Virus record (IMG/VR): IMGVR_UViG_3300045119_000180 | Location: 40,075-104,074 of that record | Length of the DNA stretch: 64,000 bases | Strand: one strand, 5' to 3' | Origin: a virus | Part shown: positions 1 to 64,000 of the stretch, piece after piece | How positions within the stretch are numbered: the first letter of the stretch is position 1 | How the letters are laid out: every line of letters begins with the position of its first letter | Notes under the pieces: generated by a model | Database searches by the model: none | What the model saw: only the letters and a program-made list of their open reading frames with translations | What the model was told of the DNA's origin: nothing | Made by a program: the position numbers and the translations under genes

Positions 1-50
1 ATAAAGACGATATTAAAATGGTTATAGACTATCATGAACGAAAAGAACGG

Positions 51-80
51 TTGACAAAAATGCCAGACTGGATTTATAGT
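51..80 (+). promoter_or_regulatory. Sigma70-like promoter
   Basis: TTGACA (51-56), 18-nt spacer, TATAGT (75-80), upstream of ATG at 95. Confidence 0.5.
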
Positions 81-94
81 AAGGCGAGATTAAC

Positions 95-670
95 ATGAAA
101 TGTCCACGGTGCGGCATTGGAATCGACGATGACAACGACGGTAATTGTGGTGTGTGCGCAAAGTGGAATGACGCCAAGTTACGCGAGATGACCGGACGCC
201 CGACTCCAGCAGACAAACTAGCAGCGGTGGTCAATAAGTGGCGCAGGAGTGCTCGCAAGGCGGTGAATATAGGCACTGCGGGTGCATACATGGAATGCTT
301 TGAAGATGTTGAACCCATCCTGGCTGAACTCCAGCGAGCGCAGGGGCGAGAATTGCTATACATGGCTGAGTCTGTTAGTCGATTGATTCACGCATGGGAT
401 TTGTTTCACTCACATCTACCCGATGGCGAATACAAAGGGCTAGGAGAAATGCGCATGGCGATTACCTACGCCAAGAAGCACCTGCTCTCCGCGCCCACGC
501 CAGCCGAGCAACAGGAAATAGTCAATGTAGGCGACAGGAAGTTTACGCGCACCCCTAATATCGTGGGAGATTTACAAGAAATTGTTTCAGATGGTTCCAC
601 GCCAGCCGTGCCATTACAAGTTAATTCTGCTGTGCCATTGCAAGTGAATTATGCTAAGGAGAAAGAATAG
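95..670 (+). CDS. Hypothetical phage protein with N-terminal CxxC/CxxC Zn ribbon
   Basis: 191-aa ORF, CPRC...CGVC; short C-terminal AVPLQVN duplication; coupled to the next ORF. Confidence 0.6.
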   Translation: MKCPRCGIGIDDDNDGNCGVCAKWNDAKLREMTGRPTPADKLAAVVNKWRRSARKAVNIGTAGAYMECFEDVEPILAELQRAQGRELLYMAESVSRLIHAWDLFHSHLPDGEYKGLGEMRMAITYAKKHLLSAPTPAEQQEIVNVGDRKFTRTPNIVGDLQEIVSDGSTPAVPLQVNSAVPLQVNYAKEKE

Positions 671-924
671 TGGAAGACGTTAAAGAATTATATCAAGAAC
701 GAATTGGAAAGATGACGAAGCGACAGTTCGCAGCCGAATTAAAACGTACAATTAAATCCGGCCAGCCGAATATAATGAATGGCGGCATCCGTGCGATTAT
801 CGGAAACATTCTTTTAAACGGCAATACAAACGGCAACGATCCTTATTTCAATAATACCGGCAAGCGTCGTGGAGCCGGCAAGGGTACAGGTGGATTGGTC
901 CTTGGTGGTGGAGGGCGCGGTTGA
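670..924 (+). CDS. Hypothetical protein
   Basis: 84-aa ORF with stop/start overlaps on both sides. Confidence 0.55.
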   Translation: MEDVKELYQERIGKMTKRQFAAELKRTIKSGQPNIMNGGIRAIIGNILLNGNTNGNDPYFNNTGKRRGAGKGTGGLVLGGGGRG

Positions 925-1292
925 AACTTCTGTTAGTGTTCTTTCTTTTGCCAACGGTCATATACGGACAGTCAAAGAAAGAATTACTAAAGGTGTATTC
1001 TGAGGCTAATAAAGATTACTTTGAAAATAAGTTGCCTCCGATCAGTATAGTATTTATAAAACATTTACAACAAAATGGTGATAGTCTTATGGCAACGACA
1101 TTCTGTAATGATGCCGGTTGCACAATTGATATAGACCCGGATAAAAACCCTAACACCCGGGTAGCGGTTATGACGCTTTATCATGAAACGTGTCACGTTT
1201 ATCTGTGGGATAAGCAAGCAGGTCACGGAGAAAAGTTCGAAAATTGTATGGTAAGATTGGCTGAATTGGGTGCTTTTGAGGGTTATTGGTGA
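921..1292 (+). CDS. SprT-like zinc metalloprotease with signal peptide
   Basis: HETCH (HExxH) followed by HGEKF; N-terminus MKLLLVFFLLPTVIYG-Q resembles a Sec signal. Confidence 0.7.
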   Translation: MKLLLVFFLLPTVIYGQSKKELLKVYSEANKDYFENKLPPISIVFIKHLQQNGDSLMATTFCNDAGCTIDIDPDKNPNTRVAVMTLYHETCHVYLWDKQAGHGEKFENCMVRLAELGAFEGYW

Positions 1293-1654
1293 TAGATAAG
1301 GTTCGGGCAAGAAGATTAAAAAATTTCTTTAATTTAACTGAAGAAGAGTGGGAACGAATTAGCCGCTATCAAAACGGCGTCTGCGCTATTTCTGGCAAGA
1401 AGCAGAAGAGTGGCAAGAGACTGGCTACAGATCACGATCATAAGAGCGGCATGATCCGCGGGTTGCTGACAGCAGAATCTAACAGACTACTCGGCAAAGT
1501 AGAGCGGCTGTGGACCGTCGATCAAATCAAATTGGTAATTGAATATCTTCTTCATCCGCCGGCCGTCCGCGCTCTAGGAAAGGAAGTATTTACATTTCCA
1601 GGCAGGCTTGGAACGAAAAGGCATAGAAAATGGCTATTAAAAAACAAAAAATAA
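1286..1654 (+). CDS. Endonuclease VII-family nuclease
   Basis: QNGVCAI...LATDHDHKSGMIRGLL...NRLLG EndoVII pattern. Confidence 0.8.
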   Translation: MVIDKVRARRLKNFFNLTEEEWERISRYQNGVCAISGKKQKSGKRLATDHDHKSGMIRGLLTAESNRLLGKVERLWTVDQIKLVIEYLLHPPAVRALGKEVFTFPGRLGTKRHRKWLLKNKK

Positions 1655-1759
1655 ACTTAAATAAACATCCGTTCAGTAAATCGTTAATCAAGTGGGATAA
1701 AGATTGGCGTGCTTTTTTGGCTAACAAAACCGAATTGAAGAAATCTAACTGATGAAAAC

Positions 1760-1795
1760 TAGTGCCTGTATCTAGCCGTCTAATAGAGGCCAAAT
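1760..1795 (+). promoter_or_regulatory. 36-bp conserved motif, copy 1 (putative phage promoter/operator)
   Basis: TAGTGCCTGTATCTAGCCGTCTAATAGAGGCCAAAT; 33/36 identical to 14241-14276; runs into the ATG at 1794. Confidence 0.7.
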
Positions 1796-2519
1796 GTCAA
1801 AGATCCTACTCATAGATATTGAAACATCGCCCTCGTTAGGCTGGGTCTGGTCAAAATGGGAGACTAACGTAATTGATTTCGAGCAAGATTGGTACATTTT
1901 GTCATTTGGTTATAAATGGCTAGGCGAAAAGAAAGTAACGGTTTTCGGGTTGGATGACTTTAACGGCTATAAAAAAGATCCAGAAAACGACAAAAATCTT
2001 ATAAATATGCTGTGGACGCTTTTGGACGAGGCGGATGTCATAATTGCTCATAACGGCGACCGATTTGATATTCCAAAAATCAACACTCGCTTCTTGACGC
2101 ATAAACTGAATCCGCCTAGTCCATACAAGACTATTGATACGCTGAAGATTGCCAGGTCAGTCTTTAAGTTCGATAGCAACAAGCTGGACGACCTAGGCAG
2201 GTATCTAAGTATCGGCCGTAAGCTTCCACATACTGGCTTTCATCTTTGGAAGGGCTGTATGTCCGGCGATAAAGCATCGTGGAAATTGATGAAGAAATAT
2301 AATAGTAATGATGTTGAATTACTCGAAAAAGTGTATTATATTATGCGAAGTTGGGCAAAGAATCATCCAGCTATTAATCAAGGTCTGTCGGAATGCTGTC
2401 CGAAGTGTCAGAGTCAAAAGGTTCAACGCCGCGGTTTTGATTACACACTTCAGCGTAAGAAGCAGCGGTACGTATGCACGGATTGTCATGGTTGGTTTCA
2501 AGGGCCGGCAACGAAATGA
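1794..2519 (+). CDS. RNase H-like (DnaQ-fold) 3'-5' exonuclease with C-terminal Zn ribbon
   Basis: IDIETS, AHNGDRFD, YNSNDV exonuclease motifs; CPKC...CTDC. Confidence 0.8.
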   Translation: MSKILLIDIETSPSLGWVWSKWETNVIDFEQDWYILSFGYKWLGEKKVTVFGLDDFNGYKKDPENDKNLINMLWTLLDEADVIIAHNGDRFDIPKINTRFLTHKLNPPSPYKTIDTLKIARSVFKFDSNKLDDLGRYLSIGRKLPHTGFHLWKGCMSGDKASWKLMKKYNSNDVELLEKVYYIMRSWAKNHPAINQGLSECCPKCQSQKVQRRGFDYTLQRKKQRYVCTDCHGWFQGPATK

Positions 2520-2743
2520 AAAAGTGGACTCGAATCAAAGATAAAAAGGAAAACAAATATTTAAAGGTGTATGAATCTGATCAAGGCGACTATAAAATTA
2601 TTTATCCGAAAGCACCGAAGTGGGCACAGAAAGTCGCATACGAGATTTGGAAAGACGCCAACAACGGCGTTCCGTATAAAAAAGGCGTCAAGACTATAGT
2701 TAAGGGGTTGTGGGCGAAAATGATTGCAGAGGCGGCAAAGTAA
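2516..2743 (+). CDS. Hypothetical protein
   Basis: ATGA overlap start at 2516 (MKKWTRIK), TAATG coupling at end. Confidence 0.55.
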   Translation: MKKWTRIKDKKENKYLKVYESDQGDYKIIYPKAPKWAQKVAYEIWKDANNGVPYKKGVKTIVKGLWAKMIAEAAK

Positions 2744-3168
2744 TGGCTTCATTTGATACAGGCGCAACGAGAAACGACGACATCGAGAAGTACGATTACG
2801 CGGGCTTTCTGTCCTCGTTGGTAATTGAGAGATACGCAAAGTATATGCACCTGCATCGCCGTCAGCACGATGGCACATTGAGAGCGTCAGACAACTGGAA
2901 ACTAGGAATCCCGATGTCCCGGTATATGCAAAGCCTTTGGAGGCATTTTTTCGACGTTTATAAGATCTATGAAGGCGGTACGGCGATCGATCCTGATAGC
3001 GGCGAGAAGGTAGATCTCGAGACGGCGTTGTGCGGTGTCCTATTCAATACTAACGGCCTTTTGCACGAGGCTATAAAGGGGCGTAAAACAACCGCTGCTA
3101 TAGATGAACTGTATGTGTCTGAGTTGAAGGCTAATATTGCTAAACAGCAAGGGCACTGCTCAAAGTGA
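2743..3168 (+). CDS. dATP/dGTP diphosphohydrolase-like protein (DUF5664 type)
   Basis: FDTGATR...DNWKLGIP...SLWRH pattern; start at TAATG 2743. Confidence 0.7.
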   Translation: MASFDTGATRNDDIEKYDYAGFLSSLVIERYAKYMHLHRRQHDGTLRASDNWKLGIPMSRYMQSLWRHFFDVYKIYEGGTAIDPDSGEKVDLETALCGVLFNTNGLLHEAIKGRKTTAAIDELYVSELKANIAKQQGHCSK

Positions 3169-3779
3169 AAACGACGATTTCATTCGACATCGACGGCGTA
3201 TTGGCAAGGTTTGACAAAGCCTTCGTCGCTGTCATTAACGACCTTTTCGATAAGAACCTTCCGGCAGATTACTCGCCGAATTCATGGGAATATTCGGAGG
3301 TGCTAACGCTTGATGAAATGGATCAGGCATTCAAGAAAATTAAAACAATACGGAATTTCTGGCACAAATTAGAACATTACGACAAAAATATAGATTCGCT
3401 ACAACGTTTCCTTCACGACGAATGTCATCATTACGATGTGTATTACATTACGTCGCGGATGGATACCGAAGGCGAATCAGCGCTTGGTCAGACCGCCGAG
3501 TGGCTTATAGATCGTGATCTATTGCTTTACAATACGTCGCTGTTGGTGGTTAGGGATCCTAAAGAAAAGAATCACATTCTTCGAGGGTTGAACGTCAAAT
3601 TCAGTATTGATGACTACCTTCCTACAGTGATTCAATCCGCGGCTATCCCTAATCACCAGGCGTATTTGCTAAATCGAAGTTGGAATAGAACCGGTCGACC
3701 GGATGATGTCCCAGTTGTAAATACGGTAAGAGAGTATCTCGAGGAGATTCGAGCTTCTAAGGGGGTTTTATCCCAGTAA
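3165..3779 (+). CDS. HAD-family 5'(3')-deoxyribonucleotidase
   Basis: FDIDGVL motif I, ITSR motif II, IDD motif IV, RSWNR tail. Confidence 0.8.
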   Translation: MKTTISFDIDGVLARFDKAFVAVINDLFDKNLPADYSPNSWEYSEVLTLDEMDQAFKKIKTIRNFWHKLEHYDKNIDSLQRFLHDECHHYDVYYITSRMDTEGESALGQTAEWLIDRDLLLYNTSLLVVRDPKEKNHILRGLNVKFSIDDYLPTVIQSAAIPNHQAYLLNRSWNRTGRPDDVPVVNTVREYLEEIRASKGVLSQ

Positions 3780-3781
3780 TT

Positions 3782-4489
3782 TTGAGTTTCGACACGGAGA
3801 CGACCGGCTTGGATTCTGAAAAGGATCATATTGTAGAGGTGGGCGCGATTTTGTACAGTACGGGCATGAAGCGCCAGCTTGAGGCCGCCAGCTGGCTTGT
3901 GAAGACTCCTAACACGATTACAGAAGAGATTACGGGCATTACTGGTTTAACAAACGCCGCCGTTGCTAAGTTTGGCTACGCAAGCGAGGATGCTTTAGAT
4001 TCGCTGTTGTGGATGGCTGAACGCGCGGATTATTGGATTGGCCAGAATGTCATCAGGTTTGACAAAAGGTTTCTAGAAGCGTGGTGCAAGCGGCACGGTA
4101 AAGAATTGAAAGAGAAGCTGTGGATTGATACGCGAACGGATCTGCCGAACACTGAAAGCAAGCATCTTGGTTATATGGCCGCGGATAAAGGGTTCCTGAA
4201 CCTCTTCCCGCACTCGGCATTGGCTGACTGCCAGACGGTATTGAAGCTGACTGAATTTTATAACTTCGATGAAATTCTAGAACGTGCTAAACAGCAAAGC
4301 GTAGTAGTTAGAAGCCATCAGAAGTTCGAAGACAACGAACTGGCAAAGAAGCTAAAGTTTCGTTGGGTTAGTACATTAAAGGTTTGGGCTAAGGACTGCA
4401 AAGAAGGCGATATTACCGATTTGCAAGCCGTAGCACCATTTAAAGTAACAATCGAAAAAGATATACCATTAGAAGCAATTTGGTATTAA
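3782..4489 (+). CDS. DnaQ/epsilon-like 3'-5' exonuclease
   Basis: FDTETTG, N..RFD, HSALAD (DEDDh); true start uncertain (TTG 3782 or ATT 3779). Confidence 0.85.
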   Translation: MSFDTETTGLDSEKDHIVEVGAILYSTGMKRQLEAASWLVKTPNTITEEITGITGLTNAAVAKFGYASEDALDSLLWMAERADYWIGQNVIRFDKRFLEAWCKRHGKELKEKLWIDTRTDLPNTESKHLGYMAADKGFLNLFPHSALADCQTVLKLTEFYNFDEILERAKQQSVVVRSHQKFEDNELAKKLKFRWVSTLKVWAKDCKEGDITDLQAVAPFKVTIEKDIPLEAIWY

Positions 4490-4500
4490 AAAAGGATAAA

Positions 4501-4698
4501 ATGACAAAAAAAGTAGATAATTTGCCGAAGACGATTCACGTTGTTATAAGTCAAAAAGGGACTAAAGATGAGTGTTTTTTGGCAGACACGAATCTTCAGT
4601 CTTTGGTTTCCTCTGCGGATGAAAGTCCGGCTGTTGTAGGGACATATCAACTGGTAAATCAAACAAAGTGGGAAGAATCCGTGCAGGAGGTACGATAG
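4501..4698 (+). CDS. Hypothetical protein
   Basis: AAGGA SD then ATG 4501; fills the gap in the operon. Confidence 0.55.
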   Translation: MTKKVDNLPKTIHVVISQKGTKDECFLADTNLQSLVSSADESPAVVGTYQLVNQTKWEESVQEVR

Positions 4699-5223
4699 AT
4701 GACGACATATAATACAAACACAGGTAAGGACTTTGAAGTTCCTAATACTGGCAACTTTCAAGGTGTAATCGTAGACGTATTTAAACGCGAGAAGGTTCAG
4801 ACAGAATATGGCGTTCAGGATAGAGTTACAATTGTTTGGTTTCTAAACGCCGTAGATTCAGACGGCCGGCCTTTCCGAGCGATTAGCGACGTTAACGCCA
4901 AGATTTCTGCTATCCCCGGCCGTAAGAAGTCGGGTTTTTATGAATTGCTTGAACAGATCTTCGGCGTGCCGCCAGGCGCTACTTTCGAGGACGAAACACT
5001 TATAGGGATTAGCCGCAACCTTTTCATTATGAAGGAAAAGGGCCGGAAGGATCCTACAAAGTGGTTCGGAAATATCAAGGGTATTACTCCTCTGACTCCT
5101 GACCAGACACCTATGACCGTTCCTGCCGGCTTTGTCCGCGCAAAGGATAAGCAACAGCCTGGACGATCGGTTTCGCCGGCTGTCATTCCACAAGCCGTAG
5201 CAGTGGGCGACGAACAGTTTTAG
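4699..5223 (+). CDS. Putative OB-fold single-stranded DNA-binding protein
   Basis: DFEVP..G.FQGVIVDV beta-rich core, flexible tail ending GDEQF; GGAGG SD; replication context. Confidence 0.55.
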   Translation: MTTYNTNTGKDFEVPNTGNFQGVIVDVFKREKVQTEYGVQDRVTIVWFLNAVDSDGRPFRAISDVNAKISAIPGRKKSGFYELLEQIFGVPPGATFEDETLIGISRNLFIMKEKGRKDPTKWFGNIKGITPLTPDQTPMTVPAGFVRAKDKQQPGRSVSPAVIPQAVAVGDEQF

Positions 5224-5308
5224 AGATTCCGAGTTCGAATCTCGGGCGTAGACGGCCTACGTAGTTCCAGGGAGCACTGGAACAGAGAGTTTGAATCTCT
5301 CAGCCGTT
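5223..5308 (+). ncRNA. tRNA-like four-hairpin structured element
   Basis: CCGAG-TTCGAAT-CTCGG, GCGTAG-ACGGC-CTACGT, GTTCCAG-GGAGCA-CTGGAAC, GAGAG-TTTGAAT-CTCTC; not a canonical cloverleaf order. Confidence 0.5.
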
Positions 5309-5313
5309 TTATC

Positions 5314-5335
5314 ACTTCCCAAGGAGTTCTTTTTT
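5314..5335 (+). terminator. Possible weak intrinsic terminator
   Basis: ACTTCC-CAA-GGAGT (bulged) followed by TCTTTTTT. Confidence 0.3.
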
Positions 5336-5350
5336 AACTGACTAAATTAA

Positions 5351-5965
5351 ATGGCTATTATAGGGTGTCATCTTCCTTTATCTGTCCGTATAAAACTACG
5401 GGCAATAAGAAAGGAAAGAGGTGAGTGTACTTGGTGCGGTGCTGAAGTAGAAGGAGATTTGAGAAATAGAGTAACCGGAAAGTTGAGAACGATGTGCCGT
5501 AAGTGTCTTCGTGATAATGCGGACAAGTTAGCTCGATATAGGCAAATTCGTCACTCTAAAGGTTTATGTGAAAGATGCGGTAAGAATCCTCCTAAGCCAA
5601 GCCTTAAAAACTGTATAGAGTGTACGGAAAAAGTGCGCTTCTATTCTAAAAAGCACCAAGACGCAACATTTTTTGAGAAACGAGCTAGAGTCGGCGGGAT
5701 GCAGTATTCGGTAGCCAGCGCAAAAATGTTGTGGTCTCTTTGGAAAGAGCAAAGAGGCCGCTGCGCTTTAACGGGCGAAAGATTGACAAGAACGAATAGT
5801 CAATTAGACCATATATTTCCAGTATCTAAAGGCGGTTCAAACGAGCGTTCAAATTTACGTTGGCTTTTAGCAGAAGTAAATCAGGCTAAAAGAGCTTTAA
5901 CAGACGATGAGTTCTTATTGTTGTGCAAACGCGTAGTCGATTGGGCGGAAAGAAATCGGAGTTAA
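5351..5965 (+). CDS. HNH endonuclease with N-terminal Zn-ribbon repeats
   Basis: Four CxxC pairs, then QRGRCALTG...LDHIFPVSKGGSN..SNL...VNQAK. Confidence 0.85.
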   Translation: MAIIGCHLPLSVRIKLRAIRKERGECTWCGAEVEGDLRNRVTGKLRTMCRKCLRDNADKLARYRQIRHSKGLCERCGKNPPKPSLKNCIECTEKVRFYSKKHQDATFFEKRARVGGMQYSVASAKMLWSLWKEQRGRCALTGERLTRTNSQLDHIFPVSKGGSNERSNLRWLLAEVNQAKRALTDDEFLLLCKRVVDWAERNRS

Positions 5966-5966
5966 C

Positions 5967-8000
5967 TTGACCTTTCTCGAGATAGCCAAACCTTTAACAG
6001 CCCGCGGGATTCCAGTTATACCGCTACGACCAAGAACCAAAATCGCGTTACTAGACGATTGGCAAAACCGAGCGACTACCGACGAATCTCAAATTCAGTT
6101 GTGGCACGAAGAGTACCCGGAGGCTAATGGTGCGGTGGTAGCTATCGCTGTTAGTACCGGATTCTGGTTTTTGGAGGTGGATAGCCATGAAGTCGTCCCG
6201 CGTATTGAAAAAGAAACAGGCCAGAAGTTCCCGGAAACCTTTGCGGTCAGATCGTCACCGGGAAAAAGCCATTTCTACTTCAGACAGTCAACAGCTAGTA
6301 TGCGAATGGGCAACATTGCTCAGACTAAAGAGAGCGGTTGGTCCGCAAGGGTGGACAGATCTTATTGCGTTAGCCCGGGAAGCGTCCACCCGATTACAGG
6401 ACTTTGCTACGAAGTTAAAAACTCAGCAGAAATCGTCGAAGCGCCAGAATGGCTAATCGAGTGGCTTAAAAACCAACGCATCGAAAAGAAATCCGTTCAG
6501 CCAGACGAAGATCAGCATTTTTATTCCGGTAGCCGTAACGTCCATCTAGCCAGCCGCGCTGGTAAGATGCGCAACGCAGGCATGAGCCAAACGGAGATTG
6601 AGAATACGCTGTTGCGTATGAACCAGGATCTTTGTCATCCGCCGCTAGATGAAAACGAAGTTCGCGTAATTGCTGGAAGTATCTCGAGATACGACATTCC
6701 ACGTGAAACGGTCCTGTTACATGGCGGCGTTCCGGTCAACGGTAATGGAGGCGTGGCCGTACAGACGGCGGTAGAGGCGCCGCAGCATCAAAGTGCCATT
6801 ATTCCTTATCCGGTCTTCCCGGATTGGGTTATGTCCGGAACGTCGCTTTACGAAGGTTTTATCAAACCTATTTGCGATATTAATAGCCGGTATCCCAGCT
6901 TTATGTTCATGCCGGCTGTCGCGCTGATGCTGAACTACCTTGGTACACGCATTACGATTGAGTACAAGCCAAATAAGCCTAATATCTTTCTCGTTCTGAT
7001 CGGCAGGCGTGGCAGAACAATGAAGTCGGCCAGCGTAGAAGACGCTTTGCATTACTTCGAACAAGCCGGATTGCTAGCGCATGGCGGTCCTGGAATAGCC
7101 AATGCAGGCGGCAAAATGCTCGTCTGGACGCCCGGTTCACCTGAAGGCTTTGGTTTAGAGATGGCCAGGACGAACTGTAAGAACGGTGTTATCTATTACG
7201 ATGAATTGTCAACGTTGACCAGCAAGGCCGGTATTGAGAATAGCGGACTAGCTAGCCGACTATTACAGCTTTACGAATCCGCAAAGTTCCAGAACGTCGT
7301 TAAGTCAAAGAAGGAAACGTTTGGTTTAGAGCCTAAGACGTATTGCGCGTGTCTTCTAGCCTGTTCAACGGATAAGAACTTTCAAAAGGATTGGGCGAAG
7401 ATGTCCGCGGGCAGTTCCGGACTGGACGATCGAATGTTCTTTCTTCTGCAGCCTGAAACGCTCAAGGAACTCACTCCGTACAAGGCTGTTTGTGTTCAGG
7501 AAGGCGCCCTCGAGACTCGAAGGTTGATTGACAAGGCTATTGACCAACAGCACTTTAAATTCTCAGATGAGATGGTTCTGCAGGCGGCTAGTAAGCGGCT
7601 AGGCAACCGAGCCTTTATCCGTGTAGAGAAGCTGGCTATTTACTTCGCTGTCGATCTAGGTCGAGATGAACTAGATTCAGATTGTTGCGAACGCGCACTT
7701 GCGGTTTGCGAGTACGAACAGTCTGTCAAGAAATATCTAAAAACGTTTGAAGGCGTTACGAAAGAGAGTTTGCTACAACAAGAAATTATGTTTAGGGTGA
7801 GGCAAAGCCCAGAAGGATTAACTGTTAGAGATATTAATAGGGTTCTACATCCCAAACGCTACGGCACCAGCCTATGGAAGACAGCTTATTATGGCCTTCT
7901 TAACATGGGCTGGTTGGCCGAGATCGGAGATGGAACTAAATCGTCGCCACGCAGACTGATATCTTTATTGGCCGCCGAAGACGATGAGGATGAAGATTAA
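5967..8000 (+). CDS. Bifunctional primase-polymerase with PriCT-1 and C-terminal helicase-like domain
   Basis: IPVIPL..TK, HFYF, PGSVHP.TG..Y prim-pol motifs; GSRN..L...AG...CHPPL..EV PriCT-1; degenerate P-loop GRRGRTMKS and YYDE. Confidence 0.85.
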   Translation: MTFLEIAKPLTARGIPVIPLRPRTKIALLDDWQNRATTDESQIQLWHEEYPEANGAVVAIAVSTGFWFLEVDSHEVVPRIEKETGQKFPETFAVRSSPGKSHFYFRQSTASMRMGNIAQTKESGWSARVDRSYCVSPGSVHPITGLCYEVKNSAEIVEAPEWLIEWLKNQRIEKKSVQPDEDQHFYSGSRNVHLASRAGKMRNAGMSQTEIENTLLRMNQDLCHPPLDENEVRVIAGSISRYDIPRETVLLHGGVPVNGNGGVAVQTAVEAPQHQSAIIPYPVFPDWVMSGTSLYEGFIKPICDINSRYPSFMFMPAVALMLNYLGTRITIEYKPNKPNIFLVLIGRRGRTMKSASVEDALHYFEQAGLLAHGGPGIANAGGKMLVWTPGSPEGFGLEMARTNCKNGVIYYDELSTLTSKAGIENSGLASRLLQLYESAKFQNVVKSKKETFGLEPKTYCACLLACSTDKNFQKDWAKMSAGSSGLDDRMFFLLQPETLKELTPYKAVCVQEGALETRRLIDKAIDQQHFKFSDEMVLQAASKRLGNRAFIRVEKLAIYFAVDLGRDELDSDCCERALAVCEYEQSVKKYLKTFEGVTKESLLQQEIMFRVRQSPEGLTVRDINRVLHPKRYGTSLWKTAYYGLLNMGWLAEIGDGTKSSPRRLISLLAAEDDEDED

Positions 8001-8510
8001 TTGAAGCCGGAGATTAAGAGAAATAAATGGGGTGTTCGTATTTGTGAGCACAACAGATTACAATATCGATGCAAAGAATGTGACGGAAGTCTAATTTGTG
8101 AGCATAATAGACGACGAAATGATTGCATAGAATGCGGCGGTGCTTCAATCTGTGAGCACAAAAGACATCGAAATCGTTGTAAAGAGTGTCGCCCTTTAGG
8201 TTGGGCTAAAGTTAAATTGAAACAGATGCGTCAACGTTCTCGAAAAGGTGGATACAAAATCCCTGATATAACACCAGAGAGAATTTTGTTGCTTAGCACA
8301 AAAAAGAACTGCCTTATGTGTCATTTGCCTTTTACGTTAAACAACAACCCGTCTTGTCTTCATCATAATCACGAGACCGGTGAAGTTTACGGGTTCGCTC
8401 ATAGGGATTGTAATCGAATGGAGGGTTTTTTCGGTAAATTGACTACGGCTCAGCAGGTTCGTTTTTTACAGACTCAATTCCCGGATGTCGTCAAGGCACT
8501 TAGAAAATGA
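8001..8510 (+). CDS. EndoVII-like homing endonuclease with CEH zinc-finger repeats
   Basis: Three ICEH-x6-CxxC repeats, then CLMC...HHNHETGEVYG.AH..CN. Confidence 0.7.
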   Translation: MKPEIKRNKWGVRICEHNRLQYRCKECDGSLICEHNRRRNDCIECGGASICEHKRHRNRCKECRPLGWAKVKLKQMRQRSRKGGYKIPDITPERILLLSTKKNCLMCHLPFTLNNNPSCLHHNHETGEVYGFAHRDCNRMEGFFGKLTTAQQVRFLQTQFPDVVKALRK

Positions 8511-9697
8511 AAAGATTGGTCTTCGTCGATTTTGAAACCCGATCGTTACGGGAATTGCGCGGTCAAACCAGCGTAGGTCTTTCAAACTACACGATGGATG
8601 CCTCAACGGAGGCTATAATTTTAGCGTGGGCACTTGATAACGAAGAGCCAAACGTATATTTTCCGCTGTGGCAAGTTATGCCGGAGGAGCTTAAAAAGGC
8701 TTTGGAAGATTCGTCTGTAGACATCGTAGCTTATAATAGCGCCTTTGAAAGAAATGTATTCCTTTATGTATTGGGAATTGATCTGCCAGTAAGTCGCTTT
8801 CAAGATCCCCAACCATCTGCTAGATATCTTAGTCTTCCTGGAAGCTTGGAAGATGTAGGGGGCATTTTAAAGCTACCCGATGAACTTAAAAAGGACAAAG
8901 AAGGTAAACGTCTTTTAGACGTGTTCACAAAACCGACGAAAAAGAAAGGTAAAGAGAGTTATTTCCGCGATTGGGATTCGGATCCCGAAGATTGGCAACG
9001 TTTTGTTGAATACGCAAAGCAGGATATCAGAGCGGAAAGAGAGATCTTGAAGCGCTTGGAAGCCCTCGGCACTTATCCATTACTGCCTAGGGAAAGAGAC
9101 ATCTGGGAGCTTGACCAGAAGATCAATGGCCGTGGTATTCCCGTCGATCGGCCGTTTGTTACGAGTATGTTCAATCTTGGTGAGCGGGCCAAGAAGGACG
9201 CTATTGGCGAACTGAAGCGACTTACTGGTTTGGAGAACGCTAATTCGAATAGCCAGATGCTTCAATGGGCGAAGAAGGAAGGATATAGCAAACAGAGTCT
9301 TCGTAAAGAGACGGTCCTGGCCGAATTGAAGTTCAATACTGAATTGACGCCTCTGTGCCGACAGGTATTAGAGTTACGGAAAGCTGCGTCTTCTACTTCA
9401 TACAAGAAAATGGCAGCTCTTCTCCGCTTGTCCAGTTCGGACCAGCGGTTGCGCAATCAATTCCTTTATCTAGGCAGTCCGCGGTGTGGCCGGTGGAGTG
9501 GCAACGGCTTTCAGTTTCATAATATGGCCCGACCGACACAGGATTTTGAGGACCTTGAAACGGTAGATGAAGCCCGAAGATTGGTTAGTGCCGAAGACTA
9601 TCAAGGTGTCATTGCGAAGTTCGGAAAGCACCCGAAGGACTACGGCGCTGTATTAGGGGTCGTTAAGAGCTGTATAAGGACTGCATTTTGTTCATAG
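8507..9697 (+). CDS. Family A DNA polymerase, N-terminal part (3'-5' exonuclease, thumb)
   Basis: VDFETRS, AYNSAFER, YAKQDI, GRWSG..FQFHNMAR, IRTAF; stops just before motif A. Confidence 0.85.
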   Translation: MKRLVFVDFETRSLRELRGQTSVGLSNYTMDASTEAIILAWALDNEEPNVYFPLWQVMPEELKKALEDSSVDIVAYNSAFERNVFLYVLGIDLPVSRFQDPQPSARYLSLPGSLEDVGGILKLPDELKKDKEGKRLLDVFTKPTKKKGKESYFRDWDSDPEDWQRFVEYAKQDIRAEREILKRLEALGTYPLLPRERDIWELDQKINGRGIPVDRPFVTSMFNLGERAKKDAIGELKRLTGLENANSNSQMLQWAKKEGYSKQSLRKETVLAELKFNTELTPLCRQVLELRKAASSTSYKKMAALLRLSSSDQRLRNQFLYLGSPRCGRWSGNGFQFHNMARPTQDFEDLETVDEARRLVSAEDYQGVIAKFGKHPKDYGAVLGVVKSCIRTAFCS

Positions 9698-10629
9698 CCG
9701 CAGACTTGAACGCCATAGAGACTCGGGTAGCTGCTTGGTTGAGCGGCTGTCAGTCGCTATTACAAGTGTTTTACGATAATCAAGACCCGTATATATCGTT
9801 TGCAAATCGTATGACGGGTATTATGTACGACAAGTTGGCCAAAGATCTTAAAAGCGACAATCCGGCCGTAAAAGCCGCGGCTAAAGGTCATCGCCAAGTC
9901 GCTAAACCAGGCGTTTTAGGCTGCGTTTACCGTCTAGGTCCGGGCCAGATAAGCACCAATAAGCACGGCGATCAGGTCAAAACAGGCTTGTGGGGCTATT
10001 CAGAGGCTATGGGCGTTTCAATGACGCAGGATAAGGCCCAGGAGGTAGTTCAGGTCTTCCGCCAGTCATATCCGGAGATTTGCGAGATGTGGTATAGCCT
10101 TGAGGAAGCCGTTTCAGACGTTCTGAAGGGCCAACGGACAAAACGCGAATTAGGGCCTGATGGCTGCATCAAGATCGATAAGATACCGAATGGTGATACC
10201 GAGATCCTACGTATCCAGTTGCCCAGTGGGCGCCGATTGCACTATCTAGAGGCTCAGATCAAGCCTACCAAGATGCCTTGGACCAAACTGAACGACCAGG
10301 GCGAAGAGGAAGAAGTTTATAAGCCTACGTTGAATTACGCCTCAGTTGACCAGGAAACGAAGCAATGGGGTTATACTACCAGTCATGGTGGTAAGATATT
10401 TGAGAACATTGTTCAAGGTACGGCTCGAGACGTCCTGGCAGAGCAAATGCTAAGATTCGAAGAGTGGCATTTGAATATCGTTGCTCACGTTCATGACGAA
10501 ATCATCGTAGAGTGCGATACGGACGAACTGAAGTTGGCTGAAGAGATAATGTCACGGAGTATTGATTGGGCTCCTGGTTTGCCGTTGGCCGCTGAAGGAT
10601 GGCGAGGAAATTACTACAGAAAGGGTTGA
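9688..10629 (+). CDS. Family A DNA polymerase, C-terminal catalytic part
   Basis: ADLNAIETR (motif A), RQVAKPGVLGCVY (motif B), ENIVQGTARD, HVHDE (motif C), Y.K terminus; AAGGA SD 7 nt before TTG. Confidence 0.85.
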   Translation: MFIAADLNAIETRVAAWLSGCQSLLQVFYDNQDPYISFANRMTGIMYDKLAKDLKSDNPAVKAAAKGHRQVAKPGVLGCVYRLGPGQISTNKHGDQVKTGLWGYSEAMGVSMTQDKAQEVVQVFRQSYPEICEMWYSLEEAVSDVLKGQRTKRELGPDGCIKIDKIPNGDTEILRIQLPSGRRLHYLEAQIKPTKMPWTKLNDQGEEEEVYKPTLNYASVDQETKQWGYTTSHGGKIFENIVQGTARDVLAEQMLRFEEWHLNIVAHVHDEIIVECDTDELKLAEEIMSRSIDWAPGLPLAAEGWRGNYYRKG

Positions 10630-10654
10630 CAATTAGTTTACTTTAAGGTAGGCT
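10626..10654 (+). promoter_or_regulatory. Sigma70-like promoter, probably leaderless
   Basis: TTGACA-N17-TAGGCT, 6 nt, then ATG 10661; no SD. Confidence 0.5.
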
Positions 10655-10660
10655 TTTAAA

Positions 10661-10843
10661 ATGAAGAAGAAATTCGCTAAATATCTTATTCCAAAGCGCG
10701 CTAAAATACTATTAAGCGCCAATCGGCTAATTGATTCGTTTAATGAAAAAGAGCAAACATGGGAGACAGACGATACAGACGGTCATCCGCACGAGTTTAC
10801 GGCTATTTATAAACTCGTTCGTGTCAAGAAGGTCAAAAAGTGA
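10661..10843 (+). CDS. Hypothetical protein
   Basis: 60-aa ORF after the promoter, GTGA overlap with the next gene. Confidence 0.55.
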   Translation: MKKKFAKYLIPKRAKILLSANRLIDSFNEKEQTWETDDTDGHPHEFTAIYKLVRVKKVKK

Positions 10844-11904
10844 AAGCAAAATTCATACCATTAGGCGATTTAAGCAATCTTTCAGAAGAGCAGAAGCTTG
10901 ACTATTATAATAACGTCTGTGAACACTTTGAAGTGCCGGCAGAACTGAATTTATTGTATTTCGATTGGTTCGATTCGGGCGACGGAGCCAGAAAGTACAT
11001 CCTTTACGCCGCGAAGGGCTTTTCGGACTTTATGCGCGGCAAACTGGGCATTGAAACGGACAGTTTGGAAGAGTCGGTTTCAGATGGCGTAGTACGGTAT
11101 AAGTGTAAGGGCCACGATAAAGATGGCCGTCACGAAATTGCTATCGGCGCAAGTACGATCGCAGGACTTACAGGTAAGAAGCTCGAGGATTCTTTCGCGA
11201 AAGCACAGACGAAAGCAACCAGGCGTATGACGCTGCAATTTGTAGGCGCCGGCATTCTAGACGAATCTGAAAAGTCAGTTACAAGCCTTTCTGTTGACAT
11301 TTCTTCCGCAGGTCTTCCTCTGGCCCAACTGCCCACAGTAGAGATCAACGCTGCTAAGGGTAAGTTGGTTGAGATGGCTAATGAGGCTACTAATCGGGCG
11401 GTTGATATGCTTCATGATCAGCATCCTCTGGCTTTTGAAGCCGTAAAGGTTTCTGGCGAACTGGTTGCTGCGGTTAACGGTTTGGAAACGGAGCTGCGTC
11501 GACGTCCAGGACCAAAGCAGTCTGACAATTTGGTAGTTGACACCAATTTGGGTACAGTTGACACCAATTTGGGTACAGTTGACACCAATTTGGGTACACC
11601 TGCCGAATTGACTTTTAAGCAATGGCTAAGTCGCCTTACGAATGAAATCCTGCCACCTCCTCCAAGCGGCCAATCCGGGACGTTTACGACTTATGGCGGT
11701 ATGAAGCCGTCGTTAGGCGTTGGCGGCGTATCAATGAAAGTCGTTTCGTACGCCAGGAAGGTCTTTCCGGGCAAGGAAATAAAAGAGTTTACTCTAGACG
11801 ATCAAAACGCGTTCAAAAAAGGCTTCGATAATGTATTAAAAGAGCAAGGTGCGGTCGGTTTGGTTAAACATATAAACGATTCGTTAGGTGTAAAGGAGGG
11901 CTGA
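10840..11904 (+). CDS. Putative single-strand annealing recombinase (RecT/Rad52-like superfamily)
   Basis: LSEEQK..YY..VC, LYA, AKAQTKATRR.TL...G.GILDESE pattern; near a PD-(D/E)XK nuclease gene. Confidence 0.55.
   Translation: MKAKFIPLGDLSNLSEEQKLDYYNNVCEHFEVPAELNLLYFDWFDSGDGARKYILYAAKGFSDFMRGKLGIETDSLEESVSDGVVRYKCKGHDKDGRHEIAIGASTIAGLTGKKLEDSFAKAQTKATRRMTLQFVGAGILDESEKSVTSLSVDISSAGLPLAQLPTVEINAAKGKLVEMANEATNRAVDMLHDQHPLAFEAVKVSGELVAAVNGLETELRRRPGPKQSDNLVVDTNLGTVDTNLGTVDTNLGTPAELTFKQWLSRLTNEILPPPPSGQSGTFTTYGGMKPSLGVGGVSMKVVSYARKVFPGKEIKEFTLDDQNAFKKGFDNVLKEQGAVGLVKHINDSLGVKEG
11536..11598 (+). repeat. Perfect 3 x 21-bp in-frame tandem repeat
   Basis: GTTGACACCAATTTGGGTACA x3, encoding VDTNLGT x3. 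Confidence 0.95.
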
Positions 11905-12086
11905 TGGATAGCGGCTTGATTCGTTGTAGTAATTGCGAAGAAGATCTTCCAGAAAGCGATTTTAGCGACTTTCAGCTAGGAAAGGCGGATAGCATTTGTG
12001 ACGTCTGCCTAGACGAAATGGACGAAATAGACGAAGATCTAGAAGATGAAGCTGCGGAGGAATCGGAAGACGATTTTACCGACTGA
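11904..12086 (+). CDS. Small Zn-finger protein with acidic tail
   Basis: CSNC...CDVC then D/E-rich tail; GGAGG SD; TGATG coupling on both sides. Confidence 0.65.
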   Translation: MDSGLIRCSNCEEDLPESDFSDFQLGKADSICDVCLDEMDEIDEDLEDEAAEESEDDFTD

Positions 12087-13282
12087 TGCCGCCCCTTTAT
12101 GTCAGGCCAGACGGAACTGGCTGCTACGAACATTCTTACAGTGCGGGTATCGACTATGACAAGTCACCTTTAGGATACTACAAGCGCCGTATTGAAGGCT
12201 GGCGTGAAGCCGATAACCGTGCGGCATTTCGATTTGGCCGCGCTATCGAAGATTCTATTGAGTTCTACCACAACAACGGCCGCGATCTTGTCAGTCACTT
12301 CGTAGCCATTTGGAACCTTCATAAAGACATCGAATTGAAATATACGAAGCTTGAGAAGGATTGGGCTAACCTATTGCGTTGCGGCGTTGAAATGCTGCAA
12401 CTTTACATCATTAGGCAGCCGAGCTTGCCTATTCCTATGGGTGCCAAGTCTGCTTTCCAGCGGAAGTACGAAATTGAGATGTATCCGAATGACCCCTGGT
12501 ACGGAGAGATTCTTCACGTTGGAAAGGTCGATGTTGTGGCCTATACGGAGCCAGATCACCCGCTTCTGCCGGCTATCGATTGGACAGGAAAAGGTAATAT
12601 CAGGGAATCGATCGGCGACATCAAAACGACTGCATCAGTCTGGGCAGGCAACGGGTTAGTGCGGTTTCACCCGCAAATGCGTAATTACGCCTTTCTAACG
12701 AAGATTTATACCGTTTGGATGTTGTGGTTCGTCAAGAAATGTCATAAAGTCGGAAAAGGTAATATTGTTACATTATTGGCTAATCACGGAAATGTACCAG
12801 CTGGTGAAGAATTAATCGTAGCGAGTTTAATTAAAGATTCGGAAGAAGTTTATTTAGTGCCAGACAAAAGTTGGATTGAAACAATGGAAAAGGAACAGGG
12901 CCGTAAGGAAGACGGTTCATTAGATACTAAAAAAGAAGCAAATGAACGAAAAGAACAATGGTTGGTAAAATACGCTATAAAAGTACCTTTATCGGCGGTG
13001 ACCAAGCAGCGTTTAATCTTCGATTCAGGCATTATAACGCCAGAATCTGCGATGGAAGCCGGCGAAATTGCTGGCCGACAGATTCAGCAAATTGTCAATA
13101 GCTGGAAGACAAATAAATGGCCTTCAACCTACCAGGTCAGTTATCCCCGCGATGACTCGAAGGATCCGTATTTCCGAGCGTTCATTCTTAATGACACCGA
13201 ATTCAGAGACGCAAATTTTACACGAACATTCGAAGAAGCTTTCGATGATCTAGAGCCGGAGCCGGAAGGAGTTGAAGACTAA
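12086..13282 (+). CDS. PD-(D/E)XK (RecB/Cas4-like) exonuclease
   Basis: HSYS, FGRAI, GKVDVV...DIKTT...QMRNY motifs. Confidence 0.7.
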   Translation: MPPLYVRPDGTGCYEHSYSAGIDYDKSPLGYYKRRIEGWREADNRAAFRFGRAIEDSIEFYHNNGRDLVSHFVAIWNLHKDIELKYTKLEKDWANLLRCGVEMLQLYIIRQPSLPIPMGAKSAFQRKYEIEMYPNDPWYGEILHVGKVDVVAYTEPDHPLLPAIDWTGKGNIRESIGDIKTTASVWAGNGLVRFHPQMRNYAFLTKIYTVWMLWFVKKCHKVGKGNIVTLLANHGNVPAGEELIVASLIKDSEEVYLVPDKSWIETMEKEQGRKEDGSLDTKKEANERKEQWLVKYAIKVPLSAVTKQRLIFDSGIITPESAMEAGEIAGRQIQQIVNSWKTNKWPSTYQVSYPRDDSKDPYFRAFILNDTEFRDANFTRTFEEAFDDLEPEPEGVED

Positions 13283-13405
13283 TGGATCAACAAGAATATC
13301 TTTTATACCAACGTTTCAAGGAAATAGACGACCGTTTAGACAAAATTGAAGAGGCTCTAAGTAAATTGCTTTTTGGGCGCGGAATAGAATCCGAAGAAGA
13401 AAGAG

Positions 13406-13612
13406 ATGATTAAATGTCAAGTCAAGGATTGCCAAAGCGAAATTAATCCTGCAGAGCCACTATCAGTTGGGTGTCGATATATTTGTAGTAAGCATACAAG
13501 ATCGGAGCAGTGGAAGGCGTTAGACAGGACAGCAAACGATAGAAAAGACGCAGAAGACTCAGACGTTCATTTCCAAGATTGCCAATTCGACAAAGACCTT
13601 AAACGTGGTTGA
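13406..13612 (+). CDS. Hypothetical Cys/His protein
   Basis: 68-aa ORF, C-x4-C...C-xx-H. Confidence 0.5.
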   Translation: MIKCQVKDCQSEINPAEPLSVGCRYICSKHTRSEQWKALDRTANDRKDAEDSDVHFQDCQFDKDLKRG

Positions 13613-13844
13613 CGGCCAGTGGATACAGATCATATCCAACGCCAAGGCAGCGAAATCGACGATCAGCAGGAGAAGATTGACCTGAATGAGGAGCATCTGG
13701 AGGGTATAAATTGAAGTACAAAAGACCTCAAAGCACAAGAGAAGAGTTGCTTCGTACGATCCGTAAGCTATTTGATGAAAATATGCGCCTTAGAAAGAAA
13801 GTGAAGGTAACAGAAGAGTTTTTGCACGCTTATTTAGGTGAGAA

Positions 13845-14243
13845 GTGAAGAATTGCCGCAGCCGTGATACCCAAGGCGAACTCCGTAACAGCTTTGACAG
13901 CAATTCGCCGTTTATGACCGGCCATTCGATTATGGTCGTGCGACGACATAAGCGCCGTATTCCAGAATGGGCTAAAGACGACAAACAACTACGACAATTA
14001 ATTTCGAGATCTTTTCCTTACCGTAAAAGTAATCCGGACCAAAATCTCAGAGCTGGCCGTTGGGCTCGATTCATTTATCTTTATTTCAGGATGACTAAAA
14101 CTAGAAGCGAGATAGTAGGCGAAATGTCATTGACGTACCACGCTGTTGATAGTCTTTGCCGGGCGATCTACCGTGCGGCCGCCGGGCTTAAGGCTAACGG
14201 CAATGGTAAGGCTGGCGGACGCCCAGGACGCCCTAAGAAATAG
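13845..14243 (+). CDS. Hypothetical basic protein, possible HTH DNA-binding domain
   Basis: IYLYFRMTKTRSEIVGEMSLTYHAVDSL resembles a sigma region-4/HTH; AT-hook-like GRPGRPKK end. Confidence 0.5.
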   Translation: MKNCRSRDTQGELRNSFDSNSPFMTGHSIMVVRRHKRRIPEWAKDDKQLRQLISRSFPYRKSNPDQNLRAGRWARFIYLYFRMTKTRSEIVGEMSLTYHAVDSLCRAIYRAAAGLKANGNGKAGGRPGRPKK

Positions 14244-14276
14244 TGCCTGCATCCAGCCGTCTAATAGAGGCTAAAT
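14241..14276 (+). promoter_or_regulatory. 36-bp conserved motif, copy 2
   Basis: TAGTGCCTGCATCCAGCCGTCTAATAGAGGCTAAAT; 33/36 identical to 1760-1795. Confidence 0.7.
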
Positions 14277-14308
14277 CATGGCCATGTTAATTATCATGGC
14301 CTTGTTAA
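14275..14308. repeat. 16-bp direct repeat pair (putative operator)
   Basis: ATCATGGCCATGTTAA (14275-14290) and ATCATGGCCTTGTTAA (14293-14308). Confidence 0.75.
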
Positions 14309-14315
14309 AGGAAAG

Positions 14316-14816
14316 ATGAAGACGCTCGTTTTTTCGGTATTGATTCATAGTTGTCAATTAGATTTTTCAGAAAGGCTGAGACAGTATCTTATTCCTGGCG
14401 AGCGGTATATCTTCGTAGGCAACGGATACCGTATTCTGCCGAAGCGGTGTCGGTGCAAGAAGCAGGTTACCAAAGCGAAGGCAGAGCAGATGGTGGCCGA
14501 CGGCATCGCGGAGCCGGTCTGGAAGACCCGCTGTAGAAGGGTGCAGATTGACTTTACCAGAATTTGGATGGCTCAGCAGGTGCAGGTACCGCGGGTAGAC
14601 TTAATTAGTCAGGCCGATATTGAGAGATTTGTTGAAGGCAACGAAACATCGATCGCTTATGTCGAGGCAGTGCACGAATTATATTTAGAAAATAGACAGA
14701 AGCTAATTCGATATGTTAAAGCTGAAGAATATGATAGACAAGAAAAGCTTGACTATGGTGTGCCAGTAGTCTACAGTTACGGAGACGGTCGGACCCCTGG
14801 TGGAATTAGTAAATAA
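14316..14816 (+). CDS. Hypothetical protein
   Basis: 166-aa ORF with AAGGA SD. Confidence 0.6.
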   Translation: MKTLVFSVLIHSCQLDFSERLRQYLIPGERYIFVGNGYRILPKRCRCKKQVTKAKAEQMVADGIAEPVWKTRCRRVQIDFTRIWMAQQVQVPRVDLISQADIERFVEGNETSIAYVEAVHELYLENRQKLIRYVKAEEYDRQEKLDYGVPVVYSYGDGRTPGGISK

Positions 14817-14825
14817 CTATTCTGC

Positions 14826-14899
14826 TGGCCTCTAGCATAACCGGTAATTGCGTCGTCCTGTTAAGACGAAGGATCTCTGTTCGAATCAGAGGGGGCCAG
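14826..14899 (+). tRNA. tRNA-Asn(GTT), CCA not encoded
   Basis: Acceptor TGGCCTC/GGGGCCA, D arm with GG, anticodon arm TCGTC-CTGTTAA-GACGA, T arm CTCTG-TTCGAAT-CAGAG, discriminator G. Confidence 0.9.
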
Positions 14900-14909
14900 C
14901 TGAGGAGTT

Positions 14910-15164
14910 ATGAAAATAGGCGGTTATTTCGAATATGTTTCGTTGACTGAATTAGGTCATCAAGCCGCTATTGATGCTTCTGTTGCACCAAGAATTAAAA
15001 AGTCTTGGGTACCTAATTGGTTGTATAAACAAAGATTTCGTTCTGATTGGTTGTACGATCTATTGACTGAGCCGGATCCTTTCTACATTTCCGCTGCGCA
15101 GTTAAAAGTCGCCGGCGATAAGTTCTATAGTGATTTAAGGAAGATTATTGAGGAGGATAAGTGA
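14910..15164 (+). CDS. Hypothetical protein
   Basis: GAGGAG SD, 84 aa. Confidence 0.55.
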   Translation: MKIGGYFEYVSLTELGHQAAIDASVAPRIKKSWVPNWLYKQRFRSDWLYDLLTEPDPFYISAAQLKVAGDKFYSDLRKIIEEDK

Positions 15165-15493
15165 AGTACTTAATTATCGCAATGCTGTTTTTGGCGCCGT
15201 TGGCTAAAGCTCAAGACGCCAAAGTAATCGTAGTCGATCCGCAAGATGCTAAAAAGGCTGCCAGTATTTATGCCGAAAAACTAGCTGCGGATAAAGAGTG
15301 GAACGACTTTTTGTATCGAATGAATATCAAATATATCAAGGATAGCCACGATTGGTCTTACGGCATTCTCTTTAGCTCGGATTTCAAGGCTATCATTCCT
15401 GCAGACTACAAGCCAGATCCTTGTAGCAAATTTAAATATCCTTTTGGCGGGAGTCTCACCTTGACTGGTGTAACAAATGCCAACGCCAACTAA
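15161..15493 (+). CDS. Small secreted protein
   Basis: Signal peptide MKYLIIAMLFLAPLAKA-Q; GGAGG SD. Confidence 0.65.
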   Translation: MKYLIIAMLFLAPLAKAQDAKVIVVDPQDAKKAASIYAEKLAADKEWNDFLYRMNIKYIKDSHDWSYGILFSSDFKAIIPADYKPDPCSKFKYPFGGSLTLTGVTNANAN

Positions 15494-15591
15494 ACCGATG
15501 ATCGGTGATTACGCAGAATTAGTATTAAAAGGCGATTTCAAACTTGACGAAATACAGATCCTTAAATACTTAATTGAAAAAGAGGTAAAAA

Positions 15592-15966
15592 ATGACAGAA
15601 AAAAGCAACAAAGCATTCGGCGTAAACGAATTAAAGCCTAACACGAGCCATTTGATCCCGGGCAAGACCGGCGACGGTAGTAACGCCGACCCGCTTACGA
15701 CTGGCAAGTATTCACGGCAGGAAGTTGATGAATTGATTCAATTGGGTAAGGAGGCGAGAGGCGAATTAAAGCCGATGGTTCTTCCTGAAGAGTTTAAAAA
15801 TTGGGGTGAAGGAGACGTCAGTTCGACTCCTGTAGAAGACGATTATAAGTTCATAGATACAACTCCGTATGGCGTACAAGAGCGATTGACCAGTCTTGAG
15901 AATAAATTCGAAGAGCTTCAAAGCCGTTTGGTCAAGGCGTTTAAACACGCAGGATTTAACTTTTAA
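15592..15966 (+). CDS. Hypothetical protein with C-terminal coiled coil
   Basis: GAGG SD; TAATG-coupled to the GT gene. Confidence 0.6.
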   Translation: MTEKSNKAFGVNELKPNTSHLIPGKTGDGSNADPLTTGKYSRQEVDELIQLGKEARGELKPMVLPEEFKNWGEGDVSSTPVEDDYKFIDTTPYGVQERLTSLENKFEELQSRLVKAFKHAGFNF

Positions 15967-16751
15967 TGGATTTAAGCAAAGTCAGCATCGGGATTCGTAC
16001 TTTTTTACGCGATGAGTGCTTAAAAAATTCTATCGCAGCGATTCGCCGTACGATGCCTGACGCTAAAATGATAATTGCAGACTGCGGAGAGCATACGCAG
16101 GAAAAGTATGATCTTTATTCAGAGCTTAGCCGGGAAGGGCATTTGTGCTTTACGCTTCCATGGGATTCCGGATTTGGCTGTATGAGCAATTGTATTGCGA
16201 GCGCAGCAACTCGGCCCTATCTTTTGATTGGCAGTGATGATTTCGACTTTAATCCTCCGGAAGTAAGAAAAGGGATTGAGTCTTTCGTGGAGTGTTTGGA
16301 TAACTGGCCGACTTTAAGCGTTGTTAGCGGACGGGTCAATAATAAATTTTATGAGTATTACTTAGAAGACAAAGGCGACGAAATTAAAGAGTCGCCAGCT
16401 CTGTGGGGTATTTATGCCGCGGCAAATCAAATTATTCCCTGGCTCTATCCAATTGATCTGACGGTTAATTACTGTTTAGTTCGAAAAGAAGTATTTCAGA
16501 AAGTCCAATGGGATCCAGAGGCTAAGATAGGGCAAGGTGAACACGGTTCGTGGTTCGTGGATATCAAGCGAGCAGGTCTTAAAGTAGGTTGGATACCCGG
16601 AGTTAGCATTAGCGAACAGCCGAATCAGAACAGTGATCGATATCGTGAATTCCGTAATAGAGCTAGGAGCCCCGAAAGAAGTTGTTTTAAGAAACGCGGC
16701 ATTAAGAAGTATGTTTTAGGTTGCGGAACAGTCGACTATGAAGAGACGTAA
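15966..16751 (+). CDS. GT-A glycosyltransferase (GT2/GT12 B4GALNT-like)
   Basis: IGIRTFLR...MIIAD...DSG...YLLIGSDDFDF...VNY...EH. Confidence 0.75.
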   Translation: MDLSKVSIGIRTFLRDECLKNSIAAIRRTMPDAKMIIADCGEHTQEKYDLYSELSREGHLCFTLPWDSGFGCMSNCIASAATRPYLLIGSDDFDFNPPEVRKGIESFVECLDNWPTLSVVSGRVNNKFYEYYLEDKGDEIKESPALWGIYAAANQIIPWLYPIDLTVNYCLVRKEVFQKVQWDPEAKIGQGEHGSWFVDIKRAGLKVGWIPGVSISEQPNQNSDRYREFRNRARSPERSCFKKRGIKKYVLGCGTVDYEET

Positions 16752-17232
16752 GAAGTGTACTAAATGCGGAGAAATAAAGCACTTTTCTTGTTTTTCGCCG
16801 GACAAAAGGGATGAAAAAGGCCGTCTGCGTTGGCGAATGGGCGTTTGTACTGCTTGTAGGTCCGAAGGTTTTAAAAAGAAGTACTGGAACGACCCTGTGG
16901 CAGCAAGGAGAAATGCCAGGAAAAATAGGACCTCAAAAAAGATGAGGGACTGGAATTTAAGATTTGCTTATGGAATAACTCTATTGGAGTGGGAGGATAT
17001 TTTTACAAAGCAGGGCCGACAGTGTGCTATTTGTAAAAGAAAGAAACCAATTGGTCTAGGTTGGGCGACAGATCATAAAGGTTGGCATTGCAGAAGAGGT
17101 AAATTACGTAAAAGAATAAGAGCAATTTTATGTCAACATTGTAATACTCTTTTAGGCCAGGCAAGAGAGTCGGTAGATATTTTAAAAGCGGTAATTGCGT
17201 ACATAAGAAACAATAAATGGGCAAATTATTAA
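16738..17232 (+). CDS. EndoVII-family homing endonuclease
   Basis: CTKC..CTAC, YGITL, QGRQCAIC, TDH, RAILCQHCNTLLG. Confidence 0.8.
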   Translation: MKRRKKCTKCGEIKHFSCFSPDKRDEKGRLRWRMGVCTACRSEGFKKKYWNDPVAARRNARKNRTSKKMRDWNLRFAYGITLLEWEDIFTKQGRQCAICKRKKPIGLGWATDHKGWHCRRGKLRKRIRAILCQHCNTLLGQARESVDILKAVIAYIRNNKWANY

Positions 17233-17909
17233 TATCTATAAAATCATGCCGTCGCGACTGGATGCGCGGCGATCATGACGTCATTCGCTCGACGTGGGGC
17301 AAGGATGTTCCCGAAGGCGTTGATTTACGGTTCTTTATGGGCACGGAAAGTTATAGGCTATGTACCGACGGCGATGAAGAATGGTTGGATGTTAAAGACG
17401 ATTACGATTCACTCCCTCAAAAGGTTAAGGCTATTTTTAAATGGGCTTTAGAAAAACAATATGACTACATTTTCCTTGCGGACACGGATACGTTCGTTAT
17501 ACCAAAACGCCTTATTGCGCTTCCTTTTCAAGACTATGACTTATCTGGTCGGTTCGGGAAAATTAAGCCTATTGGCGAGACCTTTAGATATATTGACGGA
17601 CGAGATATTGTTTACGACCCCTGTTGGCCCTGGCCAAGCGGAGGGTGCGGTTATTTTGTATCGGCTAAAGGTGCCGATTATATTTTACGTACAGGATTTA
17701 CAGGCTGGGCCGAAGACATTCAGTCAGGCCAAGCACTCGGACCGCTGGAAAAACTAGGCTTGGTAAAGATAGGCGATCTAGAAGATCTCGAGTGTAAGGC
17801 ATCGTGGCATTTTCCGCGGTGGAAGTACAATCAGGAAGTTTACCATCCCCGATATGGTTGGCAAGAGAAGATGTATAAAGAGCATAATGAAAATAGCGAT
17901 AGTCATTAA
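17217..17909 (+). CDS. GT31/Fringe-like glycosyltransferase A
   Basis: IRSTW, FFMG, DDYDSLPQKV, ADTDTFV (DxD), SGGCGY, AED. Confidence 0.75.
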   Translation: MGKLLISIKSCRRDWMRGDHDVIRSTWGKDVPEGVDLRFFMGTESYRLCTDGDEEWLDVKDDYDSLPQKVKAIFKWALEKQYDYIFLADTDTFVIPKRLIALPFQDYDLSGRFGKIKPIGETFRYIDGRDIVYDPCWPWPSGGCGYFVSAKGADYILRTGFTGWAEDIQSGQALGPLEKLGLVKIGDLEDLECKASWHFPRWKYNQEVYHPRYGWQEKMYKEHNENSDSH

Positions 17910-18594
17910 ATCATGCCAGCGCGATAAATACGCCGGCTGCCATTGGGCAATTAGAGAGACGTATGCCAACACTCTGCCAGCTGGCGTAGATCTTTATTTT
18001 GTTATGGGCGGCCCTAGGATAGAACTGCCGTCAGAAATCTTAAAAGACGAATTATGGTTCGACGTAGACGACGGCTATTGGGAGCTACAGCCTAAAGTCA
18101 AATTGGCTTGTAAATATATAGTTGACAATAACTACGATTTTTGTTATTTTGCAGACACTGACAGTTATTTAATCGTGCAAGAATTGCTCAAATCCGGGTT
18201 CGAAAAGTACGACTTTTCAGGCGGCCATTTGTGCGGCCGTAATCACGGAGAGAATCAATTTGGCGTTAAATATCCGGCTTATAAAGACAGCCACGGAGCG
18301 ACATTGCCGCACCTTTATGTCTATCTGTCCGGAGGCGTAGGCTTTTTCGTGTCAAACAAGGCGGCTAAAGCATTGGCCGAGACGGATATGTACTTTCATT
18401 CAGAGGATGTCTGGGCCGGCCAAGTCATCGGCCCGTTTATAGAGCGTGGCGAGATGACAGCTAGTCTGCTGCCGTTCGTAGAGCATCATTCGGCCTGGCA
18501 TCTTAATTGTGGCTATTACGGCGGCGGACATACGGAACGGCTTAATGCCGGTGATGCAGTAAGGCGTAAGCATAAGGACCTTGGGTATATATAA
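17887..18594 (+). CDS. GT31/Fringe-like glycosyltransferase B (paralog of A)
   Basis: IRETY, FVMG, DDGY.EL.PKV, ADTDSYL, SGGVG, SEDVW. Confidence 0.75.
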   Translation: MKIAIVIKSCQRDKYAGCHWAIRETYANTLPAGVDLYFVMGGPRIELPSEILKDELWFDVDDGYWELQPKVKLACKYIVDNNYDFCYFADTDSYLIVQELLKSGFEKYDFSGGHLCGRNHGENQFGVKYPAYKDSHGATLPHLYVYLSGGVGFFVSNKAAKALAETDMYFHSEDVWAGQVIGPFIERGEMTASLLPFVEHHSAWHLNCGYYGGGHTERLNAGDAVRRKHKDLGYI

Positions 18595-18815
18595 TGAGTG
18601 AATTCATCGATGATGAAATCGAGCGGGCGGGATTGAGTATCAGTGCCCAAGCAGGGCAGTGGGTACGCGACAAGCTAGCCGAGGCGGGTATCAGCCAGGA
18701 AGAGATTGACCACATCATGCATGAAGCGGTTAAGGACGTGATTGTGTCGGCTGTATGTCCGTATTGTCAAGGATATAAGTTAACCCGCAAACCGTGTCCG
18801 TGTTGCGAAAGATAA
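18594..18815 (+). CDS. Small Zn-ribbon protein
   Basis: CPYC...CPCC; TAATG coupling. Confidence 0.55.
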   Translation: MSEFIDDEIERAGLSISAQAGQWVRDKLAEAGISQEEIDHIMHEAVKDVIVSAVCPYCQGYKLTRKPCPCCER

Positions 18816-18823
18816 AGGAGATT

Positions 18824-19624
18824 ATGCGCATCTTAGTTACAGGAAGTTCCAGCTACATTGCTTCAGGCGTTTTACCGCGGCTTTATAGGGCTTTTCCGAC
18901 GGCGCTGATCTCTTTATGCGATCTTAAGAACGGCCAGGATTTCGGCGAATTTAAAGGTCATCACTTCAACGTCGTACTACATATCGGCGCATTAAGTACG
19001 ATTGTCGACTCCGGTAGCAAGGCTGATTATATGCTGGACGTCAACGCTTTCCGAATCTTGAAGTTTCTACGTAATAACACGGTTGATAAAATCTTATTCC
19101 CGTCAACTGGAGGAGCTATTTATGGCAATAGGACGACGCCAGCTAAAGAGTCAGATGCTACTTGGAGCGGGTGTGTTAATCCTTACAGCCAGTCTAAGTA
19201 TATCGCTGAAAGGATTATTCGGGAATTATGCCACAATCATACGATTCTTAGGCTTGGTAACGTCTTTGGTGGTGATATGGATAGCCGGACAGAGGCGTTG
19301 GTTTTGACGCATTTTGCGCATGACAATCCAATTATTGTTTACGGTGGTGATCAGACCAGGGATTTCGTCCATCTAGACGTCGTTAGCGAAGCGTTCATTA
19401 AAGCTATCCAACTAGATGTCACCGGGACTTTTAATATCGCTAATGGCGAGTCTATCCGATTGATGGACCTAGCGGAGAAATTTTCGGCTTATCGTCAGGT
19501 GCCAATTGAAATGCGTCCGCACAGGCCTGAAGAGATGATTGATGTGGCGTTGGATGTCACGGCAGCCAAAAAGGCCGGATTGATTCCGAAGAAACAGAAG
19601 AACGATTATCTAGGGGTTCTTTAA
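18824..19624 (+). CDS. NAD-dependent NDP-sugar epimerase/dehydratase
   Basis: ILVTGSSSYIA (degenerate Rossmann), STGGAIYG, YSQSK (YxxxK), LRLGNVFG, GDQTRDFVH. Confidence 0.85.
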   Translation: MRILVTGSSSYIASGVLPRLYRAFPTALISLCDLKNGQDFGEFKGHHFNVVLHIGALSTIVDSGSKADYMLDVNAFRILKFLRNNTVDKILFPSTGGAIYGNRTTPAKESDATWSGCVNPYSQSKYIAERIIRELCHNHTILRLGNVFGGDMDSRTEALVLTHFAHDNPIIVYGGDQTRDFVHLDVVSEAFIKAIQLDVTGTFNIANGESIRLMDLAEKFSAYRQVPIEMRPHRPEEMIDVALDVTAAKKAGLIPKKQKNDYLGVL

Positions 19625-20238
19625 TGCCACAAACTTGGCCGCCTCAAACGGAATTGTGCGAATTAGCTACGAAATACGGTACAGATAAATACAATTGGCA
19701 TTCCTACACTCCACACTATCACCGCCTGCTTAACGACCGCCGCAACGAAGTCCGTAAAGTTCTGGAGATCGGTATTGGCGACCCGTCTAGTATGTCAGAT
19801 CCGACTGGCAAGCCTTACGTCCCCGGTGCCAGTTTGCGTATGTGGGCCGAATATTTCCCGAACGCCGAAATTTATTCTTTGGATAGTCAGGCTAATCTTC
19901 TGATCAACGAAGGCCGGATCCGTTCTTTCCAGTGCGACCAAGGCGACCGGCATAGTTTAGAAATGGCTATGCCAAAGCTAGGCGCGGGCTTTGATCTTAT
20001 CGTCGACGATGGCAGCCATGTTCCAGAGCATCAAGCGTTGACGGCTACAATGTACGTGCCGCTATTGGCGCCGAACGGCGTTTATATCATTGAGGACGTC
20101 TGGCTGTATCCCAGTCAGGTCGGTTGGTCCAAGGAGCCGTTCGGATTGAAACTGGAAGATATCCCGTATAAAACGGAAGTACTTTACGGCGAAGGCAATA
20201 ATGACGACAGATTGATTTTAATAAAGGCTGGCAGATGA
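19624..20238 (+). CDS. SAM-dependent sugar O-methyltransferase (MycE/ElmMI-like)
   Basis: GTDK..HSY, VLEIGIG, GASLRMW, DQGD, IVDDGSH, YIIED. Confidence 0.8.
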   Translation: MPQTWPPQTELCELATKYGTDKYNWHSYTPHYHRLLNDRRNEVRKVLEIGIGDPSSMSDPTGKPYVPGASLRMWAEYFPNAEIYSLDSQANLLINEGRIRSFQCDQGDRHSLEMAMPKLGAGFDLIVDDGSHVPEHQALTATMYVPLLAPNGVYIIEDVWLYPSQVGWSKEPFGLKLEDIPYKTEVLYGEGNNDDRLILIKAGR

Positions 20239-20414
20239 ATTGGCGTCTTAATGTAGCTAGTTTACTAGCGATTGTGTTAACACTTATTTATGGCTCAGGA
20301 TTGTGTTTTGCTGTAGCTCATAAAGATAAATTAGGAATTATGGTGTTCGGTGTTGCGGTCCTTATTTGTGGTTTTATGTCTTGGGCATCGGGTTTTGCAA
20401 GGCCAAAACCATGA
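20235..20414 (+). CDS. Small two-TM membrane protein (not in ORF track)
   Basis: 59 aa, MNWRLNVASLLAIVLTLIYGSGLCFAVAHKDKLGIMVFGVAVLICGF...; ATGA overlaps on both sides. Confidence 0.55.
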   Translation: MNWRLNVASLLAIVLTLIYGSGLCFAVAHKDKLGIMVFGVAVLICGFMSWASGFARPKP

Positions 20415-21289
20415 AAATCATCCAGTGCAACGACTGCAATCCGGAATTGATTCAACCTCAATATGCATCGTTTAAAAAGCATCTTCAAGACGACTTTCAA
20501 ATGGTTATCTGTAACAGTCTAGAGATGGCTAGAGACCCGCGAAAGTGCCAAGAAGTATTAGACGTATGTCATTTGTTAGGTATAGAAACTGTCCAGGCGA
20601 AACGCGACAAATCAATTGAACTGTATCGCAATACCAACTTTACTTACGGTAGCCCAGAGCCGTTCTTTTCTCCGGAAGGCCGCTTCTGGACGCCCGGCAA
20701 TGCCGGCAATTATCTTATGCAATGGTCATGGGAAAAGATCGTCTGCAAACTTAATGGTCCTATTTGCTATACGCATAGCGATGTCTTTCTAATCGAGCCT
20801 ATTAGATTTACAGACTATCTAAAAGACTATCAAATATGTTCAATTCTGCCGAATAAGCCAGCCCAAAAAGGTCATGGCTTTATGCAATATCTTTGGGAGC
20901 CGCTATTGTTGGTCGATATGGATAGGCTGCCCAGCCCGGAAACAATGATTTGGTGGCCTAGCGAAGTTGAAAACGAATGGACGGATACCGGAGGCAGGAC
21001 GTATTACTATCTACGTGACCATCCGGAATTAAAGGTTCTAGAATTAGGCCAGTCGAGCAGTATAATAGGCGATGCGCCTAATGACGACGATTTTAAGGAT
21101 CCGACAGTAGACTTTCATCCAACAAGATATCGCTTCATTCATTTCCCAGATAAACGGGCGTTTCATTATATGTCAGGGACCAGGTGGTGTACAGATTCGG
21201 AGCACGGGTGGAATTGGCCAAAAGAAAAGGCTGATGAATACCACCGACGAAAGATGGCTTGGACTCGTAAACTAGCAGGTATTGAATGA
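20411..21289 (+). CDS. Probable GT-A-like glycosyltransferase
   Basis: HSDVFLI (DxD-like), DTGG, FHY..G; located in the glycan cluster. Confidence 0.5.
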   Translation: MKIIQCNDCNPELIQPQYASFKKHLQDDFQMVICNSLEMARDPRKCQEVLDVCHLLGIETVQAKRDKSIELYRNTNFTYGSPEPFFSPEGRFWTPGNAGNYLMQWSWEKIVCKLNGPICYTHSDVFLIEPIRFTDYLKDYQICSILPNKPAQKGHGFMQYLWEPLLLVDMDRLPSPETMIWWPSEVENEWTDTGGRTYYYLRDHPELKVLELGQSSSIIGDAPNDDDFKDPTVDFHPTRYRFIHFPDKRAFHYMSGTRWCTDSEHGWNWPKEKADEYHRRKMAWTRKLAGIE

Positions 21290-22245
21290 ATGTAGCTCTT
21301 ATTGGCGCGGGTAAAATTGGTAGAATCCGGGCGGAAGTTATTCGTCAGTCTGAATCACGATTGGTGGCTGTTCATGATGCCAACGATATTGCTGCAGCTA
21401 AATTAGGTCTTCCGGTTTCTTTGGACTTTATTATGACGGCTAAAGACATTAATGCAGTCGTAATTTGTACGCCTACTAAATACCACATGCCTATCGCGGT
21501 ATCGGCGTTACACGCCGGTAAGCACGTTCTTTGTGAAAAGCCGCTAGGGCGGACATTACAAGAAGCTAAACTGGTAGTTCAAAATGTTTTGCCAGGGCAG
21601 ATTCTGCATTCCGGATTTAATTACCGCCATTTAAGCCATGTAAAACGAGCGAAGAAGATTATCGAAAGCGGCGTTCTCGGTGATTTGATGTTCTTTCGTT
21701 CCCGTTTTGGGAACGGCGGCCGACCGGGGTATGGAAAAGAATGGTGTACGCAGAAGGATCTTGGTGGTGGCGGCGTAACGATCGAGCAGGCAATTCATGT
21801 CTTTGATCTTATTTCGTTTCTTTTCGGAGACCCTGAGCGAATTGTAGCAAATATGGATCTTTGCTATCACGGTTTTCCCGATACTGAAGATAATGTCTTT
21901 TGTATGATTAAAACGTCTGGCGGTACAGCCACCGTGCATGTTAGCTGGACGCAATGGACGAATCTCTTTGAAGTAGAGATATTCGGCACAGAAGGTTATC
22001 TAAGGCTGGAAGGTCGTGACGGCTCTTATGGCCCGCCAAGGCTGTATCACGGCATCAGGAACGATGACCATACGCGGCCTTTCGAGCATGAAATTGACCT
22101 GCCGGATGAAAGTAGTTGGGCTTTAGACTGGGCTGAATTCGAACAAGAAGTAGAATCCGGAATTAATGGTGCGTATGGATTAATGGCGCAGCGAATGGTT
22201 GAAGCTGCTTATAAAAGTGTAGATAAAGGCTGGGTTAATATATGA
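21286..22245 (+). CDS. Gfo/Idh/MocA-family oxidoreductase
   Basis: GAGKIG, ICTPT..H, GKHVLCEKP, GFNYR, GGG....IH..D. Confidence 0.9.
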   Translation: MNVALIGAGKIGRIRAEVIRQSESRLVAVHDANDIAAAKLGLPVSLDFIMTAKDINAVVICTPTKYHMPIAVSALHAGKHVLCEKPLGRTLQEAKLVVQNVLPGQILHSGFNYRHLSHVKRAKKIIESGVLGDLMFFRSRFGNGGRPGYGKEWCTQKDLGGGGVTIEQAIHVFDLISFLFGDPERIVANMDLCYHGFPDTEDNVFCMIKTSGGTATVHVSWTQWTNLFEVEIFGTEGYLRLEGRDGSYGPPRLYHGIRNDDHTRPFEHEIDLPDESSWALDWAEFEQEVESGINGAYGLMAQRMVEAAYKSVDKGWVNI

Positions 22246-22877
22246 AAGCCTGGATAGTCGGAGCATCCGGAACAATCGGCGGTGCTATTGCGGATAGGTT
22301 TCATAACGAAGGCGTTGAGGTCTTTAGGAAAAAGGTGGAAATAACGGATTATTATGCCATATCATCAACGGCTAATGCCGTCCGACCCGACATTGTAGTT
22401 AACTGCGCAGGCGTTTATATTTACGGAGCTTTTGGCGGTTCTATATTAGATTGGACGAGTGTTATAGATGTAAATCTTACAGGTAGTTTTCATCTTACTA
22501 GGGCTGTTCTGCCTAACATGCTTGCTAAAGGTGGTGGAAAGATTATTCACCTATCAGGCGGGGGTGCTGCTTATGGTCGGCGGCTTTATTCTGCCTATGC
22601 GGCCTCAAAAGCTGGCTTGGTAAGGTTCGTGGAGTGCGTAGCCGAAGAAGTTGAACAATTTAACGTCCAGATCAATTGTATCGCGCCAGGCTCTGTTAAG
22701 AGCAAGATGAATCCTAAAGGCACTGAAACGCCTCAAAAAGCTGTCGAGCTGGCAATGTATCTAGCCTCGCCTGAATCGAGTCACGTAACCGGCCGGTTAA
22801 TACACGTCAACGAAGACTATAGAAATAAGACTGTTTGGGGCGACGAAGACGGCAAGCTTCGAAGGATGCCTTTATGA
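22242..22877 (+). CDS. Short-chain dehydrogenase/reductase
   Basis: GASGTIG, VNCAG, YAASK, NCIAPG. Confidence 0.9.
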   Translation: MKAWIVGASGTIGGAIADRFHNEGVEVFRKKVEITDYYAISSTANAVRPDIVVNCAGVYIYGAFGGSILDWTSVIDVNLTGSFHLTRAVLPNMLAKGGGKIIHLSGGGAAYGRRLYSAYAASKAGLVRFVECVAEEVEQFNVQINCIAPGSVKSKMNPKGTETPQKAVELAMYLASPESSHVTGRLIHVNEDYRNKTVWGDEDGKLRRMPL

Positions 22878-23167
22878 AAGAATGTAATAGCCAGCCTGTA
22901 CTCAAAAGCTGCCCTGAGTGCCAGAGTAAGAAATTGACGTACGGTGGGTATGGGAATACCTTGCTCGGATGTTATAGTCCACCGGGACACGACCACGACA
23001 ATAATTGTAAAATACATTATTGGAAGTGCGAAAATGGGCATGATATCAGGGAAAGACAGATTAATGTTTGCCCGGCTGAAGGGTGCAATTGGACATCTGG
23101 ACAAGATTGTTTTTGCTCCCCTTTAGGCGCGTGGATAGCTAAAATGGGTCCAGGGATGTATCAATGA
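22874..23167 (+). CDS. Cys-rich hypothetical protein
   Basis: ATGA overlaps on both sides; multiple Cys/His. Confidence 0.5.
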   Translation: MKECNSQPVLKSCPECQSKKLTYGGYGNTLLGCYSPPGHDHDNNCKIHYWKCENGHDIRERQINVCPAEGCNWTSGQDCFCSPLGAWIAKMGPGMYQ

Positions 23168-24141
23168 TAATTGTCAAAAGTCCGATGCGGATTACACTTG
23201 GTGGAGGCGGTACGGATCTGCCGTCGTATGCTGACAAATACGGAAGTTCAGTCCTTTCTGCAGCTATAAATAAATACGTTTATGTCACGGTTAACGAATC
23301 GTTCCGTAATCGAATTACGCTGAAGTATTCAAAGATTGAAGACGTTCAAACACCGGACGAAATCGAGCATCCGGTTATTAAAGCAGCTTTGAAGTTTTTA
23401 AAAATTGATGGCTCAGTCGACATTGACAGCATTTCAGATATTCCCGCAGGAACGGGGCTCGGTTCGTCCGGTAGTTTCACGACTGCACTTTTACAGGCTC
23501 TTCATTTGTTTAAGCGGGAAACAATAACCAAATGCCAATTGGCGGAGCAAGCCTTTCATATCGAACATGACATTCTTAATCAGCATTGCGGTCGACAAGA
23601 CCAATATATTGCCGCTGTCGGGGGTTTGACCATCCTCCGTTTCGGCTTAGATGATATTGGTTATAGGCCCTTGGACATAAGCCGAGAAACTTTAGCTAAT
23701 CTAGAAGAAGGGCTGATGCTTTTCTTTACTGGTTACTCCAGATTGGCCACTGGTATTCTTAGTGAGCAGGACATTAGATTACAGCAGGACGACGCCAGAA
23801 TAACCGAAAATTTGCATCAGATAAAGGATCTAGGAAGGGCTACTCAGATAGCATTAACGCACGGAGATCTCAACGAATTTTCCAATTTAATGCTTCATCA
23901 TTGGGATCTTAAACGGGTTCGTTCTACGGGTACTACCAATGACGAAATCGACAGATTGTACGAATTAGGGCTTGCAAACGGCGCATTAAGTGGTAAATTA
24001 GTAGGAGCAGGTGGAGGCGGCTTTCTATTGTTTTATACGGAAGATCGTCAAAGGCTTCGTTCAAGTATGCTTAAAGCCGGATTAAGAGAGGTCAGAATAA
24101 GATTCGATTTTGAAGGCACATCGATCGTGGCTCATATATGA
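23164..24141 (+). CDS. hddA: GHMP kinase, D-glycero-alpha-D-manno-heptose-7-phosphate kinase-like
   Basis: P.RITLGGGGTD, DIPAGTGLGSSG, GRQDQY, GKLVGAGGGGF. Confidence 0.8.
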   Translation: MIIVKSPMRITLGGGGTDLPSYADKYGSSVLSAAINKYVYVTVNESFRNRITLKYSKIEDVQTPDEIEHPVIKAALKFLKIDGSVDIDSISDIPAGTGLGSSGSFTTALLQALHLFKRETITKCQLAEQAFHIEHDILNQHCGRQDQYIAAVGGLTILRFGLDDIGYRPLDISRETLANLEEGLMLFFTGYSRLATGILSEQDIRLQQDDARITENLHQIKDLGRATQIALTHGDLNEFSNLMLHHWDLKRVRSTGTTNDEIDRLYELGLANGALSGKLVGAGGGGFLLFYTEDRQRLRSSMLKAGLREVRIRFDFEGTSIVAHI

Positions 24142-24359
24142 TATACTCAATATTTTTCGTCTTGTTTTGGTTAATATGTTATTTTCTTTCGTTCGGGTCG
24201 ATAGTCGCATATTTTGACGATCAGGATGGTGAATGGCCGGGTACAACTAAACGATACGCACTGGCAGTTGCGTGCTTGTTTAGTCTTTTCGGCCCGTTCA
24301 GTTTGTTTGTTATGTGGGTTCACGGAGATCTTTTTAAACACGGTTGGCGGCTGATATGA
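24138..24359 (+). CDS. Small two-TM membrane protein
   Basis: 73 aa, two hydrophobic segments; ATGA overlaps. Confidence 0.55.
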   Translation: MIYSIFFVLFWLICYFLSFGSIVAYFDDQDGEWPGTTKRYALAVACLFSLFGPFSLFVMWVHGDLFKHGWRLI

Positions 24360-25402
24360 TATTTACACGAAAATATCTCAACGAAGTGATAGAAATTAGC
24401 AGACAAATAGACGAAGATCAGATTACAAAGGCTGTCGATATCCTAGCCAACCTGCAGGGCCGGCTGTTCATATTGGGCGTAGGCGGCAGCGCGGCCAATT
24501 GTAGCCACGCCGTTAATGACTTCAGAAAGATCGCCAATATTGAGGCTTATGCGCCGACGGATAACATTGCGGAGCTGACGGCCAGGACGAACGATGACGG
24601 CTGGCCATCCGTCTTTGAGAACTGGCTAAAGGTTAGCAAGCTGAACAGTCAAGACGTTCTTCTAGTTCTTTCGGTCGGGGGCGGAAGCGCTACAACCAGC
24701 AAGAATCTCCTTCTGGCAATGGAGCTAGCAGTTGAAAAGAAAGCAAAGATCATTTCGGTTGTTGGCCGAAAAGATGGTGCGGCCGGCCGATTGTCGGATG
24801 TTTGCATTCTTATCCCTAACGTTTCAGAAGAACGAGTTACGCCGCATACAGAGTCGTTTCAAGCTATCGTGTGGCATCTTATAGTCAATCACCCGAAACT
24901 GAAGGCCGGACGGAAGAACAAAGCGGTCTTTCTAGACCGAGATGGAACGCTTAATGCGTTGTTTGATCAACGAGCCCCGAGGAATTTAAATGAGTTTCTC
25001 CTTTTCCCGGATGCTCTACCAGCGCTCAACGAATTAAAACAAGCTGGGTTTAAATTGATCGTGGTAACTAATCAACCAGACATCTCTCGCGGGGAAAACA
25101 CATCAGAAGCTGTCAACGCTATTAATCAAGAATTGATGAACAAATTGCCGGTTGATCATGTTTATCTGTGCTCTCATTCGGACGAGGATAACTGTTTGTG
25201 CCGAAAACCGAAGACTGGTATGTATACACTAGCTGTGGATAAGTACAATTTGGATATAACTAAATGCTATATGATTGGGGATACGTCGCGGGATGTAGAC
25301 GCGGGGTACAACGCCGGGTGTAAAAAGACATTTCAATTAAGAGACGGAATAAACTTAAAAAGAATTGTAAAAGAAATACTGAAGGATTCTAATGGACATT
25401 AA
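24356..25402 (+). CDS. Fused phosphoheptose isomerase (SIS, GmhA-like) and heptose bisphosphate phosphatase (HAD-IIIA, GmhB-like)
   Basis: GVGGSAANCSH, TARTND, ESFQ...H; then VFLDRDGTLN, VTNQ, CSH....C.CRKP, IGD...D. Confidence 0.85.
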   Translation: MIFTRKYLNEVIEISRQIDEDQITKAVDILANLQGRLFILGVGGSAANCSHAVNDFRKIANIEAYAPTDNIAELTARTNDDGWPSVFENWLKVSKLNSQDVLLVLSVGGGSATTSKNLLLAMELAVEKKAKIISVVGRKDGAAGRLSDVCILIPNVSEERVTPHTESFQAIVWHLIVNHPKLKAGRKNKAVFLDRDGTLNALFDQRAPRNLNEFLLFPDALPALNELKQAGFKLIVVTNQPDISRGENTSEAVNAINQELMNKLPVDHVYLCSHSDEDNCLCRKPKTGMYTLAVDKYNLDITKCYMIGDTSRDVDAGYNAGCKKTFQLRDGINLKRIVKEILKDSNGH

Positions 25403-26093
25403 AATCTTTGCTGACGGCGCCGATAAAAAGACGATTCTTGAACTGGCTAACAATCCTTTGATCCGTGGCCTGACGACCAATCCAACATTGATGCGCAAGG
25501 CCGGCATTAAGGACTATAAAGCGTTCTGCAAGGATCTTTTGCCCGCAGTCAGCCATCTGCCTATTTCCTTCGAAGTCTTTGAAGACAGCCCGTTGTTGAT
25601 CTACCACCAAGCCTTGGAGATTGCTTCGTGGGGCAGTAATGTCTACGTCAAAATCCCAGTAACAAATACTCAAAGACGCGAGATGTATCCGATTATTAAC
25701 CAACTCAGCCGAGAGGGTGTCAAGGTTAACGTCACAGCGATTATGACTCTTGACCAGGTTCTGGATTCTGCAGAAGCGCTGAGCCATTCAACGCCAAGTT
25801 ACATTTCGGTCTTCGCCGGTCGAATCGCGGATACCGGCAGGGATCCCATTCCGCGGATGGCTAAAGCGCTTAAGATCATCCGCGATATCAGCCCGCAGAC
25901 GGAATTGATCTGGGCCAGCCCTCGTGAAGTATTAAATATTGTTCAAGCCGATGAAATTGGCTGTGACATCATAACGGCTACGAAAGACATCCTGGATAAG
26001 CTGCCGCTTCTAGGTAAGAACCTTGATGACTATAGTCTCGACACCGTTAAGATGTTTTATAAAGATGCCCAAGAGTCCGGGTATAAGCTATGA
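25392..26093 (+). CDS. tal: Transaldolase (TalC/FSA short type)
   Basis: IFAD, GLTTNPTL, VYVKIP, VNVT, SVFAGRIAD, WASPR. Confidence 0.85.
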   Translation: MDIKIFADGADKKTILELANNPLIRGLTTNPTLMRKAGIKDYKAFCKDLLPAVSHLPISFEVFEDSPLLIYHQALEIASWGSNVYVKIPVTNTQRREMYPIINQLSREGVKVNVTAIMTLDQVLDSAEALSHSTPSYISVFAGRIADTGRDPIPRMAKALKIIRDISPQTELIWASPREVLNIVQADEIGCDIITATKDILDKLPLLGKNLDDYSLDTVKMFYKDAQESGYKL

Positions 26094-26905
26094 TTACTAC
26101 GATGCTTCAAGGGGGCATGAGTAATCAACAATTCCAATATGCGATGGGCTACGCTCGTGCCAAGGATCTAGGAGTCGAGTTGGAGTTGGACATCACTCTT
26201 CTGCAGAATGACAGGATGCGGAAATACTCAATGGGTCTGTGGGCCGGAGTTAAAGAGAATTTGACGTTTGGTAAGCGGTCGACAGTTAATGAAAGGCAGA
26301 TGCCTTACGATATAGATTTGGTGACGGACATTAAAGACGGCGATGTATTACGTGGATATTTTCAGGATGAGAGGTATTTTAAGCAGTATCGCAAAGAACT
26401 GTTGGAGATATTTCGCCCGAAGCAAATGCTATCTGATCGAGGGTTTGAAACAGTAAAGAAGATTTATCAAAAAGGGCACCAAAGTACTTTTCTTACTGTA
26501 CGCCGAACGGACTATCTTAATTCAGACTATCACGGTGTTCTGGACATGGCGTACTATTTAGAAGCTTGCCGGATAGTGGCTGAGCACGTTCCGCCATACT
26601 TCTTCGTGTTTTCTGATGAGCCCGAATGGTGCAAGAAGAATTTTCAAATCCCATATCCTTTCGAAGTAGTAGGAACGTATGACCAGACCAATCACGATCA
26701 TCTAGGCCGTGAAGACGAAGACTTGTGGCTGATGAGCCGCTGTAAAAACGCTGTGCTAGCAAACTCCTCGTTTTCATTCTGGGGTGCTTGGATGTCTCCT
26801 TACGATACAGAGAACCGCATGGTAGTTGGTCCTAAGAAATGGTTTGCCAACGCACCAGGGGTCGACTCTAGCGAAGTTATTCCGAAACGGTGGACGGCGA
26901 TATGA
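26090..26905 (+). CDS. GT11 alpha-1,2-fucosyltransferase-like glycosyltransferase
   Basis: GGMSNQQFQYA, GYFQDERYF, VRRTDY, VFSDE..W, ANSSFSFWGAW. Confidence 0.9.
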   Translation: MITTMLQGGMSNQQFQYAMGYARAKDLGVELELDITLLQNDRMRKYSMGLWAGVKENLTFGKRSTVNERQMPYDIDLVTDIKDGDVLRGYFQDERYFKQYRKELLEIFRPKQMLSDRGFETVKKIYQKGHQSTFLTVRRTDYLNSDYHGVLDMAYYLEACRIVAEHVPPYFFVFSDEPEWCKKNFQIPYPFEVVGTYDQTNHDHLGREDEDLWLMSRCKNAVLANSSFSFWGAWMSPYDTENRMVVGPKKWFANAPGVDSSEVIPKRWTAI

Positions 26906-27528
26906 GTTTTTACGATTTCCCTAAGCATCTTCTGGATCTACAGGCTAAACAGCACGAACGATATTGGCACGATGCCGGCAATTATATGCTTATCGGTCAA
27001 TTCAAGTTAGATCACGATAGTGTAGTTATAGATGTCGGAGGCTATAAGGGTAATTTTACCGCATCTATTCTCGATAAGTATAATTGTATAGTTGATGTAT
27101 ACGAGCCGGTTAAAACTTTTGCGGAAGACATCGAAAAACGCTTTTACGATAATAAATGGGTTACAGTTCACAATTATGCCTTAGAAGATCGCGACTATAC
27201 TGTTCCGATAGCCGGCATGGACGAAGGCAGCAGTATATTTTTTCCTTGCGATAAAGACGCCGAGAAAGTTGAAGTCCGCGATGTCGTTAAGGAGATATAT
27301 GGCGATGCGGATCTTCTAGCGCTGAACGGCGAGGGCTGCGAGTATCCGGTTCTGGAGCGGTTAATTGAAACCGGTAAGATTAAGGATATTAAAAACATTT
27401 TAGTTCAGTTTCATATCTTTGTCCCAGGTGCTGAAAATCGCCGTAATAAAATTAGAGAAGAATTAAACAAGACGCACAAGGAAATGTTCTGCTACGATTT
27501 CTGCTGGGAGGCCTGGACACTTAAATGA
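26902..27528 (+). CDS. FkbM-family methyltransferase
   Basis: VIDVGGYKG, YEP, NGEGCEY, VQFH. Confidence 0.85.
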   Translation: MSFYDFPKHLLDLQAKQHERYWHDAGNYMLIGQFKLDHDSVVIDVGGYKGNFTASILDKYNCIVDVYEPVKTFAEDIEKRFYDNKWVTVHNYALEDRDYTVPIAGMDEGSSIFFPCDKDAEKVEVRDVVKEIYGDADLLALNGEGCEYPVLERLIETGKIKDIKNILVQFHIFVPGAENRRNKIREELNKTHKEMFCYDFCWEAWTLK

Positions 27529-27872
27529 GACGGATGACCGACAAAAAGCTTTACGACTTCTTTAAAATGTATAACATTAAGTTCTTTGGCGGTCGGATAG
27601 AGCTATTAGAGGAAAATGTCTATTTTACAGGAAGTAAGGAAATGGCTGGTTCGGACGGCCATTATAAAATAGATGAAAAAGAGTTGGTAATCGACGAAGC
27701 GTTGATAGATCATCAAAACCTAGTATTAATAGTATTGCTTCACGAAATGGTTCACGCGGATCTATATCAGACTGGCTATCTAGGCTATGAAGAAGATGGC
27801 GGCCATCACGTCCGGTTTTATGCAGGATTAGACAAACTGTACCAACAAGGTGCTTATGAGCCGCTTCTTTAA
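27525..27872 (+). CDS. SprT-like metalloprotease
   Basis: N.KFFGG, LLHEMVH, GHH..F. Confidence 0.65.
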   Translation: MRRMTDKKLYDFFKMYNIKFFGGRIELLEENVYFTGSKEMAGSDGHYKIDEKELVIDEALIDHQNLVLIVLLHEMVHADLYQTGYLGYEEDGGHHVRFYAGLDKLYQQGAYEPLL

Positions 27873-28013
27873 TACAATAGGCTGTTTTCTTTTAGGCCAT
27901 AAAGATAGTCCGTTAGACACAATGATGATCCGCTTTCCGGATATGACAGGAGAGTTTCATTACAGCTGGAAGTGTAAACGGTGCCGTAGAGTTCGTTGGT
28001 ATGAGAGGTAAAC

Positions 28014-28481
28014 GTGGCTGATCCTAATATTTCTATCCGCAAAACCCTCGTGAACGAAGGAGGATATAGTGATAATTCGGCCGACCATGGCGGACCTACA
28101 AATTTTGGTATTGCGAGTGCGAGCCACCCTGGCTTGGATATTAAGAATTTAACTGAAGAACAAGCTATTCAGATTTATAAAGAACAGTACTGGAAGGTTT
28201 ATTATAGCCAGATCGATAGCCAGGATCTGGCAGATAAAATTTTTGACGTCGGTGTTCTGTTCGGCGTCGGCCGTGCAGTCAAATTCCTGCAGTTCGTTTT
28301 GGGAGTTTCGGTTGACGGCGCATTCGGCCCTAATACGTTAGCCGAGCTGAACTCATCGGATGCTAATAAAGTGCTATCAGACTATAAGGTAACTCTAGTT
28401 GAACACGCTATGCAAATTGGGGCTAACGATCCGACGCAACGCCAGTTCGTAAGTGGTTGGGTCAGAAGGATCAATTCGTGA
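28014..28481 (+). CDS. Endolysin, GH108 lysozyme with peptidoglycan-binding domain
   Basis: EGGY...D.GGPTNFGI, Y...YW, DGAFGPNTL, F..GW.RRI. Confidence 0.9.
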   Translation: MADPNISIRKTLVNEGGYSDNSADHGGPTNFGIASASHPGLDIKNLTEEQAIQIYKEQYWKVYYSQIDSQDLADKIFDVGVLFGVGRAVKFLQFVLGVSVDGAFGPNTLAELNSSDANKVLSDYKVTLVEHAMQIGANDPTQRQFVSGWVRRINS

Positions 28482-28915
28482 ATAAACTCCGGTGGTCAGT
28501 CGCCGTAGCTGTCAGCCTTTTGCTATTGTGGTTCTGTTTCGACGCTACCCGGACGGTATTGACAATGCTGTTTCCTAAGCAGGCTACGATGAAAGGAATT
28601 TACCTCAAATGATGGAAAACGTCGCGTTGTGGGTGATTGTCCTGCAGGGGTTTTTCGTTATGTTTTATGAATACGACGTCTGGAGAATGAACAAGCATAG
28701 ATTCGAAGAGAGAGCTTTGTGGCGAGAACAGAAGCGCAAATCAGCGGTTAAGAAGCAAGAGGCCAAAAGTGAACCAGCAGGAAGTTGAAAAAATATTTTA
28801 CCGTAACAATATCATCCGGACGACCTGTTCAGTAATTAGCACGATGTGTTCAATAGTCGGGTGTATAGCAACGCTGGTAACTTTATGGCGGGTGTTTCAC
28901 ATCGCTGTTAAATGA
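28478..28915 (+). other. Three overlapping small single-TM ORFs after the endolysin (holin/lysis accessory candidates)
   Basis: MNKLRWSVAVAVSLLLLWFCF..., MMENVALWVIVLQGFFVMFY..., MNQQ...CSVISTMCSIVGCIATLVTLW; each under 60 aa. Confidence 0.35.
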
Positions 28916-30164
28916 TCTATCTAACCATAAAGAACAAAGGTAAGCGGATTTACGTCGTAGAGACGAAGGCCGCGCCCAGGAAGAAAAAAGAAAAGAAAGC
29001 TAAACCAAAGTTCGAAGTAAATGTCCCAGTATTCGTTCCACCGGTTCATCCCGGTCCGTGGTGCAGAATCTGTCACGATCCGGTGTACTTTTACGAATAC
29101 GAAGATATTTGTTTATATTGCGAAAGGGAAAATGGAACTGATAGAATATCTTAAAGCTAGACGGCAGGTTGAACAGGCTGATCCGGCTTTAGTCAAAGAG
29201 GCCGAAAGATTGGCTTTAATAGTAAAGCAGCGTGGTCTGCCAGCGGTCGATTTGATGTGGCAAGAGCTGTTTAAATTAGCTGAAGAGCCGCAGAAGGAGC
29301 TGTTTAATATCTTATGAAACTGTATCAAGCATTGCTTCTGTTCGGATTATCGGCGTTGGTCATCGGCGCAGTACTCCAGACTGCCATTCCCGATCCGCCT
29401 AAAGGTATGTCGTTCGGTATAGGGCTAAGCGCAGCATTATTAGCGTGGAAAGTGACGAAAAAGTGTTAAAAATTAAAAAGAATGAGTTAATTAAAGTTAT
29501 CCAGGATCTTCAAAAAGAACTCCGTCCGCTTTTAAATGATGGGCGTCGGTGGGGTTGGTGTCCTAATGACAAGCCGTGGCTGGAAAATCTGGCTTATGTC
29601 CAAGCGGACGCTTTCGTAGCTGAATTGAATGGCCATCAGCATTGTTGGCAAAAGGGCCATTACAGTTGTCTTATGTGCTGTGAATGCCAACCTTTTTACG
29701 GCAAGGGATTAGCGGAGGCGATTAAAAATGGCTAACGATAAGAAAGATAAAAAACCGAATTGGGATCGAAAGAATAGCCGATCCGCCGAATTGCATAAAG
29801 ACAAGAAGAAGGCCGAAAATGCTAGCCGGCCGAAGCAGACGTTCGTTAATGGCCGGTGGGAACGCGGATGAACGACGCCCGGAGACGTCGGCTTAAGCTA
29901 CAAGAGCGTATTAAAAGCCAAAAGCCGAAGGCTATGACGCACGAGCGTCTGGCCGAATTGATGGAGCAGCATTTTAATCCCAAGGCCAGAGTGTTCGTCT
30001 TTTTGGACAACAGCGAAGTAATGATAGCTGACGCGCCGGTAGCAGATATCACCAGGACGGTCCAGCGGTCAGCTAATCAAGGTTTATGGTTTACCGACGG
30101 CTATTGCATGACGTTCGTGCCGCCACACGAGATTAGACGAATAGGCATATTTAAAAAGGATTAA
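28912..30164 (+). other. Run of small hypothetical genes (28912-29154, 29132-29317, 29445-29735, 29868-30164)
   Basis: Short, closely packed ORFs with no recognisable motif beyond CxxC. Confidence 0.5.
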
Positions 30165-30818
30165 CGCTAACGCCCCAGCCAACAACATCATTATTGATGG
30201 CTCTGGTGTTTGTATTAGATCCTTACGATTATCTCTATCGAAGAAGTTTACCGCGCCGGCGTCAAACTCGTAAATGCCCGGATATAGTCCAGTAAACTCA
30301 AACGATAAAACACTACTAATGTCTAAATCTCGATCATGGTCACGGTCATGTTTGAATTGATTGATGTATTCAATTCCAGCTTCGTAAAAGTAGCCGAAAC
30401 CACCCGGTCGATTAAGCTCTAGATACACCACACTGAATGCACATCTAAAGCAGTTAGACATGGATATGCTGAAAGGGATGCCTATATTAAGAACCCCTTC
30501 GTCTATAAAGGCTCCTCCGGTCGATATCAAACCAGGAGTGACAACATTGCTGGTTATAGGTCCGCCAAATGTCTCGACAATTCTAGGCACGACACTTGGG
30601 TTTCCAAACCACTGAACTTGACTGTAAAGGTTGATACCGTCAGCTTTTACCAAACCCGCTAGTAATAAAGTTAACACTACGGCGAGTTTAGCTTTTTGAC
30701 AAACAAAGCTGATCGATTTCTTCAGTTCGTAAAGGAAGTTGACGTGCTGTTCTAGTTTGGTTTTGTTTTTGACCTCCTGTTCAAGTTTCGCGATTTCTTC
30801 AGATAGGGTTTTCATCAT
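30084..30818 (-). CDS. PEP-CTERM-like surface protein with N-terminal coiled-coil extension
   Basis: Internal signal-like LAVVLTLLLAGLVKA-D; TPEPS followed by TM IMMLLAGALALILF and K; GGAGG SD. Confidence 0.65.
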   Translation of the reverse strand: MMKTLSEEIAKLEQEVKNKTKLEQHVNFLYELKKSISFVCQKAKLAVVLTLLLAGLVKADGINLYSQVQWFGNPSVVPRIVETFGGPITSNVVTPGLISTGGAFIDEGVLNIGIPFSISMSNCFRCAFSVVYLELNRPGGFGYFYEAGIEYINQFKHDRDHDRDLDISSVLSFEFTGLYPGIYEFDAGAVNFFDRDNRKDLIQTPEPSIMMLLAGALALILFKYAYSSNLVWRHERHAIAVGKP

Positions 30819-30959
30819 GCCTCCTTGTATAAGATACCGCCGGTCCGTCTGAAGTTATGTTCAATATAGAACACAATGCGATTTTGTCTATACAATAAAA
30901 TCTGTAGGGTATAAGAAGGCAAGTCTAAAAAGAGTTACGTTGCTTGGTATTCCGAGCAG

Positions 30960-31115
30960 TCAATCTTTTTTATATATCAACTTAATCGATTTTTCTAGCT
31001 CTTTTAAGAAGCAGATGTGCCTTTCCAGATGTTCTTTATGGTCGGTTAGCTTTTTGATCTCTTGCTCTAGCTCCTCGATCTGTCTGGCTAATAGTGTAAT
31101 TTTTTCCGGTAACAT
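30960..31115 (-). CDS. 51-aa coiled-coil protein (not in ORF track), paralog of the N-terminus of 30084-30818
   Basis: MLPEKITLLARQIEELEQEIKKLTDHKEHLERHICFLKELEKSIKLIYKKD; GGAGG SD. Confidence 0.65.
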   Translation of the reverse strand: MLPEKITLLARQIEELEQEIKKLTDHKEHLERHICFLKELEKSIKLIYKKD

Positions 31116-31238
31116 CCCTGACCCTCCGCTACTATCGGTTGCTTACGATTGGATCGTTATCTCACATACACCCTACAAAGTCAAATACCGCCAATAGGGT
31201 ATTTTTAGTCACTTATTGGACACACCAGAAAAAAAGTC

Positions 31239-31267
31239 TTGACAAGAATTTAACAATTCGATATAAA
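31239..31267 (+). promoter_or_regulatory. Sigma70-like promoter
   Basis: A-tract, TTGACA-N17-TATAAA. Confidence 0.65.
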
Positions 31268-31311
31268 GATTATGTTAGATCCCTCCTAACAGAAAAGGAT
31301 AGGTATAGTTT

Positions 31312-31695
31312 ATGAAGTCTAAAGAACAAAAAGGGCCTCAGGGACCGCAGGTTCGCATTATTTCTAAATCCCAAATGCCCCCTTCTTTGGGGCGTGGTCG
31401 TCATTCAGAAGCTATGATTATCACGATGCCTTTTTGGTTAGATCTGGTAGAGAAGTTAAAGGAAGGGTTGAATCGGTCAGAAGCAGCGATAGTGGATTTC
31501 GGTGAACCTTTAATTGTAGACGGTAAGGAAATACTAATGGTTGGCGATAAAAAAGTCGAGAAGAAACAATTAGCAGCTCGTATTCGGTATCAATTCAGTA
31601 AGGCAGGATTCAATAAGAAGTATACCCTTCTCGTACCGGGGACAGGCGGCAGCCTGTTTGTGGTGGATAACGAGACGGCGGCCATGACACAATAG
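31312..31695 (+). CDS. Hypothetical protein
   Basis: 127-aa ORF downstream of promoter, AGG SD. Confidence 0.6.
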   Translation: MKSKEQKGPQGPQVRIISKSQMPPSLGRGRHSEAMIITMPFWLDLVEKLKEGLNRSEAAIVDFGEPLIVDGKEILMVGDKKVEKKQLAARIRYQFSKAGFNKKYTLLVPGTGGSLFVVDNETAAMTQ

Positions 31696-31955
31696 GCTCA
31701 GGGCCATTAATAAAGGACCAAAGGAATGGTTACCCAGATCAGGGCCTCTTCGGAGGCCCGGAACCTCGAAGTTGAAGTGGTTACGATGGCGTTAGCAGAA
31801 GTGGTTTTAAACGGAGACGTAAGTCTAGAAAGCGTGATGTCGGGTATCCAAGCTTTTCTTATGGCGTTGGTAGCTTCTGGCCAGGCGGACGCCGGCCCAG
31901 TTGGTTGCCATTTACACGAGATGGCTCCATTCTTCGAAAGCATGAAAAATAAAGC

Positions 31956-31983
31956 TTGACAAACCGATGTTCATTGCTATAAT
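31956..31983 (+). promoter_or_regulatory. Consensus sigma70 promoter, leaderless, for recombinase 1
   Basis: TTGACA-N16-TATAAT with extended TG; ATG 6 nt downstream. Confidence 0.75.
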
Positions 31984-31989
31984 GAAGCT

Positions 31990-32916
31990 ATGAACATCAA
32001 ACAGCAGTCTGAAATTTACATACGTCTTTTGACTAGTCGGAAGCGTAATCCGGCTAAACCTTCAACTCTTAATAGCTATAATTGCTATTTAAGACGGTGG
32101 ATCGTGCCAGAAATAGGTTCTATTGATTTAATAGACTACGAAAATGGCGCGATGAAAGACTTTATAGTTAAACTGGATGAAGCCGGACTGTCCCCGGCTA
32201 CCATTGCAGGTATTCAGAATTGTGTTAAGGGTATTGTTTCCAGTGCAGTAGACGAAAACGGTAATGAAATTTATGCTAGAAAATGGAATACTGAGTTCAT
32301 TGATGCTCCGCCGGTTGTAGCAAAAGATCAAAAAGCACCTACAATAACGTCACAAAAGCTCCAGGAAGCGATATCTAAAGCCGAGGCTCCGTTCGGTCAA
32401 CTGTTGGCTTTTCTAGCCGGATCGGGGCTGAGAGTGGGCGAGATGCAGGCTTTAAAGGTAGGTCCACAGGTTAAATCAAGTTATTGGGATCCCGATGAAA
32501 GTAAGCTGGTCGTCCGGATGACGATTTACCGCGGTAAAGAGCAAACGACCAAAACGCCAGCTGGCAACCGGGAAGTGGATATCTGCAGCACATTGAACGA
32601 CCTGCTGAAGGGGTTAAACCGTAAAGACGGCGAATGGTTGTTCCACGGCCGTACAAATGGCGTTATCAGGCCGATGACGGTATACGAAAAGGCGAAACAA
32701 CTGGAGATTCCGCCTGTTCATAGCCTTCGAAGGTTCCGATTGACGTATCTTGAGAATTCCGGGGCGCCTATGAGTCTGGTTAAGTTCTGGGCCGGCCATG
32801 CAACAGGGGATATCACGGAGCGGTATATCAAGTCGCGGGAGAATATCCAACTGAGAAAAGATTGGGTTGAGAAGATAGGATTAGGATTCAACTTAAAAGG
32901 AGAACAAAATGACTAG
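31990..32916 (+). CDS. Tyrosine recombinase 1 (no N-terminal arm domain)
   Basis: GLRVGE, TKT, HSLRR, GH, ITERY: full R-K-H-R-H-Y set. Confidence 0.9.
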   Translation: MNIKQQSEIYIRLLTSRKRNPAKPSTLNSYNCYLRRWIVPEIGSIDLIDYENGAMKDFIVKLDEAGLSPATIAGIQNCVKGIVSSAVDENGNEIYARKWNTEFIDAPPVVAKDQKAPTITSQKLQEAISKAEAPFGQLLAFLAGSGLRVGEMQALKVGPQVKSSYWDPDESKLVVRMTIYRGKEQTTKTPAGNREVDICSTLNDLLKGLNRKDGEWLFHGRTNGVIRPMTVYEKAKQLEIPPVHSLRRFRLTYLENSGAPMSLVKFWAGHATGDITERYIKSRENIQLRKDWVEKIGLGFNLKGEQND

Positions 32917-33097
32917 TAAAGAAATACGTGAGTTGCCTACATCTCTAACGGGGGAGTACGGCGAAGGTCAGCTTGACGCTACGCAAAATAGAAAGGTAGA
33001 ACTTATGTTGTTGCAAGAGATAGCCGCCCAACTGGCCGAGGCTAACGAATTACGGCGTAGCTCGGCAGATGCAGTGGGAAGGACTGGGCCGCGATGA
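32909..33097 (+). CDS. Hypothetical protein
   Basis: 62 aa, AGGAG SD. Confidence 0.5.
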   Translation: MTSKEIRELPTSLTGEYGEGQLDATQNRKVELMLLQEIAAQLAEANELRRSSADAVGRTGPR

Positions 33098-33279
33098 GTA
33101 GGCCAAGTAGGCCAATTGAAGGCCATATCCGAGACTTAAGTGATTGCAAATCCTCGAGTTATGTGTTCTTAAGTCTCGATATGGCGGAAGCACGGGAAAC
33201 TGTCTGACCGAATAACTAGTTTCTTTTCTGTATCTAAGCGGACTTTCGTAGTCCGATGAGTTGGCCAGGTTGGCCAGGT
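33092..33279. other. Putative attP region
   Basis: Direct repeats CGATGAGT(A/T)GGCCA(A/G)GT(A/T)GGCCA at 33092 and 33254 flank an 18-bp inverted repeat (33122-33140/33168-33185), between convergent recombinase genes. Confidence 0.55.
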
Positions 33280-34484
33280 AAAGTAAATCCCATACCAAGC
33301 CGTTCAGCCCACTCAAGCCTTATTGGTCGATCATTCAAAAGATGCACATACGTCTCGGAGATGTGCGTCTGCGCGTGCCCGGACCAGAAGTGCTGGAGCG
33401 ACTTTGGTACGGGGGACAGGTCAATGTGCTTCATCCGGAACCGGCGGAAGATGTTAAAGCCGCCGATCGGTAGGTTCAACTGTTTCAGTACCGGGTGCAG
33501 GTGGTCGTTGAGAAGGTTCGCCTGACTCAGTTGTGTCCCTTTCGTGTTCTGGAACAACAGGCCAGATGCCCTCGAGCCAACGTGGTTGCGTAGCATGTCT
33601 GCGAGTTCCGTGCACAGGTCTACTTCCCTTTCACCGTTCTTGGTTTTGAGGTACGGCTGGATAACACCTCGTTTGGCTTTCTGGTTGATGACGAGGGTTC
33701 TGAAGTCACCCGATATGTGACGAATTTCGAGTCCAAGAGCCTCTCCAACTCTAAGAGGTCCGCATCCGGCAAGGAGCGCATATAAGACTCCAATCTGGCC
33801 TGGGCTATTTCGGATAATTGCCGAGATTCCTTCGGCGTCAACTGTAGGTTGATTTTGGTCTTTGACGATTGGCGCATCGATATATTCCTCTTTCCACTTT
33901 CTTGGGAATAGTTCTTCACCGTTGTCGTCGATCGCAGATGCAACGACGAGTTTGGCGATAAGCGTATAGTCGCGGATTGAAGACGCGGCAAGGTTGGCGC
34001 CGACGAAGTATTCAACCAATTCCTTCATCGTACGGTTGGAGATAGCAGAGAGCAGTTCGGGGCCAATTCGGGGGTAGAGCCACTTGTCAAGTGTGTAGCG
34101 GCGGTTAGATATGGTTGTAGCTTCAAGCGGGTTGCGTTTGCGATTGGCCAACAACTTTAGCCATTGTTCGCCTTGCTGCTGGAAGGTGACATTAGACGTC
34201 GATTCGATGAAGGTTTGGTTAGAGTTGATACCGAGAGTTTCGAGCCGCTGACTAGCAGCCCTAGTTGCGATCGTCCTGGTCCGGCAGGGTCCGAGAGATA
34301 CAACTTCCCGCCGGCGGGATCCGTTCGCGTCTCGCCAAAATTGCAGATATGCTGGTGCGATTGGATCCCAGATGTCCGTAATCCTACGTCCTTTCTGAAA
34401 TACATAACCCTTTTGGTAAGAACGCCTTGCCAAAGAAGGCCCTCGCTTTCTGCGAGGAATTGCAATCGCGGACAACTCTATCAT
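33234..34484 (-). CDS. int: Tyrosine integrase 2 with N-terminal arm-binding extension
   Basis: RRSYQKG N-terminus; LRVGE, LKT, NIFRR, GH, ISETY. Confidence 0.9.
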   Translation of the reverse strand: MIELSAIAIPRRKRGPSLARRSYQKGYVFQKGRRITDIWDPIAPAYLQFWRDANGSRRREVVSLGPCRTRTIATRAASQRLETLGINSNQTFIESTSNVTFQQQGEQWLKLLANRKRNPLEATTISNRRYTLDKWLYPRIGPELLSAISNRTMKELVEYFVGANLAASSIRDYTLIAKLVVASAIDDNGEELFPRKWKEEYIDAPIVKDQNQPTVDAEGISAIIRNSPGQIGVLYALLAGCGPLRVGEALGLEIRHISGDFRTLVINQKAKRGVIQPYLKTKNGEREVDLCTELADMLRNHVGSRASGLLFQNTKGTQLSQANLLNDHLHPVLKQLNLPIGGFNIFRRFRMKHIDLSPVPKSLQHFWSGHAQTHISETYVHLLNDRPIRLEWAERLGMGFTLPGQPGQLIGLRKSA

Positions 34485-34768
34485 AAAGCTCTTTTCGCGG
34501 CCTTCTTTAATTTTGCGGCTAGTTGATCTTCAGCTTTATCGCCAGGCGTCCTTAAAATTTCTTCTTTCGCTGCGATAGGAACGGAAGTCTTTTCATGCGT
34601 TGTTTCGTAACAAAGTACGCAAACGACGTAATACGGCGTTTCGGTTTCTAACCTATGGCATCCGGCGATACATTCAGGATGAGGGTTGAGCTTTATAACG
34701 TCGTAACACTCTTTCGTTACGTGTCTAAACGCCGGCCCGCGTACTTCCAATCTAACGCAAACGCACAT
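34481..34768 (-). CDS. Hypothetical protein coupled to the integrase
   Basis: ATGA overlap with int start; Cys motifs. Confidence 0.4.
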   Translation of the reverse strand: MCVCVRLEVRGPAFRHVTKECYDVIKLNPHPECIAGCHRLETETPYYVVCVLCYETTHEKTSVPIAAKEEILRTPGDKAEDQLAAKLKKAAKRAL

Positions 34769-34776
34769 ACGCCCCC

Positions 34777-35031
34777 TTAAATGCTTTTTCGAATAAGATC
34801 AAGAACAGAAGCATTAGGATCTTCTGAAACCATACTGCTGTGAAGTTGAACCAGACCAGATAGGAAGCTATTGCCGAAAGTAGTTTTTTGTTCGACGTTT
34901 TTTAAAATTTCTTTAGGAGAATAAGATACTCCTGATACGGAGATAATCGCTAATTCACGATTAGCGGAGGGTATAGATTCAACCCACTCTTTAATAGTTT
35001 TAATGATCTCTTTATCGAAATCCTGACTCAT
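34777..35031 (-). CDS. Hypothetical protein
   Basis: 84 aa, AAGGA SD, AT-rich. Confidence 0.55.
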   Translation of the reverse strand: MSQDFDKEIIKTIKEWVESIPSANRELAIISVSGVSYSPKEILKNVEQKTTFGNSFLSGLVQLHSSMVSEDPNASVLDLIRKSI

Positions 35032-35104
35032 AGAAAATCCTTCATACGTTTTTGAGCCCTTGAATGACCATCTGCACCGAGAAACATCTGAATTGTTACG
35101 TTGT

Positions 35105-35488
35105 CTAATTTTTTAAAAACCAACCCTGCTTAAGATGACTTTCGCCGATAGATACTTTTAAACTTCTAACCCGTGATTTAGGACTATTAAATCCACTCGG
35201 GTCGTGAAAATGTTGAATATGTCCGTAAATGGCATAATCTAACAGGCGACTATTCTGCCGGCATACGGTTACTTGACAATCAGAACAGGTCCATTGGCTG
35301 TCGAATATTTCTTCTATCGTTGGAATTGTCGGCGTTCTAGGATGTTCTTTATCGTACTTTTCTTCACGGTCGTAGAACTCCGCTAGCCAACGCCAAAAAC
35401 GTTCTTCTTTTGCAGTATTCTGTATTCGGTATTCAAGACCGCTCAAAAGTTTCATAGTCGGATGTATACCTACCGTGGGGGTCGACAT
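35105..35488 (-). CDS. Hypothetical protein with possible C2H2 zinc finger
   Basis: WTCSDC...HIQHFH. Confidence 0.5.
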   Translation of the reverse strand: MSTPTVGIHPTMKLLSGLEYRIQNTAKEERFWRWLAEFYDREEKYDKEHPRTPTIPTIEEIFDSQWTCSDCQVTVCRQNSRLLDYAIYGHIQHFHDPSGFNSPKSRVRSLKVSIGESHLKQGWFLKN

Positions 35489-36215
35489 TAGCTAAAACCT
35501 TTCTAAGATCTCTGATCCGATCTTCTATTGTATCGCCTTTCGCTCTCCATTCTTCTGTCGTGCCGTACATACGGAAGCCTTGATGCGCTACTACCGGTTC
35601 GTCCGGATACTTGACCAACAGCCCTGAAGCCATCTGAACCCGCTGGATTAAACCGTCGTCCAACTCGCCAAATCGTTCGTTTGGACCAAAGAACCTGTCC
35701 ATATAGCCTTTTCTGTCAAGAAAGAACTTGTCGTTGATGTGCGGTATGACAAGTCGTAGCTTGTCGCGGTGGAAACAACTGCCGGGGTTGGAGTAGAAGT
35801 TACGACGCCAGTGTTTGAGTTTTCGTCCGCACGTTGCAAAATATTCTCCGGTTTCCTGTGCTTCGAAATGCCATTCGAAATAATTTGGTCGGACAAAAAT
35901 GTCTTCCTCAACTAGAAAAATAAACTCCGCGCCTGTTTGGTATCCTTGCCGCAACGACTGCAGTATGTTCCACGCGCCGGAAGGAACATCCGGTCGCTCT
36001 CTAGTGCGGAACACTTCTGCAGTCGGGAAGTAGTTATCGCGTACCCAGCACGTGGCTTCCATCCGTTCGTCTGGAGAGACGTCGAGAAAGATCCTGACGT
36101 CGATATTGGAATGATCGGCATGTTTAGCGTTTCGTAGCTTCTCGAGGGCCAATGCCAGCATTTCTATTCTTGAGCAGCAAGGTATCACGATAGTACTGCG
36201 AGGGATCGAAATCAT
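35433..36215 (-). CDS. GT-A (GT2-like) glycosyltransferase
   Basis: IVIPCCSR.E.L, FLD, FLVEEDIFV, DDG, HQG; GGAGG SD. Confidence 0.7.
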   Translation of the reverse strand: MISIPRSTIVIPCCSRIEMLALALEKLRNAKHADHSNIDVRIFLDVSPDERMEATCWVRDNYFPTAEVFRTRERPDVPSGAWNILQSLRQGYQTGAEFIFLVEEDIFVRPNYFEWHFEAQETGEYFATCGRKLKHWRRNFYSNPGSCFHRDKLRLVIPHINDKFFLDRKGYMDRFFGPNERFGELDDGLIQRVQMASGLLVKYPDEPVVAHQGFRMYGTTEEWRAKGDTIEDRIRDLRKVLANVDPHGRYTSDYETFERS

Positions 36216-36318
36216 CGAATGCCTCCGCCCACTTCTTGTCTGACACCTTTTCTACTGGACCGAACGTAGCTTTAACCCCGCCTGAAGCTAATTTATCACC
36301 GCCATTGAGCCTTGCCAT
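36124..36318 (-). CDS. Hypothetical protein
   Basis: AAGGAG SD then ATG 36318; overlaps the GT start. Confidence 0.45.
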   Translation of the reverse strand: MARLNGGDKLASGGVKATFGPVEKVSDKKWAEAFDDFDPSQYYRDTLLLKNRNAGIGPREATKR

Positions 36319-36363
36319 TGTATCTCCTTGCCGATATTGTACCGCTGGTGAAACCATTGTCAA

Positions 36364-37464
36364 CTAGAATTTAAGAAATTTTAACTCAGCCAACCAGGCT
36401 GCTTGAGCATTTTTAGAGTATTTTTGAAGCTTCTTTAGATTATCTTTTATAAGACCATTATTTTGATATATCTGGCAAAGCGTTTCGGTAATCTTTTCAA
36501 CCGTAATGGTATCAGCCTGACTATCTTCGTCTAGCCAACGGATAGCCGGACTGCCAGCGATTGGCACGCCAGCCGAAACGATATCCGCGGCAATGATACA
36601 AAAGGTCTCTGAAAAGCTCACTTGCATACCAATATCCATATATGAAAGGAATTGCAGGAACATAGTATGGTCCATCCAGCCGTGCTGGATAAGGTTGTGC
36701 TTCGTGCCAGCGAACAGAGCTACCAAATTCTTATAGCAGCTGTTACCACCGGATTCGACGCGGGTGTTGTTGACGTGAAAGTTAAGGATCTTACCCTCAC
36801 GGTCGGCGAATCTCATCGCAGCAATAGCCTGAATGAGGTTGTTCTTTAACGGCCGGATGGCGCCCATGCAGGCAACGGATAGATTCTGCTGGGGTTTAGT
36901 CGGGTTGAAATAGGGGTTTTTCGGAGCAGGGTAATAGGTAGGCAAATAAAGGAGCTTGTTGAGATTGACCAGCTTGTCGGTATAGAAGTCCTTCGCCTGA
37001 CTGAAGGCTTCCTGGCTGTTCATCGCGACGTAAACGTTAGTGTACTTTGGATACTGGCTAATCCAATCGATCGCAATGCCTTCTTGGGCCAAAAAGGCGG
37101 CTTCCGAGTGGATCCGGACAATCCAAATGACGTTAGGGTGTAAGGCGTTCAAAACGGCGAATTTACTAGGCACGACCCACAACGCCTCAATAATAACGAC
37201 GTCTGGCTTAAATGCCGTAACTTCTTTATCAATCGAATTGTTGTCTACGACTTCAACGATCTTCGTAACGTAGCCGTTGGCCGCCAGCATATCGCTCGAG
37301 AACTTAGCGGAGTTATAAAGCCCGCTAGACATACCGGAATATGAATAATCATATCCGTGTCTTTCTTTAAGAATGAATAAAATACGAGCCTTGGGATCCG
37401 CTGGTTTGGGTTTAGGCTTGTCGTAACCAACCATTTGAAACAACCGATTGATTGCTTTGTTCAC
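36364..37464 (-). CDS. GT-B (GT4-like) glycosyltransferase
   Basis: SSG, PDVVIIE, RIHS, GAIRPLKN, QVSFSETFCIIAAD..SAGVP. Confidence 0.75.
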   Translation of the reverse strand: MNKAINRLFQMVGYDKPKPKPADPKARILFILKERHGYDYSYSGMSSGLYNSAKFSSDMLAANGYVTKIVEVVDNNSIDKEVTAFKPDVVIIEALWVVPSKFAVLNALHPNVIWIVRIHSEAAFLAQEGIAIDWISQYPKYTNVYVAMNSQEAFSQAKDFYTDKLVNLNKLLYLPTYYPAPKNPYFNPTKPQQNLSVACMGAIRPLKNNLIQAIAAMRFADREGKILNFHVNNTRVESGGNSCYKNLVALFAGTKHNLIQHGWMDHTMFLQFLSYMDIGMQVSFSETFCIIAADIVSAGVPIAGSPAIRWLDEDSQADTITVEKITETLCQIYQNNGLIKDNLKKLQKYSKNAQAAWLAELKFLKF

Positions 37465-37491
37465 TCTTTCTCCGGTATATCGGGGTAGTTT

Positions 37492-39192
37492 TTACTTCTC
37501 TTCTGGAACTGGTTTAGTTAAATCCCACTCGGGTTCTTTTAACCCACCTGTAATTTCAGCTGGATTACCACTTGTGGCTTTCATACCAAATGATTTTTCT
37601 ATTAAAGCGTCCCTGGTAAGATCACCAGGGGCGATTGCATTGCTTAAAATGTCGCCTAGAACACTTCCGGCAATAGAGCCAGCCGGGCCAGCGATAGCAG
37701 AACCGGCGCCTGTAGCCGCCAGTTTGGCTACCCCGCCAGCAATTCTACGGGCTGTATTTGCTTTACCGCTACCGCGGACTGTTTTATCGCCAGCGTAAAT
37801 CTGTCTTTCGGCGGCATTTCGAATCCGGATTAATGACCCCTCGTCTTTACGAAGTTCGTCTACGCCATCAAATCCTCTGGCTTCCAACTGGCCGTAAATA
37901 CCCTCACGAAGAGAGTCGGCCGCTACTTGTCTAGCTGCGAAGCCGGGATCGTCGGCTTGAGCACTAGCTACGTCGTATTTGTTCTTTTGTAACGTGGCCC
38001 TGTTACGATTGTTAAGATCGCGCCGAATTCTATCCGCCTCTGCAATCGTAGGATTCTCAAGGTTGTATTCTTTTAAAGCCTTCAATCCTTCGTCAGCAAA
38101 GCCTATTTTGGTATTCTTGTTGAGTTCTCTTTCGACGTCTTTCAGGACATTCGTAGTAATAGGGTCATTGGCTATCTTGCCGACGGCTTGTCCGATTCTA
38201 TTTTCTCTTTCTTTAATCTCGACATCCGATGCATCACGGATATCCTGGACGTTTCTTATTTCCTGGCCTTCTACGCTATGATGTTCTTCAAGAATGTTAC
38301 GGGCCGTTTGAAGGTCTGCGTCTTCATAAGGAGTTGATTTAGACGGCGGAATCGCCTTACGCATATTCTGAAGAGCTTGCGTCTTGATAGCGTCAGCTTG
38401 TTTTCCAGTCGCTCGTTCAGCCAGTTTCCCGGATTGCTCACCGACAGGCCCTAGAACAGTCTTGCCGACCGCTTGACCAGCCTTTTGCGGCAGCGTCGGC
38501 TGAGCTTCTTGGATACCCACGGTAGGTTCAGGAAGCAATTCTGGTTTAGCACCGAGAATCTTACCTACGACAGAACTAGCGGCCTTCGGGGCGTGCTCCA
38601 GGGCCAATAGCATTGTTATATCAGTGGCCGCTCCGGAATGGTCGCCTGCTTCCCAACGCTCCGCTATGTTGTTAATCATAGGCCCTAAAACCGGAACGGC
38701 TGATAGTCCCGTATCTGTCAAACCAGATAAATAAGCATTTGCGCCAGCCCAATGCTGACCTTTTTGCATCAGATCGTGAGCTGCTTGGCGCTCATCGTGA
38801 CCTTTATCAGCCAGCATGACGGCTGGAGCATCGATTAACCGATGGTAAGCTAACGTAGCTCGGCTCGGATTATTAGCTAGCTCTTCTGGAATAGCTTCGT
38901 TATACTTTTTATTCTCTGCTTGTATTTTGTTAAGAATATCCGATTTTTCTTGTTCCGTGGCAGGATCGGACAAAGCATGGTATAAACCTTTAACTAATCC
39001 GACTGTATTACGCTTTACACCTGCTATAACGCCCTGATCTTCCGGAGCAATTTCTTTTTGCATCGGGGCTTGAGATACTACAGCCCAAGGATTGTCTTCT
39101 GGAGCAGAAGCAGGAGAAGTAGAAGAAACGGGGGTTTGAGATACCACCGCCCAAGGATCGTCTACAGTTTGCGTATTTTGAGGATCTGGCAT
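37492..39192 (-). CDS. Probable internal virion/DNA ejection protein
   Basis: D(D/N)PWAVVSQ x2 at N-terminus, helical, Ala/Gly-rich C-terminal segment; third of three genes after the tail nozzle region. Confidence 0.55.
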   Translation of the reverse strand: MPDPQNTQTVDDPWAVVSQTPVSSTSPASAPEDNPWAVVSQAPMQKEIAPEDQGVIAGVKRNTVGLVKGLYHALSDPATEQEKSDILNKIQAENKKYNEAIPEELANNPSRATLAYHRLIDAPAVMLADKGHDERQAAHDLMQKGQHWAGANAYLSGLTDTGLSAVPVLGPMINNIAERWEAGDHSGAATDITMLLALEHAPKAASSVVGKILGAKPELLPEPTVGIQEAQPTLPQKAGQAVGKTVLGPVGEQSGKLAERATGKQADAIKTQALQNMRKAIPPSKSTPYEDADLQTARNILEEHHSVEGQEIRNVQDIRDASDVEIKERENRIGQAVGKIANDPITTNVLKDVERELNKNTKIGFADEGLKALKEYNLENPTIAEADRIRRDLNNRNRATLQKNKYDVASAQADDPGFAARQVAADSLREGIYGQLEARGFDGVDELRKDEGSLIRIRNAAERQIYAGDKTVRGSGKANTARRIAGGVAKLAATGAGSAIAGPAGSIAGSVLGDILSNAIAPGDLTRDALIEKSFGMKATSGNPAEITGGLKEPEWDLTKPVPEEK

Positions 39193-41450
39193 TATTTAGT
39201 CTCTAGCTGAACAGGTTTGCCGTTCTGAAGTGTCCATACTTGGCCGTTTTTAAATTCTGTCCGGCGGCCTTCTTGTAGTTGAGAAATAGCCGCAAGTGGT
39301 AATGATGGAGGTGGCGTTGCGTTTTTAAGCGCGTCTTGACTCGCTTCTGCGTCTGTTGGCGGTTTCCAGTTAGGATCGTGGAACAATGTGTCGCCAACGT
39401 TTAAGTTGCCTAGAATTCGTTTTGTCTCTGGATCGACGTTAAGATGAACTGCGGAATCCGCGGCGTCTTTAGACACAATAGCGGGAACATTCTTTCCGGC
39501 AATACGCTTATATTGCTCATTAATGTTGCTCAATCGAACAGCACCGATATGCGCTATTTGTTTTAATGACGCGCCTAACTGAGCTGGTGTAACAGCTGGA
39601 TTAAGAACTTGAGCGTACGCCTGACTATCTGCGTCTGATGGTTTATATCCGCCGGCCATTAGAAGCTCAAATTCGCTACGCAGCGCAGTAGCTATCGTAG
39701 TCAATTCGTTGGCTTCCGTGCCCCAACCTTGTTTCTCCATAGCGTTAAGACCGGTGTTAATAAATTTTGGATTATTAGCTCTTCCAGTTGCGCTAAGAAG
39801 GGTGTCTTGTAGTTGAGCAGAGTGCTGTAAAGCGTTGTTGTATTGTCCTATAGCCTTACCCAAATCACCGCCCGTAACTTGCTTATATGCAGTTTGGGTA
39901 GCGCGATATTGCTGCTCGTCCCAATTCGGATTCAACTGCTTGATGATTCCGATCGCTTGTTGTGCGTTCATGCCGGGGGCGCCTTTCGTTAGACGAACAG
40001 GGAAGATATTATGAAAGTCAAGGCTGCCCGGGCCGAATGCAATTGCCATAAGAGCGCCGCGGCTATCTTCCGGAGCGCTATTTATAGCGTTCTTTTGACT
40101 TTCAGTCATGGTAGCCAATTTGGCTTCCATGTCAGGACTTAATGGCGTCCCTGTGCTTTTGATAGCTGGGCCGTTCTGTTTAGCCCACTCCATCGCCCTG
40201 GTCTGCTGCTTGTCATAAGCCTGTTCGTACATCTTCAGGCCTTCTGCGGCATTACCATTGCCTAGAACGCCCATAACTGCTTGCTGTTGATCAGGGTGCG
40301 CTCGTAGCATTGCTTGTGTAGCTTTGATTACGTCGCCGTTGGATTTGGCCATCGCGGCGCCGAACTCAGGTTGGATAGCGTTCACTCTGGCGTATTGATC
40401 GTGACGATCTTTAACATCTTCAAACGACATCTTTTCAAGTTCGTTCTTCTGTTGAAACTGTTCTAGAGCCGCCTGTGCCACTTCATTACTACGGGCACGC
40501 TGGAGAAGATGAAGAGCCTCGCTACCTTTCATCTGCTGGCCTTCTTGAAGGTCTTCACCAGTCGGAGCGTATTTATTAACTTCTGCGGCTTTAGCTTTGT
40601 CGAAAGTAAACGAAGCTGGGATTTCAGTTACGTTATAAAGTGTCTCAAATTGAGACTGTCCCGTCTTCGGATCCTTACCTACTTCTCTACGGTCGACGGG
40701 GAAGGCGGTATATTCATGACCATTAACGTGACCTTCCTGCATCAATTTGTTTACTTCGTCCGATGAAACCTTTTCCTTGATCGTAGCCGCTGGAACATCA
40801 CCTGAAGTAAACGCTTGATAGTCCTTTTTGCCCTGGTCGACGTTGTGTTCCTTGCTTTCCTGGTCCTCTAAAGCGTTATGAAGGAGAACTTGAGTGTGAT
40901 AGTTTTCAAGGTTAGTATGCGCAATCAAGGCGTCATTACGGTCCTTTTCTCTTTGCTCCGTATTCAACTGCCGTTGATTATTAAACTGTTGCTGTTTCTG
41001 CGCCTCGAGCCGATTATTACGATTGGCCAACGTTTCGCTAATGCCACGCAAAGCACCGCCGCCAGGTTTATCGCTAGCATCGCCAAGACCAGATAATGCG
41101 CTTTGAGCCGCACCGACTAATGAACGAGCCCAGCCGCCAGGCTGGTTAAGGACTTGAGGATTGCTCTTCGTAAGACTGTCCGCGATCCGGGCCATCTGTT
41201 GACCAAAGCCCTCGCTAACTCCGATCTTTGGTTCTTCAGGCGCCATTGACGGCTGACCAGACAATGCCGGGGATATTGGCGCAGGCATTGATGCTGGACC
41301 GCCGGCGACAGGCACAGGGCCTTGATATGGCGGAGTAGGATTAATAGCTAATTCAGAACTGTCCGGCACTAATCCGGCAAGCGGATTGCCGCCAGCCAGG
41401 ATGTTTTGCGCCGCGGACATCTCCGGCGACAGCTGTATAATTGGAGCCAT
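39192..41450 (-). CDS. Probable internal virion/DNA ejection protein
   Basis: 752 aa, Pro-rich N-terminus, Gln/Ala coiled coils, NGQVWTLQNG end. Confidence 0.55.
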   Translation of the reverse strand: MAPIIQLSPEMSAAQNILAGGNPLAGLVPDSSELAINPTPPYQGPVPVAGGPASMPAPISPALSGQPSMAPEEPKIGVSEGFGQQMARIADSLTKSNPQVLNQPGGWARSLVGAAQSALSGLGDASDKPGGGALRGISETLANRNNRLEAQKQQQFNNQRQLNTEQREKDRNDALIAHTNLENYHTQVLLHNALEDQESKEHNVDQGKKDYQAFTSGDVPAATIKEKVSSDEVNKLMQEGHVNGHEYTAFPVDRREVGKDPKTGQSQFETLYNVTEIPASFTFDKAKAAEVNKYAPTGEDLQEGQQMKGSEALHLLQRARSNEVAQAALEQFQQKNELEKMSFEDVKDRHDQYARVNAIQPEFGAAMAKSNGDVIKATQAMLRAHPDQQQAVMGVLGNGNAAEGLKMYEQAYDKQQTRAMEWAKQNGPAIKSTGTPLSPDMEAKLATMTESQKNAINSAPEDSRGALMAIAFGPGSLDFHNIFPVRLTKGAPGMNAQQAIGIIKQLNPNWDEQQYRATQTAYKQVTGGDLGKAIGQYNNALQHSAQLQDTLLSATGRANNPKFINTGLNAMEKQGWGTEANELTTIATALRSEFELLMAGGYKPSDADSQAYAQVLNPAVTPAQLGASLKQIAHIGAVRLSNINEQYKRIAGKNVPAIVSKDAADSAVHLNVDPETKRILGNLNVGDTLFHDPNWKPPTDAEASQDALKNATPPPSLPLAAISQLQEGRRTEFKNGQVWTLQNGKPVQLETK

Positions 41451-41453
41451 TAT

Positions 41454-42158
41454 TTATCCACCCGCCAATGCGTTAAGTCCGCCGCTAAAGAAATTACCCA
41501 TCTGCTCGCCACCCGTTGATCCGCCGGTTTTATCAAGATTTCCGAGTGCTCCGCCTAACCCTGGCAGGAGGAAGTTGCTAGCCAGACTTGTCACACCGCC
41601 TGCAATGTCCTTGGCCAAAGCCTGATTTTGCTGCTGGATTTGATTAGCTTCACCGAATGCAGTGTTGTTGGCTTGATTGCCAAGACTGGCAAACTGCTCC
41701 GGATTTTCTAATCCCGCTAGGGCATTCATACCAGCATTAGCTTGAAAGAAATTCTGCCTGCCGGTAGCATAGTTCTCAGCCGTGATTTGATTCTGTGCGT
41801 TAGATAGATTGCCAGCCGCTTGGCTAGCCAGACTGGCTTTGATCTGCTGGTCGATACCACTCTGAAGCCCATTGCCACCGCCGCCGCGGCCAGCTAATTG
41901 ACTTCCGACGGCTTGAGCGGCGTTGCGGTAATTACCAGCGGTAGTGTTGATCGCCTGAGTGTTCCGGGCCGCTAATTCCGCAGGAGTAAAGCCCTGCTGA
42001 CCAACGCCGGCCTCGAGAATAGGCGACAAAGCTGTATTTAAGCTTGATAGGATATCGCTCTGATTGGCGAATCGGCTGCCGAAGCTACCTTGCAGCGTAT
42101 TAGCAAAGCCTTGTTCATTTCCGGCTAAATTCTTTTCAGCGCCGCTAGGACCACACGT
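41454..42158 (-). CDS. Probable ejection/pilot protein; start extended to ACG at 42158
   Basis: Frame open from 42173; GAGGG SD, 7 nt, then ACG TGT GGT (MCG...); A/G/Q/N-rich. Confidence 0.55.
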   Translation of the reverse strand, partial: TCGPSGAEKNLAGNEQGFANTLQGSFGSRFANQSDILSSLNTALSPILEAGVGQQGFTPAELAARNTQAINTTAGNYRNAAQAVGSQLAGRGGGGNGLQSGIDQQIKASLASQAAGNLSNAQNQITAENYATGRQNFFQANAGMNALAGLENPEQFASLGNQANNTAFGEANQIQQQNQALAKDIAGGVTSLASNFLLPGLGGALGNLDKTGGSTGGEQMGNFFSGGLNALAGG

Positions 42159-42179
42159 ATGAATACCCTCTTTTTAGAG

Positions 42180-42208
42180 TTGACAAATACTTTTATATAG
42201 TTTATAAT
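42180..42208 (+). promoter_or_regulatory. Consensus sigma70 promoter, leaderless, for HNH-AP2 gene
   Basis: TTGACA-N17-TATAAT; ATG 6 nt downstream. Confidence 0.8.
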
Positions 42209-42214
42209 ATATAA

Positions 42215-42781
42215 ATGACTGCCAAATCTAAGTTTAAAACTCTATCTAATGGTTCTGCAATTCTTTACTTAACAAACGGTTTTGAGGCTGTTATAGACGC
42301 CTCCGATATCAACTTGGTTAAAAATGATCTTTGGTCCGCTAGAAAACGTGCAAAACGTCACGCTTTGTATGTAAGACGCCGTTTCAAACCTTGGGGTTTA
42401 CACCAAGTAATAATGGGTGACATAAACATAGATCACAAAGACGGCGACGGTCTAAATAACAGACGATCAAACCTTCGAAAATGTACAAATCAGCAGAATC
42501 AACGAAACTCCGGGAAAAAACGATATCGTGCTGATAAACCACCGTCATCTAAATACAAGGGCGTTACTAGAAATGAAAGTAAAAATCGTCGAAGATGCTG
42601 GTCAGCAATGATATACTTAGGAGGCGGATCTCCAACCTCTTTAGGACGTTACGGATCACAGAAACAAGCCGCGCTAGCATATGACGCAGCCGCTAAAGCC
42701 CATTTCGGAGAATTCGCAAGACTTAATTTTCCATGTGAGAAAACATCAACGTGTAATCATTGCCTTCACCAGAATGAGTAA
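42215..42781 (+). CDS. HNH-AP2 homing endonuclease
   Basis: IDHKDGDGLNNRRSNLR..T..QN, SSKYKGV, LGRY...[18 protein letters not shown]. Confidence 0.9.
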   Translation: MTAKSKFKTLSNGSAILYLTNGFEAVIDASDINLVKNDLWSARKRAKRHALYVRRRFKPWGLHQVIMGDINIDHKDGDGLNNRRSNLRKCTNQQNQRNSGKKRYRADKPPSSKYKGVTRNESKNRRRCWSAMIYLGGGSPTSLGRYGSQKQAALAYDAAAKAHFGEFARLNFPCEKTSTCNHCLHQNE

Positions 42782-43136
42782 AACCTAGCTTCGCCATAAA
42801 TCCGATAAGCGTAGGGCTGACGGATTCGAATACGATACCTTTAAACTTCGGTCGCATTGCTTCTATAAACTTAGGAAACGTTTTTAATATCGCCTTGGCT
42901 ACACGAATCTTTGATACTTCTTCGAATGGGGCGAATTGAGTAGACATCCTTAATAGATCGCTCTCTTGGTCGAATCGCAAATAGAAAACCGGACCGATAC
43001 TATCCTGCAACGCGCAACTAAGATAGCCGTTGCCAGTTAGCCACCAATCAGCCGGTTGATCCTTATGGTAAGGATCCTTGTCGATCCATTCTTTAATTTG
43101 TTCTAAATCTGTATCGACTGAAGGAGAGAAGATCAT
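42723..43136 (-). CDS. Probable GNAT-fold virion assembly protein
   Basis: Size, position between tail and ejection genes, F.AKLGF motif. Confidence 0.4.
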
Positions 43137-43600
43137 TTAAAAACGGAGTTCCTTTTTCGCCTATTGTTGGATTGCTCTTTCATAGTCGCCCAACGACAAT
43201 TTTCCGGTTCGTAATTACCGTCGTTGTCAATCCTGTCTAGAGTTTTACCTTCGGGACGAGATCCCATATCCTGTAAGAAACTCTCGAAATCTTCTCGCCA
43301 CTTTAAACACATCGAAATTCGTCCTTTATAATAAGGACTATTAGTACATCGACGTTTAGCACTCAACCAAGATATATAAGTCGGCGAAGGGCCGCCTTTG
43401 GTTTTATGCCCGTGAACAGACGGTTTTCCTCGAAGACAACCACAACTTTTAACGCCGCCAAAAATTAAATTATTAGAACTAGCTTTAGTACTATTTCCAC
43501 AATCGCATTTGCACTGCCACATAACTAAATTACAAACACGATCTTTTAACGGCTTAATTGCTATTAATTTTCCGTACCGAAAACCTTTTAGATTTTTCAT
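43133..43600 (-). CDS. HNH-type homing endonuclease
   Basis: W.CKCDCG, KSCGC, SW...[29 protein letters not shown]. Confidence 0.85.
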
Positions 43601-43635
43601 TGCGTAACCTCAAACTTATTGTACCACAGGTCTAA

Positions 43636-45423
43636 TTACGCAAACAAGGGGATCCAATACGCCACGCCACCTATCGTAACTCGTTGATACAGGACAATAG
43701 TTTGTGGTGCTGCCGGACCAGTTCCGCCGCCTAATGTAGTTGTAGTAACAGCCGTACCGGAAGAGCCCGTACCGAATCCGACTGGACTGCCCAAAACCGG
43801 CGCCATCAGCGTATAGCTACCTTCAGTTCCTTGTGTAATCCCCCATTGAACGATATCCGCAATGTTGCCAATAAAGAAACTATCCGGACCGGAATAAGCA
43901 TGACAGTTTAAAATTGAGATTCCGGCGCTTAATGTCGCGGCAGTTTGGTTGACAATAAAACCTTGGCCAACGCCTAAGCCCGGACTGGCCGTGCCGATTC
44001 CGGTGTTATTAAAGAATCCTGAATCGTGCATTGTTATGCCTAAAGAACCGAAGCCCGAACCTACACCGACTTGAAGTACGCCTTGAACAGCTTCGAAATG
44101 GCCTTGGTCGATAGATACGGTATCCGCCCCGCTGATAATTAAGCCGCGTCCGGCAAATTGGCAAGTCAATAGATCGAATTTAATATTGTAAGGCACGAAC
44201 GCTGTTCCTGTGCCCTGACTGATATTGATATTCGTCTGGCCGTCTTGTGTATTAAAAGTTCCGTCGAACTGGCAGTTTTCGAATTTTAAAGAGTTATTAA
44301 AGCCGATAATCTGCAATGCATAGCTGCTATTTAACGGCCGTATAGCGATAACTTGACGGAATGTATTGAATTGATTAACCGATCCGCTAGCTTGTCCATC
44401 AAGGTTAAAAGAAATACCCATAAAACCATTGATGTAAATATCGTTAAAAGACGAATACCACAATCCGAAAGTCGCGCCGGCGATTACGTTAATGCCAGTC
44501 TGCGACGTATTCCCAACAGTAGCCTGCAATAAAAAGTCGGATAAATTGACGTGCTGGACAGCATCGGTTTGAAAAATAACAATTGGTGGAGTAGCGTTTC
44601 CACCGGTAGCTTGAAGCGTAGTTCCAGCGGTATTTTGTGTTGGAACGCCAGAGCCGAAAATCCTAAAATTTGTTCGTAGAGTAATCTGATTTACTGTATA
44701 CGTATATGGTCCGAGCAGTAAGGTTACTGCTTTATTGCCGGGATCAAAGGTTCCGATCGCCAATGCGGCAGAACTATTATTGCCTCGCATATCGATCGTT
44801 CCGCCGACAGCCGGCAGCGCAGCTAAAGCCTGCTGGATAGTCGTATAAGTCGTACCGTCGACCGTAATGACGTTGTTGATGTTTCCAGAAACGATAGGAA
44901 ACGGCAACTGACTGGAAGTTATACTGCCATTGATACCGCTAAGATTCGGCAGTTGGCTAGCCGTTGCGGTACCAGTTATCTGATCTAACGTCGGTATTTG
45001 ACCAGGCGTGGCAGATCCTGCGATTTCGCTAAAGCTATAATCGCCGAATTGCGCTACGACAGCACCGTTCCTGCCGAATACACTTGAAACCTGTTGTTGG
45101 ATCGAGCCGATCGAAACCCACGTATTTGAAGAACCGACTACTTGAAGCTCAAATACACTACCCGTACTAGTGTTAATATAAAGGCTGCCGGTCAGAAGTC
45201 CTGCAGTAACGGTAGGATCAGCCGTACCTACGTAGATAAATGTCGGATTGCTGGGATTTACGCCATTGAAATTGGCCGTAACCTTCATCGTTAACGGATC
45301 TAAAGTCCACGTAACCGTCGGGCTGTCTGTAAGGTTAGGTTGCGCAACAGGCACGCCGTTGACAGCTTGCGGAAAGTTCTTATCGAAAATCCAACTACCG
45401 GGGGTCCAGACAGGATAGCTCAA
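43636..45423 (-). CDS. Tail spike with pectate-lyase-like beta-helix
   Basis: GAGGTG SD then TTG 45423; VSSVFGRNGAV fibre motif, TIQQALAAL..GGT helix cap, Asn/Ile/Phe ladders. Confidence 0.7.
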   Translation of the reverse strand: MSYPVWTPGSWIFDKNFPQAVNGVPVAQPNLTDSPTVTWTLDPLTMKVTANFNGVNPSNPTFIYVGTADPTVTAGLLTGSLYINTSTGSVFELQVVGSSNTWVSIGSIQQQVSSVFGRNGAVVAQFGDYSFSEIAGSATPGQIPTLDQITGTATASQLPNLSGINGSITSSQLPFPIVSGNINNVITVDGTTYTTIQQALAALPAVGGTIDMRGNNSSAALAIGTFDPGNKAVTLLLGPYTYTVNQITLRTNFRIFGSGVPTQNTAGTTLQATGGNATPPIVIFQTDAVQHVNLSDFLLQATVGNTSQTGINVIAGATFGLWYSSFNDIYINGFMGISFNLDGQASGSVNQFNTFRQVIAIRPLNSSYALQIIGFNNSLKFENCQFDGTFNTQDGQTNINISQGTGTAFVPYNIKFDLLTCQFAGRGLIISGADTVSIDQGHFEAVQGVLQVGVGSGFGSLGITMHDSGFFNNTGIGTASPGLGVGQGFIVNQTAATLSAGISILNCHAYSGPDSFFIGNIADIVQWGITQGTEGSYTLMAPVLGSPVGFGTGSSGTAVTTTTLGGGTGPAAPQTIVLYQRVTIGGVAYWIPLFA

Positions 45424-45608
45424 GTTGATTTCACCTCGTCCGGATGGCCGGCACGATACGGATAGTCGCTGCTCCAAGGATCCATTACGGTCGGGCGTGG
45501 CTCCGGCTTTTTAGGTTCGTCTACGCCTTCAATAACTATTTTCGAGTTATCCTTAGCTTGACCGCTCTCGACTCGCTGTTTATGAACGTGCTTATAATCG
45601 TTTGGCAT
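45420..45608 (-). CDS. Hypothetical protein
   Basis: 62 aa, fills the gap in the virion operon, TTGA overlap. Confidence 0.55.
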   Translation of the reverse strand: MPNDYKHVHKQRVESGQAKDNSKIVIEGVDEPKKPEPRPTVMDPWSSDYPYRAGHPDEVKST

Positions 45609-45609
45609 A

Positions 45610-46722
45610 TTATACCGATGTTAAAAATGATGCTTGTAAAAAAGATCCCGGCCCGGATTGAATGCTATTTTGTTTAGCTGTAGCGCCGCCGCCGGTAAAA
45701 ACAACGCCGTATAACGTAAATGTAACTGTTGTGGAATTGGCATATGTCACCGGACTAAAAACGCAACAAGACGCTCCGGCCGATCCGCCGTTTGTTGCTG
45801 CCGACTGACCACCCGAATAGCCGGCAAAAGTATGTGACCCGTCGCTAACATAACAGGTAAAACCATCAACAGTTGAAAAACCTGTAAAGTTGAAATATGT
45901 ACTATAACTTATTAATGCTCTAAATGGCCCGCCACTTGACGGCGCTGTTGCCGTAATGGCAATTATCGTAGTCGGCGTAGTGCCTATAACAACATTTGTT
46001 ACAAAAGGCGCGTCATTTTGCTGGACAACAGCCGGATTCGTACTACCAGTAGCAGCAATCGTAATGTTTCCGCTGCCGCCGTCTGTAATTGTTGCTCCGC
46101 TGCCAGCTATAAGGTTTAAAATCGTTTGGCTACTATTTGGCGAACTGTTATTCTCTAACGCAATATTAGGAGGAACTTGATACGTAGCGTCTTCGCGAAG
46201 AAACTTTGTTATGCCAGCAATAGGCCCTGGATCAGGGACGGAACCGCCCTGATGCGTTGGCCCGCTAGCAATCATCTCCGTTTGTGCGATTACAACAGAG
46301 CCGCCGGAACCAGATGTTATAACAATTCCGCCTGTGCCGTTTTGAAGGTCCAGTTTATTTTGAACTGAATTATTAAAGCCGTTTGTCTGTAAAAGTACTC
46401 CGCTGCCGTTTTCCGTAATGACTTGATTGATAACCTGCTGACTGACCGATTTAGAAATACTTTGCGCGGCAGAATTAGCACTGGCCAAGCCAGAAAAAGA
46501 CAATGGCATTAAGGGCGTTGAAGAAATTCGCGGAGTGCTGTATTGCGTATCAACTAATTGAACGTCGTGTTGTAGAATCCCGCTCAGTCCACCAGTGTAA
46601 TAATTACCTACTGGGCTGGGTGTGGGAGCCGCGCCTATTTGACTAGGCACCATAGGTGCAACGTCAAGCGGCTGCCAATTGCTTGGCAGTCCGGCCTCTT
46701 CTTGAATGGTTTTTTCAGGCAT
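45610..46722 (-). CDS. Tail-associated/fibre protein
   Basis: KFLREDATY fibre motif, repeated LN(L/Q)..G.G..IT..G.G, beta-sandwich C-terminus. Confidence 0.55.
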   Translation of the reverse strand: MPEKTIQEEAGLPSNWQPLDVAPMVPSQIGAAPTPSPVGNYYTGGLSGILQHDVQLVDTQYSTPRISSTPLMPLSFSGLASANSAAQSISKSVSQQVINQVITENGSGVLLQTNGFNNSVQNKLDLQNGTGGIVITSGSGGSVVIAQTEMIASGPTHQGGSVPDPGPIAGITKFLREDATYQVPPNIALENNSSPNSSQTILNLIAGSGATITDGGSGNITIAATGSTNPAVVQQNDAPFVTNVVIGTTPTTIIAITATAPSSGGPFRALISYSTYFNFTGFSTVDGFTCYVSDGSHTFAGYSGGQSAATNGGSAGASCCVFSPVTYANSTTVTFTLYGVVFTGGGATAKQNSIQSGPGSFLQASFLTSV

Positions 46723-49700
46723 TACGTCTCTATCATCAATCGGCCAAATATCGTGGCCGTAAGCACTTCGTCACCAATGCTCGATTGGCCGAAGTCCACT
46801 TTAATTTGTAAATGGCGACAACGGGCTAAACTAGCGTTGCCGAGGAAGTAATATCGACTCGGATTGTAGCTAGACGGAGCGGTCGCTGTGCCATATAAAG
46901 ATGGTGGATCTGGTACAGGATCTTGAACAAACGGCGTAAACGTTCCGCTGATTTCATTCAATAGATATGACACCGTAGGTTTAATGCCAAAGTTCTTACT
47001 GAAATCAAATTCGAGAAATTTTAATAATGCTAGTTGGCCAGGGTGACAAAGTGTAATCGACCCCATTGTAAAATTAGCATCATACGTAAAGCCGTTATCT
47101 GTAAAAACTGTCAGATCGCGATAATAGATGCGCTGATCAGATGTTGCTGAGCCAACCAAAAGCTTCTTGATGCCCGGCGTTGTCTCAACGCTCTGGACCA
47201 TCAAACAGCCGCCAATATGACTAGCTACTTGAGCGAATGGACTCCAGATAGGTTCCGGACCTTGCGCAGCGCCAGGGATTTGATGCGGATTTAACCTATA
47301 CCATCCTGTACTACCGTCGGCCACGAAGACGCAGTTATCGATACCGTTTTGGTGGACCGCGACGTAAACGTTTCTAGGATTCCACGTTGTATCGCTTACG
47401 CCGCTAGATGGCAGGTTAGCGAACTGGTCGCCTAGCGGAAAACCGGCCAGTGAAACGCTTAACGACGGGTTAATCAGCCGCAGTTGATTATCGCTTGCGA
47501 AGAAGTAAATTTCGCCTGCATAAACGTCCAGGGCGTTAAAGCTCAAAAGCCCCATGCCCGGAGCTAGCGTGACAGAATAGAAGCTGCTGGTAAGTGGTCC
47601 ACCAGCGATAATCTCAATGCTATCGGTAAGAAACGTCACTAATCCCTGTGGCGTCTTGACCAACCGGGTAACCGGAGCTAGAAATGGAATACTATCCGAC
47701 GGATTAAAGGCTTCGTTCGGGTTGCCGGTAATGACATCTGGGCCGCCTGAAAAGGGCACTTCATCGTCCCTGGCGCCCCAAATCCGCTGATAGTTATAAG
47801 CCATCGGCAGAAAGTCATTAGGCGGAGGGTCATTGGTATCGTCAATCGGGGCTTGGATTAATTCATTCAAGCCAGGGAAGACGTTTGTTGGCAGATCAGG
47901 CAGAAAGTCTTTAAACGACCAAGGCTGGGCAACTCCGCCAATTGGTTGGGGAGCCGGAATCTCGGTCAGTTCAAACATATTACTAGGCCCGCCGCCGTCG
48001 GCCGATCGCCAAATAACGATCGTATCGACTTGCGGATCTGTCGAGCCGAAGCCTGAAATCGTATTAACGGCGCCGGCATTTGACCCAGTAATCGTAAATA
48101 CCGGACTGGCGGTTGATATAACGCCTGTTTCGCTACCTGTAGGAAATGGCAATGGCGTATTAAGCCCTGGAGGAACCGGAGGATTCGACGTCCCGGCGAC
48201 ATCAACGGTATAAAAGTCGGTCAGCGAACGAGCTTTAAAGGAATATGCGTAAACGTAGCCATTCGTCCAGCTTAATGACTGCGCAACGTGAGCCTCGAGG
48301 TTATACCACGTAGCCGCGCCGTCTGTTGTAGTGCCGCCAATGCCGGCCCACGAAGGCGTACTGCCTCCGCCCAAGCCGCTATTAATTACGAATTCTACGT
48401 CGTTATTACTGTCGACTACCGACGCGCCACCGTATGGACTGGCGCTCGAGGGCGGACTAAAACCCGGAGTAGGCAGAAACCACTGCGTACTAGCGGCCCA
48501 AGTCATCGCCGTACCTACGCAGGTCCAAATTACCGTGCCGTCAGTAGTAATGTCGCCGTAGGCAGTAGCCCACGTCGGATGACTGCCCGACTTGCTTGTT
48601 CCAGTCTGGATCGCGACTTGAAAGTTGCCGTTACTATCTCGGATAGCCGAAAAGATGGATCCCGAAGCTGTCCAGGCGAAATAGCTAGTATTGGCTACCC
48701 ATTGGTCGCTGCCTAACGACAACCAAATCATGTCGCCGTCGCCACCGGTTGTTTGACCAGCCGGAGTGTTCCACTTTGGCGATGTATAGCTCGAAGACGA
48801 GGTTCCGCCGGTTGTTACAACCTGCCAGAAGACCGTTTGGTTCGTTGGCAGACCATTAGCCAAGCCTATTGGCTCTGAAATGCTCGAGGTATCAGCGTTG
48901 CCGGCGTTTTCAGTCGCGTATACGTGGCTCTTCTGCCATATTCCAGGCAGACCATGCTGGCCGAGATAAGCCCATTTAACCTGATGGTCTGAGGTCGTCT
49001 GGCCAGCCCCAGGCTTAAACTTCGGGTAGTTTGTGCCGCTCAGCCCGGCGCCATTGGCGTTATAGTAGCAAGCCTTCGTGGCAGGATCGTAGATGATACA
49101 AGGCGAAGCCAGCGTACCGCCTGAACTGCCGTTTTGATAAAGCGTACTGGCGGTCCATAAAACGATCGGGCCGCGGTTGGTCCAAGTAACGCTACCATCA
49201 ATCGTAGCCCCGCCTACGCCCGCCCATACTGGATTACCGCTGCCTGTCGTGCCCAACTGTGTAGAATTTACACCCGTAGCATTGACGGAATTTAGTTGCT
49301 GAGTAGTGTTGGTCGCACTGTCATAAATCAAGCCCATCGTGGACCAAACAGTATTAGCAACCCACTGAGTAGCCGCACTGCCGCTAGGTACAACCGTTAC
49401 AGACGGTTGTTTTGTTGGCGCAACGATGCCCCAGTTCCACGTTGACGCAGCAGCTCCTGCCGGCAGATTGGTATTTAAAGGTGTATACTTCCACGTCTCA
49501 ACGCCATCGCCAACGTAAAGAGTGCCGGCTACACCTTGAAAATAGCTTTGTCCGGCGTTATGACCATTAACGTCAAAGCCCTTGGCGAATAGAAGAACCG
49601 TCGTGCCATTTTGCTGATCCCAATAAACTCCGCCGGCGGTGTTAGCAGACGCCGTAGCAGTTTCTGTTTGAGCGTTAGGATTATTTACTACGACAGATGT

Positions 49701-50195
49701 ATTTGACGACGTTATAACAGTAAATACGCCGTTGTTATTAGGATTAGTAAATCCAGAAATTCTAACCTTTAATCCTTGAATGTCATTCGTAACGGCACCG
49801 AAAGATCCAGAATACGCAACCTGGCCGCCGGAAGAATTCGCTACGGATGTAACTGGATAAGCTAACGAAGACGTATCAATGATTAAACGAATCGTTCCGT
49901 CAGTCAGTTGGAAGCTATAGCTGCGAAGCGGCAAAGTCGGATAAACAGCCGTGGACAGTTGAGTCAAGCCGGGACGACGTTGCAGAGTTAACCTGTTAGT
50001 TAATTCTACATTTAGTCCCTGCCACAACGCGTCCGGGCGTCCTCCGTAGAATCTTGACGTATATATGTCGCTGGGGTCGTGGAGGACATTTCTCTGCGTG
50101 TACAGCCCCGTGAATGACCGGTCAATAAACAACGGTACATATTTTGGAGACTTGTTTGGCTGCGCCCCCGACTGCTGCAAAAGGTTCTGAGACAT
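46722..50195 (-). CDS. Probable tail nozzle/stabilisation protein with inserted Trp-rich repeats
   Basis: 1157 aa, L.RRPG near N-terminus, beta-propeller-like C-terminus, RHLQIKVDF end; follows the adaptor genes. Confidence 0.55.
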   Translation of the reverse strand: MSQNLLQQSGAQPNKSPKYVPLFIDRSFTGLYTQRNVLHDPSDIYTSRFYGGRPDALWQGLNVELTNRLTLQRRPGLTQLSTAVYPTLPLRSYSFQLTDGTIRLIIDTSSLAYPVTSVANSSGGQVAYSGSFGAVTNDIQGLKVRISGFTNPNNNGVFTVITSSNTSVVVNNPNAQTETATASANTAGGVYWDQQNGTTVLLFAKGFDVNGHNAGQSYFQGVAGTLYVGDGVETWKYTPLNTNLPAGAAASTWNWGIVAPTKQPSVTVVPSGSAATQWVANTVWSTMGLIYDSATNTTQQLNSVNATGVNSTQLGTTGSGNPVWAGVGGATIDGSVTWTNRGPIVLWTASTLYQNGSSGGTLASPCIIYDPATKACYYNANGAGLSGTNYPKFKPGAGQTTSDHQVKWAYLGQHGLPGIWQKSHVYATENAGNADTSSISEPIGLANGLPTNQTVFWQVVTTGGTSSSSYTSPKWNTPAGQTTGGDGDMIWLSLGSDQWVANTSYFAWTASGSIFSAIRDSNGNFQVAIQTGTSKSGSHPTWATAYGDITTDGTVIWTCVGTAMTWAASTQWFLPTPGFSPPSSASPYGGASVVDSNNDVEFVINSGLGGGSTPSWAGIGGTTTDGAATWYNLEAHVAQSLSWTNGYVYAYSFKARSLTDFYTVDVAGTSNPPVPPGLNTPLPFPTGSETGVISTASPVFTITGSNAGAVNTISGFGSTDPQVDTIVIWRSADGGGPSNMFELTEIPAPQPIGGVAQPWSFKDFLPDLPTNVFPGLNELIQAPIDDTNDPPPNDFLPMAYNYQRIWGARDDEVPFSGGPDVITGNPNEAFNPSDSIPFLAPVTRLVKTPQGLVTFLTDSIEIIAGGPLTSSFYSVTLAPGMGLLSFNALDVYAGEIYFFASDNQLRLINPSLSVSLAGFPLGDQFANLPSSGVSDTTWNPRNVYVAVHQNGIDNCVFVADGSTGWYRLNPHQIPGAAQGPEPIWSPFAQVASHIGGCLMVQSVETTPGIKKLLVGSATSDQRIYYRDLTVFTDNGFTYDANFTMGSITLCHPGQLALLKFLEFDFSKNFGIKPTVSYLLNEISGTFTPFVQDPVPDPPSLYGTATAPSSYNPSRYYFLGNASLARCRHLQIKVDFGQSSIGDEVLTATIFGRLMIET

Positions 50196-50848
50196 TACGC
50201 AGCCTCTTCTTTTTCGATCATGAGAGACAAAGCTATATCTGTATTCCGATAATCGATTTCTTTGGCGTGCTTAGAACTATTACAGCCGCCCCTGCCACCT
50301 AACATCGGATGACAGAGAGGTTGGATATTTTCAATGGTATTTGGACCGCCTAAAGAGATTGGTTTAACATGATCCGGTACGAGCTTAAGATTAATACTAA
50401 GAAGGTGTTGTTCAGATCTTCCGCAACACACGCAACAATAATTATATTTCTTACACAAGTCTCTAAATTCTTTAAAAGAAAAAGACCCGCTAACCAAAGC
50501 TAATCTGGCACGGTAATCATGTTTGCTCTTCATACAAAGAGCCTTAGCTTTTCTGGGGTGCAACCGCCTCCACTCCCGACTAGCGGCAGCTTTTTCTTCT
50601 CTATGCTTGTTATTGTATGCAAGACTTCTAGCCTTGGCCGCCGCTATATTTCTTAAGTAACTCTCTCTTTTCAATCGAGCATATCGTATTGGATGCGCTT
50701 CTCTACGATCTTTATTTCTTTTTCTAATTTTTTCTTTTTGCTCTTCAGAGTAGTTAGACATCCTTAAGAGGACTTTCTCTCTGTTTTTATAGTAATAGCG
50801 CAGAGCCTCTTCTCGATGTTTTAAAACAGCTTTAGATGGTCGTCCCAT
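50195..50848 (-). CDS. HNH endonuclease
   Basis: CVCCG...DHVKPISLGG.N.IENIQPLC...CNSSK. Confidence 0.9.
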   Translation of the reverse strand: MGRPSKAVLKHREEALRYYYKNREKVLLRMSNYSEEQKEKIRKRNKDRREAHPIRYARLKRESYLRNIAAAKARSLAYNNKHREEKAAASREWRRLHPRKAKALCMKSKHDYRARLALVSGSFSFKEFRDLCKKYNYCCVCCGRSEQHLLSINLKLVPDHVKPISLGGPNTIENIQPLCHPMLGGRGGCNSSKHAKEIDYRNTDIALSLMIEKEEAA

Positions 50849-51564
50849 TAAATCCCGCGGGCCTGATTCGCTTGCTGCGTACGCAATTGATTCGCTAGCA
50901 TCTGACTATCTCTTGACCAATACTGCATTAGAAATTGATCTTTCTGCATCTCTGTCAACCCTTCAGCCTTTGCTAAAAGAGTCGCGATACCACGTTGACG
51001 ATATTGATTCGCACGAGCGTCGTCTACTACCGCCATTGCCTCGCCAACGAATAAATTGTTATAAATATCGAGATATTGATCTGGTATGGTCCAACTTTGA
51101 GAAGTTGCTGTAAACGGTAAAACCAGCTTTTGATAGGTTAAAAGAACTGTATATGTTTGGTCTGGAATCCCCATAAAACGCAACGTTACGCTTGAGCCGT
51201 AAGAAACAAAATTGACCGAAATAGCATTCGGACGGCCCTTTTTATTAGCATTGGCTTTACCTAGTGCCGCAGTATTATAAACATCTAAAACTTCAAAAAC
51301 ATTTCCACTCGTGTCAGTCAAAGTAGCTTTCTCTAGAAAACTAAAATCTGTCAACAAGATCGTATAATCTTGGTTAGAAGAATTGATAGTTAACGAATTA
51401 TTTTCATTCCTATTCCACCCCCAAGTCATAGGGGCATTTAAAATAGTATTCTGAATTTCGTTGGCAATCGATATAGCAGGTTCGTTTCCCGTACCAACTG
51501 TTAACGGAGAATACTGTATATATGTCAACGCATAGTTGACAGATTGCTGTAATGAATATGCCAT
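50848..51564 (-). CDS. Probable head-tail adaptor protein
   Basis: W.WN, GRP, PDQTY...Y, IPDQY pattern of podovirus adaptors. Confidence 0.5.
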   Translation of the reverse strand: MAYSLQQSVNYALTYIQYSPLTVGTGNEPAISIANEIQNTILNAPMTWGWNRNENNSLTINSSNQDYTILLTDFSFLEKATLTDTSGNVFEVLDVYNTAALGKANANKKGRPNAISVNFVSYGSSVTLRFMGIPDQTYTVLLTYQKLVLPFTATSQSWTIPDQYLDIYNNLFVGEAMAVVDDARANQYRQRGIATLLAKAEGLTEMQKDQFLMQYWSRDSQMLANQLRTQQANQARGI

Positions 51565-52649
51565 TAGAATCCTGACCCTGGAAGATTAAACGGATATCCC
51601 GAACCGGGCCAACGGCTAATACCGCGGCCTTGACGCCCCATGATACTTCTCTCGGGGCTAAAGGAATTCTCTTCTAATTCTCGATCTTCTCTTGCACGAA
51701 GATCATTTAAACCAGCTAGCCACATCTTCCACTCATCCGCAAATTTCGCACGGACCTTAGCTTCAGGCGAATAACGATACGCCTGTGCTACGCAGCCCAT
51801 ACGGAATACCGGCTCGTAGCGATCTGGCAACGGAGCAAGCGTTTGGCTTAACGACGTAAACTGTACCGGCGGCATCTGACCAACCAGGTTAAACTGCCAG
51901 ACGTTGCCAGTTTGACTAGGCACTGGCAGGATGCGATAGCCAACGCCTGCGGGATCTACAACTGTCCAGATTGTCGACGCACCTGCGCCAGCTACGGTAG
52001 TCCCTGGTAAGGCACCAACAGCGGCCAATGGCGCGGTAGTTCCTTCGGTGCCATATTGAGTAAGCAAAAGGAGATTGCCGTTAGCATCCTCAATCTGAGT
52101 AATCGGGTTGCTAGGCATTGCCGCGGCCGTAGTCGGATTAGTATAAACTGACCCTGCGACAGGATTGTTGCCTAGCGAGCCAGTTCCAACGTTGCCTGCT
52201 CCCCATGTGCCGAAGTACAGGGTAGAATTAGGAAACCAGTTAACCAAAAACAAAGGATCGCTTGTAGCGGTATTGAAGAACGAACCGCTGGCTTGCGGTA
52301 GTTGTCGACCGCATTCAACTGCGCGGAAGGGTTTAGGAATCGAAGTATCGCTAATATCAAAGACTGCTCCTCTTTCAAGCCATTCAAGGTTATAAATCGA
52401 TGCGCCGCTAGGATAAATTCCAGCGTAATCCTGCTGGTAGCTGTTGGCATACCACACAGGCAGAACGATTTCATTCCATTTATGCGGGAAGTCGACCGCA
52501 CATATGGCGTTCATTACGTCCGTAGCGATCGTAACCATCGGCTCGTTAGAATAGCCGCCGACGTTAAAGATCGGCGCTATTTCACCGAACGGACGAATCC
52601 TATCTAAAACATTTTGTACAGTCGTGTTACTTTGGCCTAGTGTTGGCAT
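51564..52649 (-). CDS. Second adaptor-like virion protein
   Basis: HKWN, QQDY, PVP, PLPDRY; same layout as the next gene plus an insertion. Confidence 0.45.
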   Translation of the reverse strand: MPTLGQSNTTVQNVLDRIRPFGEIAPIFNVGGYSNEPMVTIATDVMNAICAVDFPHKWNEIVLPVWYANSYQQDYAGIYPSGASIYNLEWLERGAVFDISDTSIPKPFRAVECGRQLPQASGSFFNTATSDPLFLVNWFPNSTLYFGTWGAGNVGTGSLGNNPVAGSVYTNPTTAAAMPSNPITQIEDANGNLLLLTQYGTEGTTAPLAAVGALPGTTVAGAGASTIWTVVDPAGVGYRILPVPSQTGNVWQFNLVGQMPPVQFTSLSQTLAPLPDRYEPVFRMGCVAQAYRYSPEAKVRAKFADEWKMWLAGLNDLRAREDRELEENSFSPERSIMGRQGRGISRWPGSGYPFNLPGSGF

Positions 52650-52662
52650 TTTTACCTTTTAA

Positions 52663-55281
52663 TTATTGAAGAGTGCAACTAGACCCTTGACGAATCGTAA
52701 GCGTTCCAGTTCCTTGTCCCGATGCCTGTAATTGAACCGTACCCGCATTTGCGCCGTTTACTAGACCCATGTCAATATGCGCCATTTCATTTGTTGCGGT
52801 CGTAACCGTGGCACCTACGGGGTTTAATGCGCTGGAAAAAGCCGTAGCTGCCGCGCTCGCAGTAGTCGTTGCTGTAATTGCACTAACCATGTTAATTGCA
52901 ACGGAAGTTGGGGAAGATGGTCCGGTGATCTGAAACTCCGGTCCAGTCGTGGCAGCAGATGCACTCCAAACAATAGAACAATGCATTGTGTAATTAGTGT
53001 TCGCCGCAACGGGAAATGAAAGATAGGGAATGCTGGTAAATGATGCAGCACCGCCAGCGTTTGTATAGTCCGCAACCGTCAGAATAGCCTTCTGAGGTAT
53101 GCCAAAAGTGCTGTCTGCATCGTAAATCGTGTCTGTAGCATGCAAGAGAGGGAAACTTCCGCCTGTCCAATTCGTTAGACCAGTGGCATTAGCGGCATCT
53201 GTAGCTATACCAATTCCAGGATAGCCACCAGTGATGGCAGCATCTGTTACTGGGTTAGTGGCTAGATTCTTGTCAATGCTGCCGTTCCGAAGGCCGTACA
53301 ACCAAGCACCTATGTGACGAAGCTCAATCGTATCACCAGCGTTACAACCAACTGCGGAAGTCTGCGTTGACAAACCCGTAAAGGAACCCGCCACGAATTT
53401 GCCAATGCCTGAACCTTTCGCTGCCACGTGTCCACAATAGTATATATATTCAGTACCTGCCGTTGTTGACATATTTGTAGCTACAACAGCTGCGGAACTG
53501 GCATTCGAGTCTATATTTGCAACCGTAACCCTGGAAAATTGATCATTGGCTGGAGGAGAAGACGATACAAAGGCATTGTAATTAGTTTGCGCAGCTCCGT
53601 TAGTTGCAGTGTTAGAGGTTATGTTTACTATGTTGCTGGTCCCGTCTCCAAGAACTGTCCAGCCCAAACCAAGAACCGTCCTTCCGTTTGCCGAAGAGAA
53701 TACATCTGATATAGGGGCTTGAACCGTCTGCCAGATGGTTCCGCCTATCGGGGATATCAGCCCTTTGTTGTAACCAGCAAAGCAAGCGTAAATGCAATTT
53801 CCGGATATCAGTAGACCTTGCGTGGAAGTAACACCGAGTGATACTTGGGCAGACGAAGAAGCATTACCGTTTAGCATCACGTTTGAAATCGATGCAGTGG
53901 AATTACCTGCCTGTTGCATAAAATTGGTCAAGTGACCAGTACCAATCTGTACCAAGTTATCTGTAATAGACGCACCATCAACGTCCGTAGAGCTACCATT
54001 AGCCCCCCATTGGATCGCGGCGTTGACTCCACTTGCCACACAGCCTTCGCTATCAAGTTCGTTATCTGAAAGTCTGTGGCTTCCGCCTTGCAATCTGACT
54101 GCTACGGCAATGTTCCCTATGTTGTTGTTGTCTATGCTTCCGAACCAGCCGCCATCAACAATTCCCTGGCTGGCACAAAAGGAACCGCTTCTTCCGCCAA
54201 TCGTATTGTGAGAAAAGAATATCGTATTTTCCCCTACCGTAGCCCCTGAAACGTTAGCGAAACAGCGCCCTGTCGTCGCATCGCCATTGTTCCAATGGTT
54301 GTAAGAAACCGTACCTTCGAAAACAAAATCATCGAACTGGATCGCATAATTCGTGCAACTTCCCAACGTCGCGTTACCGGCTCCGAAATTAAAAAAATTC
54401 GTATTCGTGATGACCGTGTTCCCAACTGCGTTCTTAATTTCAATACCTGCAACAGTCAAACTCGCTCCACCCAGAAACGTGCCACCATCCAACCTGTAAA
54501 CACCGCCGTGCGTTCCGTCTCCAAATTGAATAAGGTTCGCAGATGAGTTAGTTCCGGCATCAAGACTAGCATTAAGATGAATAGTTGCTGCTATACCAAC
54601 CGCTGAACCCGTCGGATTAAATATAAGTTGACAAGTAGACAAAAGATACGCTTTGCCTGTTCCAGAACCATTGATAAAAACTTGTACCGCTCCGGGGCCG
54701 GCATAGGCATTAATACTAGCCATAAATGCTGTTGTAGCAGAACCGCAGTTGTTAGTTGAATCGTCATCTGTCCACTGCAAACAATTAGTCGCCGAATTGC
54801 AATTTGCGTTTTGAATTACGAACACGCTAGATCCGAGACCTACACCGGTAGGTCCGTTACCGCCACCAGCACTACCCGAGCCTCTACTGGCACTAGCAGT
54901 AGAGGCTTGAATAGTTACAACGGCGTTTGCTGTTAAAGCAGAAGCCCTGACTCGGACTCGATTTAATCCGGAAACGTTGACAGACCATACACCAGTGGCC
55001 GTCGTACTTGTTACGGCAGTACCTGTCGCGGCTGGGATAGCTCCCAGGGCAACCCAAGTACTTCCGTCTACTGTAGCTTCGAACTGAAGCGTACCGGAAA
55101 AGCTACTTCCGGAGACGTTGATAGATACCCCGCCTGTGTTTTTTGCTAAATCCAATATGACACAATTAGTCGCCGTAGAACAATCTGTTCCTGACGATGA
55201 AATAGTGCCGGTAGCGAAATTCTGTTGCGCAAAAACAGGCAAAGCGGTAATTAAAAGCAAAAATAATACTACTTTTCGCAT
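52663..55281 (-). CDS. Fibre/spike-like beta-helix protein with Sec signal peptide
   Basis: MRKVVLFLLLITALPVFA-Q; GTLQFEATVDGSTW..RVRVR module, beta-helix ladders, Cys pairs; AGGAG SD. Confidence 0.65.
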   Translation of the reverse strand: MRKVVLFLLLITALPVFAQQNFATGTISSSGTDCSTATNCVILDLAKNTGGVSINVSGSSFSGTLQFEATVDGSTWVALGAIPAATGTAVTSTTATGVWSVNVSGLNRVRVRASALTANAVVTIQASTASASRGSGSAGGGNGPTGVGLGSSVFVIQNANCNSATNCLQWTDDDSTNNCGSATTAFMASINAYAGPGAVQVFINGSGTGKAYLLSTCQLIFNPTGSAVGIAATIHLNASLDAGTNSSANLIQFGDGTHGGVYRLDGGTFLGGASLTVAGIEIKNAVGNTVITNTNFFNFGAGNATLGSCTNYAIQFDDFVFEGTVSYNHWNNGDATTGRCFANVSGATVGENTIFFSHNTIGGRSGSFCASQGIVDGGWFGSIDNNNIGNIAVAVRLQGGSHRLSDNELDSEGCVASGVNAAIQWGANGSSTDVDGASITDNLVQIGTGHLTNFMQQAGNSTASISNVMLNGNASSSAQVSLGVTSTQGLLISGNCIYACFAGYNKGLISPIGGTIWQTVQAPISDVFSSANGRTVLGLGWTVLGDGTSNIVNITSNTATNGAAQTNYNAFVSSSPPANDQFSRVTVANIDSNASSAAVVATNMSTTAGTEYIYYCGHVAAKGSGIGKFVAGSFTGLSTQTSAVGCNAGDTIELRHIGAWLYGLRNGSIDKNLATNPVTDAAITGGYPGIGIATDAANATGLTNWTGGSFPLLHATDTIYDADSTFGIPQKAILTVADYTNAGGAASFTSIPYLSFPVAANTNYTMHCSIVWSASAATTGPEFQITGPSSPTSVAINMVSAITATTTASAAATAFSSALNPVGATVTTATNEMAHIDMGLVNGANAGTVQLQASGQGTGTLTIRQGSSCTLQ

Positions 55282-55294
55282 TACTGTGATTCTC

Positions 55295-58200
55295 CTAATT
55301 AATAATCGTATACGAAAAACACGCGGGATTAGTTGTCGGGGCCGAAGGAACCGTAATTGTAAAACTGGTCGCAGCTACGCGAGCTGAAACAGTCGGTTGA
55401 ACAGGAGTAGTATTACAAGTCACCGATAACGCCGTTCCCAAAGAAGAATCAAACGTCAATTGAATCTGACTATTAGCCGTTACCGCCGTCGTGTTGACAG
55501 TCACAGTAGTAGCGGAAGCCGCGACAACTACGAAGCCTGACGGTGCGGCTGCACAAACCGCCGGCGCCGCAGCGTTAGCACAAGCCGTAACCGTTGAGAA
55601 AGCTATAAGTGCGTTAGTGCAAGTAGGCGACGTATTCCTGGTTAAAGTAGAAACGAACTTACCTGACGAGCAAGCTCCGACGCCAGAATACGCGCTGACC
55701 AACGCCGCATCAGCGATAGTAGTAAATGACGGATTGCTTGCTGCTCCGGCTGATACTAAAGGTAGTCCGGCTGTACCTGGACCAATGCCAGTTATAGTTG
55801 TTGGACTGGCCCAAACACCAGTTTGAAATTGTGCTGGACTGCCGCTGGTAGATACATTACCGTTAACTGGTGGAACAGCCCACGTACCATCACCACGCCA
55901 GAAAGTCGCGCTAGTTGCGCTCGTTCCACTATTAAGGTTTCCTACTGGCAAATTACCAGTTACGCCCGTACCCAAACTAATCGCAGGAATCTGGGCCGAA
56001 ACTAATCCGCAATATGACGGAGTAGCCGTCGAGCCCGTGCAGTTGCCGAATACGGTATTCGCCCCAGCTGTAGAAAGACTAAAGCTTAAAGCCGGCGTCG
56101 ACGTAGACGTAGCTACGGACGTCGTAAACAACGGACTAAGAGTGCCAGCGGACATAGACGTCACGGTTCCGACTCCTGCGGTACAATCTATATAAATTCC
56201 TGCTGTTCCACTTGCGCATATAGGATGGGTATTAGTAATTGACCCTGTAATTAGCGGCAAAACGGCTGAAGCTAGAGGATCAGGCATCGTAACCGCTCTA
56301 TTAGCAGCCAAACTTGCCGATGAGATAGTAGTTGAAAAAGCACCTTTTCTTATGCCCACGCCATCAACGTTGATAGGATGGCCGGTAACATTACATATAG
56401 TTCCGGCAGGGCAGTTAGTATCAATAGAATTGCTAGATGAAATGAATTCTAGTACTTCATTATCAGACATCTGTCCAGCGGTTATATAATACATCACCGG
56501 ACCGTACAACGTAGGTCCATGAGTAGTATCTATAACTCCTGTCATACAAGTCGAACCAGAGCCCGTTCCGCCAACAAATTTAATTGCTCTCCAAAGGTAT
56601 TTCCAGTCTCCGTCTCCAGTTTGCAAACCATTGTTATAATAATCATTCGAATATGCTGGAAAACTAATGCTTTGACAAGTTGGAATTAAATAAACACTAG
56701 TAACAGGTGCCCAATTACCACCTTTTACCCAAACACCTTCTGCAATCCAGTCTCCTGCGACCGGACTGATATTAAGAATAGGCGCCATATAAACTTGAGC
56801 TAATCCAGCAGACGTAACTGATGCCGCACCTGTTCCACCAAAAGGATCTGCTAACCCTGTAGTTACTGTCAAAGATCCTGTTGCCGTTGTCCAACTCGAC
56901 GGATTAGAAAACGCCTTGTTGACTAAACGAGTTGAAACCAACCCGTCAATTCGCCGAGCTACGTCTGTCTCGCCAACTAGATAATTTAAATTCACACCGT
57001 ACTGCTGCAATCGTAGCGGACTGACTGTATTACTACTTCCAAACGGGTTTAGTACAACCGCCGGACCTGCTACGCCGGTATTTACAGCCACTGGAGCGCC
57101 GTAATTGATGTTTGTACCGTCGTTCTGAACTGAAGCAACATTGTTAGGACAATCAGCTTGAACAACATTATCAACGGTAAGATTGGTTTGTTGCGGCCAA
57201 CTAGTGAACCACACGACCGGGGCGCAATTCGGGCCGCTTGACTCCTCAATAGTATTTGATACGGACAACCCTCCGCCGCTGGACCCCGGGATAAGTTTGA
57301 TGCCGCCGTCGTCTAAATTAGCATGATCAATATAAATAAGACCAGTGCCTTTACCTTGCGAGCCATCAAATAACATAGCTGCAGCATTATTAGCCGTAGC
57401 TCCGTTCGTCCCGCCCGTATTGCCTGAGCATCCGAAATCATAAAAATATAGCCAATATTCCCATCCTACAACATCCGTGCAAGGGCCGTTCGTCCCGGTT
57501 TGGGTTATAAATGCGTCAACGTTATCAAACGTCATTTCTACCGAATTACAAGTACTGTCGCGAAGATTGTTACTACACTCTCCGATGACTATACCGCGGG
57601 CGGGGAAGCCGAGTGAAAAACTCAGATTCTGAAATCTCAATCCATATACAGCAGACAACCATACAGCCGGATGATTCCTGTCAACGGCATTGCCCCCGAA
57701 CACCTTGGCTAACGGAGCATGCCCATTAGGGCTGCCTACAACATCGCCTATACCGATGAAATCAATGCTGCAAGGATTACATTTTAGCCAGCCTGTCGGC
57801 AAACTGTTATAATTCGGGTCGTTCGGCCCCATAAGCCAAAGACCTGCGCCTGCGGTAGGATTAGTTTGTGAAAACGTGCCGATATAAATTGTTCCGTTAC
57901 CGGCAGTTTTCGTACCGCAATTTCCTAAGGGCAAAGAACACTCAGCTGAATAAACAGTCTTCTTCGCTGTACCCCAACTAAGACCGTCGTTACTATCAGA
58001 GCAGGGAGATCCACCGTTACAGGTAACGGCTACGAATTGAATGCTCGTACTCGTTGCCGGCTTAATAGCTGCATTAGCAGCGCTGGCATTTAAGATCCAA
58101 CTGCCGGAATCGCAAGTATAAAAATTGCCGCTAAGATCGTCTGTATAAATAGAGCCAGCAACACAAGGATTCGTCGGACTACCCGTGCCGTGAATAACGT

Positions 58201-58411
58201 TTGTGGCATTTCCGGAATTAAACCAACTACCTGCGTTACAACTATAAAGATTGCCCGTTGTATCGTCAGTGTACAAAGTTCCGGCATTACAAGGATTAAC
58301 TGGAACACCGATGCCATGAATTACATTCGAACCAGGAAAAGGGTTGATCTGAGCACTGGCAAGAGGATGATATATAAACAACAAAAGAAATAGAAAGAAT
58401 AGTTTTCTCAT
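55295..58411 (-). CDS. Fibre/spike-like protein with Sec signal peptide
   Basis: MRKLFFLFLLLFIYHPLASA-Q; two HG.G.P.NPC.AG..YTDD..GN.Y.C..GSW repeats, SDSNDGLSW.TAK, FWRGDGTW, GTVTS fibre motifs. Confidence 0.65.
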   Translation of the reverse strand: MRKLFFLFLLLFIYHPLASAQINPFPGSNVIHGIGVPVNPCNAGTLYTDDTTGNLYSCNAGSWFNSGNATNVIHGTGSPTNPCVAGSIYTDDLSGNFYTCDSGSWILNASAANAAIKPATSTSIQFVAVTCNGGSPCSDSNDGLSWGTAKKTVYSAECSLPLGNCGTKTAGNGTIYIGTFSQTNPTAGAGLWLMGPNDPNYNSLPTGWLKCNPCSIDFIGIGDVVGSPNGHAPLAKVFGGNAVDRNHPAVWLSAVYGLRFQNLSFSLGFPARGIVIGECSNNLRDSTCNSVEMTFDNVDAFITQTGTNGPCTDVVGWEYWLYFYDFGCSGNTGGTNGATANNAAAMLFDGSQGKGTGLIYIDHANLDDGGIKLIPGSSGGGLSVSNTIEESSGPNCAPVVWFTSWPQQTNLTVDNVVQADCPNNVASVQNDGTNINYGAPVAVNTGVAGPAVVLNPFGSSNTVSPLRLQQYGVNLNYLVGETDVARRIDGLVSTRLVNKAFSNPSSWTTATGSLTVTTGLADPFGGTGAASVTSAGLAQVYMAPILNISPVAGDWIAEGVWVKGGNWAPVTSVYLIPTCQSISFPAYSNDYYNNGLQTGDGDWKYLWRAIKFVGGTGSGSTCMTGVIDTTHGPTLYGPVMYYITAGQMSDNEVLEFISSSNSIDTNCPAGTICNVTGHPINVDGVGIRKGAFSTTISSASLAANRAVTMPDPLASAVLPLITGSITNTHPICASGTAGIYIDCTAGVGTVTSMSAGTLSPLFTTSVATSTSTPALSFSLSTAGANTVFGNCTGSTATPSYCGLVSAQIPAISLGTGVTGNLPVGNLNSGTSATSATFWRGDGTWAVPPVNGNVSTSGSPAQFQTGVWASPTTITGIGPGTAGLPLVSAGAASNPSFTTIADAALVSAYSGVGACSSGKFVSTLTRNTSPTCTNALIAFSTVTACANAAAPAVCAAAPSGFVVVAASATTVTVNTTAVTANSQIQLTFDSSLGTALSVTCNTTPVQPTVSARVAATSFTITVPSAPTTNPACFSYTIIN

Positions 58412-59469
58412 TAACCCAAGTACTCCAACCTTATTCGCAATGCGTAAGCGGAGCCTACGCCGCCCGTAACTGTTGTAGCGTAAGTAATATTTTGGCTAAC
58501 GGCAGAATAAAATGTTCCGGAAAGAGACGATGACTCGCCAGGAGTGCTTAAAGACATCGGACTGCCGGAGATTAAACCAGCCAAAGTAACGCCGTTGTTC
58601 CAACCGATCGCTATTGATACACCGCCAGCCGCGCCGGCAGTAGTACAAATCAGATCGACTGATACTCTATAAATACCGGCTGCGAATGGGCTCGTGGCAT
58701 AAAGTAAGCTCGTCGCTATAGATGCCGTTTGAGCAGTAAGATTTACCGCCGCTACAACATCTGTACCGCCGCCACCGCCTCCGCCTGACGTACCAAAATA
58801 GGCTATAGGCGTTTGAGTAGGAGCGGAAAGAGGATTAAAAGCTACTGTCAAACCGGCTGTAACAAAGTCAACGCCTTCTTCTTGAACCAAGCCGCCAACC
58901 GTAATAGCTATAGTACCGGTCGGTGCGGTAGGAAGAAGAAAGGTAGTGTTTACGCCGTCAGCCGTGCCAACAAGAGGAAACGGCAAACTGAAATCCGTAC
59001 CAGAGCCACCGCCGGTTAATGCCCCGCACTGGACCAAAAAGTAGTTCGTATTATCCGAAAATACTATGCCGCCTTGGTTGCTACTAAAAGTAAATGACGA
59101 ACTAAATCCGTTAAGAAGATTTCCGTTAGGGGAAACAACCAACGGTCCCGGACCTATGTTTAAAAAGAACGCCGTCCATTTATTAGGCGCATTTGCTGGA
59201 AGACTTAACGTCACTACCGTCGGGCTATTGAAAACTAACAGCGTTCCAGCGTCACCTGAATTTGCAGTATAATTCGTTGTAAGCTGTTGAACCCCGCCAA
59301 TTCCAGCTCCACCGCCGCCGCCGCTTCCCGTTAGAAAGTTACCCTGCAGGAAACCTTGATAATCAATCCAGGAGAAGATTCGACCGCTATTCTCTTCTAT
59401 AAGCTGAAGAAAGTCGCGGTGAGCCTCGGTAGTCCAGACGTTCTGGGCTACTTTCGTTGGGTTAGCCAT
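58411..59469 (-). CDS. Tail fibre/decoration protein
   Basis: NYTA...D, TLSLP, DGVNTTF.L, GLVQEEGVDF; Gly linkers. Confidence 0.55.
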   Translation of the reverse strand: MANPTKVAQNVWTTEAHRDFLQLIEENSGRIFSWIDYQGFLQGNFLTGSGGGGGAGIGGVQQLTTNYTANSGDAGTLLVFNSPTVVTLSLPANAPNKWTAFFLNIGPGPLVVSPNGNLLNGFSSSFTFSSNQGGIVFSDNTNYFLVQCGALTGGGSGTDFSLPFPLVGTADGVNTTFLLPTAPTGTIAITVGGLVQEEGVDFVTAGLTVAFNPLSAPTQTPIAYFGTSGGGGGGGTDVVAAVNLTAQTASIATSLLYATSPFAAGIYRVSVDLICTTAGAAGGVSIAIGWNNGVTLAGLISGSPMSLSTPGESSSLSGTFYSAVSQNITYATTVTGGVGSAYALRIRLEYLG

Positions 59470-59485
59470 ATAGTCCTATCAAACT

Positions 59486-62400
59486 TTAAGGGTGCATAAA
59501 TACTGTTCTAGCGGGCGAGTGAACCGACGGGTTAGATGCGATAGTATAAACTGCAACTACCGGAGCACTATCTAGATAACCTTGTGCATCTCCGATAGCC
59601 GTTAATGTAATAGTAGAAGAAACCGGAATTGAACTAGTATATCTAAAGCCGTGAACGCAATTACCGTTGCCATCAGCTGTAGGAGTTGTTCCGTCGTTCG
59701 TATAGCAAATAGTAGATCCCGGGGTTAAATCAGTAATCGTAACAGTCTGTGCCGACGTATAAGTACCAGCCACGGGATTAAATACTGGGCTAGATGCCGT
59801 TTGGCCAATAATATAACTGGCGGTATTTGTTGCGCTATTAAAATAACCTGACGCCGTTCCAACGACTGTAAGCGTTTCAGATACTGAAACGGAAACAGGG
59901 CTGGAGTATGTCAACGTTGCCGGGTTAGAAAGCGTACAAACACCCGCGCCATTTGTTGTAGGCGTAGTATTGTTCGTAGTGTAACAAAGAACGGCACCGG
60001 TCGTTGTAGAAGACATCGTAATAGATTGCGCCGTTGTATAAGGTCCTGCTGCAGGAGAAAAGAAAATATTAGCTACTGATTGACCAATAATGTACGTAGC
60101 CGAACCGACTCCACTGTCTACATTGCCGGAATCACTCGCTATAGCTTTAAGCACTAAAGACGACGAAACCGTAACAGCAGTTGAATAGGTAGTTCCGTTT
60201 ATGCAATTTCCATTGCCGTCAGCAGTAGGTGTAGAATTATCTGTTGTATAACAAATAGTGGCCGTAAGATCCGTATCGTTAATCGTTACGTTTTGTCCGC
60301 TAGTATACGGCCCGCCCGGAGGAGAAAAAGTTGGGGGATCCAGAACAGATCCAATATCATATATAGATGAAGCAATCGGACTATCAACGAATCCTGACTG
60401 CGTTGATATCGCAGTAAGAGTTTCGGAGACATTAACGGCGACAGGACCAGAATAAACTATAGTTGAAGGATTGGTAGTGGTACACGTACCAGCGCCGTTG
60501 GTAGTAGGATTACTTCCGTCTGTTGTATAACAAATAACAGGGCTAGGACTGTTAGTAGACGAAATCGTAACCGATTGTGGCGTTGAGTAACTTCCTGCAA
60601 AAGGAGAAAATGTAGGTGCGGTAGTACCGGCAGTAATTGTATACGACAGTTCCGTCATACGAATTGCATCGGCATAGCCTGGAGCAGTAGCTTCGGTTCT
60701 GAAAAATGTCGTATTACTAGATCGTGGTACGGTGCCGCCATTTGCCAATGTCGTTCCGTTGCGACATACACCACCGCCGCCAGTTTCGTTTCCGCTACCC
60801 GCAGGAGTGTTGCCCGTAACGCTATAGCAAATTGTCGCTCCCGGCGTAGAAGAGCTGAAAACAATATTCTGTGTTCCCGTATAAGTTCCCTCGTTAGGAG
60901 TAGCCGTTGGTGTAGCAGTCACACCTTTAACGCCGACTCCGTATAGCGGAATCTTGTAAGTATTGCTACCAACTGGGATGTTCAAAAAAGTGTTCGGAGT
61001 AGTCGGCAAGCCACCGTAAGCCACAATCGCGTTGGCACCGGCGGTCGGAGTGAATGTAACGCTTACCGTACAAGTCGCGCCTACCGCGATAGTAGCACCA
61101 CAACTACTTCCCGATATGGCAAATCTTGATGCGTCTGTACCGGTGATGGTTCGTGCGCCAAGAGATAACGAACTAGCTGGGGTCGTAGGATTCGCTGGAT
61201 TCGATAGCGTTATAATCTGAGGTGTAGATGTTGTTCCCTGCGTTTGGTTATAAACTCCTACGCTACCAGGGAAAACATTAAATATCGGGTTACGTTGTGC
61301 AACGTAGTTCAAATTCCCCCAGAAATAATGTTGACTAAAGACCTTTCCCGTACTTCCGCTGCCAATAGCAAATGCGCCAGTCTGATTTGCGGTCTTGTAA
61401 CATCCACCGGGAATCTGTGCCTGCCCTCCAGTATTTGAAGTGCTACCATTACCCGTTGTGAATGTTGCATTCAGTCCGAAGGCGTAGTCGCCTTCTTGCT
61501 GGTAGATAGGTAGTCCAGAATATTGATAGAGCCACGCATATATCGGAATTATTTCGCTATATTCTTCATTCGTGCAAGTCGTTCCTGTAGGTTGTCCTTG
61601 TGTCGTAATATTGTTATTCCCAAAGGCTGACTCCGTGACGTAGTGCCAATTACCTACGTTCTCTTTCTGCCAATCGCTATAAAGAAAATCGGCACATGAT
61701 TTAAGAATTGCCGGAATTCGCGGGTCAGGACTACCGGGGTTGATGACATTGTAATACTCGACCAAGTTCCTCATAGAAAGACCAAGCATAAACTCTTCCC
61801 ATGAGAAACTAAGATCCTGTGTAACGCACGCCTGTTCCATCTGAGAGATTATATGGTCCTTGTTATAATCCATAAACGCGGCCATTGGTGTAACCGTCGC
61901 CCCGGTAGAAGAATTGGTCCATATCGACGTTACCGGGAAAATAGAAGCCGTGCCGCAGGCTGCGCCGCTACATCCAGGACCGTTAACCGCCGCTGAATAA
62001 GTAAATGTAGTAGCCGTGAAGTTAAGAACGTTATGCAATCCATTATAAAACGCTGGGCCACCGGAGATCAGTATTTCCTGACTTCGATTTACATTAAAAT
62101 ACGCAGGAGGCATAGAAGCAAATAAAGTGCTCTGGACCGTTATGTTTCCAGCAGACACATTAGCCGGGATTGAGGTAATCGATACTGGTTGATCCAAATT
62201 CATCGCTACGGCATGGATGTAACCGCTTTCCGTATACGCAATCTCTCTCAAATTAGTAAGGCTGTTATAGCTTCCAGCTGTCGATATATACGGGCTTTGC
62301 GGCAATGTAGTCATCTGAGTTACTTCTTGCTTGTCTAGTGCCTGTCCGCCTAGCCCTCCCCCATTTAAGTAATCTTGATAGAATCCTCGGCTAGCCTCGA

Positions 62401-64000
62401 GGATTGTAGGCACAACAACTCCCAATACCGTCTTATCGCGGTAAAGCTCAGCCACGTTTTCACGGCATTGAGACCATTGCAAATGCGTTCCGGCAGCAGC
62501 AATAGCTTCTCCACCCCAATTAGCCAATAGCGAATCGGCGCCGAACCAAGCCTCTACACCGTCGTAGAACCACGAGGCATTAGTGGTTGCGAAACCAACT
62601 CCAGTTAGATTAGAGTTATTATTAACACGAAGTTGTATAGTTGGAGAGCTACCGTTGTCCTGAGCGCATATCCAATATTGTTGACCGAAGGCAGAGACGG
62701 CGTTTACATATGGCGCCTGATTGGGAATTGTCGGATAGCTTGTAGGTGCCGCATGAGGAAGAATTGCGCTCGTTACGCCGAAAGGAGCGTTCGCGGGATC
62801 TACGATAAGCGGCCAATTGATCGTGTTCGTTGTGCCATTCCCCGTCATCGTTATAACTAGCGTGTAAGTTCCTGGGGGCGTGCTTGCACTGGTGACGAAT
62901 TGGATCTCTTTATTTCCAAAATTGCTTATGCTGTTGGTGTCGTTACAGACTCCCCCTGAAGATTGAGTCAGCGTATCCCCGATGCTGCTGCTGTCGATAG
63001 CATTATTCGTGCATCCGGTAGATGTTGTTTTGGTGTTGGACCCCATCCAGTTAAATTGCGTACCGGTAGTAGGTTCTCCAGTTAAAGCAATGGTCAGAGA
63101 ATGGCTTGCTGGTGTTAGATTTGCGAGATTTGTTAAATCTAGAGTAATATATCCGGAATATCCTGCCGTAACATGATGATTTCCAAAAGCATCTATTTTA
63201 TATTTGGCGGCAGTCGTAGACGTCGGACTTGGCGGAGTAAGTTTCGCTCCAGCTCCACCTGTATAGTTTGGGGCAAATTTCATTCTAGAAGCCGAACCAC
63301 AAACTACCCCTATATTAGGCCCGGATTGAACCACTGGATATGAAACAATTCCAAATGAGGTGCTTGTTGGCCCAGGGATTATGCCTTGAACAACAATAAA
63401 ATGCGAAGTCGCTCCACTAATATCTTGCAAAGGAGAAAACAGGAACGGCCTTGAATTTCTATCTCCGCCGACTTCGGCCATTGCGTTAGTTGGAAGACTC
63501 GTCTGGTAAAATATCTTAAGATAAGCAAGGCCGTCAGCACTACCAATCCCGTTCGTCCCGTCCAATCCACTCAACCCGTAAAAGAATCCTCCGGTTGTTA
63601 TTTGGCCGGGGTTAGTAGCCTGTAAATAACTAATTTGATTTCCACTTACAGCACTGATTGTAAAGTTTCCGTTGAATGCTCCGGGGACCGCCCCAACTAC
63701 CGTAAAGTTTTCTCCCACTGCGATATGGGTTGTGAAATTTAGTGTCACAGTGGTTGTGCCACTAGCCCAACTAGCTGTGCCAGCCGTTTCCAAGTACGGA
63801 ATAAACCCCGGCTGGCCGCCCTCTAGATTATTAGCTGTTTGAACGCACGCGGCGTCGATTACGTATGTATTAGTTACTACAGGGCTGTTTGTGAATCCCG
63901 CTTCTGTAGCGAGAGCCTTGATTGTCGTATTGCTGGTTACAGTAACAGCTGCAATAGAGCTTTCTGGAACTTGGTATTGTGTGAATCCAGACGTAGTAGG
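59486..64000 (-). CDS. Large modular virion/surface protein with chitobiase/beta-hexosaminidase C-terminal-type Fn3-like repeats (5' end outside the window)
   Basis: Frame open to 64000; five P.FSP..G.Y...Q.V.I...ICYT.D...P repeats, an Ig/ASH-like CGATIAVGATCTVSVTFTP domain, central helical domain. Confidence 0.75.
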   Translation of the reverse strand, partial: PTTSGFTQYQVPESSIAAVTVTSNTTIKALATEAGFTNSPVVTNTYVIDAACVQTANNLEGGQPGFIPYLETAGTASWASGTTTVTLNFTTHIAVGENFTVVGAVPGAFNGNFTISAVSGNQISYLQATNPGQITTGGFFYGLSGLDGTNGIGSADGLAYLKIFYQTSLPTNAMAEVGGDRNSRPFLFSPLQDISGATSHFIVVQGIIPGPTSTSFGIVSYPVVQSGPNIGVVCGSASRMKFAPNYTGGAGAKLTPPSPTSTTAAKYKIDAFGNHHVTAGYSGYITLDLTNLANLTPASHSLTIALTGEPTTGTQFNWMGSNTKTTSTGCTNNAIDSSSIGDTLTQSSGGVCNDTNSISNFGNKEIQFVTSASTPPGTYTLVITMTGNGTTNTINWPLIVDPANAPFGVTSAILPHAAPTSYPTIPNQAPYVNAVSAFGQQYWICAQDNGSSPTIQLRVNNNSNLTGVGFATTNASWFYDGVEAWFGADSLLANWGGEAIAAAGTHLQWSQCRENVAELYRDKTVLGVVVPTILEASRGFYQDYLNGGGLGGQALDKQEVTQMTTLPQSPYISTAGSYNSLTNLREIAYTESGYIHAVAMNLDQPVSITSIPANVSAGNITVQSTLFASMPPAYFNVNRSQEILISGGPAFYNGLHNVLNFTATTFTYSAAVNGPGCSGAACGTASIFPVTSIWTNSSTGATVTPMAAFMDYNKDHIISQMEQACVTQDLSFSWEEFMLGLSMRNLVEYYNVINPGSPDPRIPAILKSCADFLYSDWQKENVGNWHYVTESAFGNNNITTQGQPTGTTCTNEEYSEIIPIYAWLYQYSGLPIYQQEGDYAFGLNATFTTGNGSTSNTGGQAQIPGGCYKTANQTGAFAIGSGSTGKVFSQHYFWGNLNYVAQRNPIFNVFPGSVGVYNQTQGTTSTPQIITLSNPANPTTPASSLSLGARTITGTDASRFAISGSSCGATIAVGATCTVSVTFTPTAGANAIVAYGGLPTTPNTFLNIPVGSNTYKIPLYGVGVKGVTATPTATPNEGTYTGTQNIVFSSSTPGATICYSVTGNTPAGSGNETGGGGVCRNGTTLANGGTVPRSSNTTFFRTEATAPGYADAIRMTELSYTITAGTTAPTFSPFAGSYSTPQSVTISSTNSPSPVICYTTDGSNPTTNGAGTCTTTNPSTIVYSGPVAVNVSETLTAISTQSGFVDSPIASSIYDIGSVLDPPTFSPPGGPYTSGQNVTINDTDLTATICYTTDNSTPTADGNGNCINGTTYSTAVTVSSSLVLKAIASDSGNVDSGVGSATYIIGQSVANIFFSPAAGPYTTAQSITMSSTTTGAVLCYTTNNTTPTTNGAGVCTLSNPATLTYSSPVSVSVSETLTVVGTASGYFNSATNTASYIIGQTASSPVFNPVAGTYTSAQTVTITDLTPGSTICYTNDGTTPTADGNGNCVHGFRYTSSIPVSSTITLTAIGDAQGYLDSAPVVAVYTIASNPSVHSPARTVFMHP

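Follow-up and report, generated by a model that had tools for sequence, protein, structure and literature searches.

A predicted multi-hairpin RNA spacer with tRNA-like arms between the ssb-like and HNH endonuclease genes of an uncultured soil phage

Genes and features of the locus

The stretch of DNA analyzed here (the window, 64,000 nucleotides, whose numbering is used unless genome positions are named) comes from an uncultured soil phage with a complete 104-kb genome (G000). Every gene from about 95 to 12,000 lies on the + strand, with tight spacing, including the three that frame the region of interest (Table 1). The first of these appears to be ssb-like, judging from its AlphaFold model (pLDDT 70), the best matches of which are the OB-fold ssDNA binders PrgE, PriB, PRD1 P12, and SSBs. 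Pfam and PHROG searches with its product gave no match, and the C-termini of its relatives read D/E-x-IPF or F. The HNH endonuclease gene that follows has about 25 homologues with 50 to 61% identity; an in-frame TAA (5348-5350) stands immediately 5′ to its ATG. A consensus scan of the spacer between the ssb-like and HNH genes found no sigma70-like site able to serve the HNH gene. The ECF-like 36-bp promoter motif of the operon was also considered for the spacer and rejected for its wrong spacing, since GGAAC and CGTT are separated by 21 nt here, as counted by eye, versus 17 in the motif.

The spacer does contain a Shine-Dalgarno (SD) sequence, which has no start codon after it, the nearest ATG (5351) being 24 nt off. 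The hairpin region around this orphan SD aligns with the primase ribosome-binding site (RBS) region of a relative, L142, in a short MAFFT alignment, and comparison with the same relative puts the boundary of the HNH cassette about 20 nt downstream of the hairpins described below. These sequence comparisons suggest that the structure sits at an old ssb-primase junction and that the HNH cassette was inserted behind the orphaned SD. The link to HNH proposed in an earlier note on this DNA looks secondary, as the relatives place the structure at the older junction.

TABLE 1 Positions of the genes, hairpins, and predicted helices in the window
Feature	Position	Strand	Remarks
ssb-like gene	4699..5223	+	174 aa; acidic tail, DEQF terminus; TAG stop 5221-5223
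Predicted closing helix, 5′ strand CAGUU..AGAGA	5215..5226	+	Overlaps ssb stop codon; minimum free energy (MFE) structure of 5215-5345
H1, T-arm-type hairpin CCGAG-TTCGAAT-CTCGG	5229..5245	+	Arms CCGAG 5229-5233, CTCGG 5241-5245; consensus T arm
H2, closed acceptor-like hairpin GCGTAG-ACGGC-CTACGT	5246..5262	+	6 bp including one G.T; arms 5246-5251, 5257-5262
Alternative unpermuted fold	5250..5310	+	Predicted 7-bp stem AGACGGC/GCCGUUU around H3 and H4; runs into U run 5307-5310
H3, D-like arm GTTCCAG-GGAGCA-CTGGAAC	5264..5283	+	7 bp; arms 5264-5270, 5277-5283
H4, hairpin GAGAG-TTTGAAT-CTCTC	5285..5301	+	Second T-arm-type hairpin, alternatively a UGA anticodon arm; arms 5285-5289, 5297-5301
Small hairpin ACUUC-CCAA-GGAGU, then UCUUUUUU	5314..5335	+	Contains orphan SD (AAGGAG 5321-5326); from sequence and RNAfold
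Predicted closing helix, 3′ strand UCUUU..AACUG	5328..5340	+	11-23 nt ahead of HNH start
HNH endonuclease gene	5351..5965	+	204 aa; no SD; Pfam HNH_5, HNH_4; PHROG HNH or endonuclease VII families
Prim-Pol/PriCT primase gene	5967..8000	+	TTG start, 1 nt past HNH stop

Four perfect hairpins and their competing folds

The four adjacent hairpins reported in the earlier note are directly visible in the sequence: they adjoin one another at 5229-5301, between the ssb-like and HNH genes, and are perfect, with all 23 of their 23 stem pairs intact. H1 is identical to real tRNA T arms at 17 of 17 positions and H4 at 16 of 17. The two have a 13-nt core in common and differ in the two outer pairs, where the differences are compensated (CC/GG vs GA/TC); the 13-mer GAGTTYGAATCTC occurs twice in the 104 kb, both times inside the element. 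The outer 4 bp of H3 (GTTC/GAAC), following a TA, had been singled out earlier as a D-like arm, and its loop carries GG. Two complementarities described in the same place are likewise present, namely that of the H2 loop ACGGC (5252-5256) to GCCGT (5303-5307) and that of AGAGATTC (5222-5229) to GAATCTCT (5293-5300), the latter pairing having almost zero ensemble weight.

Folded as + strand RNA, 5215-5345 reached -42.3 kcal/mol (z = -3.0), a stability attained by none of 200 shuffles. The - strand fold was weaker (-36.4 kcal/mol, z -2.5), and the + strand fold uses G.U pairs. Within the predicted ensembles, H3 had a probability of about 1.0 in all contexts and H4 of 0.87 to 0.94. H2 varied with context from 0.02 to 0.7, H1 competes with a pairing of GAGAUUC (5223-5229) to GAAUCUC (5237-5243), and both are lost in some sequence contexts. 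The alternative, unpermuted stem AGACGGC/GCCGUUU reached a probability of up to 0.9 when 5224-5312 was folded and about 0.55 in 5215-5345. The closing helix that joins the flanks had pair probabilities of 0.56 to 0.99 in 5215-5345 and was lost in 5200-5360. In these predictions, the cloverleaf is one among several near-equal folds and not the dominant one. The unpermuted fold, for its part, resembles a branched terminator, or an acceptor plus T-arm minihelix.

Resemblance to tRNA

In the native sequence, ARAGORN found a single tRNA, a tRNA-Asn at 14826-14900; the element read 5′ to 3′ as it stands gave no call of a contiguous cloverleaf. After circular permutation, by dimerizing or rejoining the sequence, the program called a tRNA-Ser(UGA) on the + strand and a tRNA-Arg(UCG) on the - strand, with scores of up to 101.4 and 107.4, respectively. 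The arm order proposed earlier (T, acceptor, D, anticodon) is thus real in the sense that ARAGORN accepts the de-permuted sequence, and on the rejoined sequence the arms follow the order of a permuted tRNA (T, acceptor 3′, acceptor 5′, D, anticodon). The other hallmarks of such a gene (a 7-bp acceptor with a discriminator, a removable linker, and junction processing signals) are not matched: in the tRNA register, the acceptor strands are 1 nt apart (a 5-nt loop in the hairpin), the top pair is a C.A mismatch, and there is no CCA.

When the stems were kept and the loops shuffled, only 1 of 400 variants reached the calling score. In the converse test, with the original loops on randomized stems, 267 of 400 + strand variants still reached it, as against 0 of 400 for the - strand. 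Because loop shuffling abolishes the call, it is the + strand loop sequences, and not the geometry, that carry the resemblance. In a dense ARAGORN scan of 273 kb, the element came first at 107.4, but the runner-up scored 106.7 and about 11 other sites scored at least 100, so that the score by itself is weak evidence, marginally over background.

The Infernal comparison with Rfam that had been suggested as a check yielded no match: cmscan did not match the element to tRNA (RF00005) at the gathering score or at E <= 10, even locally, and across Rfam the gathering and E-value thresholds gave nothing beyond two chance-level matches. An ARAGORN tmRNA search (-m) was negative as well. The suggested functions (anticodon-nuclease decoy, processing signal, or HNH-associated RNA) gained no direct support, there being no Rfam match, no homologue in the collections searched, and no Ro60 or RtcB/Rnl2-type RNA ligase in the phage. 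As to the suspicion that the element might be a decayed ordinary tRNA, H1 and H4 are T-arm sequences, but no source tRNA was found.

Search for homologues and the post-ssb position in relatives

No homologue of the element was found in the DNA collections searched. A blastn search of phages for close relatives came back empty. Viral contigs searched with the SSB or the primase as a single protein gave no match, the HNH query gave one distant match (27% identity), and the exact DNA pattern and an SSB alignment gave none. The nearest SSB homologues, P0002 and P0003, have 57 to 61% identity, and another, P0004, is encoded on a 51-kb contig; in a scan of a single metagenome, SSB relatives appeared at 32 to 39% only, none bearing the element. 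A second soil sequencing run carries 5232-5382 with 0 differences, and since this sole other copy is identical, it provides no covariation signal.

Searches by structure pointed the same way. A single-sequence covariance model (R1) detected no further copy in the phage genome and none in nine others (G001-G009), its remaining matches being weak ones to tRNA junctions in tRNA-rich loci. The pattern of two T-loop cores 38 to 58 nt apart returned duplicated tRNA 3′ ends from the viral and genome collections and not the architecture of the element. None of 185,579 species genomes contains the T arm and acceptor as one exact string, and neither these genomes nor 926 distinct tRNAs supplied a source tRNA whose acceptor matches. 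The regions upstream of the HNH homologues (L007-L015) contain no T-arm hairpins.

The ssb-primase neighborhood is common to three related phages, of which G001 also shares the HNH gene, and every relative found has some structure at the post-ssb position. In G001 and G005, an internal sigma70 promoter is surrounded by hairpins and an anti-SD/SD closing helix, L142 has a branched, 7-bp-closed stem with a U-rich tail, L006 has a canonical terminator, and L004 and L005 have a hairpin. H3 aligns with the promoter-spacer hairpin of G005 and G001 in a short MAFFT alignment. In the two relatives checked for tRNA genes, G001 and G005, there are 31 and 32, respectively, compared with 1 in the present phage.

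A cis-acting structured spacer as the preferred interpretation

The reading we prefer, tentatively and at somewhat less than an even chance, is that the element is a lineage-specific, cis-acting structured RNA spacer in an early replication operon, and not a working tRNA. In its favor, the + strand fold is the more stable one and uses G.U pairs; structure follows ssb in every relative found; and the operon runs on one strand, with no sigma70-like site for the HNH gene and no SD before it. The alignments of H3 and of the orphan SD region with the relatives speak for it as well, as does the dependence of the + strand tRNA call on the loops. Given this co-orientation and the lack of a local promoter, the spacer would be cotranscribed with ssb and would fold into a compact multi-hairpin domain in which H3 and H4 are constant while H1 and H2 alternate with two other pairings. 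The ssb message, which is presumably needed in quantity, would thereby gain a nuclease-resistant, partly terminating 3′ boundary, composed of the AGACGGC/GCCGUUU stem running into the U run at 5307-5310 and then a second, weak hairpin with U6. The selfish, SD-less HNH gene and the primase gene behind it would be insulated and expressed at a lower level, and pairing of the flanks (CAGUU/AACUG and AGAGA/UCUUU) would cover the positions from -23 to -11 relative to the HNH start. What makes the domain look like tRNA is its pair of T-arm-type hairpins, probably remnants of tRNA genes, as suggested by the T-arm matches of H1 and H4 and by the 31 to 32 tRNA genes of G001 and G005 versus 1 here. Through this resemblance, the domain may be a substrate of RNase P, TruB, and TrmA.

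Several findings count against a structured spacer. Neither of the terminator-like features is canonical, a consensus terminator scan flagged neither, and both stems (AGACGGC/GCCGUUU with its U run and ACUUC/GGAGU with U6) come from RNAfold ensembles only. The closing helix, H1, and H2 vanish in some contexts, the only other copy found is identical, and the homology of H3 and the SD region to the relatives rests on short alignments. Moreover, this reading leaves the perfectly paired T-arm hairpins and the cloverleaf-like geometry unexplained, as a plain hairpin would suffice.

Alternative explanations

The element might instead be a leftover of tRNA without function, which we regard as unlikely but as a serious contender. 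It would consist of two T arms, or of a tandem-duplicated tRNA trimmed to a 3′ half plus a 5′ half, stranded in the spacer when a tRNA array was lost and the HNH cassette came in. Its lack of conservation in any relative agrees with this, as do the tRNA gene counts of G001 and G005, the ARAGORN score barely above background, and the silence of the Rfam tRNA model, and viral and bacterial contigs commonly contain duplicated tRNA 3′ ends at distances of 55 to 75 nt. A decaying pseudogene, however, is hard to square with 23 intact stem pairs, with the compensated outer pairs of H1 and H4, and with a fold significantly more stable than shuffles, and no source with a matching acceptor turned up among the tRNAs and genomes searched.

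A function as tRNA-like punctuation, in which RNase P, with or without 3′ tRNA-processing enzymes, cuts the polycistronic RNA at the T-arm/acceptor stack, seems to us quite improbable. Cleavage in the H2 loop or, in the case of the unpermuted fold, at 5249/5250 would yield two messages, a stable one for ssb and an unstable one for HNH and primase. The precedent is the YrlA RNA of M. smegmatis, in which RNase P cleaves, both in vitro and in vivo, the closed 7-bp acceptor stem-loop of a tRNA-like module arranged T, AS, D (PMC4201824). In the present element, too, a T-arm-type hairpin lies beside a 6- to 7-bp stem in both folds, and tRNA-like loop sequences are found on the transcribed strand. 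YrlA RNAs with acceptor stems under seven base pairs, however, showed no cleavage (PMC4201824), and the stem of H2 is only 6 pairs long and its loop 5 nt, with the C.A top pair and the 1-nt strand distance noted above; in addition, an extra nucleotide separates the T stem from the acceptor strand in both readings, and there is no RCCA. The broader proposition of a Ro60-free functional tRNA mimic in YrlA order, be it a punctuation mark cut by host RNase P or a released decoy for a host factor that binds tRNA, we also consider improbable.

We give little credence to a role at the DNA level, in which hairpins or cruciforms would provide a replication origin, a site of single-strand initiation near the primase gene, or the recognition site or edge of an HNH homing cassette. 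The location between ssb and primase, the four perfect inverted repeats with their repeated 13-mer, and the nearby cassette boundary would suit such a role. Nevertheless, an origin was rejected on cumulative GC skew, the turning points of which, at 34 kb and 74 kb of the genome, coincide with switches in gene orientation; there is none at 45.3 kb. The motif does not recur outside the element in the 104 kb, and the G.U pairs and the energy difference between strands favor a + strand RNA. Clustering of GANTC was also rejected as a signal, being at an ordinary level here.

It is very unlikely that the element acts in trans as a tRNA mimic, i.e., that it is either freed from the mRNA or transcribed from a promoter of its own and then serves as a decoy or sponge for a tRNA-binding factor (an anticodon nuclease, a modification enzyme, or some Ro-independent partner). 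Points in favor of such a mimic are the arm order, which matches that of YrlA, the perfect T arm, the GG of the D-like loop, and an H4 loop in agreement with Y-U-NNN-R-N. Against this, the spacer scan found no promoter, the locus is a single orphan, and the tRNA fold is not dominant. There was also no TROVE (Ro60/Rsr) match in the complete 104-kb genome, although control genomes did match, nor any Rfam match, including to the YrlA model (RF02553) at E <= 10, and the Ro-binding motif GNCGAAN0-1G is absent from 5200-5350.

Finally, we do not think that the element is the source of a decoding tRNA, and a true circularly permuted gene for tRNA-Ser(UGA), or for tRNA-Arg(UCG) from the - strand, is highly improbable in spite of the ARAGORN calls on both strands after permutation. 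Only 1 to 5 nt separate the acceptor strands, which contain a C.A mismatch and lack CCA, the D arm has a 7-bp stem, a 6-nt loop, and no A14, and a serine tRNA should carry a long variable arm. Flanking tRNAs and conservation are lacking, searches of the phage genome for RtcB and Rnl2-type (PF09414) RNA ligases found neither, and the - strand version has A53-U61, failed in all 400 stem randomizations, and is antisense to the operon.

Significance

If the tRNA shape is used, the element would show tRNA-like punctuation or mimicry at work within a protein-coding operon of a phage and would give the YrlA-type arm order a second context, one that is independent of Ro. A functional mimic would represent a tRNA-like RNA module embedded in bacteriophage mRNA, of which we found no description in the literature. 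If it is only a spacer made of tRNA debris, it would be a small illustration of how phages recycle tRNA fragments and of how the junction of ssb and primase has been rebuilt time and again, with a terminator, a promoter, hairpins, or an HNH cassette. As a single orphan locus, its present value is that of a cheap, well-defined test object and not of a discovery.

Comparison with known systems

The comparison with YrlA (RF02553) made in the earlier note was apt, as H1, H2, and H3 reproduce the order of the tRNA-like module in these bacterial and phage Y RNAs, i.e., T, closed acceptor stem-loop, and D (Chen et al. 2014, PMC4201824), and RNase P can accept such a closed acceptor as a substrate (PMC4201824). 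The consensus T loop and the GG in the D-like loop add to the likeness, and the RNA ends enter through another arm position. The fourth hairpin of the element, however, follows D (the anticodon position), whereas that of YrlA precedes T (the V position), and the element is an orphan embedded in an mRNA spacer, whereas YrlA is a stand-alone gene beside Ro60.

Circularly permuted tRNA genes occur in Cyanidioschyzon merolae, some green algae, and Thermofilum pendens. As in these genes, the 3′ part of the element, with the T arm and the 3′ strand of the acceptor, precedes its 5′ part, which comprises the acceptor 5′ strand and the D and anticodon arms. Unlike them, the element has a linker of only 1 to 5 nt, lacks a bulge-helix-bulge motif, and has neither a splicing endonuclease nor an RtcB/Rnl2-type ligase in its context; its acceptor is imperfect, its D arm is abnormal, conservation is lacking, and maturation would not be expected. 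Two-piece (permuted) tmRNA also encodes the T arm and acceptor 3′ strand before the acceptor 5′ strand, but the element has no tag reading frame, G3.U70, or CCA.

Leaders that mask the RBS exist before phage homing endonuclease genes, as in the T4 I-TevI type. The element resembles them in lying upstream of a free-standing HNH gene, with flanks that can pair over the ribosome landing site. The loops of H1 and H4 are also complementary to each other over 6 nt (one G.U), an automatic consequence of the palindromic TTCGAA. Hairpin pairs with complementary loops like these number four in the genome and zero in shuffles, and two of the four are known HNH leaders, the bona fide kissing-loop leaders of the same phage at genome positions 32941 and 30718. 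Such leaders have 4 to 9 nt between their two hairpins, the second of which contains the SD, and stop 3 to 4 nt short of the ATG; for H1 and H4, the interval is 39 nt and the distance to the ATG 50 nt, and membership in this group was rejected.

The last comparison is with the intrinsic terminators and 3′-stabilizing hairpins that follow ssb genes in phages. The element differs from them in that its stem is branched, its second hairpin is weak, and the consensus scan detects neither. It occupies the same place as the terminator or hairpin of the relatives, with one predicted stem leading into the U run at 5307-5310 and a second predicted hairpin leading into U6.

The ssb-HNH spacer and its predicted folds

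Four hairpins (H1 to H4), with gaps of 0 to 1 nt and 23 of 23 stem pairs intact, lie in a spacer of the + strand replication operon of a complete phage record (104,074 bp, soil origin, direct terminal repeats of 127 bp), of which the window covers bases 40075-104074. Each hairpin listed in the earlier note was found in its place, and the two complementarities it had pointed out, ACGGC/GCCGT and AGAGATTC/GAATCTCT, are present in the sequence. The 174-aa protein encoded upstream had no match in Pfam or PHROG. Its relatives carry an SSB-type acidic tip at the C-terminal end (D/E-x-IPF or F), and the closest structural matches to its AlphaFold model (pLDDT 70) are PrgE, PriB, PRD1 P12, and SSBs, all OB-fold proteins that bind ssDNA, so the label ssb-like is reasonable. 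A 36-bp motif at 1760-1795 and 14241-14276, the latter copy heading the tRNA-Asn region, can be read as an ECF-type promoter (GAAAAC or GAAAT, 17 nt, CGTCTAA); there is none in the ssb-HNH spacer.

Hairpins of the spacer and genes of the operon, in operon order
Feature	Position	Strand	Sequence or product
NT5C-like gene		+	NT5C-like
Exonuclease gene		+	RNase T-like exonuclease
ORF		+	72 aa
ssb-like gene	4699-5223	+	174 aa
H1	5229-5245	+	CCGAG-TTCGAAT-CTCGG
H2	5246-5262	+	GCGTAG-ACGGC-CTACGT
H3	5264-5283	+	GTTCCAG-GGAGCA-CTGGAAC
H4	5285-5301	+	GAGAG-TTTGAAT-CTCTC
HNH gene	5351-5965	+	HNH
Primase gene	5967-8000	+	Prim-Pol/PriCT
Endonuclease gene		+	endonuclease VII
Polymerase gene		+	split family A polymerase

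The predicted + strand RNA fold of 5215-5345 reached -42.3 kcal/mol (z = -3.0), which 0 of 200 shuffles equaled, and that of the other strand reached -36.4 (z = -2.5). H3 and H4 had pair probabilities of 0.87 to 1.0 in every context tried, while those of H1 (0.04 to 0.98) and H2 (0.02 to 0.7) varied with the flanks. H1 has a rival pairing, GAGAUUC(5223-5229)/GAAUCUC(5237-5243), and H2 a rival 7-bp stem, AGACGGC(5250-5256)/GCCGUUU(5303-5309), whose strands lie on either side of H3 and H4 and which continues into the U run at 5307-5310; folded in this second way, the RNA is predicted to be unpermuted, with a three-way tRNA-like or branched terminator-like shape. When 5215-5345 is folded, the flanks are also predicted to pair (CAGUU/AACUG, AGAGA/UCUUU), closing the whole domain, with the flank helix covering -23 to -11 relative to the HNH start. 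The cloverleaf is one among several predicted folds.

The ssb-primase junction in related phages

None of the near relatives reached carries the element, and a covariance model built from it found nothing in the related genomes G001 to G009. In a second soil study, 5232-5382 recurs with zero differences. Over window 3000-9000, the second soil metagenome (run X2) contains a mosaic relative with identical pieces (4873-5023, 5232-5382, 5764-6140, 6223-6414, and 8510-8722) and pieces 8 to 16% different (3220-3551 and 7017-7183), a pattern that suggests recent recombination among strains.

More distant phages with the ssb-primase neighborhood were located through protein alignments. In G001 (105 kb) and G005 (111 kb), ssb is followed by a perfect sigma70 promoter, TTGACA/TTGACT-17-TATAAT (spacers at L008:2903-2982 and L144:2381-2452, respectively), with a hairpin of loop GGAGAG inside the promoter spacer, a second hairpin overlapping the -35, and an anti-SD/SD helix closing the region. 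Between the two genomes, the arms of the first hairpin covary around the conserved loop (CCACG/CGTGG versus TTCAG/CTGAA), as do those of the second (AAGCC/GGCTT versus AAGTC/GACTT). The SD of the next gene has a possible pairing partner upstream, an anti-SD (CUUCCUCAAA or CACCU), so masking would affect read-through RNA but spare promoter-initiated RNA, the same logic as in T4 homing-endonuclease genes. In L142, a branched stem (GGUGGGG/CCCCACC) within a 114-nt spacer is followed by ACUUUCUU and then by the primase RBS; L006 has a canonical terminator, and L004 and L005 have a hairpin. MAFFT placed H3 (TTCCAG-GGAGCA-CTGGAA) on the G005 hairpin (TTCAG-GAGAGA-CTGAA) and aligned CACTTCCCAAGGAG of this phage with the L142 sequence CACTTTCTTATGAGG.

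We read AAGGAG at 5321-5326 as the old primase SD, since no start codon follows it and the HNH ATG, 24 nt beyond, lacks an SD and lies behind an in-frame TAA. The alignment of AAGGAG with the L142 primase RBS suggests that insertion of an HNH cassette (5328-5965) separated the primase SD from its start codon, orphaning AAGGAG; the primase start is now a TTG, 1 nt past the HNH stop. On this reading, the structure would belong to the ssb-primase junction, not to HNH.

Resemblance to tRNA

The H1 sequence recurs exactly in T arms of real tRNAs, and H4 differs from other such arms by one substitution; the two have in common a 13-mer, GAGTTYGAATCTC, that is absent from the rest of the genome. Their loops can pair over 6 nt, which follows automatically from the palindromic TTCGAA. 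ARAGORN found no tRNA at the element in its native order, and in an Infernal search of Rfam nothing reached gathering thresholds and no tRNA-related family appeared at E <= 10. Once the segment was rejoined or dimerised, ARAGORN made a call on each strand, tRNA-Ser(UGA) on the + and tRNA-Arg(UCG) on the -. An initial dimer control across the genome seemed clean, but a denser one (273 kb, this phage and relatives) did not: the element came first at 107.4, with background up to 106.7 and about 11 sites at 100 or above, real tRNAs scoring 100.6 to 122.

With stems kept and each loop shuffled, the calling score was reached in 1/400 cases on either strand; with loops kept and stems randomised, it was reached in 267/400 on the + strand and 0/400 on the - strand. 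The resemblance therefore resides in the + strand loop sequences, and its carriers are the T loop, the GG loop, and the Y-U-NNN-R-N loop. The - strand reading, with A53-U61 and antisense to the operon, is fragile. Since the anticodon-loop pattern is one that a T loop can satisfy as well, the data support two T-arm-type hairpins flanking two of suitable size, and they do not establish a complete set of four distinct tRNA arms. What the earlier note observed is confirmed, and its interpretation gains partial support.

The tRNA arrays of G001 (L018-L023) and G005 (L174-L179) lie near the genome ends, and an ARAGORN "tmRNA" in G001, which overlaps two Lys tRNAs, is probably an artefact. In many bacterial contigs (Patescibacteria, Saccharibacteria, Prevotellaceae, and Rickettsiales; L145, L146, L151, L155, L157, L158, L162-L164, L167, L170, L172, and L173), a truncated tRNA-like unit follows tRNA-Ser(GGA/UGA) within a few bases. 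This unit lacks D and anticodon arms and is made up of an acceptor-like strand, a single hairpin, a T arm, and the acceptor 3' strand; it may represent either a small tRNA-like RNA or an att-type duplication.

Possible roles

We tentatively favor the reading that T-arm-type hairpins were assembled into a structured element that acts in cis, as a boundary and insulator within the operon mRNA. This phage has 1 tRNA gene (Asn, 14826-14900) versus 31 in G001 and 32 in G005, and tRNA debris is plausible given that a tRNA array was lost; that the element is simply inert debris seems rather unlikely. RNase P punctuation is improbable, and a DNA-level site is more improbable still, as GC skew in this genome tracks gene orientation, with no sign of an origin at the element. 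A trans-acting mimic or decoy is very doubtful. A true permuted tRNA is scarcely credible, since acceptor geometry and processing context both fail.

Comparison with known systems

The element also failed the membership tests for a permuted tmRNA, and we found no paper on permuted tRNA genes in bacteriophages. It likewise failed those for the kissing-loop leaders (paired-loop hairpins) before other HNH genes of this genome, its hairpin spacing being quite different. The genome has 4 hairpin pairs with such complementary loops, 2 of them HNH leaders; the only one that is neither a known leader nor the element lies at genome position 95185 on the minus strand (window ~55111), with 6-nt complementary loops GTAGCTT/AGCTAT 47 nt apart.

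This phage encodes no TROVE/Ro60 protein and no RtcB or Rnl2-type ligase. The defining YrlA features, namely a Ro60 neighbor, the GNCGAAN0-1G motif, and a covariance-model match, are missing from the element, but the YrlA tRNA-like module is the closest in layout. Its stem-loops run in the order (V), T, closed acceptor stem-loop, D, and in Mycobacterium smegmatis YrlA RNA, RNase P cuts in the closed 7-bp acceptor and CCA is then added (PMC4201824). The T-acceptor-D order is common to both.

Follow-up and report, generated by a model that had tools for sequence, protein, structure and literature searches.

An uncultured soil phage with a complete 104-kb genome carries a bacterial-type heptose pathway joined to a set of glycosyltransferases and methyltransferases. 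The genes form an 11.5-kb block at positions 15966-27528 of the window, by which we mean the whole 64,000-nucleotide stretch of DNA analyzed. All genes of the block are intact and lie on the + strand, with stops and starts that mostly overlap or abut, and they comprise heptose precursor genes, five glycosyltransferases, two methyltransferases and three tailoring enzymes. HMM and family searches matched the enzyme classes named in an initial annotation, each at the position and on the + strand to which it had been assigned. We tentatively favor the explanation that the block encodes a two-module cytoplasmic pathway that would glycosylate the phage's own virion proteins.

The glycosyltransferase and methyltransferase genes

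Four to five glycosyltransferases had been proposed initially, and five were found in what we term module A. The first (15966-16751, +) is GT2/GT12-like with a GT-A fold (1168 homologues, PF00535 match in 26/37); its AF2 model (pLDDT 94.6) has human B4GALNT1 as top Foldseek match (E 9e-17, TMq 0.68). Two GT31-like genes follow, tandem paralogues with 35% identity (E 6e-36): one at 17217-17909 (+) with a DTD motif (PF01762, 29.2 bits against a cut-off of 23), the other at 17854-18594 (+) slightly under that cut-off at 21.2 bits. A 307-aa ORF (20366-21289, +, likely start 20411) matched no Pfam family and has only 13 homologues among 5.8 billion proteins. Its AF2 model (pLDDT 84.5) resembles KfiA, LgtC, B3GalT5 and ColGalT1 in Foldseek (E ~2e-5, probability 1.0), and on this predicted GT-A fold it is the block's fifth glycosyltransferase and represents a new small family. 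The last is a GT11-family enzyme (26090-26905, +, PF01531, E 2.7e-19) whose start overlaps the transaldolase stop; the donors of this family are GDP-sugars. The methyltransferases are a sugar O-methyltransferase of MycE/TylE type (19624-20238, +; 3ssm 1.7e-28, 8ia9 2.6e-19, weak PF13578) and an FkbM-family enzyme (26890-27528, +; TIGR01444, 46.6 bits against a cut-off of 37.7).

All of the block's glycosyltransferases look soluble, as first described, and no polytopic membrane protein turned up in a hydropathy scan. PF02397 is absent as well, which bears out the earlier statement that no Gtr-type, Wzx/Wzy or priming enzyme is encoded. Nor was a GT9 heptosyltransferase homologue found in the phage.

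Three small genes in the block were absent from the initial annotation. An EndoVII-type nuclease gene (16738-17232, +, PF02945, E 4.6e-15) sits inserted between glycosyltransferase genes and is outside the pathway. A 110-aa Cys-rich ORF (22835-23167, +) has no assigned function, matched no family and has no homologue among related loci. The third, of 73 aa, is described below.

A 36-nt promoter-like motif (14241-14276, +) heads the stretch that holds a tRNA-Asn gene (14826-14900) and the glycan island. A second copy, identical at 33/36 bases, precedes the replication genes (~1760-1795). If the motif is a promoter, its sharing by the island and the replication genes would point to expression in the lytic cycle.

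Heptose precursor genes and the missing nucleotidyltransferase

The core of module B consists of three enzymes. A transaldolase of TIGR02134 type (25392-26093, +, 308.8 bits, cut-off 282) adjoins GmhA in 75/80 viral and 76/80 bacterial loci, which supports its proposed role as a feeder of sedoheptulose-7-P. A GmhA-GmhB fusion (24344-25402, +) joins a SIS domain, the sedoheptulose-7-P isomerase part, to a HAD-IIIA domain, the heptose-1,7-bisphosphate 7-phosphatase part; its HAD motif, Cys/His loop and catalytic motifs are invariant in the family alignment. More than 8000 homologues exist, the closest bacterial ones being from Acidobacteriota at ~50% identity. The third enzyme is a GHMP heptose-7-phosphate kinase of HddA/WcbL type (23164-24141, +). 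Its best family is HddA (NF049969, E 1.8e-50; its 172 bits fall short of the 600 required for an equivalog), and its best solved relatives are the heptokinases 3k85 (4.7e-45) and WcbL 4usk (3.7e-39). These family identities back the heptose reading of the pathway; both the kinase and GmhB fall under NCBIfam equivalog cut-offs, which we count against our preferred explanation.

Three tailoring enzymes accompany this core. A Gfo/Idh/MocA sugar oxidoreductase (21286-22245, +; PF22725, PF01408) has levoglucosan and inositol dehydrogenases as best solved relatives, and a short-chain dehydrogenase/reductase (SDR; 22242-22877, +; PF00106, E 3.8e-32) is probably a keto-sugar reductase. Their homologues lie within the bacterial operon in 32/80 and 23/80 loci, respectively. 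The third, a GalE-like NAD-dependent epimerase/reductase of the extended SDR type (18794-19624, +; PF01370, E 8e-22), is closest among solved structures to the UDP-glucose 4-epimerase 4zrm (1.5e-15).

The gene order SDR-GFO-HddA-NTP_transferase-GmhAB-Tal recurs across many bacterial phyla, and the phage core of oxidoreductases, HddA, GmhAB and transaldolase is this gene set minus the transferase. From this conserved synteny we take module B (21286-26093) to be a heptose operon captured from bacteria. Comparison with bacterial genes, which the initial annotation had proposed, placed the phage kinase together with that of its nearest viral relative, L008 (SH-aLRT 99), as sister to 14 Acidobacteriota sequences (97); the transaldolase tree left the origin of that gene without resolution.

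No HddC or any other sugar-1-phosphate nucleotidyltransferase was detected across the complete 104-kb genome, and an HddC-type gene is likewise absent from the 142-kb record of L008. The slot that an HddC-like nucleotidyltransferase occupies in bacterial operons is taken here by the 73-aa ORF (24138-24359, +), which has two hydrophobic segments in the hydropathy scan, an ATGA overlap at either end and no transferase remnant. The phage's "own precursor supply", as it had been called, is thus incomplete and ends at heptose-1-phosphate, so that the phage probably depends on its host to finish the sugar. A non-homologous nucleotidyltransferase may be encoded among the ORFs of no assigned family.

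Proposed pathway and its acceptor

We propose that the two modules are joined and act in the host cytoplasm. Transaldolase would raise sedoheptulose-7-P, which GmhA would convert to D-glycero-D-manno-heptose-7-P; the HddA-type kinase would add the anomeric phosphate, and the fused GmhB would strip the 7-phosphate to leave heptose-1-P. With no nucleotidyltransferase in the phage, a host HddC-type enzyme would have to activate this product, most likely to GDP-heptose. The Gfo/Idh/MocA and SDR pair, perhaps with the GalE-like enzyme, could then re-configure the sugar by oxidation and reduction, and module A, with its five transferases and its MycE-like and FkbM methyltransferases, would assemble and O-methylate an oligosaccharide. 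The acceptors may be Ser/Thr-rich fibre and capsid proteins of the phage, the first sugar possibly being added by a GT4/GT1-like (GT-B) enzyme at the end of the virion operon (36364-37464, -).

This last gene lends some support to a virion acceptor. It is conserved in the lineage, and the complete relatives, from which the accessory island is absent, retain it embedded among virion genes; in L170, L171, L173, L175 and L176, too, virion-gene homologues surround it. It has 2980 homologues, those near 50% identity carrying PF00534, PF13692 or PF20706, a protein-atlas search leads to viral glycosyltransferase clusters, and a relative is present in 428 viral contigs. A possible GT2-like gene nearby (35433-36215, -) is weak (PF00535, E 0.0097, below cut-off) and showed no conservation across related loci. 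The large virion-operon proteins contain 20-28% Ser+Thr. Several of them start with Sec-like signal peptides, which are hard to square with a large glycan built in the cytoplasm. The island lies ~9 kb from the virion operon, with lysis and integrase genes as neighbors, and its transferase families are those usually met in LPS and O-antigen assembly; we count both observations against the virion reading.

The same chemistry could instead serve a glycan of the host envelope, whether LPS core, O-antigen, capsule, EPS or a surface glycoprotein, a possibility that we consider real if rather unlikely. Soluble phage transferases would then use lipid-linked intermediates that the host primes, flips and exports, and the cell surface would be remodeled while the phage replicates or persists as a lysogen, for instance as a block to superinfection or to keep progeny off debris. 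This is the published reading of phage heptose and glycosyltransferase genes (PMC7029224, PMC7378029, PMC11671562). The bacterial origin of module B and the lack of its transferase both point to a host with its own synthesis of this heptose, and two tyrosine recombinase genes 4-7 kb downstream of the island make lysogeny possible. The initial annotation had kept host surface glycans as an alternative, and the solubility of the transferases does not exclude them: in O-antigen and capsule synthesis the transferases that follow the initiating one are soluble too and work on lipid-linked intermediates from host enzymes, and the phage's GT2, GT11, GT31-like and GT-A enzymes, which lack membrane segments, are of that usual type. 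Against an envelope acceptor, the lack of a priming transferase, flippase, polymerase or ligase would mean full reliance on host export systems, whose specificity is often narrow. Known serotype conversion, moreover, alters one sugar or acetyl group and does not employ five transferases and two methyltransferases. Two further points against it are that the replication genes share the promoter-like motif and that a glycosyltransferase is kept inside the relatives' virion modules.

It is improbable, in our view, that the modules just lie side by side and serve separate ends, module B only boosting the host's heptose supply while module A builds a heptose-free glycan from host sugars such as GDP-fucose, UDP-Gal or UDP-GalNAc. 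Each module does occur alone, which suggests that they can work apart and counts against our joined pathway: the viral locus L164 has GT11, GT31, FkbM, the epimerase and the new GT-A with no Tal, GmhAB or HddA within 20 kb, and at least 56 T4-like viral loci from aquatic phages have a heptose module with one GT4 only and without module A. In L008, the GT11 gene has as neighbors a GDP-mannose 4,6-dehydratase and a reductase, the pair that usually makes GDP-fucose, and the lack of a GT9 heptosyltransferase is also in keeping with separate roles. A link is supported, on the other side, by the glycosyltransferase and methyltransferase genes on either flank of the heptose genes, with Tal, GT11 and FkbM interleaved through overlapping stops and starts, and by the recurrence of both modules together in L008 in another gene order. 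The use of GDP-sugars by GT11 would suit a GDP-heptose derivative.

It is highly improbable that the transaldolase serves the pentose-phosphate pathway in general and has no tie to the heptose genes, an auxiliary role proposed for cyanophage talC (carried in 481 GenBank records), given its adjacency to GmhA, its TIGR02134 type and its identity of only ~30% to cyanophage TalC. DNA, the other acceptor suggested initially, deserves next to no credence as the site of a base hypermodification against restriction: phages that glycosylate DNA are known (references cited in PMC7029224) and one distant homologue of the GT2-like protein matches the TET-associated glycosyltransferase family, but the complete genome encodes no thymidylate-synthase (ThyA)-type hydroxymethylase or Tet/JBP dioxygenase, hence no hydroxymethyl acceptor, the block's transferase families differ from known DNA glycosyltransferases, and no DNA sugar modification is known to involve as many as five transferases and two O-methyltransferases.

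Comparison with known systems

Bacterial heptose systems (Kneidinger et al. 2001, as cited in PMC7378029; Burkholderia pseudomallei WcbL, PMC4691232; Campylobacter jejuni capsule heptoses, PMC10680097) share with the phage a SIS isomerase, a GHMP-type anomeric kinase, a HAD-IIIA 7-phosphatase and tailoring oxidoreductases adjoining the core genes. Unlike them, the phage lacks an HddC-type guanylyltransferase, fuses GmhA with GmhB, includes a transaldolase in the operon and tailors with a Gfo/Idh/MocA and SDR pair, for which we found no characterized counterpart.

Phage heptose or "LPS" genes as such were previously reported. Clusters in Synechococcus phage SynMITS9220M01, Caulobacter phage Cr30 and pelagimyophages (PMC7378029, PMC7029224) likewise place gmhA and hddA beside glycosyltransferases, epimerases and a methyltransferase, all with predicted functions. 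Those are T4-like aquatic phages, unlike this soil phage, and SynMITS9220M01 has annotated nucleotidyltransferases nearby, whereas the activating enzyme is absent from our island. The island differs further in its Acidobacteriota-type operon and its five to seven transferases. Among GenBank phages, none carries the GmhA-GmhB fusion at >=80% coverage, and their transaldolases share at most 45% identity with this one.

According to Freeman et al. 2023 (as reported in PMC12363180), the mycobacteriophages Che8, Corndog and Myrna have glycosylated virion proteins, and Corndog has an O-methyltransferase and glycosyltransferase cluster in its virion operon (PMC4351075). Our phage shares soluble glycosyltransferases, an O-methyltransferase, the lack of membrane machinery and at least one transferase gene among virion genes. 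The mycobacteriophage clusters (PMC4351075) have no sugar-precursor genes and presumably draw on host nucleotide sugars, whereas this island has a four-step heptose precursor pathway. Its main cluster is not part of the virion operon, and glycosylation of its virion is a prediction, in contrast to the glycosylated virions of Che8, Corndog and Myrna.

Giant viruses, chloroviruses and Megavirinae have autonomous glycosylation systems (PMC9614988, PMC10117803). These also combine bacterial-type sugar-nucleotide genes with glycosyltransferases and methyltransferases, proposed there to decorate capsids or fibrils; unlike this phage, they infect eukaryotes and have complete activation pathways, and the comparison is an analogy only. 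To our knowledge, heptose is not among the sugars of giant-virus systems. Gtr- and Wzy-type serotype conversion resembles the island in that phage genes alter a glycan, but it requires polytopic GtrA, GtrC and Wzy proteins, none of which the phage encodes, in agreement with the initial view that this is not Gtr-type conversion.

Cytoplasmic O-heptosylation is known from AAH and TibC of the BAHT family, GT9-like enzymes that use ADP-heptose to modify Ser-rich, Sec-exported adhesin-like autotransporters. The phage differs in having no GT9 homologue and a kinase of the GDP-heptose (HddA) type; a comparable scheme would nevertheless suit its Ser/Thr-rich proteins with signal peptides.

The heptose island and its precursor pathway

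The source virus record, of which the window spans bases 40075-104074, is a 104,074-bp genome with direct terminal repeats, estimated to be complete, and encodes a primase-polymerase and a DNA polymerase as well as very large proteins in a long minus-strand operon. The glycan island occupies 15966-27528 (+) of the window as 15 or 16 consecutive ORFs on one strand, with stop/start overlaps at most junctions; a GH108 endolysin gene (28014-28481) and an integrase-family gene (33234-34484) lie further along. This gene block is confirmed, as every gene class that the initial annotation had named for it was recovered by domain, family and solved-structure searches. The island is unusually complete: it covers four steps of precursor supply and holds two sugar methyltransferases, three tailoring enzymes and between five and seven transferases. 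It had no megablast match among GenBank phages.

The heptose core includes a GmhA-GmhB fusion (24344-25402). Its GmhA half carries SIS and SIS_2 domains, matches TIGR00441 (gmhA) with an E-value of 1.5e-12, under the equivalog cut-off, and has homologues whose source annotation is D-sedoheptulose 7-phosphate isomerase. The GmhB half, of HAD-IIIA type, scores above the cut-offs of TIGR01656 and TIGR01662 and reaches 125 bits against a cut-off of 178 for NF006506 (GmhB). Among 16 homologues, no variation was seen in the catalytic motifs of the fusion (DxDGT and the Cys/His loop). Both the GmhA and the GmhB HAD-IIIA 7-phosphatase features of the heptose pathway are thus recognizable in the predicted protein. 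The top NCBIfam family of the GHMP kinase was NF049969 (HddA; E 1.8e-50, 172 bits, below the cut-off of 600) and among solved structures it is closest to the heptokinases 3k85 and WcbL, so we predict an HddA/WcbL-type heptose-7-P anomeric kinase. The gene next to the fusion (25392-26093) encodes a predicted transaldolase of TIGR02134 type, scoring 308.8 bits against a curated equivalog cut-off of 281.95, with the Schiff-base lysine motif VKIP readable in its translation; it shares only about 30% identity with cyanophage TalC.

The interpretation in the initial annotation holds in part: the phage-encoded precursor supply that it proposed is real but incomplete, as the complete genome holds no detectable nucleotidyltransferase. 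Six-frame searches for HddC or another nucleotidyltransferase with PF00483, PF12804 and PF01467 gave no match at E-values up to 1, while the same searches were positive in 14/14 reference genomes. Profiles built from 46 in-operon bacterial transferases and from phage cytidylyltransferase-like proteins likewise found no match in the phage genome. Heptose-1-phosphate is therefore the last product of the encoded pathway. The pairing of a pfkB-type kinase with a cytidylyltransferase-like adenylyltransferase was not found either, the window's kinase being of GHMP type and PF01467 having no match in the complete genome. Among candidates for a hidden nucleotidyltransferase, a 307-aa ORF (20366-21289, +) was rejected on account of its GT-A glycosyltransferase fold, and upstream ORFs of 354 and 398 aa had no match against solved structures. 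The slot held by the nucleotidyltransferase in bacterial operons is taken in the phage by an ORF of 73 aa that has two hydrophobic segments (24138-24359, +). It is joined to both neighbors through ATGA overlaps, at its start to the stop of the kinase gene and at its stop to an in-frame ATG within the GmhA-GmhB gene.

Scans for sigma-70 promoters and terminators across the block gave results at chance level. Two copies of a 36-nt motif, TAGTGCCTG.ATC.AGCCGTCTAATAGAGGC.AAAT, identical at 33/36 bases, precede the replication genes (~1760-1795, +) and the block containing tRNA-Asn and the glycan island (14241-14276, +), respectively. This common motif suggests that the island may be expressed during the lytic cycle. 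The sequencing runs listed as containing the window stretch are soil metagenomes only, one of them possibly the source, with no RNA sequencing runs listed. Further genes were observed in or near the island. An Endonuclease VII-type gene (16738-17232, +) is wedged between two glycosyltransferase genes and overlaps both. Between the SDR and kinase genes lies a 110-aa Cys/His-rich ORF (22835-23167, +) that matched no family and had no homologue among the related loci, and an opposite-strand ORF (30084-30818, -) has hydrophobic segments at its N- and C-terminal ends and no Pfam match.

Heptose operons in bacteria and other phages

Homologues of the fusion number in the thousands; among those from bacteria, Acidobacteriota proteins are nearest, at about 50% identity. 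Across 80 bacterial loci, the adjacent genes included transaldolase (76/80), kinase (58/80), Gfo/Idh/MocA oxidoreductase (32/80) and SDR (23/80), and in at least 45 of the loci a 233-aa NTP_transferase lies between kinase and fusion; the in-operon transferase of one acidobacterial relative is the ORF at L089:7276-7977. This operon was found in Acidobacteriota, Verrucomicrobiota, Chlorobiota, Legionellaceae, Coxiellaceae, Rhizobium and Pelagibacteraceae, among others. The order SDR-GFO (or a GDP-mannose-dehydratase-like epimerase)-HddA-NTP_transferase-GmhA/B-transaldolase, where GFO denotes the Gfo/Idh/MocA oxidoreductase, recurs across many phyla (L084-L163, e.g., L089:4155-9898 and L103 from Rhizobium panacihumi), with no conservation of the flanks outside the core. 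The phage operon consists of the same genes, but with SDR and GFO in swapped order and nothing except the 73-aa ORF in place of the transferase. In a quick maximum-likelihood tree, the kinase of the window grouped with that of L008, the viral locus nearest to it (SH-aLRT 99), as sister to 14 Acidobacteriota (97), a host hint for a phage lineage of which no member has been cultured. The neighbors of the window's transaldolase were not resolved in a FastTree phylogeny.

An alignment-based scan of viral contigs recovered 186 with a GmhA relative, from which 80 loci were kept; a single-protein scan with the fusion, unlike the alignment-based one, gave no matches. Transaldolase was adjacent in 75/80 of these viral loci and a GHMP kinase in 65/80. 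Most are from T4-like aquatic phages and have genes for RNase H, PhoH, SpeD and RNR nearby. At least 40-56 of the T4-like contigs (within L004-L083) carry a six-gene module of a 136-aa cytidylyltransferase-like protein, GmhA, GmhB, transaldolase, GT4 and GHMP kinase (e.g., L061:5086-5496 and L044:12460-13467), for which we found no description in the literature searched. Its activating enzyme is of the type used in the ADP-heptose route, combined here with a kinase of the GDP-heptose type. Heptose kinases also lie beside gmhA and transferases in the GenBank phages SynMITS9220M01, Bellamy and Cr30, and no GmhA-GmhB fusion was seen among GenBank phages at a coverage of 80% or above. Our literature search returned no related description of phage heptose genes with transaldolase as auxiliary metabolic genes.

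L008, a 142-kb contig, is the only viral locus with most of the window's island, in a different gene order. No nucleotidyltransferase was found in it, no GmhB in the sequence available, and no counterpart of the 73-aa ORF was seen. Its extra genes (L008:12943-15233) encode a GDP-mannose 4,6-dehydratase (PF16363, E 6e-140) and a 442-aa epimerase/reductase, which suggests a putative GDP-6-deoxyhexose (fucose-type) branch beside its GT11. A 100,697-bp sister contig carries copies of the fusion, the 307-aa protein and a GT4-like enzyme that are 61-72% identical to those of the window.

Transferases, methyltransferases and a virion-linked enzyme

A Gfo/Idh/MocA oxidoreductase, a compact SDR and a GalE-like enzyme were all identified in the island, along with two GT31-like genes that are tandem paralogues and a GT11 that was recognized by domain search and had no relative by sequence among solved structures. 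The product of 15966-16751 has no Pfam match itself; its earlier assignment as GT2/12-like was nonetheless correct, with 26/37 homologues matching PF00535 and a model (pLDDT 94.6) whose best structural match is human B4GALNT1. The idea that the two 260-aa GT2-like proteins are paralogues was rejected on comparison. The 307-aa protein, with only 13 homologues among 5.8 billion proteins, is predicted by modeling to fold as a GT-A glycosyltransferase, which makes it a fifth transferase, of a new small family. One of the methyltransferases resembles the macrolide-sugar O-methyltransferases MycE and TylE; the other belongs to the FkbM family and had no relative by sequence among solved structures.

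A GT4-like glycosyltransferase gene (36364-37464, -) ends the virion operon. Its product has 2980 homologues, those near 50% identity carrying GT1/GT4 domains, and by sequence matched neither the GT4 in the heptose modules of T4-like phages nor any solved structure. Relatives occur in 428 viral (IMG/VR) contigs, many of 60-160 kb, and in several of the loci (L168-L247), among them L170, L171, L173, L175 and L176, they lie between homologues of the window's virion genes. The kinase is absent from 30 viral records with virion-linked relatives; 4/30 are at least 99% complete, and those four also lack the fusion under a profile search that detects it in four known positives. Since complete relatives have the virion-linked gene without kinase or fusion, the transferase is ancestral in the lineage and the heptose island a rare addition. 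The GT4-like family may represent a widespread, unstudied virion-linked glycosylation enzyme.

Candidate acceptors of the glycan

According to two reports, virion glycosylation by phage transferases and an O-methyltransferase is established in mycobacteriophages (PMC12363180, PMC4351075). The mycobacteriophage-type arrangement, a soluble glycosyltransferase gene in or beside the virion operon, is found here in the GT4-like gene, and the large virion-operon proteins contain 20-28% Ser+Thr. Virion proteins are accordingly a plausible acceptor, at a probability somewhat short of even. We offer a broader reading with considerable reservation: a tailed phage of Acidobacteriota would attach an O-methylated oligosaccharide containing heptose to the fibre and capsid proteins of its own virion, with the precursor supplied by a captured heptose operon in which activation is deliberately left to the host, and the transaldolase-GmhA-kinase modules widespread in uncultured phages would serve glycan building, not pentose-phosphate tuning. 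Three findings had no counterpart in the literature searched: the place of transaldolase as a fixed heptose-operon member across many phyla of bacteria and in at least 75 viral contigs, the retention of the operon by two related phages that have lost precisely its nucleotide-activating gene, and the incorporation of a GT4-like enzyme into the virion module of a large group of phages from soil and water. Combined, they open a testable path to what would be the first phage glycan bearing heptose, and they invite a fresh look at some phage transaldolases.

That host envelope glycans are the acceptor is somewhat less probable. Phage heptose and glycosyltransferase genes have already been reported and read as host LPS modification (PMC7378029, PMC7029224, PMC11671562), and are routinely labelled "LPS auxiliary genes," a function tested in no case; the soluble transferases could work on lipid-linked intermediates of the host. 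The predicted proteins exclude Gtr-type or self-sufficient Wzx/Wzy chemistry: in line with the earlier view that the system lacks a flippase, Wzy or priming enzyme and is not Gtr-type, 0/137 ORFs have more than three hydrophobic segments and PF02397 is absent from the complete genome.

Independence of the heptose and glycan modules, which share one run of overlapping genes in the window, is improbable. The viral locus L164 combines GT11, GT31, FkbM, the epimerase and the new GT-A but has no heptose genes within 20 kb, and the heptose modules of T4-like phages differ in make-up, so the island consists of two modules able to exist apart. DNA is an unlikely acceptor because the complete genome encodes no ThyA-type (PF00303) or Tet/JBP (PF12851) enzyme. 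A BAHT-like (AAH/TibC) route is not supported, since the GT9-like heptosyltransferase family PF01075 had no match at E-values up to 1. Other minor rivals share the remaining probability.

Five virion-operon proteins of 386-2320 aa begin with Sec-like signal peptides, at 52663-55281 (-) and 55295-58411 (-) in the window and at 3253-4593, 4590-11552 and 22167-23327 (-) in the genome. Such peptides are unexpected in components of a tailed virion and are relevant to the acceptor question. Four of these proteins have 22-28% Ser+Thr and 12-30 cysteines, and the 386-aa protein has 11% Ser+Thr and 5 cysteines.

Follow-up and report, generated by a model that had tools for sequence, protein, structure and literature searches.

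Among the closest described systems to the locus studied here are phage tailspike depolymerases, and the set compared comprised the Klebsiella K2-2 tailspike (8iq5/8iq9), CBA120 TSP3 and TSP4, Dettilon gp208, and the K1 capsule lyase (7w1c). Classical tailspikes have no signal peptide, few cysteines (Cys), and a recognised particle-binding domain at their start. Tailed-phage assembly is taught as happening wholly in the cytoplasm, and the usual assumption is that receptor-binding proteins have no signal.

Three systems outside this set are also relevant. WceF of Pantoea stewartii (PDB 6tgf) is an exported, tailspike-like beta-helix enzyme of a polysaccharide-synthesis cluster and a Tat substrate (PMC7949094). 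The mosaic adhesive trimer (MAT) fibres of Bdellovibrio bacteriovorus (PMC10769870) are chromosomally encoded and belong to the predator's own surface. In Porphyromonas phages, the Sec signals of certain genes are predicted to leave a Gln at the mature N-terminus (the Bacteroidetes Q-rule), which the authors regarded as an adaptation to the host secretion system (Matrishin et al. 2023, PMC10367356). In the literature searched, we found no description of export signals together with paired Cys on tailed-phage spikes, and the Tunturi phage paper contains no mention of signals and no virion proteomics. Since Acidobacteriota phages are already in culture (PMC11924767), the question has now become testable.

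Here, we analysed a window (the whole stretch of DNA examined, 64,000 nucleotides) of an uncultured soil phage of approximately 104 kb with an SU10-like portal, whose likely host is a soil member of the Acidobacteriota (Acidoferrales/Acidiferrales group). Because two of its spike-/fibre-like proteins, P0001 and P0002, combine secretion signals with paired Cys, they probably fold outside the cytoplasm, the compartment in which tailed-phage particles are built.

Genomic context of P0001 and P0002

Both open reading frames (ORFs), P0001 (872 aa, positions 52663-55281) and P0002 (1038 aa, 55295-58411), were found at exactly the positions given in the initial annotation; these and all other features given below with coordinates lie on the minus strand. 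The ATG of P0001 is located 9 nt past an AGGAG motif and 13 nt past the P0002 stop, and that of P0002 shares the sequence TAATG with the stop codon of the 352-aa gene upstream. As ORF calls begin at the first start codon after a stop, a longer in-frame start is impossible for either gene, and their ATG starts are firm. The 352-aa gene (58411..59469), translationally coupled to P0002, encodes a signal-less, Cys-poor protein whose C-terminus is conserved in a 96-kb relative and which gave weak Atlas leads only, to T7-tail-fibre-N, DUF4183, and gp53-like viral proteins; it is a candidate small virion fibre or docking protein.

The pair was initially assigned to the virion gene module, and its surroundings agree: on the late strand, terminase, SU10-like portal, and capsid genes lie upstream, and two weakly SU10-adaptor-like genes (361 and 238 aa, 50848..52649) follow immediately downstream. 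These match PF24175 at 17.6 and 25.9 bits (below cut-off), encode signal-less proteins with 3 and 0 Cys, and are conserved in the 96-kb relative. The reported Ser/Thr richness is also real, with Ser and Thr together accounting for 22% of P0001 and P0002 versus about 9-13% in the enzymes of the phage, and it occurs in signal-less tail proteins too.

Signal peptides and their conservation

Signals were called by a rule-based script and inspection rather than by a trained predictor, on the basis of Sec/signal peptidase I features, namely a positive n-region, a core made up of 7-15 uncharged hydrophobic residues, and small side chains at -3/-1. Both proteins have these features and thus the textbook Sec signals first ascribed to them. 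The predicted signal peptide of P0001 (residues 1-18, 55228..55281) consists of MRK, a 14-residue uncharged hydrophobic core, and the site VFA/QQ (the slash indicating predicted cleavage), and that of P0002 (residues 1-20, 58352..58411) of MRK, a hydrophobic core, and ASA/Q. AlphaFold2 (AF2) models place a helix in the signal region (residues 2-13 of P0001 and 4-13 of P0002). The n-region of P0002 (MRK) contains no twin arginine, hence no Tat signal, and searches of Pfam and NCBIfam revealed no T9SS, PEP-CTERM, or other C-terminal sorting domain (Por_Secre_tail/TIGR04183) on either protein; P0001 and P0002 end in ...SSCTLQ and ...SYTIIN, respectively. Across the genome, the heuristic identified signals in only 7 of the 55 ORFs of at least 190 aa, among them the full set of five large late proteins rich in Ser/Thr and Cys, and, judging from sequence, the presence of signals on large late proteins is more than chance.

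Conservation of the signals in homologues, which had been proposed as a check, was observed in each set examined: 40 of 54 P0002 homologues under the strict heuristic (several of the remaining ones being mis-started), about 21 of 24 sequences in a second homologue set, and 80 of 92 full-length P0001-related representatives. Every P0001 homologue in seven other viral contigs has a signal (7/7 loci) and is one of 3-5 consecutive Cys-rich ORFs with signals that come after Cys-free structural genes.

Two sister phages, L010 and L055, whose core proteins share 39-48% identity, were compared. A single gene slot is occupied by spikes without a signal in one phage and by proteins with a signal in the other, and the N-domain is shared. 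In the alignment of the two N-domains, the mature signal-bearing form pairs with the signal-less form from residue 2 of the latter onwards; the signal-less form begins at the predicted cleavage site of its counterpart. This match is clear with the N-terminal 200 residues and in set-wide BLAST, and is missed by full-length pair comparison. In addition, three genomes (G000, G002, and G005) each retain large proteins that are Ser/Thr-rich, lack a signal, and might serve as virion fibres.

Domain architecture of the two proteins

Following its signal, P0001 has an N-terminal beta-sandwich (residues 20-128, 54898..55224, containing Cys34/Cys40; AF2 pLDDT about 90), which together with the signal is common to proteins with other C-terminal parts (P0076-P0080). 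Foldseek matched this domain to YomS (6i5o, TM 0.70 by target) and XepA (6i56); we regarded these as generic beta-sandwich matches, and nothing was built on such a kinship. The domain is followed by a right-handed beta-helix (residues 150-510, 53752..54834; pLDDT above 90) whose Foldseek matches include GH87 glucanases, RbmB lyase, and the Dettilon and CBA120 tailspikes, and then by a possible concanavalin/DUF1080-like sandwich (residues 515-712, 53146..53739), which is a lead only (ESM Atlas TM 0.73-0.77 by target). The C-terminal domain (residues 721-872, 52666..53121) is widespread at the C-termini of viral proteins: most of the best 150 P0001 representatives match this domain alone, and the Atlas clusters matching it are 78-98% viral. 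The P0001 family was found in viral contigs only, with no member in the 401 Acidobacteriota genomes sampled (0/401) or in five sampled Acidoferrales genomes.

P0002 begins, after its signal, with two repeats of roughly 42 residues (residues 21-117, 58061..58351; Cys pairs 41/58 and 83/100), for which AF2 confidence is low. Its tailspike-like beta-helix core (residues 118-687, 56351..58060; pLDDT above 90) matches the Klebsiella K2-2 tailspike, CBA120 TSP4, and Pantoea WceF in Foldseek, and residues D139, D198, E390, and D420 are invariant. Its sister is a chromosomal Acidoferrales gene located in a polysaccharide cluster, with which the core shares 57% identity. All genome matches of chromosomal P0002 homologues (29/29) are from Acidobacteriota, where these genes are found in GT2/GT4/methyltransferase clusters, whereas P0002 itself is located in the phage late operon. 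An insertion (residues 688-954, 55550..56350) carries fibre-repeat units, including FWRGDGTW at about residues 808-815, and is missing from the bacterial homologues according to BLAST ranges. The C-terminal beta-sandwich (residues 955-1038, 55298..55549; pLDDT above 90) is K1-lyase_C-like, scoring 23 bits against PF24146 (below the cut-off of 27), a family also annotated on homologues.

No solved structure was matched by sequence to either protein; the tailspike matches of the AF2 beta-helix models in Foldseek have E values of 4e-9 to 1e-3. Both proteins thus model as tailspike-like right-handed beta-helices, in line with the fibre/spike-like nature first assigned to them. The fibre motifs cited for that assignment fared differently. 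The FWRGDGTW unit is present in at least four copies in a 2320-aa late protein of the same phage and in proteins at the tail-fibre position of two phages, a cultured Bradyrhizobium phage and a podovirus, both without a signal; FEATVDG..W falls in the beta-sandwich N-domain and is at most a putative fibre motif. The fibre-repeat unit alone was matched among GenBank phages, where the beta-helix parts of P0001 and P0002 have no homologues, and no N-terminal particle-binding domain of a known type was detected in either protein by Pfam or PHROG.

Paired cysteines in five large late proteins

The five signal-bearing late proteins (872, 1038, 2320, 446, and 2546 aa) together occupy about 21% of the genome. 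The largest, whose C-terminal 1504 codons lie at 59486..64000 and whose ORF crosses the record ends (circularisation), contains five CHB_HEX_C_1 domains, one choice-of-anchor D domain, and 53 Cys, and its N-terminus (beyond the window) has a lipoprotein-like signal. Cys content is 1.3-2.9% in the five proteins versus 0-0.8% in the portal, scaffold, adaptors, and internal proteins, and P0001 and P0002 contain 16 and 30 Cys in total. The closely spaced pairs listed in the initial annotation are all present, namely CSTATNC (34-40) and CNSATNC (161-167) in P0001 and CNGGSPC (131-137) in P0002.

All five proteins have an even number of mature Cys (12, 30, 16, 30, and 52, the last without the lipobox Cys), as do 69 of 80 signal-bearing relatives. 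Among P0002 homologues, both, one, or none of the two Cys were found in 23/0/19 sequences for pair 211/214, 42/1/9 for 279/288, and 44/1/8 for 667/673, and the P0001 beta-helix has the conserved pairs 161/167, 179/217, 309/340, 369/414, and 496/500. As far as such alignments tell, the Cys are kept or lost pairwise and behave as disulfide pairs. Pairing alone, however, is no proof of export because the signal-less sister spike in L010 has paired Cys as well.

Candidate partners in the phage genome

The phage encodes a Skp/OmpH protein (PF03938, 77 bits) with its own signal. No Skp was found in five related viral records, in IMG/VR by pattern search, or in 50,697 GenBank phages, and its lack in the five related records implies that it is not a required partner. 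The genome contains no Dsb-like protein (PF13462).

Glycosylation of the appendages, which had been suggested at first, is not supported. The phage genome encodes no GT9 heptosyltransferase (PF01075, AIDA/TibC type) and no Wzy_C/PglL-type oligosaccharyltransferase, Pfam revealed no autotransporter domain, and Ser/Thr richness is not specific to signal-bearing proteins. A heptosylated autotransporter adhesin (AIDA-I/TibA type) was likewise rejected, as there is neither a PF01075 partner nor an autotransporter barrel.

Probable export and possible destinations of the spike-like proteins

Considering the conserved signals, the paired Cys, the tailspike-like folds within a virion module, and the Skp/OmpH gene, the best reading is export and folding outside the cytoplasm, and we consider Sec export with periplasmic disulfide folding of these spike-/fibre-type proteins likely. 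The earlier proposal of export for disulfide folding thus stands with regard to signal conservation, Cys pairing, and the Skp gene; we infer translocation, cleavage, and disulfide formation themselves, along with enzyme activity and a role for Skp. Under such a model, five large glycan-directed spike-/fibre-type proteins would be made late, alongside the virion genes, cross the inner membrane via Sec, and be cut by signal peptidase I just before Gln. In the periplasm, the host oxidising machinery would close their many short-range disulfides during folding, probably with help from the phage Skp/OmpH-like chaperone in holding very large chains. The proteins would then be released together with particles at lysis, and their beta-helix cores may bind or cut host extracellular polysaccharide, with the right specificity of P0002 provided by exchange of its core with a host polysaccharide-cluster enzyme.

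Exported proteins could have either of two destinations. They may act as free or envelope-bound factors that are never on the particle and that, acting from the periplasm or the cell surface, trim or block host polysaccharide before and at lysis, a reading with real merit to which we would nevertheless give somewhat less than an even chance; it would imply receptor destruction, help with release through the matrix, or superinfection exclusion. Alternatively, disulfide-bonded appendages may join cytoplasm-built, DNA-filled particles at holin opening or after the burst, which is possible but to us rather doubtful. Several observations argue for the former and against the latter, including the non-viral polysaccharide-cluster enzymes that are the nearest relatives of the P0002 core, the 2546-aa member with its lipoprotein-like signal and with CHB_HEX_C and choice-of-anchor domains typical of surface proteins, and the signal-less fibre candidates in G000, G002, and G005, to which the signal-less 352-aa fibre-like protein among the set may be added. 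WceF provides a precedent for free factors, whereas no tailed-phage precedent was found for docking after export and no known particle-binding domain was recognised. On the other hand, the genes occupy the receptor-binding slot, which lies between the capsid and adaptor genes, L010 and L055 fill an equivalent slot with one N-domain that has a signal in one phage and none in the other, the fibre-shaft units of P0002 are common to signal-less tail fibres of cultured phages, and the P0001 family was found in viral contigs only and in none of the 401 Acidobacteriota genomes sampled, all of which favour docking. Late addition of appendages is biochemically feasible, since purified tailspikes have been added to P22 heads in vitro and fibres to T4 particles in extracts. 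Furthermore, cytoplasmic enzymes would be freed by lysis too, so that free factors would require a signal solely to act before lysis or to fold with disulfides; their mosaic, fast-changing architecture and slot equivalence to signal-less spikes are typical of receptor-binding proteins; and their share of the genome would be a large outlay for accessories.

It is unlikely that the proteins are not exported at all, with the N-terminus being a gene-capture remnant or an uncleaved helix, assembly taking place in the cytoplasm, and Cys oxidising after release. The paired Cys of the signal-less sister spike and the exchange of the P0002 core with bacterial secreted enzymes are consistent with this explanation. 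However, the signal and N-region of P0002 are unlike those of its bacterial homologues, implying that the signal was not simply dragged along, and the signal persists both in distant phages and in the P0001 family, which is phage-only, where one would expect a hydrophobic N-terminus without a use to decay. A periplasmic chaperone is encoded as well.

Returning to export, the complete route, in which the host-recognition appendages of this and many such soil phages would use Sec, signal peptidase I, periplasmic disulfide folding (aided in this phage by its own Skp), and docking on cytoplasm-assembled particles at holin time, is offered as a tentative proposal that we think less likely than not in its entirety.

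If the proteins are exported, either outcome (a free secreted battery or particles finished in the periplasm) would be new. In the free case, many soil phages would secrete very large polysaccharide-directed enzymes and adhesins during infection, which would represent a new class of interaction between phages and the surface of soil bacteria rich in polysaccharide. If particle completion takes place in the periplasm or after contact with it, current views of phage assembly, of disulfide-stabilised virions, and of the host factors Sec, signal peptidase, and Dsb would change. Annotation would also be affected, as pipelines that filter out any protein with a signal, taking it to be non-structural, would overlook the receptor-binding proteins in such phages. 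With regard to P0002, exchange of the host's polysaccharide-cluster enzyme between phage and host would be a simple route to matched specificity.

Comparison with known systems

Like the phage tailspike depolymerases compared, P0001 and P0002 have a right-handed parallel beta-helix, are encoded by tail-module genes, and show a mosaic modular architecture; a small C-terminal sandwich after the beta-helix, K1-lyase_C-like in P0002, is likewise found in those enzymes. Unlike classical tailspikes, they carry a Sec signal, 16-30 Cys in conserved pairs, and no recognised anchor domain. P0002 and WceF are both tailspike-like beta-helix proteins with an export signal, and the chromosomal Acidoferrales homologues of P0002 have a WceF-type neighbourhood; however, P0002 is Sec-type and phage-encoded with an extra fibre-repeat insertion, whereas WceF is a bacterial Tat protein. 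P0001 may be likened to the MAT fibres by architecture, in its signal, its beta-sandwich of roughly 110 residues, and its swappable distal parts, although P0001 and P0002 are phage-encoded. The signal-bearing genes of Porphyromonas phages have unknown functions, are read as envelope modifiers with no fibre or spike named among them, and come from phages of another host phylum. A two-compartment assembly route of the kind considered here would appear to be undescribed for tailed phages in the literature searched.

Export signals and paired cysteines in five late proteins

Five proteins encoded on the late strand of this phage begin with predicted export signals and together occupy ~21.7 kb, about one fifth of the genome. 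The viral record (104,074 bp), of which the window covers bases 40075-104074, is rated complete in IMG/VR; considering that its terminal repeat of 127 bp matches a common assembler word length, we took the assembly to be circular, or permuted circularly, without true physical ends. When the circle is closed, the ORF left open at window 59486-64000(-) runs on into genome 128-3253(-), giving a single ORF of 2546 aa. The late strand then reads, in order, large terminase, SU10-like portal (PF23899, 65 bits), scaffold and capsid genes, the signal-bearing 2320-aa, 446-aa, and 2546-aa proteins, a 352-aa protein, the other two signal-bearing proteins, namely P0002 (1038 aa, window 55295-58411(-)) and P0001 (872 aa, window 52663-55281(-)), two SU10-adaptor-like proteins (weak matches), an HNH endonuclease gene (window 50195-50848(-)), and a 1157-aa tail protein followed by more Cys-free proteins. 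The HNH gene is one among several free-standing nuclease genes on this strand.

The two ORFs for which the initial annotation had reported Sec signals and Cys pairs (872 and 1038 aa) are exactly as it described, and the observation extends to the further proteins. Their ATG starts are fixed by tight gene packing: AGGAG lies 9 nt upstream of the P0001 ATG, and the P0002 ATG overlaps the preceding stop codon. Both N-termini consist of MRK, an uncharged hydrophobic core, and A-x-A followed by Gln, and those of the 2320-aa and 446-aa proteins are of the same kind. The 2546-aa protein has a lipoprotein-like N-terminus ending in ...LFAAC and contains 53 Cys, five CHB_HEX_C_1 domains, and a choice-of-anchor D domain.

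Cys makes up 1.3-2.9% of the five signal-bearing proteins and 0-0.8% of the portal, scaffold, adaptor-like, 1157-aa, and presumed internal proteins. The mature Cys counts of the five are all even (12, 30, 16, 30, and 52, the last without the lipobox Cys), and Cys residues of homologues are retained or lost jointly: homologues of P0002 with both, one, or neither Cys number 23, 0, and 19 for pair 211/214; 42, 1, and 9 for pair 279/288; 36, 1, and 17 for pair 311/328; and 44, 1, and 8 for pair 667/673. An exhaustive phmmer search with P0001 against 1.84 billion representatives gave 2268 matches at E <= 0.001. Among the best 150 of these 2268 matches, 92 proteins are full-length, of which 80 carry a signal as called by a heuristic; within these 80, the mature Cys count is even in 69 and Gln occupies position +1 in 34. 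Such a pattern is the signature of folding in an oxidising compartment, with the caveat that paired Cys are also present in a signal-less spike of the sister viral locus L010. At the position following predicted cleavage, Gln is more frequent than any other residue in these P0001 relatives (34 of 80), in this phage (6 of 7 type-I-like signals), and in Acidobacteriota chromosomal loci (11/55 in L018-L046, by a crude heuristic). The Bacteroidetes 'Q-rule' may reach to this host group.

Judging from sequence, it is quite likely that Sec carries the signal-bearing proteins out, that cleavage occurs before Gln, and that disulfide folding follows in the periplasm; these are the best-supported steps of the proposed mechanism. 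Of the interpretation first offered for these genes, part is supported: export is probable, attachment to virions is possible, and glycosylation is unsupported. The initial annotation had tied them to a heptose/glycosyltransferase cluster (window ~15966-27528), a tie neither supported nor refuted here. No GT9 heptosyltransferase, PglL/Wzy_C-type transferase, or autotransporter domain was found in the phage as a partner, and Ser/Thr richness is not specific, being common to signal-less tail proteins too, so that the glycosylation link should carry no weight.

Additional signal-bearing proteins and a phage-encoded Skp

A 196-aa protein encoded outside the window, just upstream of the terminase (genome 23344-23934(-); locus coordinates L005:3344-3934(-)), contains a full-length OmpH/Skp domain (PF03938, 77 bits vs a cut-off of 32) and carries its own signal (...VYG/QG, the slash marking the predicted cleavage site). 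Known clients of Skp include soluble secretory proteins besides outer-membrane proteins (PMC9638971). A phage-encoded Skp is consistent with this phage placing a heavy load on the periplasm. No relatives were detected in 50,697 GenBank phage records, and our literature search found no paper on a phage-encoded Skp. Nor is the gene present in five related viral records, suggesting that it is a helper rather than a requirement.

Two small signal-bearing proteins were observed elsewhere. The 123-aa protein at window 921-1292(+) (...IYG/QS) has a SprT-like metalloprotease domain (PF10263, 30.5 bits); encoded among the early genes, it may be a small protease that is exported. The other, a 110-aa protein without a family match (window 15161-15493(+); ...AKA/QD), is encoded immediately upstream of the glycan operon.

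Folds and relatives of P0001 and P0002

In P0001, the signal peptide is followed by a beta-sandwich (residues 20-128), a Gly/Ser linker, and a right-handed beta-helix (residues 150-510), both folds being modelled confidently, then by a concanavalin-like part (a lead only) and a C-terminal domain known mostly from viral proteins. The beta-helix matches GH87 glucanases, the RbmB lyase, and the Dettilon and CBA120 tailspikes. P0002 consists of a signal peptide, two Cys-paired repeats, a confidently modelled beta-helix core (residues 118-687) matching Klebsiella and CBA120 tailspikes and Pantoea WceF, an insertion without a model (residues 688-954), and a K1-lyase_C-like sandwich at the C-terminal end. 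The insertion, missing from the bacterial homologues of P0002, contains an FWRGDGTW unit, which occurs in at least four copies in the 2320-aa protein. Bradyrhizobium phage ppBjS10J-1 and a podovirus also carry the unit, each in signal-less protein at the fibre position. Conservation of the acidic residues D139, D198, E390, and D420 of P0002 would fit an active enzyme, and the most likely role of the beta-helix cores is to bind or cut extracellular polysaccharide of the host.

In one-genome-per-species contigs, the P0002 family gave 29 matches, all from Acidobacteriota and most of them from Candidatus Acidoferrales or Acidiferrales. The closest chromosomal relative (57% identical), at the Acidoferrales locus L037, is surrounded by methyltransferases and by glycosyltransferases of families GT4 and GT2, and its vicinity is free of phage genes; several further chromosomal loci have like neighbourhoods. 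In an unrooted FastTree phylogeny of the core without support values, P0002 is sister to the L037 protein, and viral and chromosomal members are mixed. The signal and N-region of P0002 are unlike those of the chromosomal proteins, implying that the signal was not merely brought along with the core. In five Acidoferrales loci (L037, L018, L019, L042, and L045), tailspike-like beta-helix genes lie within polysaccharide-synthesis clusters and share a conserved hydrophobic N-terminus (MLR.FAFGLI...). This chromosomal arrangement is WceF-like; to our knowledge, there is almost no experimental work on such enzymes in this phylum. The P0001 family is present in seven viral contigs and was detected neither in five Acidoferrales genomes nor in a sample of 401 genomes of Acidobacteriota.

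Recurrence in other phages

The P0001 relative is signal-bearing in all seven viral contigs, and in each it belongs to a run of 3-5 consecutive Cys-rich ORFs with signals; structural genes free of Cys immediately precede the run, and lysis-region genes follow it. A 96-kb relative of this phage (portal 36% and adaptor-like proteins 32-35% identical) encodes three such proteins (829, 643, and 1124 aa), and the complete 64-kb phage G002 shares the cassette of three genes (1522, 441, and 2403 aa), parts of which reach 83-84% identity. The sister viral loci L010 and L055, whose core proteins share 39-48% identity, have in the same gene slot two signal-less spikes and four signal-bearing proteins, respectively. 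When one L055 protein (...K/AQTTSVSATVNDPTGR...) is compared with the L010 spike (M-AQYTLITGTVRDPTGR...), its mature N-domain aligns with the spike starting at residue 2 of the latter, with 34% identity over 85 residues (E 6e-11 pairwise, 5.7e-7 within the set). Thus, the signal is a distinct element added N-terminally to a shared spike module in the same gene slot.

A papain-family C1 peptidase gene (genome 28211-29026(-); PF00112, 51 bits) near a lipoprotein-like 206-aa gene (genome 29528-30148(-)) was also observed, both outside the window. Both are conserved (27-56% identity) in several unrelated spike-cluster phages (G001, G002, L010, L055, and L058), and their role is possibly lysis or processing.

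Possible destinations of the putatively exported proteins

It is possible that the exported proteins join particles. The equivalence of their slot with that of signal-less spikes, the N-domain that L010 and L055 have in common, the presence of fibre-shaft units within P0002, and the confinement of P0001 to viral contigs all point to docking, and P22 and T4 particles take up spikes and fibres in vitro. The reading to which we tentatively give most weight is that they act as free or envelope-bound factors. P0002 has bacterial kin, the 2546-aa member is lipoprotein-like with surface-protein domains, and this phage encodes signal-less, Ser/Thr-rich candidates for virion fibres (the 352-aa protein, with weak leads only, and 613-aa and 370-aa proteins), as do two complete relatives, G002 and G005. 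A third reading, in which the signals are relics without use and the proteins are not exported, is unlikely, and the least likely of the three, because the signals are kept across distantly related phages and also within a family confined to phages.

Comparison with known systems

The closest published account of Sec signals in phage genes as an adaptation to the host (Matrishin et al. 2023, PMC10367356) does not name tail parts, and our literature search found no description of signal-bearing receptor-binding proteins of tailed phages. P0001 and P0002 resemble tailspike depolymerases in fold and gene position; however, no particle-binding domain of a known type was recognised in them, and they add a signal and predicted disulfides. 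WceF, a solved tailspike-like enzyme that belongs to the stewartan cluster and carries a Tat signal for its export (PMC7949094), is similar in its localisation logic, whereas P0001 and P0002 are phage-encoded and Sec-type. We rate the two proteins as variants of tailspike depolymerases and exported polysaccharide-cluster enzymes, with a real chance that they represent something categorically new.
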